Position numbers and translations under genes: made by a program | Shown here: piece after piece, positions 1-33,777 of the stretch | Position numbering within the stretch: the stretch's first letter is position 1 | Layout of the letters: each line of letters opens with the position of its first letter | Notes under the pieces: generated by a model | Database searches by the model: none | Told to the model about the DNA's origin: nothing | Seen by the model: only the letters and a program-made list of their open reading frames with translations | Source of the DNA: Deltaproteobacteria bacterium | GTDB taxonomy: Bacteria > Myxococcota_A > Polyangia > Polyangiales > Houyiibacteriaceae | NCBI GenBank assembly: GCA_034670305.1 | Contig: JAXMNT010000070.1 | Coordinates: 1 to 33,777 of the forward strand | Length of the DNA stretch: 33,777 nt | Direction of reading: 5' to 3'

Positions 1-60
1 TCCGCTGGGCATCGCGCTCCGATTCGCGCCTCGCCGTCGCGAAACACACGGCGTCCACGA

Positions 61-124
61 CGCGGGCAAGGGCACGGGCAAGGGCAACGGCAAGGGAGCA
101 GGTCGCTTTTCAGCGACCTGCTAG
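61..124 (-). repeat. CTAG-anchored hairpin plus TGCCC-type hexamer tail (repeat family 3, copy 1)
   Basis: Minus strand reads CTAGCAGGTCGCTGAAAAGCGACCTGCT then CCCTTGCCGTTGCCCTTGCCCGTGCCCTTGCCCGCG. Perfect 11-bp stem at 97-122. Related copies at 8109-8164 and 33654-33735. Confidence 0.65.
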
Positions 125-432
125 GCGAGGAGGCTTCGGACTTTTTCGACGATCATCGTCTCGGACTTCGAGGTCTCGCCATCGGCGCCGGCGGCGCGTT
201 CCACCGCTTCGAGAAGTTGCCCTTTGGCGGCGGGGCTGAGGGCACCCACGCGCTCCTCCACGGGGCTGTCCATGTTGATCCCGCTGAGTGCCGCTTTTCG
301 GGCGGCGTCGTCCAGCTTCAACTCGTCCATCAGCCGGTCGAGGTGCTCGCGCTCTGCGTCTCCGAGGACGCCATCGGAGATGAGTACCTGGCCGATGATT
401 TGAACGAAACGGGTGCAGTCTTCCGGGGTCAT
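121..432 (-). CDS. TerB-like (tellurite resistance TerB/DjlA N-terminal fold) small protein
   Basis: 103 aa with two TerB-type motifs, ISDGVLGDAERE and ADGETSKSE. Promoter-like TTGCGC-N17-CACGAT lies 6 nt upstream. Confidence 0.7.
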   Translation of the reverse strand: MTPEDCTRFVQIIGQVLISDGVLGDAEREHLDRLMDELKLDDAARKAALSGINMDSPVEERVGALSPAAKGQLLEAVERAAGADGETSKSETMIVEKVRSLLA

Positions 433-438
433 GGGTGC

Positions 439-467
439 ATCGTGCCCAGCCGCAGACGTGCGCGCAA
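439..467 (-). promoter_or_regulatory. sigma70-like promoter giving a probably leaderless transcript of the TerB-like gene
   Basis: Minus strand TTGCGC (467-462), 17 nt, CACGAT (444-439), 6 nt, ATG (432). Confidence 0.5.
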
Positions 468-473
468 CCCATG

Positions 474-499
474 AAAAACGCCGCCCCGGGGGGCGGCGT
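474..499 (-). terminator. Intrinsic terminator downstream of tRNA-Met
   Basis: GC-rich inverted repeat ACGCCGCCC/GGGCGGCGT followed by a T-run on the minus strand, about 15 nt after the tRNA CCA. Confidence 0.8.
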
Positions 500-513
500 G
501 ATTCGTTCTACGG

Positions 514-590
514 TGGTGGCGATGGCTGGAGTTGAACCAGCGACCTAGCGCGTATGAAACGCCCGCTCTAGCCACCTGAGCTACATCGCC
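514..590 (-). tRNA. tRNA-Met (CAT), elongator type
   Basis: Reverse complement is GGCGATGTAGCTCAGGTGGCTAGAGCGGGCGTTTCATACGCGCTAGGTCGCTGGTTCAACTCCAGCCATCGCCACCA. It has a 7-bp acceptor stem with G1-C72, D arm, CAT anticodon, GGTTCAA T-loop and encoded CCA. No C1:A72 mismatch or triple G-C anticodon pairs, so not the initiator. Ile2 is not fully excluded. Confidence 0.93.
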
Positions 591-601
591 AAGCGCGGCG
601 C

Positions 602-629
602 AGTATGCTTATGCGCGGTCGCGCGTCAA
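602..629 (-). promoter_or_regulatory. sigma70 promoter of tRNA-Met
   Basis: Minus strand TTGACG (629-624), 16 nt, CATACT (607-602), then a GC-rich discriminator 11 nt before the tRNA 5' end. Confidence 0.6.
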
Positions 630-643
630 GTGGGTGAGGGCGG

Positions 644-1645
644 CTACTCGCAGGCGCCGGTGTGGTCGAGTCCGACCCGGGCGCCCCGGCGCTCGCAGTC
701 GTTGGAGTACGTGACACCGTTGCAGCCGCAGACGGGTGCGTACTCGCGGGTGCAGAACGGACCTTCCGGCACGACGCAGACGCCGGCCGCGTCGGCCCAG
801 CAGCCTTCGCCCGAGTAGTCGCACTCGAGGCCTTCGTCGCAGCGCAGGCCGGCGATGCCGCCACACGTGGCGCCTTCGCCACTCGTCATCCGGCATTCGC
901 CCGACCGCTCCACCGAGATGCCGTGGTTGGCTGCGGCACACGCGTTCGAGTAGGTGCGGCCGTCACAACCGCAGACCGGGTCGTAGTGGGCGGGGCAGGC
1001 TTCGGGCATCGGCGCGCAGACACCGGGGTGGTCGGCGCGACCGCACATCGCTTCGGGGGCCCAGCTGCAGAACTCACCGTCGGGGCAGGGTCCGAGGCCA
1101 CGGCTGCCACATGCCTGGGGTGCGGGGGGCGGTGCGTCGGGGTCGAAGCAGTTGCCGTCGGCGTCGTTGCAGCTGACGGTCAGGTGGTAGGTGAGGTCCG
1201 GGCGCTCGCCGTAGGCGAGGTAGTCGTAGCTGGAGGCGAGCGCGAGGTAGGCGCCCGGCTCGAGGGCCATCTGCAGGCAGCTGTTGAGCGATCCGCGGCA
1301 GTCGTCGTTCGCGGCGATGCGCACCCAGCGGCGGCGCTCCCAGCGGTAGAGGATGAGGTAGGTGTCGCCGCCGTCACGGCTGGCGAGGTCGAGGAACATG
1401 TCGTCGCACCCGGCTTCGAGTTCGAAGCTCCACAGGTGGTAGGCGAGCCGGTCGTCGAGGTCGCGCTCGAGCGTGTCGCACCAGTCCAGGTTGCCCTGGT
1501 AGGGACCGTGGCCATCGGCCGCGGAGTCGCCGTGCACTTCGAGTTCGGCGGAGGAGAGCTCGTCGTCGGAGCCGGGTTTCACGGGCTGCGCCGCACACCC
1601 TGCGAGGGCGACGACGAGCATGGTGGAGACGGTACGGGAAGTCAT
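644..1645 (-). CDS. Lipoprotein with a PPC-like domain and two Kazal-type protease-inhibitor domains
   Basis: Start reassigned to MTSRTVSTMLVVALAGC (lipobox). DTYLILY...AANDD is a PPC-like segment. Kazal motifs are CPAHYDPVCGCDGRTYSNAC and CTREYAPVCGCNGVTYSNDC. Confidence 0.8.
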   Translation of the reverse strand: MTSRTVSTMLVVALAGCAAQPVKPGSDDELSSAELEVHGDSAADGHGPYQGNLDWCDTLERDLDDRLAYHLWSFELEAGCDDMFLDLASRDGGDTYLILYRWERRRWVRIAANDDCRGSLNSCLQMALEPGAYLALASSYDYLAYGERPDLTYHLTVSCNDADGNCFDPDAPPPAPQACGSRGLGPCPDGEFCSWAPEAMCGRADHPGVCAPMPEACPAHYDPVCGCDGRTYSNACAAANHGISVERSGECRMTSGEGATCGGIAGLRCDEGLECDYSGEGCWADAAGVCVVPEGPFCTREYAPVCGCNGVTYSNDCERRGARVGLDHTGACE

Positions 1646-1950
1646 GCCGAGGGTCGAGCAACCTCCGTGCCGACGCGCGCCACTCAGAATTTGCGAGCGG
1701 AATCGGACGCTGTCCGGGGCCACCGCACTGGTCATGGAAACTCGGTCAGCCAGTACGAAGCTTTCACAGCGCGTGTTCTTGCGGGCATTGCCAGCACTCG
1801 CAGCCGGTTCGCTCGACTGGCCCTGAGTTCGCGCCAGAGCGTCTCGATGGACGCACGTGTGGCGCGGGCCACGTGTCTCCGGGACCGATGGCGAGAGAGT
1901 TTGGAGATGGCGAGCGTGTGACCCGAGCCCGCTCGCGGAGCGAGCCAGCC

Positions 1951-2859
1951 TCAGTCGGTCGCGTCGGCGACGCAGGTGCCGCCGCCGCAGTCGTCGGTGC
2001 AGATCCACAGACCGCCCTCCGACGAGCAGCCGCAGGTCGAGCTCGCGCAGCCGCGATCGACACAGCTTTCACCGCGCGGGCAACCGCGGGCGTGGCAGCC
2101 ACCCGGATGCGGGTCTTCGCATCCAGCGGCGCTGCACTGGTTGCCAAAACAACAGCTCGGGTCGCCGGGCGGGCACCAGTCCCAGCAGAACGCGCCGGCG
2201 TAGCATTCGCCACGCTCGCAGTCCGAGTCGGACTCACAGTCGTTGATGGGCGCGCACGCGCAGGGGCTGCAGCCGTTGCGGCGGTAGACGCTCCAGCCTT
2301 CCGGGCACGCGATGCGGCAGACGAGGCCACTGTTGTCGCACACCTCGCATGCACCGTCCTCGCACCACGCTTCGCCCGAGGTGCACTCTGCATCGGTGCG
2401 GCAAGAACCCGCTGGCGCGCAGTCGCTGTGGGCCCGCTCGCACTCGGCTTCGCTGTTGTAGCGGTCCTCGCAGTCGGCGCCGAGACATCGGCACCAAGGG
2501 CTGAACGCGCAGGTGTTGCCATCCCAGTGCCATCGCGGCGCCGGCCGCTCGGTCGGGCCGCAGGGTTCGCCTTCGGTCACGTCCATCGGATCGCAGTGGC
2601 CGTCGCCGGCATCGGAGCCCGGGCCGGAGTCGGTCGCAGCGTCTGCCGTCGAGGGCGCGTCTTCGCCGGCGCCGCCGTCGTCCGAGCTGGGCGCGTCTTC
2701 CCCGGGACTGGAGTCCAGCACCGCGCCGGTGTCGCTCGCGGCCGCGTCGACGGAACCCGTGTCGCGCCGCCCCGCGTCCTCACTCGGAGGACCGTCGTTG
2801 CTGCTGCAGGCAGCCGCCGAGACACACACCAGAACCAATGCACCACGAAGCCAATTCAT
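1951..2859 (-). CDS. Cys-rich lipoprotein with Kunitz-like and antistasin-like segments
   Basis: Lipobox AAAC, Asp/Ala/Gly linker, then RWHWDGNTC...RYNSEAEC and CRIACPEGW...NGCSPCAC. TTGCCG-N16-CATACT lies 6 nt upstream. Confidence 0.7.
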   Translation of the reverse strand: MNWLRGALVLVCVSAAACSSNDGPPSEDAGRRDTGSVDAAASDTGAVLDSSPGEDAPSSDDGGAGEDAPSTADAATDSGPGSDAGDGHCDPMDVTEGEPCGPTERPAPRWHWDGNTCAFSPWCRCLGADCEDRYNSEAECERAHSDCAPAGSCRTDAECTSGEAWCEDGACEVCDNSGLVCRIACPEGWSVYRRNGCSPCACAPINDCESDSDCERGECYAGAFCWDWCPPGDPSCCFGNQCSAAGCEDPHPGGCHARGCPRGESCVDRGCASSTCGCSSEGGLWICTDDCGGGTCVADATD

Positions 2860-2943
2860 CTGTGCAGTATGGGCGACTGCCGCGGTTCGGCAACGCCCCG
2901 CAGCGCCATGAATGGCACGCCGTGCCCGACGCGTGCGTTCAGG

Positions 2944-3570
2944 TCAGATGAGGTGGTCGAGCGTCTTGCGCGCTTCGGCTTCGTAGCCGGACGAGTCCAT
3001 GCCGTTGGCTTGGCACGCGCGCGCGAGGAAGCGGTAGAGCACCGCTTTGGTCGCCGGGCCCGACTGCGCGGCACGCTTCGCGACCTTGTCGAGCGCGGCC
3101 GGGTCGACTCCTTGGCCAGCCACGCCACGCGCCACCATCTGGGCATCGGTGGCGATCTTCTTCACGAGGCCGCTCAACGCGCCGCCTTCGGTCTGGATGC
3201 GCGTCGCGACCGCTTCCATGCCCTCGAGGTCCCGCGCTTCGGTCCGGTGCGCGAGCAGTCCCGCGTACGCTTGCACGCGCAGCTGGGTGACGACGTTGAG
3301 CATGCCCTCGGCGGCCTGCGCTTCGGCTTCGAGCGCGTCGAAGTCGCCGAGAATGGCCAGCCATGCGTACCGCTCGAGCTGGTTGATCAGCTTCTGCGCG
3401 GAGACCTTGCCGTGGATGGGCTTGACGTAGGAGTCGAGCGCCGCGCGCGCCTCCGGCCCGCCCGCACGGATGGCCTCCATCACCTTCGCGCCGCCTTTTC
3501 GCTGCTGGTAGAGGCGCACCGCCACCATGACGAGGCCCACCACCAGACCAATGATCGCTCCCTGGAGCAT
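2944..3570 (-). CDS. Hypothetical protein with an N-terminal transmembrane anchor and helical body
   Basis: 208 aa, hydrophobic N-terminus, GGAGG Shine-Dalgarno upstream, GC-rich third codon positions. Confidence 0.7.
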   Translation of the reverse strand: MLQGAIIGLVVGLVMVAVRLYQQRKGGAKVMEAIRAGGPEARAALDSYVKPIHGKVSAQKLINQLERYAWLAILGDFDALEAEAQAAEGMLNVVTQLRVQAYAGLLAHRTEARDLEGMEAVATRIQTEGGALSGLVKKIATDAQMVARGVAGQGVDPAALDKVAKRAAQSGPATKAVLYRFLARACQANGMDSSGYEAEARKTLDHLI

Positions 3571-3634
3571 GCTCTTGTTCCTCCCGCACTGCGCTCCCGT
3601 GAGTTTGTGGGAACGGCGCGCAGCGTTCTATACG

Positions 3635-4981
3635 TCAGTCCGCCCCGATGCGCCCCCTCCACAGCCGCCAGGTACCAGCGGCAGTCGGCGCGAACGCGAA
3701 CGCGAGCGCGATGGCCAGCGCGCACGTGGCTGGCAGCGCGGGGTGGATCCATCCGGAGGCGACCACGAGGAGCACGGTGCACGCGACCCAGCCGAGCCGC
3801 TTTCGGTTCATGAGCCGTCCGAGGTGCGGGTACGTCTGACCGAACGCGGTCATGAAGACGACCACCATGCCCACCAGCAAACCGGCGACCAACGGGTCTG
3901 AGAAGAGCCGCAGCGCACACAGCGTCACCACCGCGCCGACGGTGCTCGGCACCCCCGCGAATCCCTTCGCGTCCCCACCGCTCTTCGCGCGGAGCGTGAA
4001 GTGGACGAGCCGCAGGATCACCATGCTGGCGTAGAGCACGCCCACGACCGCACCGGTCACACCACCGAAGGTGGCCCACAACGCGAACCCCGGCGCGATG
4101 CCAAAGCTGAACCCATCCGCGAAGTCGTCCGCGAGCATGCCGAGGCGCGAACCGCCCCACCGGCGCGCCGCCGCGCCATCGAACCCGTCGCAGAGGATGC
4201 TGCCCGCCAACCACAGAAGCGCGAGATCCAAGCGGTGGTGCGCGGCGTGAAACGCAACGCCGACCCCGCAGAGCAAGTTGCCGAGGCTGAGCATATCGGC
4301 GAAGTGCCGACGGCCGAGGACCCTCAGATTGTAGAGCGCGACCACGCTCGAGAACGTCACGCTCGCCACGAGCAAGCCGGTCGCGCGCGCCGGTGTCACC
4401 AGATCCGGGCACCAGCCCTGGCCGACGAACAAGAGGGCCAAGAGCACCGAGTAGCTGAGCACGGTGCGCACGCGGTTCTCGGTGCTGCCGAAGCCGCGCA
4501 TGAAGAGCACCAGCAACAGCAGATCGACGCCGAACTTGGCGACGATCCACCCTGGGTGTACGAGCCGCACCGAGTACGCACCCACGATCAAGAGCATCGG
4601 CACGTCGGTCACCCGATCCCACACCCGCCCGAACGTCGTCTCGGCGTCGCGGCCCCGCGCGACGACGCCATCCAAGTAGTCGCATGCCGCGAACCCGCCG
4701 AAGAGCGTCACCGTGAGCACGAGCGCGTGGGCCGAGCCGTGCGCGAGCACCGGCACGAGCAAGGCCGTCAGCAGAAGCTTCGCGCCGGAGAGGACGTTCG
4801 CGCTCACGGGCGACCGCTGGCCGAGCGCGCGTTCGAAACGGGCGAGCCGGCTCGACCGAAAGAGCAACCGATGTTCGGCGCGGTCGTGACCGCTCGCCAA
4901 GCGGTCTTCTTCGGGGGCGCTTTGGTCGGGCGCGGGCGCCGGGCGGGGAACCGGAGTGCAGTCGTCTTCGAGCGTGGCCAT
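3635..4981 (-). CDS. Tandem double CDP-alcohol phosphatidyltransferase (PgsA-like plus PssA-like fusion)
   Basis: Two complete DxxDGxxAR...GxxxDxxxD motifs: DYLDGVVARGRDAETTFGRVWDRVTD and DGFDGAAARRWGGSRLGMLADDFAD. The second half has PssA-like SFGIAP, RLVHF and FAGVPS. Many TM helices. Start placed at MATLEDD behind GAGGGG. Confidence 0.85.
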   Translation of the reverse strand: MATLEDDCTPVPRPAPAPDQSAPEEDRLASGHDRAEHRLLFRSSRLARFERALGQRSPVSANVLSGAKLLLTALLVPVLAHGSAHALVLTVTLFGGFAACDYLDGVVARGRDAETTFGRVWDRVTDVPMLLIVGAYSVRLVHPGWIVAKFGVDLLLLVLFMRGFGSTENRVRTVLSYSVLLALLFVGQGWCPDLVTPARATGLLVASVTFSSVVALYNLRVLGRRHFADMLSLGNLLCGVGVAFHAAHHRLDLALLWLAGSILCDGFDGAAARRWGGSRLGMLADDFADGFSFGIAPGFALWATFGGVTGAVVGVLYASMVILRLVHFTLRAKSGGDAKGFAGVPSTVGAVVTLCALRLFSDPLVAGLLVGMVVVFMTAFGQTYPHLGRLMNRKRLGWVACTVLLVVASGWIHPALPATCALAIALAFAFAPTAAGTWRLWRGRIGAD

Positions 4982-5143
4982 GCGCCCCTCAAAGCAGGGC
5001 CCGTGCCGAAACGGCCCCTCGGCCGGAATCATTGACCAAATCGTGACCGACTGGTCATTCTTGGTCGAGATGCGGTCGAATCGCACCCGTTTTTGGGCGG
5101 AAGGTGCGCAGTCTGCGACGCGGTGCGTCGTGCGCTGCGCGGC

Positions 5144-6196
5144 TCAGCCGACCAGTTCGACCAGCTTCGGCGCGATGTCTTCGAGCGCGAGCACGCCCTC
5201 GGCGATCCCGAGATCGACCACCGCTTTGGGCATGCCCCACACCACCGAGGTGGCCTGATCTTGAGCGAACACCCGAGCGCCACTCGCCTTGGCGGCCTGA
5301 CTCCCGAGCGCACCGTCTTTGCCCATCCCGGTCATCACCACGATTTGCAGCCGCGCACCCAGCAAGCGCGATGCGGCTTGAAGGGTCACGTCCGCGCTCG
5401 GGCGGCATCCGTGCACTGGCGCGCTGTCGCTGAGCCGAACCCGGCCGGCCGAATCGAACACCAGGTGATGATCGCCCGGGGCGATCAGCACGCGGCCGGG
5501 GGAGAGTTCGTCTCCGGCCTCGGCCTCTTTGACGTCGACTGCGCTGATCCCGTCGAGGCGTTTGGCGAGCGCTTTGGTGAACGCCTTCGGCATGTGCTGC
5601 ACGATGATCACCGGCGCCGGAAAGTCGGCGGGCAGGCGCGGCACGACCTTCTCGAGTGCCGCCGGGCCACCGGTCGAGATGGCGAGCAACACGACCTTCT
5701 CTCGCCCGCTGGTCGGCCGGGCTCTGCGCGCCGTCGACGGCTTCGGTGCGACGGGCCGAACCGACGTTCGTTTGACCTCTTCGCCGCGCGGCTTGGAGAG
5801 CGAGGCCGCGCGGATCTTGCGGAAGAGTTCTTCCTTCACTCCGCTCAGATCGGTCGAGACCTCCCCGTCCGGTTTGGTGATGAAATCGACAGCGCCCGCG
5901 GCCAATGCGTCCAGCGTCTCCTGCGCGCCTTGCTGGGTGTGCGCGGACAACATCAGGATCGGCACCGGCTTGCGGGCGAAGATCGCACGGATGGCCTCGA
6001 CCCCATTCATGCGCGGCATGTTGAAGTCCATCGTCACGACGTCGGGGTTGAGCAACGCGACCTTCTCGACCGCCTCGGCGCCGTCCTTGGCTTGGCCGAT
6101 CACCTCGATCTTCGGGTGGCTCTCGAGCGTGCGTTTGACGGCGATGCGCATGAACGCACTGTCGTCGACCACGAGGACACGGATCTTATCGGACAA
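5144..6196 (-). CDS. cheB: Chemotaxis response regulator protein-glutamate methylesterase CheB
   Basis: Receiver domain IRVLVVDDSAFMR...DVVTMDFNMP. Methylesterase catalytic motifs AISTGGP, VQHMP and MTGMGKDG, plus QDQATSVVWGMP. TTG start inferred. Confidence 0.95.
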   Translation of the reverse strand: MSDKIRVLVVDDSAFMRIAVKRTLESHPKIEVIGQAKDGAEAVEKVALLNPDVVTMDFNMPRMNGVEAIRAIFARKPVPILMLSAHTQQGAQETLDALAAGAVDFITKPDGEVSTDLSGVKEELFRKIRAASLSKPRGEEVKRTSVRPVAPKPSTARRARPTSGREKVVLLAISTGGPAALEKVVPRLPADFPAPVIIVQHMPKAFTKALAKRLDGISAVDVKEAEAGDELSPGRVLIAPGDHHLVFDSAGRVRLSDSAPVHGCRPSADVTLQAASRLLGARLQIVVMTGMGKDGALGSQAAKASGARVFAQDQATSVVWGMPKAVVDLGIAEGVLALEDIAPKLVELVG

Positions 6197-6270
6197 GCTG
6201 AACTTCTCTCTCGCGTGGAACCGCTTCGCGCGCCGCCGGTCGTGACGTCGCCCGAAGGTGGCTGCGGAAA

Positions 6271-8031
6271 CTACCAGTCGTCGTCGTCGTCGTCGACGAA
6301 GCCTTGCAGCACGTAGCCGGTGACCGGTTCGTCGATGCCTTTGAGCTTCAGTCCCTCGAGCGGCTCGACCTTCACGACCGCTTCGACCAGCGCGTAGGTG
6401 TCGGCGCTCAGCAGCACCCCGCCTTTGGGGCAGTTGGACTCGTGGCGCTGGGCCCGGTTCACGGTGTCGCCGATCACGGTGTAGTCGCGCCGCACGAAGC
6501 GGCTCCCGAGATCTCCGCGCACACACGGTCCAGAGTTCACCCCCACGCGCATGACGAGCGGGTCGCCTTCGATCGTGGCGTTGAACACATCGAGTGCGCG
6601 CTGCATCTCCCACGCCGCACGTGCGGCTCGAACCGCGTGGCTCTCTTCGTGTTCGGGCGCGTCCTCGAACACCGCCATGATCGCGTCGCCGATGAACTTG
6701 TCGATGTCGCCGCCGCGGGCCTGGATGACGGGGCACATCGCGTCGAAGTAGCCGTTGAGTTTCTCGACCACCGCGCTCGCTTCCATCTTTGCGCTCATGG
6801 AGGTGAACCCCGCCAGATCGCTGAAGAGCACGCTCATGGTCCCTTCGCTCACGCGGTAGCCAAACATGTCTCCGTCCGCCTGCGCCTCCGCCGCTTTCAC
6901 GCCCGCCTGCGAGATGTAGAGCCGCGACGCGTCCTTGTACGCGCGCAGTCGCCGCTCCGCGAGCATGCGCTCCACCATCGCGACGCACTTGTCGGCGCTG
7001 AACGGTTTCACCAAGTACGCGGTCAGACCTGCGGCCCGCATCTGCGCGCGGTCTCGTTTGGTGTCGCGCGCGGTCAACATCAACACCGGGGTGTCGCGGG
7101 TGCCTTCGCGTCGCTTGAGTGCATGCACCAGTTCGAAGCCGGTCATGTGCGGCATGTCGTAGTCGGTCACGACGAGCTCGAACCGGGTGTCGCTCGCCTC
7201 GAGCACATCGAGCGCGTGGCGGCCGTCGTGGGCCGTGACGACCTCGAATCCCTGCCGGGTCAGCGCGTCGGCGACGAGGTGCCGGATCGCCGGCGAGTCG
7301 TCCACCACCAGCACCGGCTCGCGGCCACCCAGGCTCACCTCCGCGAGCAGGTCACGCACCCGCCCGAGCAGATCCTCCGGCACCACGGGTTTGACCAGGT
7401 AGTCGTCTGCGCCCGCGTCGAACCCGCGCTCGAGGTCGGCGGTCTCGCCGAGCGACGAACAGATCAGCACCGGCATGTGGCTCGTCTGCGCGTTCGTCTT
7501 GAGCGCGTGACACACCTGGTAGCCATCGAGGTGCGGCATCTCCACGTCGGTGATCACCAGGTCCGGCCGCGTCGCGGACACTTGCTTCAACGCTTCGGCG
7601 CCGTCGTACGCGTGCACGACTTCGTACCCTTGCTCCTCGAGCATGGGGGTGACGTGGCGGTGTACGAGTTCGCTGTCGTCCGCCAGGAGCACCACCGCTC
7701 GGTCGCGCGTCGAGACCCCAAGCGCGCCCACCACTTCGTTGGCTTGAAACGGCACCCGCAAGAAACCCGAGAGCCGCGCCGCCCGCGCCGCCTCCCGATC
7801 CGTCTCCTCGGTCGAGACGAGCACCAACGGCACCTTCGACTCCAGATCGAGGCAATCCCCGCCCGGCAACCGGCGCGCGACAAACGCCATCGCCGGCATC
7901 GGCTCAGACGCGAGTGCCGTCACCAGCGCGGCCCGCTCCCGCACACAGACCGGCTCGTGCCCCGCCGCGCGAAGCGGCCCCGCGAGCGCCTCCATCAACG
8001 TGCTGGTGGCAGATGCAACGACGACGCGCAT
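6271..8031 (-). CDS. Multi-receiver class III adenylate/guanylate cyclase (pseudo-REC, REC, REC, cyclase)
   Basis: REC2 DLVITDVEMP and REC3 ELVVTDYDMP. Cyclase motifs LFSDLAGFT, DKFIGDAIMA and DYTVIGDTVNRAQR. The Lys/Asp specificity pair suggests ATP as substrate. Confidence 0.92.
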   Translation of the reverse strand: MRVVVASATSTLMEALAGPLRAAGHEPVCVRERAALVTALASEPMPAMAFVARRLPGGDCLDLESKVPLVLVSTEETDREAARAARLSGFLRVPFQANEVVGALGVSTRDRAVVLLADDSELVHRHVTPMLEEQGYEVVHAYDGAEALKQVSATRPDLVITDVEMPHLDGYQVCHALKTNAQTSHMPVLICSSLGETADLERGFDAGADDYLVKPVVPEDLLGRVRDLLAEVSLGGREPVLVVDDSPAIRHLVADALTRQGFEVVTAHDGRHALDVLEASDTRFELVVTDYDMPHMTGFELVHALKRREGTRDTPVLMLTARDTKRDRAQMRAAGLTAYLVKPFSADKCVAMVERMLAERRLRAYKDASRLYISQAGVKAAEAQADGDMFGYRVSEGTMSVLFSDLAGFTSMSAKMEASAVVEKLNGYFDAMCPVIQARGGDIDKFIGDAIMAVFEDAPEHEESHAVRAARAAWEMQRALDVFNATIEGDPLVMRVGVNSGPCVRGDLGSRFVRRDYTVIGDTVNRAQRHESNCPKGGVLLSADTYALVEAVVKVEPLEGLKLKGIDEPVTGYVLQGFVDDDDDDW

Positions 8032-8108
8032 AGGCGGGGATCTATACCACCTCGCAGAAGCTCGCAGACCGTCCCTTGCCCGCGGGTCGCGTTCGCTGGG
8101 CGCGTGGC

Positions 8109-8164
8109 GGCACCGGCACGGGCACCGGCGCGCGGGCAGCGTCGATTTTCAGCGACCCTGCTAG
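8109..8164 (-). repeat. CTAG-anchored hairpin plus hexamer tail (repeat family 3, copy 2, degenerate)
   Basis: Minus strand CTAGCAGGGTCGCTGAAAATCGACGCTGC followed by GGTGCCCGTGCCGGTGCC. Confidence 0.5.
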
Positions 8165-8173
8165 CCTCTTGGC

Positions 8174-9517
8174 ATGCGGGTTTCGGCGGTGCTGGTGTGC
8201 GCGGTGTTCTTTGGAGTCGCCGCCGGGTGTGATGGCGACTCGAGGCCGTTCGAGGACGCGGGCGGCTTCGATGGCGGGCCGCCCGGCGATGGGTCCATCG
8301 AGGACGCTCGGGCCGAGGACGCGCCGATGGGCGCGGACGCCGACATCGACGCGGGACCGGCGCCCGAGTGCGGGGACGAAGGGTGCGACTACTGCGCGTC
8401 GCTGCAAGCGTGTGCCGACGAGTGCGCCTGGCGGGGGGACCTCGACGGCACCCGGTGTTGGTCGACGTTCGATGCGTGTTCCGTGGCGACCTGCTGGGAG
8501 CCGACGCTCGACTTCGATGCGTGCGCTCGGTTCGCCATGGACGAGGACTTCTCGAGCGGCAGCTTCAACGTGCACCGCTACTCCGCGCAGATTCCGGCCG
8601 GCGTCTCGACGCTCTCGCTCGGCCGGCTCGGCGGCACCTTCGAACCGGCGCTCCTGCTCGCCGATCTGACCGGCGCACTGATCTACGGCGGCGACGTCGC
8701 GGAGCTGCACCCGGACGTGTCGGTGCTCGATCGCGCCACGGGCCGTGGCGACGCGGTGGCTTCGGTGACCGTGGACGCGGCGCGCGCCACGGAGGTGCTG
8801 ATTCACGTCACCGGCTGGTCGGTGGTCGACAGCGGCTTCGAGGCGTTCCTCTCGACCGACGCCCGCTACCGGCTGAGCTTCTCGCCGGAGTGCGCGCCCC
8901 CGATGAGCGAGTCCGAGTCGATCGGCTCACCCAACAACGGCATGCTGCGCAACGGTGAGCGGGTCCGGCCGCACGCGGGCTACGTCGTCGCGGACACTGG
9001 GCGGGACGCGTACTTCGGGACCGAAGAGACCGTGCGCTGGTTGGCCGAAGCGTTCGACTCGGTGCGCGCGATGTACCCGATGTCCCAGGTGGTGCAGGTC
9101 CGGGATCTCTCGGTCGAAGGCGGGGGCGAACCGTCCGGCCCGTGGCCGCATGCGAGCCACGAGAGCGGCCGCGACGTCGACGTCACCTACCACCTCGATG
9201 CGTGCGATCCGGCGGTTGGGTGTCCGATCTCGGATGTCGACCTCGCCGACTTCGACGAAGCCGCGACGTGGGCGCTGTTCTCCTACTGGCTCGAGCGGGA
9301 TCTGGCGCGTTTCATCTTCGTCGACCACGGCCTGCAAGCGGTGATCTACGACGAGGCGGTGCGGCGCGGGGTCTCGGCGACCGACCTCGATCGCTGGTTC
9401 CAGTACCCACGTTCTTCCGGCACGTCGGCCGGGGTGATCCGGCACGAGCCGAACCACCGCAACCACCACCACGTCCGCTTTCGGTGTCCCGACGACGACG
9501 CCGAGTGCATCGAGTAG
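8174..9517 (+). CDS. Lipoprotein with a C-terminal penicillin-insensitive murein endopeptidase (MepA-like, LAS family) domain
   Basis: Lipobox AAGC. SIGSPNNGMLRNG, VRDLSVEGGG, HASHESGRDVD (H-x6-D) and HHHVR (HxH) zinc motifs. Confidence 0.85.
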   Translation: MRVSAVLVCAVFFGVAAGCDGDSRPFEDAGGFDGGPPGDGSIEDARAEDAPMGADADIDAGPAPECGDEGCDYCASLQACADECAWRGDLDGTRCWSTFDACSVATCWEPTLDFDACARFAMDEDFSSGSFNVHRYSAQIPAGVSTLSLGRLGGTFEPALLLADLTGALIYGGDVAELHPDVSVLDRATGRGDAVASVTVDAARATEVLIHVTGWSVVDSGFEAFLSTDARYRLSFSPECAPPMSESESIGSPNNGMLRNGERVRPHAGYVVADTGRDAYFGTEETVRWLAEAFDSVRAMYPMSQVVQVRDLSVEGGGEPSGPWPHASHESGRDVDVTYHLDACDPAVGCPISDVDLADFDEAATWALFSYWLERDLARFIFVDHGLQAVIYDEAVRRGVSATDLDRWFQYPRSSGTSAGVIRHEPNHRNHHHVRFRCPDDDAECIE

Positions 9518-9535
9518 GGAAGAGGCGGGACCGGG

Positions 9536-10510
9536 CTACTGGATGCGTTCGATCGGGTAGCCCTCGGCGCGGAGCATGGCGAGCAGGCCGTGCTCGCCGA
9601 GGTAGTGGCCGAGGCCCACCGCGACAAAGAGTCCACCCTGATCGAGTTCCCGCTTGAGCCGTCGCATCCAGGTGCGGTTGCGTCGGTCGAAGAGCTCGCG
9701 GAAGAGCGTGGGCGTCTGCGCCATCTCCTCTGGGTCGAAGATCAGCGCTTCCATGACCGCTTCGTCACCGGTCAGGTAGGCCTCGACGAGCTGGTTGAGG
9801 TCGGCGCGTGTCTCGTCCGCGTCGGTGACCATTCGGGCAACGGCGCCCGCCATCTCTGCATCGGGGACCGCGCCGAGCGCGTTGAACTGGTCGCGGGGGG
9901 TCTCGAGGGTGCCGAGGTTGAGTTCGTGCTGTCGCGCGTAGTTCACCAGCGTCGAATCCATGGGGGCGACGGGCGCTTCGCCCTGTGCTTCGCGCACGCG
10001 GGTCTGAAGCAAGAGCATCATCGCGAGCCACGGACGTTGGTGCTTGAGCTGTTCGCCCGTCACCGTCTCGCCGAGGTCTTGCACCAGATCGTGCCAGACG
10101 ATGCTGGGGTAGAGGGCGTCGCTCGTGCCTCGGCGCATCCGGGCCGCGGTCTGCAGTTCCACCGCGTCCACATCGCTGGGATCGATCTCGACCAAGATTT
10201 GACGCGCTTCGTCGACGTGGGTCAGGTACTCGGCCGGGAGCGCGGAGTCGAGGGAGACGCCCACGTGGATCGTGCCGAACAAGTAGGACGGGGCCTCGCC
10301 GTTCTCCACCTTCCAGATGAACGCGCGGTCGACTGCCCGCAGACGCTGCTGCCGCGCGATCTCGGCGGGGTCGGGACCCTCCTCCTCACCGGTCGAGCGG
10401 GGCTCGGGTGGCGGGATGTGGCTGTAGTCCGGGGTCGACCGCGCGCGCGAACTGCAAGCGGAAGCGACGACGAGAAGCAGGGCCAACCAGGAGAACGAAC
10501 GGACGGTCAT
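9536..10510 (-). CDS. TraB/GumN (TIKI) family lipoprotein
   Basis: SYLFGTIHVG, LETPRDQ, RNRTW and FVAVGLGHYLG motifs; lipobox ASAC. Confidence 0.9.
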   Translation of the reverse strand: MTVRSFSWLALLLVVASACSSRARSTPDYSHIPPPEPRSTGEEEGPDPAEIARQQRLRAVDRAFIWKVENGEAPSYLFGTIHVGVSLDSALPAEYLTHVDEARQILVEIDPSDVDAVELQTAARMRRGTSDALYPSIVWHDLVQDLGETVTGEQLKHQRPWLAMMLLLQTRVREAQGEAPVAPMDSTLVNYARQHELNLGTLETPRDQFNALGAVPDAEMAGAVARMVTDADETRADLNQLVEAYLTGDEAVMEALIFDPEEMAQTPTLFRELFDRRNRTWMRRLKRELDQGGLFVAVGLGHYLGEHGLLAMLRAEGYPIERIQ

Positions 10511-10562
10511 CGCGCCGATAGTGACACGCGCGCGGACCGCGGCAAACGCGCGCGTGGGCGGG

Positions 10563-11012
10563 TTAGAAGCCGGTGGTCTCGAGCACCGCGATGCCGAGCA
10601 GGCCGAGCAGGATGCGGAGCGCGCCGAGGATGGCGCCGATGATCGCCATCGCCAGGGTCAACTCGTACTTGCTGCCCATGACGCGCTGGTATTCCTTCTG
10701 GCGGACCAGCGTGATCGTGCCGAAGACCCCGGAAGTGATGGCCAGGACTGAGAAGATGAAGAACGGGTTGATGCAGAGCCAGCCGGTGATTCCGAAGACA
10801 AGCGACCCCACCCCGGCGCTGAGGATGCTGCCGGCCGCCCGGTTCTCGCCGGTCGCGATCGTGTCTCCCGCAGCACACCGCGCACACACCATCTCGCCCG
10901 CGTCGCTGTACTGCGCGCGGCCTGGATCAACGGGCGCACCGCATCCCGTGCACGGCTGGGTGGGACCGGCCGGTCCGTCGTCGCTGCGTTGAACTGGGGC
11001 GAAGGGATCCAT
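10563..11012 (-). CDS. Small membrane protein with an N-terminal CxxC...CxxC zinc ribbon (DUF4190-like)
   Basis: Start at MDPFAP. CTGCG...CARC followed by 2-3 TM helices. The longer ORF start lies inside the tandem repeat. Confidence 0.65.
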   Translation of the reverse strand: MDPFAPVQRSDDGPAGPTQPCTGCGAPVDPGRAQYSDAGEMVCARCAAGDTIATGENRAAGSILSAGVGSLVFGITGWLCINPFFIFSVLAITSGVFGTITLVRQKEYQRVMGSKYELTLAMAIIGAILGALRILLGLLGIAVLETTGF

Positions 11013-11025
11013 GGGTCGGGTATCG

Positions 11026-11241
11026 ACGCGGCGAAGCCGAGCGAAGCGAGCAAGCCGTGTCACCGGGACGGGGTTTGGGGGCTGTGCCCCCAAGAAGATA
11101 CGCGGCGAAGCCGAGCGAAGCGAGCAAGCCGTGTCACCGGGACGGGGCTTGGGGGCTGTGCCCCCAAGAAGATACGCGGCGAAGCCGAGCGAAGCGAGCA
11201 AGCCGTGTCACCGGGACGGGGTTTGGGGCTGTGCCCCCAAG
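11026..11241 (+). repeat. Three tandem 74-bp REP-like units (repeat family 1)
   Basis: Units start at 11026, 11100 and 11174: ACGCGGCGAAGCCGAGCGAAGCGAGCAAGCCGTGTCACCGGGACGGGGTTTGGGGGCTGTGCCCCCAAGAAGAT. Internal hairpin TTGGGGGC-TGT-GCCCCCAA. Confidence 0.95.
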
Positions 11242-11316
11242 GAACACGCGCTCGCGTGGTCAAGTGCTTCCCCGGGGCTGGCTGCACAGATTCTCGCTGG
11301 CCGCTATGCTCTGCCG

Positions 11317-13272
11317 GTGGGCACACCCGATCCGGATCCAGACGCATCGGCCGTCGTCTCCGGCTCCCAGCCGAGCCTGGCGAGCGAAGGCGTGAACGAA
11401 GACGCGCCAGTGCTCACCGCGCCGCCCGCCCACCGCGCCCTTCCCGATGTCAAACACGGCGAGTCGGTCGACGACGACGATCTGCCGCCGCGGGCGCGTG
11501 CCGCGATGGACAGCATCGCGCCGCGGCTCGTCGATCCTCGGCGTGTCGGTGGGTACGACGTGGTCGCGTTGCTCGGTCAGGGCGGTGCGGGTGAGGTGTA
11601 CCTCGCCATCCACGCGGGTCCGGGGCAGTTCGAGAAACTCGTCGTGCTCAAGATGCTGCACTCGCATTTTCAGGAGGACGAAGGCGTGGTCGAGATGTTC
11701 CTCGACGAGGCGCGCCTGGCCGCGCGGCTGAGCCACCCCAACATCGTGCAGACGATCGAAGTCGGGGTGGAAGAGGACCGTCACTTCATCGCGATGGCGT
11801 ACTTGGAAGGGCTGCCCTTGCACCGAGTGCTCGCCCGCTTTGGTCGGCGCGACGAACAGATCCCCGCTGGGGTCGCTGCGCGCATCACGGTCGAGGTGCT
11901 CGATGGACTCGCCTACGCCCACGACCTGAAGGACTTCGACGACTCGCCGCTCGGCATCGTGCACCGAGACATCTCCCCCGCGAACATCTTCCTCTCGTGG
12001 GATGGCAGCGTGAAGATCCTCGACTTCGGCATCGCGAAGGCTGCGACCCGGCGGGCCAACACCGACTCCGGCATCATCAAAGGCAAGTTCGGCTACATCG
12101 CACCCGAGCAGGCCAAGAACGGCGACATCAACGCCCGCGCGGATCTGTGGAGTGTCGGTGTGGTGCTCTGGGAGATGTTGACGAGCCGCCGGCTCTTCCC
12201 GCTCCGCAACGACGTGGCCACCCTGCACGCGCTGGTGGGCACCGATCCACTTCGGCAGGTGACGGACTACGTGCCCGACGCGCCGCCGGGCCTGCTGGCG
12301 ATCGTGGAGCGCGCGCTTCAGCGCGACCCGGACGCCCGCTTCCAGGACGCGCTCGAGATGAAGGCGGCGCTCGAAGCCTGGCTCGACGAGCAGCCGCACG
12401 CGGTGACCCGGGACGATGTCGCCGCTTGCATCGGCGACAACTTCGCCGGCGAGCGGGAGCAACAACAGAGCACGGTCCGGGCGTGCGTGGGTGGCGCGCG
12501 GTTGGCGGTGGCCCCGAGTGGATCGTTTCACATCGCGAAGGGGGATCCTTCGCATGCCTTCGTGGTGGATCCCCCACCGGAACCTGCCCGCGCCAACGTG
12601 CCGCGCGGTCCACTTCTGCTCGCGGCCGGCGCGGCGGCGGCGCTCTTCGCGATCGTCGTGGGCAGTGCTTGGACTCACAACCCGAACGACGGCCGGACCG
12701 TGGCCCGGGGGGACACCGAGCAGGCGCAGGCGGCAACCGCGACGGAGGCATCGGCACCCGAGTCCGAGTCTGCGACGGGCAGGGCAGGGATCGTCGACGC
12801 GGTCGACATGGCCCACGGGTCTGCGACGACCGTGACCGAGTCTCCGATGACCGAAGCGCGGACCGAGACCACCATGGCACCCGCCGAGCTACCGGCCACG
12901 GAGACCATGGCCACCGAGACGACGCCCGAGATGGCTGGCGGGATGGCTGCGACGATGACCGGAGCCGCCGACCCGGGTGTCGTGGAGACCGAGATGGCCA
13001 GCGAGTCGGTCGGTGAGACGGAGGCGGAGAGTGAGATGGTTGGCGAAGAACCGGCCGAGGCGCCGGGCTTCCTCACGCTGGACTCCTCGCCCTGGGCCGA
13101 CGTGCGCGGGCCCGACGGCCGGTCGCTCGGCCACACCCCCATCGTGCGGGTACCGCTTCCGCCCGGGCAGCACCGGCTGATTCTTCGGAACCCGGAGCGC
13201 GGCATCGAGACGCCGTACGTGGTGCAGGTCCGTTCCGGACAGACGGTGACCAGGCGGGTCGCGCTCGACTGA
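11317..13272 (+). CDS. Membrane-anchored Hanks-type Ser/Thr protein kinase with a C-terminal PEGA-like domain
   Basis: LGQGGAGEVY, VVLK, HRDISPANI, DFGIAK, GKFGYIAPEQ and DLWSVG motifs; one TM; Thr/Glu/Ala linker; GFLTLDSSPWADV...LGHTP. GTG start inferred from CTGCAC-N17-TATGCT-N6-GTG. Confidence 0.93.
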   Translation: MGTPDPDPDASAVVSGSQPSLASEGVNEDAPVLTAPPAHRALPDVKHGESVDDDDLPPRARAAMDSIAPRLVDPRRVGGYDVVALLGQGGAGEVYLAIHAGPGQFEKLVVLKMLHSHFQEDEGVVEMFLDEARLAARLSHPNIVQTIEVGVEEDRHFIAMAYLEGLPLHRVLARFGRRDEQIPAGVAARITVEVLDGLAYAHDLKDFDDSPLGIVHRDISPANIFLSWDGSVKILDFGIAKAATRRANTDSGIIKGKFGYIAPEQAKNGDINARADLWSVGVVLWEMLTSRRLFPLRNDVATLHALVGTDPLRQVTDYVPDAPPGLLAIVERALQRDPDARFQDALEMKAALEAWLDEQPHAVTRDDVAACIGDNFAGEREQQQSTVRACVGGARLAVAPSGSFHIAKGDPSHAFVVDPPPEPARANVPRGPLLLAAGAAAALFAIVVGSAWTHNPNDGRTVARGDTEQAQAATATEASAPESESATGRAGIVDAVDMAHGSATTVTESPMTEARTETTMAPAELPATETMATETTPEMAGGMAATMTGAADPGVVETEMASESVGETEAESEMVGEEPAEAPGFLTLDSSPWADVRGPDGRSLGHTPIVRVPLPPGQHRLILRNPERGIETPYVVQVRSGQTVTRRVALD

Positions 13273-13281
13273 TCCAACGAA

Positions 13282-13311
13282 GAACGACGCGGCCGTGAGA
13301 CCGCGTCGTTC
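13282..13311. terminator. Hairpin between convergent genes, possible bidirectional terminator
   Basis: 11-bp stem GAACGACGCGG/CCGCGTCGTTC between the stop codons at 13272 (+) and 13333 (-). The U-tracts are weak. Confidence 0.5.
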
Positions 13312-13332
13312 GTTCCTCCACGTTGGGTGCCG

Positions 13333-14118
13333 TCAGCGGCCGGGGCGCTTGGTGGCGTCGAACCCGGTCTCGAAACGAACCGATGCCCCGATCACCAGCG
13401 CTTCGAGCTCTGCGTCCATGTCCGGATCACCGGCCCAGAGACATCCGCCGGCGTAGACGGTCGTCACGTCGCCCGTGGTCGCGCTGGCGTCCCAGTCCTC
13501 CGTCATCGCGCTGCCGCTCGTGGTGAGGTCGCCCGCCGCCACCGACGCGCCGAGCAGCGCGCAGTTGATGCCGTTCGTCGCGAACCCGGCGCCGAGCAGG
13601 ACCTGCCACGCATCGCCTGCTTCGTTGATCGTGCCGAACCGCTCGCTCACGCCTGCGGTGATCTCGCCATCGCACACCATGTCGCAGTCCGGGTTGGTCG
13701 TGCCCTCGCCGCATTCGTCGGTGGCGGGCATGCGCAGCGGCATGTCGCAGTTCTGTTCGGGGAGCTGAAGGAACACGCGGTGTGGGTACATCGCGTCGTC
13801 CTGCCGGAACCCAACCGACGCCGGCCAGACTTCGCTCGGGCAGACGACCGCTTCTTGATCGCAGCTCAGGTCGAACATGATCGGCTGGCCTTCGTGATCG
13901 ATGGTCACGACCCCGCCCGTGGCGCCGAGCTCTTCCGTGTACACCGCGCCCCCGATCTGGATCGTGACGTCCAGTCGATCGTCGTAGGTCACGTCCCAGG
14001 TCCCCGACATGTCGGGTGCGGGAGACTCGGAGAATGCGGGGTTGCCGCACCCATCGCCTTCGGCACCCATCAACATCGGCATCGCCAACAGCACGCCCAC
14101 CCACTTCATCTTGCCCAT
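13333..14118 (-). CDS. Hypothetical secreted or lipoprotein, acidic and Cys-containing
   Basis: MGKMKWVGVLLAMPMLMGAEGDGC signal-like N-terminus, GGAGG upstream, consistent codon bias. Confidence 0.7.
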   Translation of the reverse strand: MGKMKWVGVLLAMPMLMGAEGDGCGNPAFSESPAPDMSGTWDVTYDDRLDVTIQIGGAVYTEELGATGGVVTIDHEGQPIMFDLSCDQEAVVCPSEVWPASVGFRQDDAMYPHRVFLQLPEQNCDMPLRMPATDECGEGTTNPDCDMVCDGEITAGVSERFGTINEAGDAWQVLLGAGFATNGINCALLGASVAAGDLTTSGSAMTEDWDASATTGDVTTVYAGGCLWAGDPDMDAELEALVIGASVRFETGFDATKRPGR

Positions 14119-14287
14119 CCGAAACCTCCAAGCACCGACTCTGGCCGGTACCCGTTCTACTTCAATGATGATGCCAACGGCGAGTTCGTCGTTCGTCGAA
14201 CAAAACGAGGGCGAAAGCGCGTCTCGGATCGTGAACGGAACCGGAAGGTGTAACTGGCTGGTCACACCCGATCGGGTGAAGCGTGGC

Positions 14288-15110
14288 GTAGGGGCCGCCA
14301 GTCTCGCGAAGCGAGGCCCGAATGGCCCCAAGTGGGAAAGTGCGACAAGTGCTGCGAGCCTGCGCAGCCCGCAGGGCGAGCAACTGGCGAGCTCACCAAG
14401 TGATCACAGAGCGCCGAACCGACACGGTGCAGCCGAGCGAAGCGAGCCAGCCGTGTCACCGGGACGGGGTTTGGGGGCCGTGCCCCCAGGAATACCGACA
14501 CGGTGCAGCCGAGCGAAGCGAGCCAGCCGTGTCACCGGGACGGGGTTTGGGGGCCGTGCCCCCAGGAATACCGACACGGTGCAGCCGAGCGAAGCGAGCC
14601 AGCCGTGTCACCGGGACGGGGTTTGGGGGCCGTGCCCCCAAGCAAATAGGAGCGCCTGGACGCGCGCAGCCGCCAACCACCCCCCAGGTGCTTCTTCACT
14701 CCATCAAGTGCAGAGGCGGCGAGCACGTGCAGGCAGCGACGGGCGCGAGACCGACACGGTGCAGCCGAGCGAAGCGAGCCAGCCGTGTCACCGGGACGGG
14801 GTTTGGGGGCCGTGCCCCCAAGAAAGAAGGGCCGCCAGTCTCGCGAAGCGAGCCAGGCCACCCAGCGCCAACGAGTCAGGCATCTCCACACGTGCACCTG
14901 CGCAGGCCGCAGGCCGAGCAACTGGTGCACTCCCCAATCGATCCCCGAGAGCGCCGATAGGAGCGCCTGGACGCGCGCAGCCGCCAACCACCCCAGGTGC
15001 TTCTTCACTCCATCAAGTGCAGAGGCGGCGAGCACGTGCAGGCAGCGACGGGCGCGAATTAGGGCCGCCAGTCTCGCGAAGCGAGCCAGGCCCGTAGTGC
15101 AATTAAAGAG
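14288..15110 (+). repeat. Array A of the ~235-bp structured repeat (family 2) with four nested family-1 units
   Basis: The GGGCCGCCAGTCTCGCGAAGCGAG module starts at 14292, 14829 and 15062 (intact period 233). It is homologous in reverse orientation to arrays at 20793-21345 and 26103-26948. Confidence 0.92.
14418..14822 (+). repeat. 76-bp family-1 units: three tandem (14418, 14494, 14570) and one separate (about 14750)
   Basis: ACCGACACGGTGCAGCCGAGCGAAGCGAGCCAGCCGTGTCACCGGGACGGGGTTTGGGGGCCGTGCCCCCAGGAAT, with stems GACACGG/CCGTGTC and TGGGGGC/GCCCCCA. Confidence 0.95.
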
Positions 15111-15741
15111 GGTCGCCGCTGAACATGGAGCGGCTGAAGGCGTAGTCGGCGGCGCGCATCTGGGCGTGGCAGTCATTGCAGCCAATGGGGGTGCCATCGA
15201 GCAACCGGCCGTAGCCGCCGGGGTCGGCGGCGTTGCCTTCACCGCGCCAAACGATCGCCGGGCTGCCGGAGTCGGTGAGGCGAAGATCCACGTACTCCCA
15301 GCCGACCGCGCCGCCAGCGTTGAAGTCGCCGCCGCGTTTGACCATGGCGTGCAGCTCCCACTCCGCGGGCCGTTCAACGGTCTTGAGCAGGATGGTGCCG
15401 ACCGGGAGGGGCTGGCCCCAGGGCGTGGGCTCCGAGTTCACGTAGAGATGGGACGGGCCGCCGCGCGCGTGTCCATGTTCGAGCCCGATGTCGGGCAACT
15501 CCCATCGCCGCCAGGTGCGGAACGACTCGAAGTCGGACTGCATCGCGATGAAGGGCACGGCCGTTGCGACCGGGCCATCGGCCGCCGACTCGGCACACGC
15601 GGAGAGGGTGCCGAGCACTGTGAGCAGCACTGCGGTTCTCGAGGACAGCACTGCGGTTCCCGAGGACAGCACTGCGGTTCCGGAAGACAGCACTGCGGTT
15701 CCGGAAGACAGCACCGCACCGCGCCGGCGCGCGGCCTTCAC
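15103..15741 (-). CDS. Cytochrome P460/c'-beta family monohaem lipoprotein
   Basis: GTG start overlaps the upstream stop (GTGA). Lipobox LSAC. Family motifs FRTW, LYVN, PVGTILLK, AMVKR, GWEY, and C-terminal CNDCH...DYAF. Confidence 0.75.
   Translation of the reverse strand: MKAARRRGAVLSSGTAVLSSGTAVLSSGTAVLSSRTAVLLTVLGTLSACAESAADGPVATAVPFIAMQSDFESFRTWRRWELPDIGLEHGHARGGPSHLYVNSEPTPWGQPLPVGTILLKTVERPAEWELHAMVKRGGDFNAGGAVGWEYVDLRLTDSGSPAIVWRGEGNAADPGGYGRLLDGTPIGCNDCHAQMRAADYAFSRSMFSGDPL
15625..15717. repeat. 21-bp coding VNTR (four full copies plus a partial) in the signal peptide of the P460-like gene
   Basis: CAGCAC(T/C)GC starts at 15625, 15646, 15667, 15688 and 15709; encodes AVLSS(G/R)T repeats. 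Confidence 0.95.
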
Positions 15742-17195
15742 GGGAAGCCGCGGTCGGGGAACGCTTCGCGGCAAGCTGCGGCGCGGGTCTCGTCGATCGT
15801 CGCTGCCGTCAACGTCGGCGGGTCCATGAAGGGCGGCGCGTCGAAGTCGAACATGTCGAGCAGCGGCCACGCGTTCGCGTCGCGCGCGGTCAATGCGGGC
15901 AGGAGCCAGCGGGTCTGCACGAGCCGGAGTACCGAAGTCAGATCGGTGACCCGGTCTGAGACGTAGCCGGCCTTCGCGTATGGAGAGACGACGACCAGCG
16001 GAACCCGGAAGCCCAACTGATCGAACCCGCCCGCTGCATCGGACGGCGTGAGCTCGGGTGCGGTGGCGTCGGGGGGACAGGCGGCGGGGGGCACGACGTG
16101 GTCGTAGAACCCGCCGTGTTCGTCGTAGGTGAGCACGAAGGCGCTGCGCTCCCAGATCGGGCTGTCCATCAGTGCGCTCACGACTTGGTGTACGAACGCC
16201 TGCCCGAACTGCGGGTTCGCCGGTGGGTGTTCGTCGGACTGCTCCACGCCCTGGAAGAACTGCGGCTCGAGGTAGACGATCGGTGGGAGGTCGCCGGCGG
16301 CCAAGTCGGTGAAGAACTGATCGATCGGCTTGATGCGAGAGAGTCGCCGTCCGGCGTACCGCGGGTAGAGCCCGAGCGGGGTCGGCACATCGCTCTGGTA
16401 CATGCGCCAGTTGATCCCGCGCGCTTCGAGCTGCTGGAAGATCACGTACTCCGCGTCCGCCGCGAAGCCGCTCTCTTCGATCGTCGTATTGCGGATGCGT
16501 CCGAACGAGGTGCCGCTCGTGTAGAAGTAGCGGTTCGGCCAGGTCGGTCCGAGCATGCTGCAGTGGTGGTGATCGCTCATCGCGAACGTTTGGTAGAGCT
16601 CCCAGTAGTAGGGAATGTCCGCGTCGGTGAGGATGCCGAGGGCGCGCGCACCGTCCGGCGCGTTGGTGGTCACGAAGCCGTTCATCAATCCGCCCGCGTA
16701 CTGCTCGTGGCTGCGCGTCCAGTTGTGGGTCACGTCTTCGATGCAGAGCACGTCGGTGTGAAAGGGCTCGACCGGGGTGCCGTCGGTGTCCGGGTTCGAT
16801 GCCCCCTCCGGAATGCCCTCGACTCCTGGCATCATGCCGAAGTAGTGGTCGAAGCTCCGGTTCTCTTGCAGCAACAAGATGATGTGATCGAACGGCATCT
16901 CGTCGCCGATCGGGAACGACTCGCCGACCGTCTCCCACGGCATCGCGCCGGCTTCGAACGCGCACCCGGCGCGGCCCTCGTCCGCTTCGGTGTCGGTGAC
17001 GCGGCTCGGGATCTCTGGAAGCGGATCGGGGCCGGTGTCCATGCGCGCTGGCGCGTCCCGGCCCGCGTCCATCGGCGCGTCGTCCCCCGCGTCGGCCGCG
17101 GCGTCGGGCAGGTCGTCGTCGCCACCGCATCCCGTCTGAAGGGGGACGGCGCCACACAGGAGCAACGCAAGGACACGGCTGGCCACGGGTTCCAC
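15738..17195 (-). CDS. Phospholipase C/acid phosphatase (phosphoesterase family, PlcH/AcpA-like) lipoprotein
   Basis: HIILLLQENRSFDHYFG, GPTWPNR, SDEHP, TYDEHGGFYDHV and GFRVPLVVVSPY motifs. GTG start 6 nt after TATGCT. Confidence 0.92.
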   Translation of the reverse strand: MEPVASRVLALLLCGAVPLQTGCGGDDDLPDAAADAGDDAPMDAGRDAPARMDTGPDPLPEIPSRVTDTEADEGRAGCAFEAGAMPWETVGESFPIGDEMPFDHIILLLQENRSFDHYFGMMPGVEGIPEGASNPDTDGTPVEPFHTDVLCIEDVTHNWTRSHEQYAGGLMNGFVTTNAPDGARALGILTDADIPYYWELYQTFAMSDHHHCSMLGPTWPNRYFYTSGTSFGRIRNTTIEESGFAADAEYVIFQQLEARGINWRMYQSDVPTPLGLYPRYAGRRLSRIKPIDQFFTDLAAGDLPPIVYLEPQFFQGVEQSDEHPPANPQFGQAFVHQVVSALMDSPIWERSAFVLTYDEHGGFYDHVVPPAACPPDATAPELTPSDAAGGFDQLGFRVPLVVVSPYAKAGYVSDRVTDLTSVLRLVQTRWLLPALTARDANAWPLLDMFDFDAPPFMDPPTLTAATIDETRAAACREAFPDRGFP

Positions 17196-17243
17196 CGCGC
17201 GAGCATACCGCCGTTCCGTCCGAAGGTCGTCCGAGCGCCCGCG

Positions 17244-18440
17244 ATGCGGGGTGTCTGGAGAACGATCGGTCTCGTGGTGTGCGTGGCGTGGCTCGGCGCC
17301 TGCTCGGAACCGCCCGCGCAGCTGGTCACGGCCGACCCGAGCGACGACCCCATCGCGGGGCTCGATGCGCCGATGCTCCAGCGGTTCGCGGCGGGGGACG
17401 CGGACTTCGCGCACGTCTTTCGGCCGAGCGAGGGGCTCGGCCCGCGCTTCATTCGCCGCACCTGCGAAGGCTGTCACGCGGACGACGGCCGCGGTCCCGG
17501 TGTGGTGGAGCGGGTGGTCGCGCCGACTCCAACCTCGGCCGAGTCGCTCGAGGCAGGCGCGGTCTTTCGCCCTTCCGCCGTCGCACCGCTCTCGGATCTT
17601 CGCTTGCCCACTGGCGTGCGGCGTCTTCGACGGTTGCCGCCGGCGGTGTTCGGGCGCGGGTATCTGGACGCGGTGCTCGACTCGGAGCTCGCGCGCGTCG
17701 AGCGTCATCAAGCGCGCACGGGGGTGGTGTCCGGGCGCGTGGTGCACGCGGCGCGGTCGTCGCGCATCCCAGCGCGCGAAGGGTACGGGCATGCGTACGG
17801 ACGGTTTGGGCTGAAGGCGGAACGGTCCGACCTGGAAGACTTCGTGGCGGGCGCCTACCTCGACGACATGGGATTGAGTTCCCCCCACCGGCCGGAGGAA
17901 CCGGACCAACCCAGCGAGGACGCCCGCCCGGGCATCGACGTCGACCGCGAGACGGTGGAGCGGGTGGCGGACTACGTTCGGCTTCTGGCGATCCCGTCGC
18001 GCACCGCCGAAGTGGGCTCGGAGGTGTTCGCCGAGGTCGGGTGCGCAGACTGCCACGTGCCGAGCCTGCGAACCGACCCCGCGTATCCGATCCCGCAGCT
18101 CGCTGGCATCGATGCACCGATCTTCTCCGACCTCTTGGTCCACGACATGGGCGAGGCGCTTTCGAGTGCGCCTGCGCCGGAACCGCCACCGCCGTTGGAT
18201 GGGTTGCACGACGTCGGCACCGCGTTGCGAGGCGCCACCGAGGTGCAGCCGGTGGAGTGGCGCACTTCACCGCTGATCGGGATACGACACCTCAGCGCGC
18301 TCCTCCACGACGGCCGCGCCCGCAATGTCACCGAGGCGATCGAAGCGCACGCCGGTGAAGCCGCCCCGTCGCGCGCTCGGTTCGAACGACTCGTGCCGGC
18401 ACGACGCGCGCGCCTGGTGCGCTACGTGGAGTCCCTGTGA
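17244..18440 (+). CDS. Di-haem oxidoreductase family (DHOR) lipoprotein
   Basis: Lipobox LGAC. GLGPRF...CEGCH, FGRGYLDAV, GRFGLKA, GCADCH, FSDLLVHDMG, WRTSPLIG and LLHDGRA motifs. Confidence 0.9.
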   Translation: MRGVWRTIGLVVCVAWLGACSEPPAQLVTADPSDDPIAGLDAPMLQRFAAGDADFAHVFRPSEGLGPRFIRRTCEGCHADDGRGPGVVERVVAPTPTSAESLEAGAVFRPSAVAPLSDLRLPTGVRRLRRLPPAVFGRGYLDAVLDSELARVERHQARTGVVSGRVVHAARSSRIPAREGYGHAYGRFGLKAERSDLEDFVAGAYLDDMGLSSPHRPEEPDQPSEDARPGIDVDRETVERVADYVRLLAIPSRTAEVGSEVFAEVGCADCHVPSLRTDPAYPIPQLAGIDAPIFSDLLVHDMGEALSSAPAPEPPPPLDGLHDVGTALRGATEVQPVEWRTSPLIGIRHLSALLHDGRARNVTEAIEAHAGEAAPSRARFERLVPARRARLVRYVESL

Positions 18441-19420
18441 AGACCTGGGCATGGCTGCTCGTGGGGCTGGCGGCGTGTACGCCACCGCGCGACCGAGCGA
18501 TCGAAGACGTGAAGCGGTACGTCGGGCAAGAACTCGAGGCGCTGCACGACGCGACGGTGCGTTTGCGTCAGGCGGCACCCGAAGCAAGCGACGGATGGTC
18601 GCTGAGCACGCACCGAGAGGCGGTCCTGGAGATGCGGGCGGCTTGGTCGGATGCGCGCGATGCGTACGAGCGGATCGAAGGTGCCATCGGCATGTTGTTC
18701 CCCCACTACGACGTATCGGTCGACGAACGCTACGAGGCGTTCATCGCCGTGCGGCCCGACCGCAACCTCTTCGACGACGACGGGGTGACCGGCATGCACG
18801 CGGTCGAGCGCATCCTCTGGGCGGGCGAACATTCGGACGCGACGGTGCGCTTCGAGCGGTCGCTGCCCTACTACGAGCCCGCGTCGTTTCCGAGCACCGC
18901 GCGCGAGGCGTCCGAGTTCCGGGAGCTCCTGCTCGCGCGGCTGGAGCGCGAGTGCCTCGAGATGCGGGACACCTTCCGCTCGCTGGCGCTCGATCCGGCG
19001 GCTGCGTTTCGGGGGTTGCTCGGATCGATCGAAGAGCAGCAGGAGAAGGTCGCGCTCGGCGGAACCGGTGAAGGCGAGTCCAGATACGCCAATCGCACGC
19101 TCGCCGATATGCGCGCCAACCTCGAAGGCGGCGTGCACGTCTTCGCGGCGATCGCGCCGTGGTTGCTCGATGAAGGCGGCGCCGCGGAAGACGTGCGCAT
19201 CCGCGCGGGCTTCGAGCGGCTGCAGGCGCTGTACGACGGGGTCGAAGGAGACGCCCTGCCTGAGGTGCCGGCTGGGTGGCCGGAGGAGGGCGGCGAGCGC
19301 GCGTTCGGTCGACTGCACGAAGACGTGCGACGAGAGTCCGATCCGGAAGGGGGCGGGTTGATGCGCGACCTCATGCGCGCGGCGGAGCGGGTGGACGCGG
19401 CGGTGCTGCCGAGGATCTAG
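18437..19420 (+). CDS. Imelysin-like (peptidase M75 / EfeM-EfeO family) lipoprotein
   Basis: GTGA overlap with DHOR; lipobox LAAC; AYERIE, TGMHAVERILW (HxxE) and GEGESRYA motifs. Confidence 0.88.
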   Translation: MKTWAWLLVGLAACTPPRDRAIEDVKRYVGQELEALHDATVRLRQAAPEASDGWSLSTHREAVLEMRAAWSDARDAYERIEGAIGMLFPHYDVSVDERYEAFIAVRPDRNLFDDDGVTGMHAVERILWAGEHSDATVRFERSLPYYEPASFPSTAREASEFRELLLARLERECLEMRDTFRSLALDPAAAFRGLLGSIEEQQEKVALGGTGEGESRYANRTLADMRANLEGGVHVFAAIAPWLLDEGGAAEDVRIRAGFERLQALYDGVEGDALPEVPAGWPEEGGERAFGRLHEDVRRESDPEGGGLMRDLMRAAERVDAAVLPRI

Positions 19421-19437
19421 GTGGACAGCGGGGGTAT

Positions 19438-19678
19438 CCCTTGCCCTTGCCCTTGCCCCTGCCCTTGCCCCTGCTCCTGCCCTTGCCCCGCTTTTGAGAA
19501 CCGACGCCGACGCCGAAGCCGAATCCGAAGCCGACGCCGAAGCCGAAGCCGACGCCGAAGCCGACGCCGACGCCGAAGCCGACGCCGACTCCGACGCCGA
19601 AACCGAAACCGAATCCGAATCCGAAGGAGAGGATGCGCGGTTCCCGTGCCCGTGCCCGTGCCCGTGCCCGTGCCCGTG
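19438..19678. repeat. Composite hexamer microsatellite (CCCTTG)n-(CCGAAG/CCGACG)n-(CCCGTG)n
   Basis: Three adjacent hexamer blocks between convergent genes ending at 19420 (+) and 19811 (-). Confidence 0.9.
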
Positions 19679-19810
19679 TTGGTCAGTCGGTGCCGATGCA
19701 GAAGCGGACACCGGTCAACCGAGACCGCCCAAGCGATGCGGCTTGGGCGGGCTCGGATCTTCGTCTTGCCCGGGCAAGGGCAAGGGACGTTGCCTACGTC
19801 GCTTCTTGGC

Positions 19811-20737
19811 TCAGCGGGGCAGCGGCATGCCAGGGGCCCAGACGAGGGGGTTTCGGACGTTGGTGTTGCTGGCGAGGGTGCGGACGAGGAGGACGCCAGG
19901 AGCGCGCGGTTGGTAGACGACGGGCTGGGTGGGTCGCACCGGCACCGGTTCCAGGTGGACGGGTTCGACCGCCACGGGGGTCGGGACCACGGCGACCTGC
20001 TGAGCGGCGCCGAAGAGGTCGCCTTGGGCGAGCACGCGGCCGGCGGTGGGGATGCTGTGGGCGGCGCGCCAGGCGATGAGTCGGTCCACGGCTTGGTTGA
20101 GGCTGGTTTCGGTGGCCCGCCGGAGGGTGACTTCGATCTGGCGGAAGCGGGCTTGCAGGCGCGCCTTCTCCAAATCTTCCATCACGGGCTCGTCGGGCAG
20201 ATCGGGTTCGATGAAGAAGTAGGGCTCCTGGATCATCGCGATCTCGTCCTGGGTGAAGCCGCTCGAGAGCATCCACGCGAGGAGCGGTCCGTCGTGCACG
20301 TCGGCGAGGCGGAGGAAGTTGTTCTGGGCAGCGACCTGCTGGACCCGCGAGAGCAGTCCGTCGATCGACATCAGGTTGGCGGCTGCACAGATGTGTCCCT
20401 CGTCGTCGATGAAGACGTTGAGCATGCCGGGCTGCTCGTGGTTGCGGGGGAACTCACCGGCGGCGGCGTAGGCGCTGAAGCGTGCGAGGTTCGTGACCCG
20501 CCGCGCAGCGAGCTGATCCCGGAGCACCTCTCGCACGGAGCGGGGCGGGGAGACCTGCTGGGGCACGGGGGCGCGGCGGGCGACGATCGCGCGGCCGCCA
20601 CCGGGATGCCAGACCCCGACTTGGGCGGAGGCAGACACGGGCAGCAGCGACGCGGCGACAGCAAGGATCGCACCGAGCGCAAGCGCGTTGGGGCGGGCGG
20701 GTGTGCGGTTCGGGACCGGAGGGGTGTGACTGGGCAT
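19811..20737 (-). CDS. Hypothetical secreted protein
   Basis: Signal peptide ending ASA-Q, globular core (FPRNHE...FIDDEGHICAAANLM...EIAMIQEPY) and a Pro/Val-rich tail. Confidence 0.7.
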   Translation of the reverse strand: MPSHTPPVPNRTPARPNALALGAILAVAASLLPVSASAQVGVWHPGGGRAIVARRAPVPQQVSPPRSVREVLRDQLAARRVTNLARFSAYAAAGEFPRNHEQPGMLNVFIDDEGHICAAANLMSIDGLLSRVQQVAAQNNFLRLADVHDGPLLAWMLSSGFTQDEIAMIQEPYFFIEPDLPDEPVMEDLEKARLQARFRQIEVTLRRATETSLNQAVDRLIAWRAAHSIPTAGRVLAQGDLFGAAQQVAVVPTPVAVEPVHLEPVPVRPTQPVVYQPRAPGVLLVRTLASNTNVRNPLVWAPGMPLPR

Positions 20738-20792
20738 GGAAAGTCAGACGCGCCACATCGGCGCTCGGTCTGCCGCTTTACGTTTCTTTTGC

Positions 20793-21345
20793 TTCTTTAT
20801 TGTCACTACGGGCCTGGCCCGCTTCGCGGGACTGGCGGCCCTAATTCGGCGTCCAGAGCACCTTCACGTGCTCGCCGCCCGAGCATTTGGACACACTGAA
20901 GAAGCGATTGGAACAACTGGCGGCTGCGCGCGGTGAAGGCACTCCCGCCGCCTCTATGACGCACTTGGGGAGTGCACCAGTTGCTCGCCCTACGGGCTGC
21001 GCAGGTGCACGGGTGGAGCCGCCTGACTCGTTGGCGTTGTGAGATGGCCTGGCCCGCTTCGCGGGACTGGCGGCCCTAATTCGGCGTCCAGTGTTTCTGA
21101 GGGGGAAGGGTTCCCCCTCCGGCCTTCGGCCTCCTCCCCACCTGGGCACCTTCACGTGCTCGCCGCCCGAGCATTTGGACACACTGAAGAAGCGATTGGA
21201 ACAACTGGCGGCTGCGCGCGGTGAAGGCACTCCCGCCGCCTCTATGACGCACTTGGGGAGTGCACCAGTTGCTCGCCCTACGGGCTGCGCAGGTGCACGG
21301 GTGGAGCCGCCTGACTCGTTGGCGTTGTGAGATGGCCTGGCCCGC
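20793..21345 (-). repeat. Array B of the ~235-bp structured repeat (family 2): two full units plus a fragment
   Basis: GGCCTGGCCCGC starts at 20811, 21046 and 21334 (periods 235 and 288). The second unit carries a ~53-bp insert at about 21092-21145; the units are otherwise essentially identical. Confidence 0.95.
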
Positions 21346-21380
21346 GCCTCGCAGCGGCCACCTCTTGTATGCTCCGCGCC

Positions 21381-23780
21381 ATGTCGGCGGAATCCGAGAT
21401 CACCGTGCGGACGGTGCTGGAGCGCCTGGCGGAGGATCCCGTCTGCGCGCTCCACGGCATGCCCGGCGTCGGCAAGAGCCGGTTGCTGCACGCGGCGGCG
21501 CGCGGCTTGTCCGAGTGGTCCGAAGTCCAAGTACTGACGGTCGAGGCCGGAACCGAGCCGCTCCCCGAGTTCATTGGGCCGGTCCTGGTGCTCGATTCGG
21601 AATCCACGGTCGACCTCGACGGCGTCCGCGCCTGGGTGGTGCGCGCCCCGGACCGCCGCGCCCTCGTCGCGAGCTGGCTGCCGAGCTCCGCGGAGTCGAT
21701 CTGCGTGCCGCCCATGGCGCTTCCCGATCGCGGGACCCCGGTGCGCGACTCGGCTGCGGGCGCGTTCTGGGTCCGGTGCGCCAAGAAGGTCGCGTCCGAC
21801 TACGTGCTCGACGACGAGCGCGAGGACGTGGTGCGGCTCATCCTCGAACACATCGACGGGGTGCCGCTGGCCATCGAAGAACTCTGCGGCTTGCTCTCGC
21901 TGCTCGACGAGGAAGCGATCCTCGACCGGCTCGAGAAGGCGCCGGCCAAACTCTGGCGCGCCGCCGGCCAGGGGGAACGGCCGCTCCTGTCGCGCCTAGA
22001 GCGGTACTGGGCCCACCTGCCTTCGGACTGGCGCGACGCGCTCGTGCAGACCCGCGCCTTCGCCAGCTTCTTCGACGCCGCCGCGGCGGAGGAGATCGTG
22101 GAACTCGAGGGCAGCGTGCTCGACGTGCTCCGCCGCACCATCGACGCGTCTTTGCTGGCGACCCGAGGGGCCGTCGGCATGCGGCTCGTGCGGACGCGAG
22201 CGCTCCTCGGGTGCGTGTCGCCACCGGAGGGCGACGTGCTGGCGCGGGCCCGCGAGCGGCACGCCCACCATGTGTGCGAGGAGGTGCTGGCCGGCCGCAC
22301 CCAGCGCGTGCTGGGCGAACTGATGCGCGCGGCGACCACCTTCGCCTCGCCGCGATTGGGGGCCTCGAGAGAAGACGACATCGAACGGGCGACGCTCTTG
22401 CTCTCGGCGATCGACATCGCGTCGCTCGATCGGCACCAGGCGACGGCCTACTTGGATCTGCTCTCCCTCGTCTTCCCGGACGAGCCGCCCATCGCCCTCG
22501 AACGCAAACACGTGAGCGCGCTCCGGCGCCTTGCGCGGTACGACGACGCGCGCGATGTGCTCGAGAGCGCGTCGGCCCGCGTCGAACACGCGGTCGACGC
22601 ACCGGTCGCGCTCAAGGCGGAGCTCCTGGCCGAACTCGGCGCGCTGCACCTCGACGCGGGCGAACTCGACGACGCGCTCGACCGGTTGGACGACGCGCTC
22701 GACACGCTCGGCGTCGGCACCCTCGAACTCGATGCGCCCACCCACCGGGCCACCGCGCTCGTACGGCGCGGCGAAGTGCTCCAGGAACTCGGGCGCAGCG
22801 AAGCGGCGCAGGCGGATCTCGAGCAGAGCTACCTCCTGTTCCGCGAGGAGGGCAACCACGCCCGCGAGATCCACGCGCTCTTGCGACTGGCGCGGGTGCG
22901 CACGAGCCTCGGACGTTTCGACGCGGCGCGGCAGGCCCTCGAGGATGGGCGCGCGCTCGCGGAGAAGGCCGGGGTCCCGCTCTGGCTCGGCTACGCGCAG
23001 ATGGGCGTCGCGCTCGTCGCACACACCGAAGGTCAACTCGGACCCGCGTGCGAGCTGTACAAGCGGGCCGAGCGCGCGCTTCAAGAACACGGCAGCGCGG
23101 CCGACGTCGGCACCTGCGCGACCTACCTCGCCATGGCACTTCATTCGATGCGGCAGTTGGACGACGCCAGCCTGCACGCGCGGCGCGGGCGGCAGCTGCT
23201 CGAACAGACCGGTTCTGGACGGCTCGGCGTGATCGCGCAGGGTGCGTGCGTCGGCATCGAAGCGGATCTCGGCGCGCTCGACGTGGCGCGCGCCCGGCTC
23301 GCGGCTGCGCTCGAAGCGATCGAAGGCCGCTCCGATCCGATCGTGCGCTTCCTCTGGTTGCGCGGCGCGCACCTGCCCGAGCGCTCCTTGCCGAAAGGCG
23401 ACGACCCGCCCTCGGTCGAGCTGCGTCTGGCGCGACAGACGCTCCAACAACAGCGCAAGGAGGGCGACGGCATCCGGGTTCAGCTCGATGGGCGCGCATT
23501 CGTGCTCCCATCCGGTGAAGTGTCTCTCCGCCGGCGCAAAGCGCTGCGGCGCATCTTGGCGGCGCTCGCCCAATCGTTGGCCGCGGCCCCCGGCACCGCG
23601 ATGTCGGTCGACGATCTCTTCGACGCCGGCTGGCCCGGCGAACGGCTCGGACCCGAACACGCCAACAACCGGGTCTACAACGCCGTGAGCGAACTGCGCT
23701 CCATGGGCCTGAAACAGATCCTCATCCGCCAGGACGACGGCTACCTCCTGGACCCGGCCGAGAACGTCACAGCCGTCTGA
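21381..23780 (+). CDS. STAND-like ATPase with TPR repeats and a C-terminal winged-helix; putative transcriptional regulator
   Basis: Walker A GMPGVGKS, Walker B VLVLDS, DGVPLAIE (GxP), TPR-like helices, and C-terminal LFDAGWPGE...NRVYNAVSELRSMGL...GYLL. ATG is 7 nt after TATGCT. Confidence 0.85.
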   Translation: MSAESEITVRTVLERLAEDPVCALHGMPGVGKSRLLHAAARGLSEWSEVQVLTVEAGTEPLPEFIGPVLVLDSESTVDLDGVRAWVVRAPDRRALVASWLPSSAESICVPPMALPDRGTPVRDSAAGAFWVRCAKKVASDYVLDDEREDVVRLILEHIDGVPLAIEELCGLLSLLDEEAILDRLEKAPAKLWRAAGQGERPLLSRLERYWAHLPSDWRDALVQTRAFASFFDAAAAEEIVELEGSVLDVLRRTIDASLLATRGAVGMRLVRTRALLGCVSPPEGDVLARARERHAHHVCEEVLAGRTQRVLGELMRAATTFASPRLGASREDDIERATLLLSAIDIASLDRHQATAYLDLLSLVFPDEPPIALERKHVSALRRLARYDDARDVLESASARVEHAVDAPVALKAELLAELGALHLDAGELDDALDRLDDALDTLGVGTLELDAPTHRATALVRRGEVLQELGRSEAAQADLEQSYLLFREEGNHAREIHALLRLARVRTSLGRFDAARQALEDGRALAEKAGVPLWLGYAQMGVALVAHTEGQLGPACELYKRAERALQEHGSAADVGTCATYLAMALHSMRQLDDASLHARRGRQLLEQTGSGRLGVIAQGACVGIEADLGALDVARARLAAALEAIEGRSDPIVRFLWLRGAHLPERSLPKGDDPPSVELRLARQTLQQQRKEGDGIRVQLDGRAFVLPSGEVSLRRRKALRRILAALAQSLAAAPGTAMSVDDLFDAGWPGERLGPEHANNRVYNAVSELRSMGLKQILIRQDDGYLLDPAENVTAV

Positions 23781-23991
23781 CGCGAACCGACGCGGTGGAG
23801 AAGGAGCCGTGTGATCGATCACGGCTACATGTGCCTACATGTGCGTGACCTGTTAGCACGACGTTCGATGGTTGCGGTCCGGAGCGCTCACGCGCTGTCT
23901 TGAGCCTCGCTCTTAGATCCGGAGAACTCGTCGAAGCCACCCGGCTTCCATGACCCCGCATCGTTTCAACTCTCTCCCCCGGAGTTTGGAC

Positions 23992-25977
23992 ATGCGCCGT
24001 TTTCTGTTTCTCTCCTGCGTTCTGAGCCTCAGTGCATCCATTGGATGTGCCACCGACGAGGTCGGTGAAGCCTCGGACCTGATCGTCGCGGGCTCGCCCG
24101 ACGAGGTCGCCGTTCTGGCGCTCGTCAACGATCGCGACGTGACCCAATCGATGTTCGACATCGACGTCGGACTCGACCGGCGCGCCGCCGCCAACATCGT
24201 CTCGACCCGCAACGGCCCCGACTGGATGCAGGCCACCGCCGACGATGTCGACTTTCAGTCGATCGTCGAGCTCGACGCGGTCTCCTACGTCGGACCGCGC
24301 GCCCTGGCGGACCTGCTCGCCTACGCGCGCGCCAACGGATACCTCCCGGTCGATGCGCCCGTCGACGTGCGCGAAGCCACCATGCTCGCGTTCGTGAACG
24401 ACGGCGCGACCAGCTTCGAGCTGCTCGACGACGACGTCGGCCTCGACCGCCGCGCCGCCGGCAACATCATCGCGCACCGCGCCGGAGACGACGGTCTCTT
24501 GGAGACGGCCGACGACCGCGCCTTCGCGACGGTCAACGAACTCGACGCGATCTCCTACGTCGGCGAACGCGCCCTCGAACTGATCTACGAGTACGCGCTC
24601 GCGCACGGGTTCGGCCCGTCGCAGGGCGACGTCGTCGCCGAGGTGATCTTCTCGCCGCAGCCCTTCGCGACGAGCCACGCGACGCGCGTGCTCGAGCTCA
24701 TCGACGGCGCGCAGAGCTCGCTCGACATCGCGATGTACAGCTTCTCGATCGGCTCGATCTACGACGCGATCGAAGCCGCCGTCGCCCGCGGGGTGAAGGT
24801 GCGCATGATCTTTGAGACCGCGAACGCCGACCGCCGCGCCTCGGATCCGAGTTCGACCCGCTCCGCGCGGCTCGAGCGCATGGGCGTGAACGTTCGCTAC
24901 GTGAACAAGATCATGCACCACAAGTTCATTCTCGTGGACGGCCCGCGCGACGACGATGCGCGCGCCATGACCGCGAGCATTGCGAGTGGCAGCGCCAACT
25001 GGTCGAACGGCGGCGCCACCCGCTACGACGAGAACACGCTCTTCCTGCGCGGGTTGCCCGAGTTCGCGCGTTCGTTCCAGCGCGAGTTCGATCACCTCTG
25101 GAGCCACTCGCGCGACTTCGTGTTCGACGAGAGCCTTCCTTACGAGCTGGCCACCAACGTCATCGACGAAGTCGCCATGCCGGACGACGCCGCGGCGCTC
25201 TTCACCTCCGACAACTTCACCGTGACGACCACGACCTTCCGGGTGACCGGCGCCAACACTGTGTCGGACGCGCTCGTCGCCGCGATCGATGCCGCGACCG
25301 ATTCGATTCATGTCGCGAGCGGCCACCTCCGGTCGCGGCCGGTCTCCGAAGCGATCATGCGCGCGGCGCGTGAACGGCCCGAGATGGACATCCGCGTCTA
25401 CCTCGATGGGCAGGAGTGGATCAGCGAGTGGGTTGCCAACGCGCAGGCGAATGACCTCGAAGACTGCGTCGAAGTGGCCTCGACCGAGTCGCAGATCCGG
25501 CGCTGCTACGACCGCGGTTTCAAGTTCGGCTACGACGTGCAGGAGGCCGGCGCCGACGTGCGGTACAAGTTCTACTCATACCGCTGGCACTACACCTACG
25601 CGGTGCAGATGCACCACAAGTACCTCGTCATCGACGGCGACGAGCTCTGGACCGGCAGCTACAACTTGTCCGACAACGCGGAACACAACACCATGGAGAA
25701 CATGCTGATGTTCCGGGGCCCGCGTTTCGCCGAACTCGTCGCTGCGTACGAAGCGAACTTCGAGTCGATGTGGGAGACCCACCGCGACGACGGGACCTAC
25801 GAGTCGATCGAAGACGACATCCGCACCGACCCGCTCGTGCCGCTGGTTTTCACGCCGGTCGCCATGACCTGGTCTCAGGTCGACGACATTCGTCGACTCA
25901 CACGAACGGAGTGCCCGGCGGTCGACAGCGCCGACTACCGGAGCCGTCCGGAGAACTACCGCGTCTGCGAACGTTGA
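23992..25977 (+). CDS. Phospholipase D superfamily (two HKD motifs, Nuc-like) lipoprotein with duplicated N-terminal helix-hairpin-helix-like modules
   Basis: Lipobox SIGC. Two repeats of DVGLDRRAA.NI...ELDA(V/I)SYVG.RAL. Catalytic motifs HHKFILVD...SGSANWS and HHKYLVID...TGSYNLS. GGAG RBS. Confidence 0.88.
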   Translation: MRRFLFLSCVLSLSASIGCATDEVGEASDLIVAGSPDEVAVLALVNDRDVTQSMFDIDVGLDRRAAANIVSTRNGPDWMQATADDVDFQSIVELDAVSYVGPRALADLLAYARANGYLPVDAPVDVREATMLAFVNDGATSFELLDDDVGLDRRAAGNIIAHRAGDDGLLETADDRAFATVNELDAISYVGERALELIYEYALAHGFGPSQGDVVAEVIFSPQPFATSHATRVLELIDGAQSSLDIAMYSFSIGSIYDAIEAAVARGVKVRMIFETANADRRASDPSSTRSARLERMGVNVRYVNKIMHHKFILVDGPRDDDARAMTASIASGSANWSNGGATRYDENTLFLRGLPEFARSFQREFDHLWSHSRDFVFDESLPYELATNVIDEVAMPDDAAALFTSDNFTVTTTTFRVTGANTVSDALVAAIDAATDSIHVASGHLRSRPVSEAIMRAARERPEMDIRVYLDGQEWISEWVANAQANDLEDCVEVASTESQIRRCYDRGFKFGYDVQEAGADVRYKFYSYRWHYTYAVQMHHKYLVIDGDELWTGSYNLSDNAEHNTMENMLMFRGPRFAELVAAYEANFESMWETHRDDGTYESIEDDIRTDPLVPLVFTPVAMTWSQVDDIRRLTRTECPAVDSADYRSRPENYRVCER

Positions 25978-26102
25978 AGAACGTGTAGACGCCGCACGAT
26001 CCTCTTTTCTTCCGTCAAGAGGACCCGTGTGTGCCTGGGGGATGGGGGGTGAGATGGGCCGTCACGAAAACGCTCGGGGGAGTGCTTTTCGTGGCGGCTG
26101 TC

Positions 26103-26948
26103 TCTTTCTATCCGCAATACGGGCCTGGCTCGCTTCGCTCGACTGGCGGCCCTAATTCGCGCCCGTCGCTGCCTGCACGTGCTCGCCGCCCATGACTCAG
26201 GTGCATTGAAGAAGCACTGGGATCCGTTGGGCGGCTGCGCGCGTCCAGGCGCTCCTTGAGGCGCTCTATGACTCACTTGGGGAGTGCACCAGTTGCTCGG
26301 CCTTCGGCCTGCGCAGGTGCACGTCAGCGAGTTGCCTGACTCGCGGGCGCTGTGAGTGGCCTGGCTCGCTTCGCTCGACTGGCGGGCCTAATTCGGCGTC
26401 CAGAGCACCTTCACGTGCTCGCCGCCCATTCACTTCCACTCACTGAAGATGCATTTGGGGCACTTGGCGGCTGCGCGCGGTGAAGGCACTCCCGCCGCCT
26501 CTATGACTCACTTGGGGAGTGCACCAGTTGCTCGGCCTTCGGCCTGCGCAGGTGCACGTCAGCGAGTTGCCTGACTCGCTGGCGTCATCTCGTGGCCTGG
26601 CTCGCTTCGCTCGACTGGCGGCCCTAATTCGGCGTCCGTATCCAATCCTTCACAGGCGGTGCGGGCTGGCACACCGCTTGTTTCTGAGGGGAAGGGTTCC
26701 CCCTCCGGCCTTCGGCCTCCTCCCCGCCTGGGCACCTTCACGTGCTCGCCGCCCATTCACTTCCACTCACTGAAGAAGTGATTGGAACAACTGCGGCTGC
26801 GCGCGGTGAAGGCACTCCCGCCGCCTCTATGACCCACTTGGGGAGTGCACCAGTTGCTCGGCCTTCGGCCTGCGCAGGTGCACGGGTGGAGCCGCCTGAC
26901 TCGCGGGCGCTGTGAGTGGCCTGGCTCGCTTCGCGGGACTGGCGGCTC
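26103..26948 (-). repeat. Array C of the ~235-bp structured repeat (family 2): three full units plus a fragment
   Basis: GGCCTGGCTCGCTTCGC starts at 26122, 26358, 26594 and 26918 (periods 236, 236, 324). The third unit has an ~88-bp insert. Confidence 0.95.
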
Positions 26949-28046
26949 TCAGAGCTGGGTGACCCATTGGACCATGAGGGGTCCGACGATCCAGCCGTGG
27001 TAGGCGGCCCAGCAGGCGAGGAGGGCGAGCCAGAGCATCAGGGTCAGGGACCGACGTCGCAGCCGGTACACCACGAACAACATCACGAGTAGGAGTACGG
27101 CGGTGACTCCGCGGCCGATGGTTTGATGGGCATTCGCCCGGCGCAGTTCGCGGGCGACGGCGCGCTGCATCGCGGGCGATGGGGGGTGGTCCGAAACCAG
27201 TCCTGGGGCGGATTCGAACGCGACTTCGACCAACACCCCGCGGTGGTCGGACAAGGGCGTGCGTCGGCCACTGCGAAGCGCAACGGTCTCGGTCAGGACC
27301 TGCTCGATCGCCGTCCCAAAGAGCCGGGTCCCTGGGCCATCCCGCAGGAACACGGCATCGACGTGCGAGCGGCCGATCATCGAAAATACTTCGAGCGGTT
27401 CGAAGGGAAGTTCGCCCGGACGGGTGTTGAAGTCTCCGACCAAGATCAGAGGCACCGTCGAACCGCTCAGCCAGGCGGCGAGCTCCCGGGTCTGTCCAAG
27501 CCGGTGCCCTTCGTTCTCGCCCTCTCCGTAGGCGGCATGCACGTGGGTGTCGACGACCCGAACCTGTCCCGCTGGTGTCTGGAGTGTGACCTCGAGCGCG
27601 CCTTTGGTCGCGTACCAGTCGGGCGGCCACGGTGTGTAGGGCAGACTGCCCACGCGGAACGGTTCGAATCGGTGAGAGACGATCGGGTACCGGCTCGCCA
27701 GCACCAGCCCCGAGCTCCCGCGTTGCAACGGCCGAGTCGACCCCAGGTGGACCTCGTACCGAAGCCCGCGCTCGGCGAATGCGGCCGCGAAGACCTCCGC
27801 GTCCGAGTCCCGCCACACTTCCTGCAGCGCGACCACATCCGCATCCACCGCGGACACTGCGTCCGCACACTGCGCGAGCAACTCGTCGTGGTCTTCGCGC
27901 ATCGGCACGCTCCAGGTGTTGAAGCTCAGGACCCGCAAGCGGAACGTCGACGCGGATGGCGGCGTTTCGATCGCGACGTCTTCGAGCACCCGATCGCTGT
28001 CCTCGATCGAACACCCCAGCATCGAAGACGCGAGCACGCAAAGCAT
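26949..28046 (-). CDS. Endonuclease/exonuclease/phosphatase (EEP) family protein, neutral-sphingomyelinase-like, with two C-terminal TM helices
   Basis: LRVLSFNTW, VALQEVW, SSGLVLASRYPI, DWYATKG, THVHAAY, LVGDFN and LSDHRGV motifs; C-terminal hydrophobic hairpin. Start uncertain (28046 or GTG at 28061). Confidence 0.82.
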   Translation of the reverse strand: MLCVLASSMLGCSIEDSDRVLEDVAIETPPSASTFRLRVLSFNTWSVPMREDHDELLAQCADAVSAVDADVVALQEVWRDSDAEVFAAAFAERGLRYEVHLGSTRPLQRGSSGLVLASRYPIVSHRFEPFRVGSLPYTPWPPDWYATKGALEVTLQTPAGQVRVVDTHVHAAYGEGENEGHRLGQTRELAAWLSGSTVPLILVGDFNTRPGELPFEPLEVFSMIGRSHVDAVFLRDGPGTRLFGTAIEQVLTETVALRSGRRTPLSDHRGVLVEVAFESAPGLVSDHPPSPAMQRAVARELRRANAHQTIGRGVTAVLLLVMLFVVYRLRRRSLTLMLWLALLACWAAYHGWIVGPLMVQWVTQL

Positions 28047-28239
28047 CGTCGACAAGCGCACCCGCGCGGCCGAAAAGCGGGTGCCCTTGCGATCCTCCGA
28101 CCACCGCTGCGTCTGTATAGCCGCCCGTCCGATGCACAGGAACGCGGCGCTGCCTTCGGGAATCGCAGCACGGTGTGCGGTCGCCATGATCGAGTCTCGT
28201 CCATGCTTGACCCCGCGTCCAAGCGGCGCACCCTGCACC

Positions 28240-28917
28240 ATGCTGAAATCACCGGCCGTGCGCGGCGGCGCCGCATCTTTTGACGGACACACCCCCGACG
28301 AAACCACCGCAGGCGACGCCGACTACCTCGAAGCGGCGGGACACGCGCACTACGAACTCGCCGCCGACGCGGTGGTGTTGACCGTGCGGGTCGAAGCCGA
28401 CGAGCTCGTCAGCGCGCCGAACGCGCTCGAGAAGGTGACCGAGCTCTCGGGGCTGCGCGATCGGTTGCTTCAAGCCGGCGTCACAGCAGTCGACTTGGTC
28501 GCCTTCGACGGCCGCGCCAAGAGCGGCTTGCTCGGCAGCAGTTCCATCGGTCGTTACACCCTGCGCGTGACCTGCCCGCTCGAAGCCACGTCCGCCGCGT
28601 TGATGGTCGTCGCGAAAGATGGCGACGCGACGTTGGCTGGATCGGTGTGGTCGTTCGAGGACGACACCTCGCAACGGCGTGAAGCCGGCGCCCTCGCCGC
28701 CCAAGACGCGCGCGCCCAGCTCGATGCGATCGCCGCCGCGCTCGGCATCGAACTCGGCGCCCCCCACCGCGTGCTCTCGAGGGTCTCCGCAACCGGCGGC
28801 GACACCGCACCGGTCGGGCGCATGAGCAAGAGCGCGACCCCCGACGACCTCTTCGTCCGCCTCGCCGCCCTCCGCACCGTCACCGTCAAAGTCACCCTCC
28901 GCCACCACCCCGCCTGA
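28240..28917 (+). CDS. SIMPL (DUF541) domain-like protein
   Basis: [19 protein letters not shown] and [21 protein letters not shown] motifs, ending in the strand VTVKVTL. Start uncertain. Confidence 0.65.
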
Positions 28918-28954
28918 CGAGCGGCGGAGGGAGGTCGGAGGTCCGAGGTCCGCA

Positions 28955-29293
<339 letters not shown>

Positions 29294-29320
29294 GAACAAC
29301 GTCGGCGTGAACCCGCTCCC

Positions 29321-30817
29321 TCAGCGCGTGTACTCGACCTCGAAGTTCCAGCTCGTGGCGGTGTACCCGTCGATCATCACGTGTGCGGTGCGCGCGGAGG
29401 CCGGCACGGTGAGCTCGCAGACCTCGTTCGCGTCGCCCGCGTAGGGGCGGCAGTCGTAGGCGGTGCGGGTCGGGGCGTCGTTCCATCGCACGTACAGGTC
29501 GGCGTCGCCGGTGCCCGTGATGCGGGCGACGAAGCGCGAGCCTGGAAGCACGTCGAAGGCTTCGAAGTGGGTCGACTCGCCCGCAGCGTTCGAACCGGAG
29601 GCTTCCGCGACGATGACCTCCGGCTCGGCCGGTGCGGGTGGCGCGGTCTCGGGGCGATCGACACCGGTCCAAGTCGCTTCCATCTCGAACGCGCCCCCTT
29701 CGTAGCCGTGCACCATGACGAACGCGCGCGCGCCGCCAGCCGGCGCGGTCAGCACACACTCTTCGAGTGGACCCGCGCGCCAGGAACGGCAGGAGTAGGT
29801 GCCGGTGGTCGGGGCGTCTTCGAATCGAACGTAGAGATCGGGATCCCCAGTGCCTCCAGCGAGCACCACGCGGATGCTCTCGCCGCCCGCGACGTCGTAG
29901 GGGCCGAAGTGGGTCTCCGCGCCGGTCGCGATCGAACCGCTCGCGCTGTCCGTCCGCACCGAGGTCGCCATCTCGGGTTCCGGTTCGGGCTCGGGTTCCG
30001 GAGCCGGCGCCGGGTCGCTGAACGAGAGCCCGGTGAACGATTCGATCCAGTCGAAGAAGCTCGTCACCCGTGCGTACAACCCGGGGTACCTCGGGTCCGC
30101 GCATCCGTTGCCCCAGCTCACCACACCGACGAGCACCGGCGTGGCGCCCTCGCGCACCACGAGCGGGCCACCGCTGTCGCCCTGACACGAGTCCGCGCCT
30201 CCGACGCCCAGGAACCCGGCGGCGAGTTGGTCGCTGCTCAACGAACGGCGGTACGCGCTGGCCGCGGCGGAGAGCGCGACGATCGGCACGTCGACCGCCT
30301 GGAGTCGATCCGGGCTGCTCCCGCCGGCGCGCAAGGTGCCCCAGCCGGACACCGTCGCGGTGCGGCCCGCTTCGGTCAGGTCCGCATCGGCCGGCCGGGC
30401 GAGTCGGATGGGCTGGACGGAGTCGTTGAACCGAAGCGCGCTGGCGAGACGAAGCAGCGCGACGTCTTTGCCGAACTCGGGCGCCCGGTAGCCCGGGAAC
30501 TCCTGGACCTCGGCGACTGCGATGCGCTGACCGACGCCGCTCTGAAACGAGGCACCGGCTTCGATCGACATCGAAGACCGGGAGGACTCGACGCAGTGCG
30601 CGGCGGTCAGCACCCATCGTTCGTCGATGATCGATCCGCCGCAGATGTGCCCGCCGCGGACTTGGAGGGAGACCTGCCAAGGGAACGACTCGATGTCGAC
30701 GCCGCTGCCGCCGACGATGGCGCTCGTGGCCCCCTCGGGTTTGAGGTCTTTGCCAAGACCCGCGGGTTGCGCCGCGCAAGCGGCCAGGAGGAGCACGGAG
30801 AGTCCGGTGATGCGCAT
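29321..30817 (-). CDS. Trypsin-like (S1A) serine protease lipoprotein with two C-terminal PPC domains
   Basis: Lipobox LAAC, IVGG mature N-terminus, [20 protein letters not shown] and VSWG; two GTGD(P/A)DLYVR...Y.CR PPC domains. Confidence 0.95.
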
Positions 30818-31162
30818 GGGGAGAACCTAGCCCCGGAGCTGTCCCCTTTTTGCACACTCGGAGGTTCTCTAAGAAAGTTGTGAACGTTTCGTACACCTGG
30901 CGTTCGGTTGGTCCAACGCATTGTAATTATTGAGTTACATCAAGCATTGCCGCGAAGGCCGTCTGAGGGTGGGCCACGGATGTTCGCTTCCGCGGCCAGC
31001 ATCTGCGTCTTGGGAACGGGTCGTCGGAGGCTCTGCGCGCGTGCAGTCCGGACGCAACTCGGAGTTCGTTCGTGTGCGCAGACCTCAGCGCAGGTTCGGC
31101 GCGCGCGGCCGGTGTGCGCACGCGCCCTCGCGTCGCAGAGCAACCTGCCCTAGGGTCCGCCG

Positions 31163-32071
31163 ATGGCCACACGTACTCCACCCCGAAGGCGCGACATTCC
31201 GCGGCGAAAGCTGCCACGCGCACTGGGTCTGATCTCCGGACTCGTCACGCTGAGTTTGATCTCGGCGATCGTTCACGCGATGGGCGGCACCAACCCCTTC
31301 ACGCCGCCCGGACACGAAGGGTACGTCTACCACCAGCCGCTCGCCTTCGGGCAACGCGAGTTCGTCGACACCCAGCGGGGACCGACCTCCACCGGCTGGG
31401 CCTGGCGACGCTACGTCACCAACATCGACATGCGGGTGAACACCTTCAGCGAGCAGATGCAGATCTTCAGCTCGGACAACTTGGAGGTCAGCTTCGAGGC
31501 GCACGCCCGCGTTCGTCTGAAGAACGGTTCGGTGCGCGACGTCGTGGAGCGCTACAGCGGCATCGACTGGTACTCCAACAACGTGCGCCGCCCGTACCGG
31601 ACTGCGGTGCGCGAAGTCGTTCGAAGCCGCGCCGCGTTCGACATCAAGAACGAGTCGCAGCAGATCGCGGCCCAGATTCTCGAGCGCTTGCACGAGGAGT
31701 ACGAGGACACCCCGTTCGAGTTCCTCTCCATGTCGATCGGCAACATCAACTACCCGGCTTCGGTCGAGCAACGCGTCATCGCCAACCTCGCCGCGGAGCA
31801 GCGCCGGCAGCGCATGCAGGTACAGCGTCAGATCGCGGAGGCGGAAGCGAGCATTCGCGAGATCCGCGCCGGCGGCGAAGCCGAAGCGCAGGCGATCGAA
31901 CAGGCGACGTTGACGCCGCTCTTCGTCCAGCACGAAGCGGCCGACCTCTACCGGGCGCTCGCCGATGAAGAAGCCGATGAGGACGGGGTGGCGCAGGCCA
32001 ACGTCGTCATCGTCGTGCCCACCCGTTCCGACCGCGCAGGCGTTCCCCACATCTTCCAAGGGACCAACTGA
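31163..32071 (+). CDS. SPFH (band 7/prohibitin) domain protein with an N-terminal TM
   Basis: TM, then PPGHEGYV, SSDNLEVSFE, FLSMSIGNINYP and a coiled-coil AEAEA...AEAQAI...LTPLFVQ. Confidence 0.85.
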   Translation: MATRTPPRRRDIPRRKLPRALGLISGLVTLSLISAIVHAMGGTNPFTPPGHEGYVYHQPLAFGQREFVDTQRGPTSTGWAWRRYVTNIDMRVNTFSEQMQIFSSDNLEVSFEAHARVRLKNGSVRDVVERYSGIDWYSNNVRRPYRTAVREVVRSRAAFDIKNESQQIAAQILERLHEEYEDTPFEFLSMSIGNINYPASVEQRVIANLAAEQRRQRMQVQRQIAEAEASIREIRAGGEAEAQAIEQATLTPLFVQHEAADLYRALADEEADEDGVAQANVVIVVPTRSDRAGVPHIFQGTN

Positions 32072-32919
32072 TGAACCCCGTTCGAATCATCCGGCCCCTC
32101 GTGGCCGTACTCTGCGCGCTCTCACTCAGCGCCTGCGCCAACGAGACCACCGAAGAAGGCTACGAGGGCTACATCTACCATGTGCCTCTCGTCTTCGGCT
32201 CCGCCGGCTTCGTCGGCACCCAGGGCGGACCGACCTCGACCGGCGTCGTCTGGCGGCAGTTCGTCTCGAACGTCGACGTGCGTCCGAAGAACTACACCGA
32301 GGAGTTCCACATCCTCAGCCGCGACAACCTCAACGTCGGATTCGAAGCGCACATGCGCATCGGTGTGCGACCCGAGGCGGTGCGTCAGTTGATCGAAGCA
32401 TTCGGCTCGGGCGACTCGGTGGGCGACAGCGATCTGCCCGAGTGGTACGTGCGCGCGGTCCAGCAGCCCTTCCGGACCGCGGTCCGGGACTCCGTGCACC
32501 AGTACGATGCCTACGACATCCAGTCGCGGACCCAGGAGATCGGCGCGGAGATCCTCGGCCGGCTCCAAGAGGAGTACGCCGACACGCCGATCGAGTTCGA
32601 GACGATGTCGATCGGCAACCTGACCTACCCCGAGGCGATCAACGCGGAGATCCAGCGCAAGTTGGCCGCGGAGCAGGATCTGGACCGCATGGATCGCGAA
32701 CGACAGATCGCGGAGCAGCAGGCCGAGATCACGATCACCACCGCCCGCGGTCGCGCAGCGGCGCAGCGCATCGTCAACGAGACGCTGACCCCGCTCTACG
32801 TGCAGCACGAGATGCTCGAAGGCTTCAAGCTCCTTTCGCGCTCAGGGCGGGTGACCATCGTCGCCACCCCGGTCTCCGATGGTGGTTCGTCGCCGGTCAT
32901 ACTCGGACTCGGAAACTAG
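32071..32919 (+). CDS. SPFH domain lipoprotein, paralogue of the upstream gene
   Basis: TGATG coupling; lipobox LSAC; SRDNLNVGFE, MSIGNLTYP and LTPLYVQHE align with the upstream gene. Confidence 0.85.
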   Translation: MNPVRIIRPLVAVLCALSLSACANETTEEGYEGYIYHVPLVFGSAGFVGTQGGPTSTGVVWRQFVSNVDVRPKNYTEEFHILSRDNLNVGFEAHMRIGVRPEAVRQLIEAFGSGDSVGDSDLPEWYVRAVQQPFRTAVRDSVHQYDAYDIQSRTQEIGAEILGRLQEEYADTPIEFETMSIGNLTYPEAINAEIQRKLAAEQDLDRMDRERQIAEQQAEITITTARGRAAAQRIVNETLTPLYVQHEMLEGFKLLSRSGRVTIVATPVSDGGSSPVILGLGN

Positions 32920-32921
32920 GC

Positions 32922-33545
32922 GTGTTCAGCGGGATCACCCGCGGGCTCTTCGAAGTCGTCTGGGTTCGAAGAGAGCCTTCGTTGATCCGGTTCGGGGTCG
33001 ACCTCGGCGTGTACGGCGCTGGGCTCGAGCTCGGGGCGAGCGTGTCGATCGACGGCGTGTGTCAGACCGTCGTCGGCATCCAAGACACGGTCGTCGCGTT
33101 CGACGTGATCCAGGAGACGCTGGATCTCACGACTCTGGACACCCTCGAGGAGGGACGGCGGGTCAGCGTCGAGCGCAGCGTGCGGGTCGGCGACGAGATC
33201 GGCGGCCACGAGGTCTCGGGTCACGTACTCGGACGCGGCATTCTTCGCGAGCGGATCGAAGACGGCCACGACGTCGCCCTTTGGATCGAGGTCCCGAAGG
33301 AGTGGATGCGGTTTCTGTTCGCGAAGGGCTTCGTCGCGATCGATGGGTCGAGCCTGACGATCGGCCGGGTGAAAGAAGACTCGTTCTCTCTGCATCTGGT
33401 GCCAGAGACGCTTCGGCTCACCGCGCTCGGAACCAAACCCATCGGCGCTGCCGTGAACGTGGAGCTCGACGCGCGCACCGTCACGATCGTCGAGACGGTG
33501 GAACGGGTGCTCGCCGCCCGCGGACACCTGCCACCCTCCTCGTAG
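32922..33545 (+). CDS. ribE: Riboflavin synthase (alpha chain; ribE, called ribC in E. coli)
   Basis: GTG start gives the MFSGI N-terminus. GASVSIDGVCQTV, ETLDLTTL, GGHEVSGHV, KGFVAIDGSSLTI and VNVELD motifs. Confidence 0.95.
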   Translation: MFSGITRGLFEVVWVRREPSLIRFGVDLGVYGAGLELGASVSIDGVCQTVVGIQDTVVAFDVIQETLDLTTLDTLEEGRRVSVERSVRVGDEIGGHEVSGHVLGRGILRERIEDGHDVALWIEVPKEWMRFLFAKGFVAIDGSSLTIGRVKEDSFSLHLVPETLRLTALGTKPIGAAVNVELDARTVTIVETVERVLAARGHLPPSS

Positions 33546-33556
33546 GCCGTCGTCTT

Positions 33557-33652
33557 GGAAGCGGAAGCGGAAGCGGGAGCGGAAGCGGAAGCAGAAGCCG
33601 AAGCCGAAGCCGAAGCCGAAGCCGAAGCCGAAGCCGAAGCCGAAGCCGAAGC
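33557..33652. repeat. Hexamer microsatellite (GGAAGC)n-(CGAAGC)n
   Basis: Direct reading of the sequence downstream of the ribE stop. Confidence 0.9.
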
Positions 33653-33653
33653 A

Positions 33654-33735
33654 CTAGCAGGTTGCTGAAGAACGCCCGCAGGGCGTTCTCGCAGCCTGCC
33701 CCTTGCCCCTGCCCTTGCCTTTGCCCTTGCCCGCG
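33654..33735 (+). repeat. CTAG-anchored hairpin plus hexamer tail (repeat family 3, copy 3)
   Basis: CTAGCAGGTTGCTGAA-GAACGCCC-GCA-GGGCGTTC-TCGCAGCCTGC, then CCCTTG-type units ending TTGCCCGCG as in copy 1. Confidence 0.65.
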
Positions 33736-33737
33736 GA

Positions 33738-33776
33738 TCAGCGGTCAGATCGCTTGATCAGCGCGACGAGCATCGC
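33738..33776 (-). CDS. 3' end of a gene entering from outside the window, possibly a four-helix-bundle (23S rRNA IVS-type) protein
   Basis: Reads ...AMLVALIKRSDR-stop, resembling the amphipathic last helix of that family. Only 12 codons are visible. Confidence 0.3.
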   Translation of the reverse strand, partial: AMLVALIKRSDR

Positions 33777-33777
33777 G

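Follow-up and report, generated by a model that had tools for sequence, protein, structure and literature searches.

Repeat arrays and their gene context

Three arrays of a structured repeat lie in the analysed window, which is a whole contig of 33.8 kb (33,777 nucleotides) from a 96%-complete draft assembly of 7.9 Mb, 68% GC and 105 contigs, hereafter the source genome. Direct reading, repeat finding and TRF located array A at 14289-15111 (+), array B at 20792-21345 (-) and array C at 26103-26951 (-), the last with a TRF period of 236 at 26122-26637. A regular expression search found nine full copies of a hairpin module, H1 (three in A, two in B and four in C), and one half copy in array B. 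With two, two and three units respectively, the arrays hold the seven or so units claimed in the initial annotation (Table 1). The unit periods are irregular because repeats of other families are nested inside, a 76-bp family (R76) in array A and a family of about 53 bp (R53) in arrays B and C; unit C1 also carries an extra insert. With 99-100% identity, units B1 and B2 look like the product of a recent tandem duplication.

By a GC3-based gene call, array A is flanked by co-directional, array B by divergent and array C by convergent genes, and four of the six flanking ORFs have Pfam hits that bear out these contexts, which had been described before. The starts of two divergent genes border array B, and array A runs antisense to each of its neighbours. 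The TGA at the edge of the first H1 of array C is the stop codon of an Exo_endo_phos gene (26949-28307, -). No T-tailed hairpin and no sigma-70-like site was found inside any unit, in keeping with the earlier view of a structured modular repeat and not of terminators.

Table 1. Features of the three repeat arrays in the window
Position	Strand	Feature	Basis
14289-14319	+	Array A, first H1: TAG + GGGGCC..CTCGC-GAA-GCGAG..GCCC, right foot degenerate	sequence reading, regex
14320-14827	+	Unit A1 body, two R76 interruptions	TRF, reading, nhmmer model 3-131 / 133-268
14418-14645; 14750-14826		R76 inside unit A1, unrelated to the unit: 3 tandem copies; 1 copy	
14829-14859	+	Array A, middle H1	sequence reading, regex
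14860-15059	+	Unit A2 body: M1 linker, arm 2 GTGCACC..GGCC-GCA-GGCC..GGTGCAC, long arm 3 CCTGGAC / GTGCAGG variant	
15060-15111	+	Array A, terminal H1 (TAG..GGCC) + tail CGTAGTGCAATTAAAGAGG	
20792-20843	-	Array B, terminal H1 (CCCGC-GAA-GCGGG variant) + tail CGTAGTGACAATAAAGAAG	
20844-21045	-	Unit B2 body: arm 3 variant CCTTCAC / GTGAAGG; arm 2 GCCC-GTA-GGGC	
21046-21078	-	Array B, middle H1	sequence reading, regex
21079-21333	-	Unit B1 body, nested R53 at about 21093-21145	
21334-21345	-	Array B, half H1, right arm only, GCGGGCCAGGCC, at 5' end of array	sequence reading
26103-26154	-	Array C, terminal H1 (CGAGC-GAA-GCGAG, tandem G-A variant) + tail CGTATTGCGGATAGAAAGA	
26155-26357	-	Unit C3 body, arm 3 variant CCTGGAC / GTGCAGG	
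26358-26390	-	Array C, H1	sequence reading, regex
26391-26593	-	Unit C2 body: arm 3 variant CCTTCAC / GTGAAGG; M1 forms own hairpin CAGCGAGT..ACTCGCTG	
26594-26626	-	Array C, H1	sequence reading, regex
26627-26917	-	Unit C1 body: nested R53 (about 26678-26729) and insert of ~40 nt (26640-26677)	
26918-26951	-	Array C, first H1; 5' edge TGA (26949-26951)	

Structure of the unit

H1 measures 51 nt and reads TAG-GGCC..C-GAA-G..GGCC-CGTAG followed by an A-rich tail, with conservation from -8 (the TAG) to near +19. It is an imperfect palindrome of GGCC, an asymmetric internal loop and a 5-bp stem closed by C-GAA-G, with C-GTAG next to it; the tip has the sequence of the d(GCGAAGC) mini-hairpin. In a third stem variant, CGAGC-GAA-GCGAG, tandem G-A/A-G takes the place of two Watson-Crick pairs. 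The unit of about 235 bp consists of a body of about 200 bp between two direct H1 copies, and the body holds two more hairpin arms, one with a C-GNA-G loop (arm 2) and one with an interrupted stem of about 25 bp (arm 3).

All six short hairpins listed in the initial annotation are present in the window. When arm 2 was searched for without a fixed loop, 67 of 69 copies had a GNA loop on one strand (GCA 44, GTA 12, GAA 10, GGA 1), so that the reported strand specificity stands. The long-arm variants also occur as listed, except that GCCTGCAC and GTCCAGGC are mismatched at one central position (G-G or C-C).

Covariation was assessed on 35 aligned units, four from the window, nine from other loci of the source genome and 22 from a relative represented by 79 metagenome loci, 77 of which match the source genome (mean HSP identity 90%). 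Paired cells made up 93.5% against 88.7% in shuffles and 26-37% with slid partners, and both sides had changed in 66 cells, compared with 27 in shuffles; none of 500 shuffles reached either value. Exchanges were seen at pairs 136/245 (CG 19, GC 16), 149/232 (CG 23, AU 8, GC 3), 151/230 (GC 15, CG 8, UA 8), 87/96 (GC 29, CG 5) and 18/28 (UA 17, CG 6). Measures that count pairs or pair types were not above shuffles (231 and 394 of 500 reached the observed value). The compensatory change claimed earlier is thus real as far as the stems are maintained, by block compensatory change, but the covariation amounts to a few block events passed down within subfamilies.

Nearest-neighbour folding predicted the GNA strand to be the more stable one in 22 of 45 units as DNA and in six of 45 as RNA, figures that do not bear out the initial claim of selection on ssDNA over RNA. 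Selection on RNA is an unlikely alternative: the units, or at least H1, would be transcribed 3'-UTR structures or multicopy small RNAs that protect or end neighbouring mRNAs, the pairing would reflect RNA folding, and mobility as DNA would be a means of spread only. Consistent with it, 19 of the 35 units have G-U at one arm-3 pair, G-U cells outnumber A-C cells by 48 to 12 in 44 source-genome units, and both strands fold as RNA below shuffles (z of -2.15 and -3.11, modest single-unit scores, as is a third of -1.59). The strand without GNA loops, however, is predicted to be the more stable RNA in 39 of 45 units.

Copy number and genomic placement

BLASTN of the unit against the source genome gave 742 HSPs on 53 of the 105 contigs, a repeat pattern far beyond chance. 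With nhmmer, 172 hits at 122 loci were obtained, of which 46 were near-full units (at least 240 model positions covered). H1 is present in 170 copies at 120 loci, 76 single, 39 double, four triple and one quadruple, the last being array C. Identity between dispersed copies reaches 96.6% (unit B2 and C12:42891-43153), and H1 bins have about 60-135 times the depth of their flanks (contig data, three runs from two studies). Neighbouring H1 copies less than 400 bp apart are direct in 50 pairs and inverted in none; nested R76 and R53 are co-oriented with H1 at 17:1 and 22:0.

Units are mosaics of exchangeable modules, and many copies are truncated, nested or internally deleted. In one deleted copy (C13:30885), model positions 4-90 are joined to 238-272 at short homologies between hairpins. 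In six of 19 type-II units the body is flanked by duplicates of H1 and its tail that are specific to the locus, where about 4% is expected by chance. Among other species representatives, the exact H1 pattern was found only as two single matches in Bradyrhizobium.

The family is dispersed in intergenic DNA. At 47 of the 120 H1 loci a convergent gene has its stop codon in the H1 tail, beginning at +8 to +22. At 13 loci an upstream gene of the same orientation has a stop that ends 3-7 nt short of the core; in ten of these 13 that stop is the TAG of H1. According to PMC3733652, GTAG REPs likewise are extragenic, abut stop codons and provide flanking ORFs with TAG stops, and many REPs are argued there to act as RNA, from stop-codon placement and G-T pairs. 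A position within about 20 nt of gene stops at 47+13 of 120 loci, together with that argument from a like pattern, favours selection on RNA. Against it, H1 has a mixed orientation to its neighbours (same/opposite 64/48 upstream and 47/70 downstream), and the settings of arrays A and B do not suit it. Furthermore, no U-tract follows any hairpin and no promoter-like site was seen, the tail is A-rich on the GNA strand, Rfam gave no match to the units even at E<=1, and defective copies are frequent.

H1 shows a weak orientation bias relative to GC skew (at 10 kb, odds ratio 0.33 with p 0.005; at 25 and 50 kb the bias is weaker), which again lends little to the claim of selection on ssDNA. GC skew does not track gene strand in the source draft assembly.

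Turnover against a relative

Element content differs by more than 30 bp between the source genome and the relative in 26 of 32 syntenic rows, corresponding to 25 of 31 distinct loci, and the family is therefore dynamic DNA. Arrays B and C are shorter in the relative: the ortholog of array C measures 376 bp against 860 bp, and that of array B has two H1 copies 234 bp apart where the source genome has two units. Many of the differences are messy replacements, not clean insertions. The one clean case of an empty site is at locus L034 of the relative, where linker, body, H1 and tail (about 270 bp, without a left H1) are inserted after a TGA stop and C1:92033-92076 of the source genome is empty; neither target duplication nor local homology is present. 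These comparisons show rapid gain, loss and resizing of the family between close relatives, with local growth by tandem duplication of whole units and decay by internal deletions.

Such changes might also come about with no dedicated enzyme, if slippage in host replication, unequal recombination and gene conversion between hairpins gave rise to a satellite-like family. A REP with flanking DNA would be reiterated and then copied ectopically by template switching, and intrastrand templated repair, not selection, would keep the palindromic arms. The differing unit numbers at orthologous arrays, the near identity of B1 and B2, the mosaic units and the deletions at short homologies all fit this explanation, PMC3733652 describes REP clusters reiterated along with flanking DNA, and template switching explains the duplications of H1 and tail more easily than a transposase. 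It is nevertheless quite unlikely to suffice, as some 120 loci on more than 50 contigs with identities up to 96.6% need an efficient route to new sites, at least one clean insertion (L034) lacks local homology, and the co-orientation of R76 and R53 with H1 suggests a strand-aware process.

Search for an enzyme

The initial annotation proposed an enzyme encoded elsewhere. None is encoded in cis, and any enzyme must therefore act in trans, but no HUH, RAYT or reverse transcriptase gene flanked by or co-distributed with the repeat was found. The only PF01797 hits in the source genome are 11 paralogues of a RAYT-like gene, which score 38 bits against NCBIfam REP_Tyr_transpos (cut-off 80) and each lie inside their own TIR-bounded unit of about 1.5 kb. 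None is H1-adjacent; a unit fragment occurs within 5 kb of just one, about 2.3 kb off. Homologues were present in five of 40 relatives, none of which had the repeat. In the relative, none of 116 ORFs flanking H1 matched a transposase family.

Copying through RNA by a reverse transcriptase in trans, SINE-like and anchored at the 3' hairpin and A-rich tail to give 5'-truncated copies, would account for the constant 3' end (H1 and tail to +19) and for L034 lacking its left H1. Copies without the 5' part, roughly 20-24, also exceed those without the 3' part, 8-10 (hand tally of nhmmer hits), and three reverse transcriptases are encoded in the source genome. This route is highly improbable, since all three score as retron type XIII (504-517 bits), a self-priming kind that is not known to mobilise DNA, and none is near a unit. 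Copies that are 3'-truncated or internally deleted exist too, several 'truncated' ones are deletion products by alignment with the relative, and Rfam scans of the window gave no group II intron signature.

Proposed origin and comparison with known systems

The arrays probably represent a lineage-specific, non-coding REP/BIME-like repeat family that spreads as ssDNA through its hairpins with the help of a trans-acting enzyme. For spread to new loci, the folded ssDNA hairpins would be the recognition structure of that enzyme, on the model of REPs and IS200/IS605 ends used by Y1 HUH transposases. Arrays may grow and decay as the host replication and recombination machinery slips between H1 copies; a role as 3'-end RNA hairpin for neighbouring genes, if any, would be secondary. 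H1 behaves like a GTAG-tagged REP and the unit is a BIME-like composite. The family, larger than REP/BIME and strictly head-to-tail, is an atypical representative of a well-known class, intergenic DNA that is selfish or semi-domesticated. It had been put forward as undescribed, which holds for its sequence but not for its kind.

Like H1, GTAG REPs (Di Nocera et al. 2013; PMC3733652) are imperfect GC-rich palindromes that have a loop of 3 nt and, beside the foot, a conserved GTAG that is not paired; they too have more than 100 extragenic copies and stem subfamilies differing by complementary changes. Their termini also give TAG stops to flanking ORFs, they occur between convergent genes at most 20 bp from both ORF ends, and their clusters are reiterated in tandem with adjoining DNA. 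Head-to-tail pairs, the only arrangement of H1, are given as absent or under-represented in that source. Unlike in GTAG REPs, the GTAG of H1 lies 3' of the foot, on the strand reading GTAG, and the 'linker' is a conserved module of about 200 bp with its own covarying arms, at dozens of loci.

BIMEs are by definition arrays of REP plus linker. Those of E. coli (Ton-Hoang et al. 2012; PMC3333891) resemble the units as tandem mosaics of hairpin modules and conserved linkers whose number per locus differs among strains, and their hairpins, like H1, combine an irregular stem with a conserved tetranucleotide. TnpA-REP, whose substrates for binding and cleavage are single-stranded REPs, requires the GTAG and a stem mismatch (same source); by analogy with this REPtron, a Y1 HUH enzyme could plausibly act on H1 as ssDNA. 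In BIMEs, REPs of direct and inverted orientation alternate, the linkers between them are tens of bases long and the GTAG is 5' of the hairpin (same source), whereas all hairpins here are direct, the linker is about 200 bp and the GTAG is 3' of the foot. No RAYT gene flanked by H1 was found in the 96%-complete assembly.

REPINs (Bertels and Rainey 2011; PMC3116915 and PMC3337134) are likewise a non-autonomous, vertically persisting population of short palindromes thought to depend on a transposase in trans. A REPIN comprises two inverted REPs and is accompanied by a single-copy RAYT flanked by them, neither of which is a feature of the H1 family.

IS200/IS605 elements tend to insert beside a copy of their own end, which would build head-to-tail arrays. 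Their ends and PATEs resemble the unit in that similar imperfect palindromes lie subterminally at both ends in one orientation, terminal inverted repeats are absent and there is no target duplication, as at L034, the one clean insertion (compare PMC3333891). They differ in that no cognate TnpA or TnpB with unit ends was found and the replication-strand bias is weak.

Finally, H1 contains the exact heptamer GCGAAGC, and arm 2 and the nested R53 carry CCGAAGG or C-GNA-G variants. According to PMC13037366, d(GCGAAGC) melts at 76.5 °C, CCGAAGG is likewise a mini-hairpin, and mini-hairpins at ssDNA replication origins and phage N4 promoters are single functional ssDNA sites of phages or plasmids; here, in contrast, the motif caps the arms of a chromosomal repeat of about 170 copies.

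Arrays and anatomy of the unit

The draft genome from which the window derives (G000) comprises 7,933,502 bases in 105 contigs, with a G+C content of 68.1% and a completeness of 96.2%; the window is the whole of contig C70. Direct reading of the three regions and repeat finders both recovered the three arrays described in the initial annotation, and its count of about seven units holds, with two in array A, two in B and three in C. Each array is a chain H1 - body - H1 - body - H1, in which H1 is a hairpin module that reads on the array strand as an imperfect palindrome, TAG GGCC GCCAGT CNNGC GAA GCNNG CCA GGCC C GTAG. Nine complete H1 copies were found in the window with a regular expression, besides which there is one half copy. 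The ordinary period is 233–236 bp. Aberrant periods of 288, 324–326 and 537 bp are due to nested repeats of two other families, R76 and R53: unit A1 contains R76 as one triple tandem and one single copy, and R53 sits within units B1 and C1.

The body has a variable part, the linker M1, and two arms. Arm 3 is long and interrupted; arm 2 follows the pattern GTGCACC ... S-S-C-C GNA G-G-S-S ... GGTGCAC. All hairpins and arm variants listed in the initial annotation are present, but CCTGGAC/GTGCAGG has a central mismatch and its pairing is imperfect. The gene contexts agree with the earlier description in both the GC3-based gene call and the Pfam matches: array A is flanked by two minus-strand genes, the genes on either side of B diverge and those on either side of C converge. 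Array A and the phosphoesterase gene are separated by 630 bp devoid of called genes, in which a 21-bp tandem repeat was also seen.

Coordinates of the repeats and genes discussed in the text (C followed by a number, contig of G000)
Feature	Position	Description
Array A	window 14289-15111 (+)	2 units
Array B	window 20792-21345 (-)	2 units
Array C	window 26103-26951 (-)	3 units
Half H1	window 21334-21345	half copy
21-bp tandem repeat	window 15625-15714	4.3 copies, 95% matches
R76	window 14418-14645, 14750-14826, 11026-11241	74-76 bp, two hairpins
R53	window ~21093-21145, ~26678-26729	~53 bp; GGAGGCC-GAA-GGCCGG, then GGGGGAACCCTTCCCCC
Further repeat	window 33655-33777 (contig end); C1:298447-299111	ends CAGGNTGCTGAAGAACGCCC(T/G)GCGGGCGTTC, beside (GGCAAG)n runs
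Hexamer runs	window 64-96, 19438-19678, 28955-29294, 33558-33732	CCGAAG, CCCTTG, CCCGTG and complements
H1 relics	C20:26167-26202, C9:36184-36252, C60:5993-6067, C4:198601-198687	
Y1 IS-like family	C68:17901-19530 (within L014) and ten other loci (L011-L020, C63)	11 full copies
Reverse transcriptases	C23:85596-87260; C10:168437-169069 region; C67:18082-19680	

Copies across the genome and limits of H1

A BLAST search of the unit against its own genome, proposed in the initial annotation, gave 742 HSPs on 53 contigs. An iterated nhmmer profile matched 172 times at 122 loci, with 46 near-full copies spanning at least 240 of the 274 model positions. With a stricter H1 pattern, 170 of 189 matches were retained, at 120 loci. 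One H1 was present at 76 of these, two at 39, three at four and four at one only, array C. Arrays range from one to three units of H1-body-H1. All 50 neighbouring H1 pairs less than 400 bp apart were direct and none was inverted.

Position-wise conservation over the 120 loci places the 5′ limit of the module at −8 (T 68, A 81, G 88) and the 3′ limit near +19, past C-C-G-T-A-G-Y-G and an A-rich stretch. The G-T-A-G at +3 to +6, 3′ of the foot of the hairpin, is conserved in 113, 107, 88 and 89 of 120, and on the 5′ side the sequence is NTAG, position −9 being G in just 24/120. With a palindrome of about 33 nt (51 nt including TAG and tail), a high copy number and a location between GC3-called genes, H1 falls within the description of a REP (20–40 nt, GC-rich, high copy, extragenic).

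The H1 stem is CTCGC/GCGAG in 100 of the 170 copies, CCCGC/GCGGG in 28 and CGAGC/GCGAG, with tandem G-A/A-G, in 24. A GAA loop was counted in 162/170, a circular figure since the search pattern required CGAAGCG with at most two mismatches. Arm 2 was located by its flanks alone, which makes its count non-circular, and here the loop is GNA in 67 of 69 copies (GCA 44, GTA 12, GAA 10, GGA 1), as expected from the one-strand GNA loops noted earlier. Of these copies, 40 have a GGCC/GGCC stem and 25 a GCCC/GGGC stem.

Depth in H1 bins was 60–135 times that of the flanks (contigs, three runs from two studies). Among contigs of four DNA runs over 25500-27600 none bridged array C and repeat-internal joints were seen; several G000 contigs terminate in the repeat. 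The family thus disrupts short-read assemblies.

Pairing and covariation

Thirty-five units with one H1 each were aligned, four from the window, nine from other G000 loci and 22 from a relative known from metagenome contigs; two of 37 candidates were dropped. RNAalifold with both H1 copies per unit paired H1 to H1, a repeat artefact, and units were refolded with a single H1. The 42 pairs scored were given by hand, since the tool's own consensus displaced the H1 stem from its register.

Pairing measures in 35 aligned units and in 500 shuffles
Measure	Observed	Shuffled	Shuffles reaching the observed value
Cells paired	93.5%	88.7 ± 0.4%	0/500
Cells changed on both sides	66	27 ± 3.3	0/500
Covariation score	0.127	0.052	0/500
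Pairs with both-sided change	8	7.4	231/500
Further pair types	16	16.8	394/500

With partners slid as a control, 25.7–37.0% of cells were paired. The covariation claimed in the initial annotation stands for paired cells, double changes and score, but not for the event-type measures. Since both event-counting measures are no higher than in the shuffles, the signal is carried by a small set of block substitutions that subfamilies have inherited. Arm 3 contributes CATCGAC/GTCGATG, CCTTCAC/GTGAAGG and CCTGCAC/GTGCAGG, arm 2 GGCC/GCCC, and H1 T-A/C-G. A separate count over 44 G000 units alone recovered the same pairs. There is good evidence that the complementarity of the unit is maintained, though few events underlie it.

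Strand preference and the DNA or RNA level

Three points would argue for the array strand: the arm-2 triloop, in which G and A are conserved and the middle base varies, one G-T(U) pair in 19/35 units, and the exceptional stability of d(GCGAAGC) and d(CCGAAGG) described in PMC13037366. Nearest-neighbour energies gave the array (GNA) strand no advantage, with greater stability in 6/45 units as RNA and 22/45 as DNA, in parameter sets that may miss the stability of GNA triloops. The orientation of H1 relative to genes is mixed (same/opposite 64/48 for the upstream and 47/70 for the downstream neighbour). Its association with GC skew is weak (30/38 vs 36/15; odds ratio 0.33, p 0.005 at 10 kb, p 0.05 at 25 kb and 0.03 at 50 kb), in a draft assembly where skew does not track gene strand. 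A screen of public sequencing runs returned no RNA run containing the sequence.

A role of the family at the RNA level is rather unlikely. At gathering thresholds, the sole Rfam match in the window was a tRNA at 517-590, and over 14200-27020 there were none at E≤1, in line with the earlier impression that no described family is involved. The same region contains five terminator-like sites, none inside a unit (5.3 in shuffles), and the H1 tail is A-rich and not the T/U run of an intrinsic terminator; the units are, as proposed, not simple terminators.

Placement at gene ends

At 47 of the 120 loci the stop codon of a convergent gene starts at +8 to +22 in the H1 tail, the distribution peaking at +13 and +17. 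At 13 loci an upstream co-oriented gene ends 3–7 nt ahead of the H1 core, and in 10 cases H1 itself provides the TAG that serves as stop. Upstream stops at the 5′ TAG/TGA include that of the window gene 26949-28307, with whose TGA the first H1 of array C starts. According to PMC3733652, ORFs beside GTAG REPs often take their TAG stop from the repeat, and a REP between convergent genes is no more than 20 bp from either ORF; the paper further describes stem subfamilies set apart by complementary changes and clusters reiterated in tandem with adjoining DNA. Since placement, stem subfamilies and tandem reiteration match these descriptions, H1 behaves like a GTAG-tagged REP.

Distribution and turnover

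Among other species representatives, the exact H1 pattern was found only as two single Bradyrhizobium matches, of 26 nt each, in B. tunisiense (L021) and B. niftali (L022), which are probably one orthologous chance site. Viral contigs gave no match to the pattern, a BLAST search of the unit against 40 family- and order-level relatives returned nothing except one 24-nt match (E 9e-4), and literature searches found no described myxobacterial counterpart. The pattern was present at 79 metagenome-contig loci. Of these, 77 match G000 (mean HSP identity 90%); they come from a close relative.

Both flanks are on the contig for 46 element clusters, 32 of which are syntenic with G000, and element content differs by more than 30 bp in 26 of the 32 (25/31 distinct loci). 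The family thus shows turnover at most syntenic loci though the aligned flanks are about 90% identical, and could act as a strain-typing marker for the lineage. The ortholog of array C is 376 bp in the relative against 860 bp in G000, and that of array B has two H1 copies 234 bp apart where G000 has two near-identical units. At one locus (L034) the relative carries a clean insertion of about 270 bp after a TGA stop, composed of linker, body, H1 and tail, without a left H1 or a visible duplication, and the G000 site is empty. At another (L036) a solo H1 sits at a TAG in the relative, and G000 has an unrelated TIR element of about 660 bp flanked by TAG.

Many other differences are messy: hairpins are halved or missing from their tails, and internal deletions in arm 3 reduce a unit to a 'solo' H1 and a scrap of body. 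The H1 relics in G000 are either tails (CGTAGYG..A-rich) without hairpin or half hairpins, at sites occupied in the relative by a full H1 or unit, which suggests that palindromes get deleted while the tail persists. Copies keeping the 3′ end and lacking the 5′ part number about 20–24, against about 8–10 of the reverse (hand tally of the nhmmer list). In six of 19 units with a tail instead of M1 after the first H1, that tail matches the tail of the last H1 in a locus-specific way (about 4% by chance); therefore H1 and tail were duplicated in place around the body. Slippage and template switching free of any enzyme is quite unlikely as the source of the family.

Neighbouring repeat families

The first R76 hairpin, GAGC-GAA-GCGAG, has a 14-nt core in common with the GAGC variant of H1; the second is GGGGGCC-GTG-CCCCC. 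R76 forms perfect tandem triplets in the window and occurs at about 82 loci genome-wide. At several loci it interrupts the unit at model position 131, and it is co-oriented with the nearest H1 in a ratio of 17:1. R53 (28 BLAST matches at 26 loci) is nested close to the 3′ end of units, and its matches near an H1 are co-oriented 22:0.

The repeat with CAGGNTGCTGAAGAACGCCC(T/G)GCGGGCGTTC ends forms an insert of about 660 bp on C1 with TAG on both sides, and the site in the relative is a solo H1. Its end abuts H1 at C55, C56, C91 and C1:95689, and contig C70 itself ends in it. Long hexamer runs recur as inverted pairs in the window; a 32-nt stretch of them accounts for most of 3,723 BLAST HSPs across the genome.

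Candidate enzymes

The sole Y1 HUH genes in G000 are 11 PF01797 paralogues (71–100% identical) and three fragments. They encode a RAYT-like protein of about 235 aa, with REP_Tyr_transpos as best NCBIfam match at 38 bits vs a cut-off of 80. The element is about 1.5 kb, bounded by GTCACCTGYTGCGGGG inverted repeats with inverted flanks of about 400 bp, and matches the 'TIRtron/TIRYT' class as outlined in PMC3733652.

The association with an HUH/RAYT gene that the initial annotation anticipated did not materialise. None of the 11 Y1 genes in this 96.2%-complete assembly, which is fragmented at these repeats and may lack a gene at a contig break, is flanked by the repeat, and co-distribution failed, with Y1 homologues in five of the 40 relatives and the repeat in none of those. 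The Y1 flanks are no dispersed repeat, matching only Y1 loci and three contig-end fragments. Between unit and Y1 elements BLAST gave only 10–14-nt matches, the 14-nt ones being R76 copies beside three Y1 elements.

TnpB (PF07282) gave no match in G000; the IS91-type search (Y2_Tnp, PF04986) gave none either, but its control matched no genome. Three paralogous reverse transcriptases reach 504–517 bits with the retron type XIII model of PADLOC and lie away from the units; retro-mobility of the family is highly improbable. None of the 116 ORFs flanking H1 in the relative matched a transposase family. From reading their translations, the genes between nearby H1 loci are presumably ordinary (amidotransferase-like, HNH nuclease, malate dehydrogenase and others).

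Interpretation and comparison with known systems

The family is probably a lineage-specific REP/BIME-like repeat. A GTAG-tagged hairpin would have captured a structured linker of about 200 bp, and the composite of H1 and linker would spread, duplicate in tandem and decay at the DNA level. By analogy, and from the mini-hairpin sequences, we infer that an ssDNA/HUH mechanism may act on it.

A more far-reaching reading, unlikely when taken as a whole, is that the ~235-nt unit is a self-contained ssDNA element and represents a new class among non-autonomous HUH-type mobile DNAs. Arranged strictly head-to-tail and 5–10 times as large as a REP, it would have a C-GNA-G mini-hairpin at the tip of each of its three arms. 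Processing from a fixed 3′ anchor (H1, GTAG and tail) would keep the 3′ end and lose the 5′ part, mobilisation in trans would fall to the TIR-bounded RAYT-like Y1 family or to an enzyme not yet recognised, and R76 and R53, with GAA-capped hairpins in the same orientation, would rely on that machinery too.

Much is known of REP/BIME-type repeats in gamma-proteobacteria and little in other groups; the host of this family belongs to a high-GC, uncultured marine lineage, whose gene content may be myxobacteria-like. Here a large linker of conserved structure has been taken up by a REP-like hairpin, and the two have spread as one unit, purely head-to-tail. The tag flanks the hairpin on the side opposite to that in the E. 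coli model. The family offers a natural system for what propagates such repeats without a flanking RAYT and allows testing whether chromosomes use the extreme stability of d(GCGNAGC) hairpins.

Several known kinds of sequence were set aside on anatomy alone: integron attC (no GTTRRRY core pair), retron ncRNA (no adjacent reverse transcriptase), CRISPR, and coding sequence, given the nested insertions and the indels whose lengths are not multiples of three. As to MITEs, which have TIRs, a target-site duplication and an autonomous IS with the same ends, the ends of the unit are one palindrome in direct orientation. No such duplication is seen at L034, and the solo H1 at L036 has a TAG compatible with one of 3 bp; no autonomous copy with the ends of the unit was found in the Y1/TnpB searches of G000 or among the H1-flanking ORFs of the relative. 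As to IS200/IS605 derivatives, which show a strong orientation bias to the lagging-strand template and have a cognate Y1 TnpA that recognises the subterminal hairpins, the bias by GC skew is weak here and no cognate enzyme was identified.

In E. coli REPs, as described in PMC3333891, GTAG is 5′ of the palindrome foot, whereas the conserved GTAG of H1 is 3′ of it. Head-to-tail pairs are absent or under-represented among the GTAG REPs of PMC3733652, whereas H1 pairs are exclusively head-to-tail. In REPIN-RAYT/REPtron systems REPs are paired in inverted orientation and the RAYT gene is flanked by its own REPs, unlike H1 (0 inverted vs 50 direct) and the 11 PF01797 ORFs, none of which is flanked by H1 or a unit. 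With BIMEs the H1 arrays share a mosaic of REPs and conserved linkers, in tandem and in strain-variable number; BIMEs differ in alternating REP orientation and linkers of tens of bp, whereas here all copies are direct and the linker, of about 200 bp, has a structure of its own. The family is probably known in kind, as a REP/BIME, and new as a variant.
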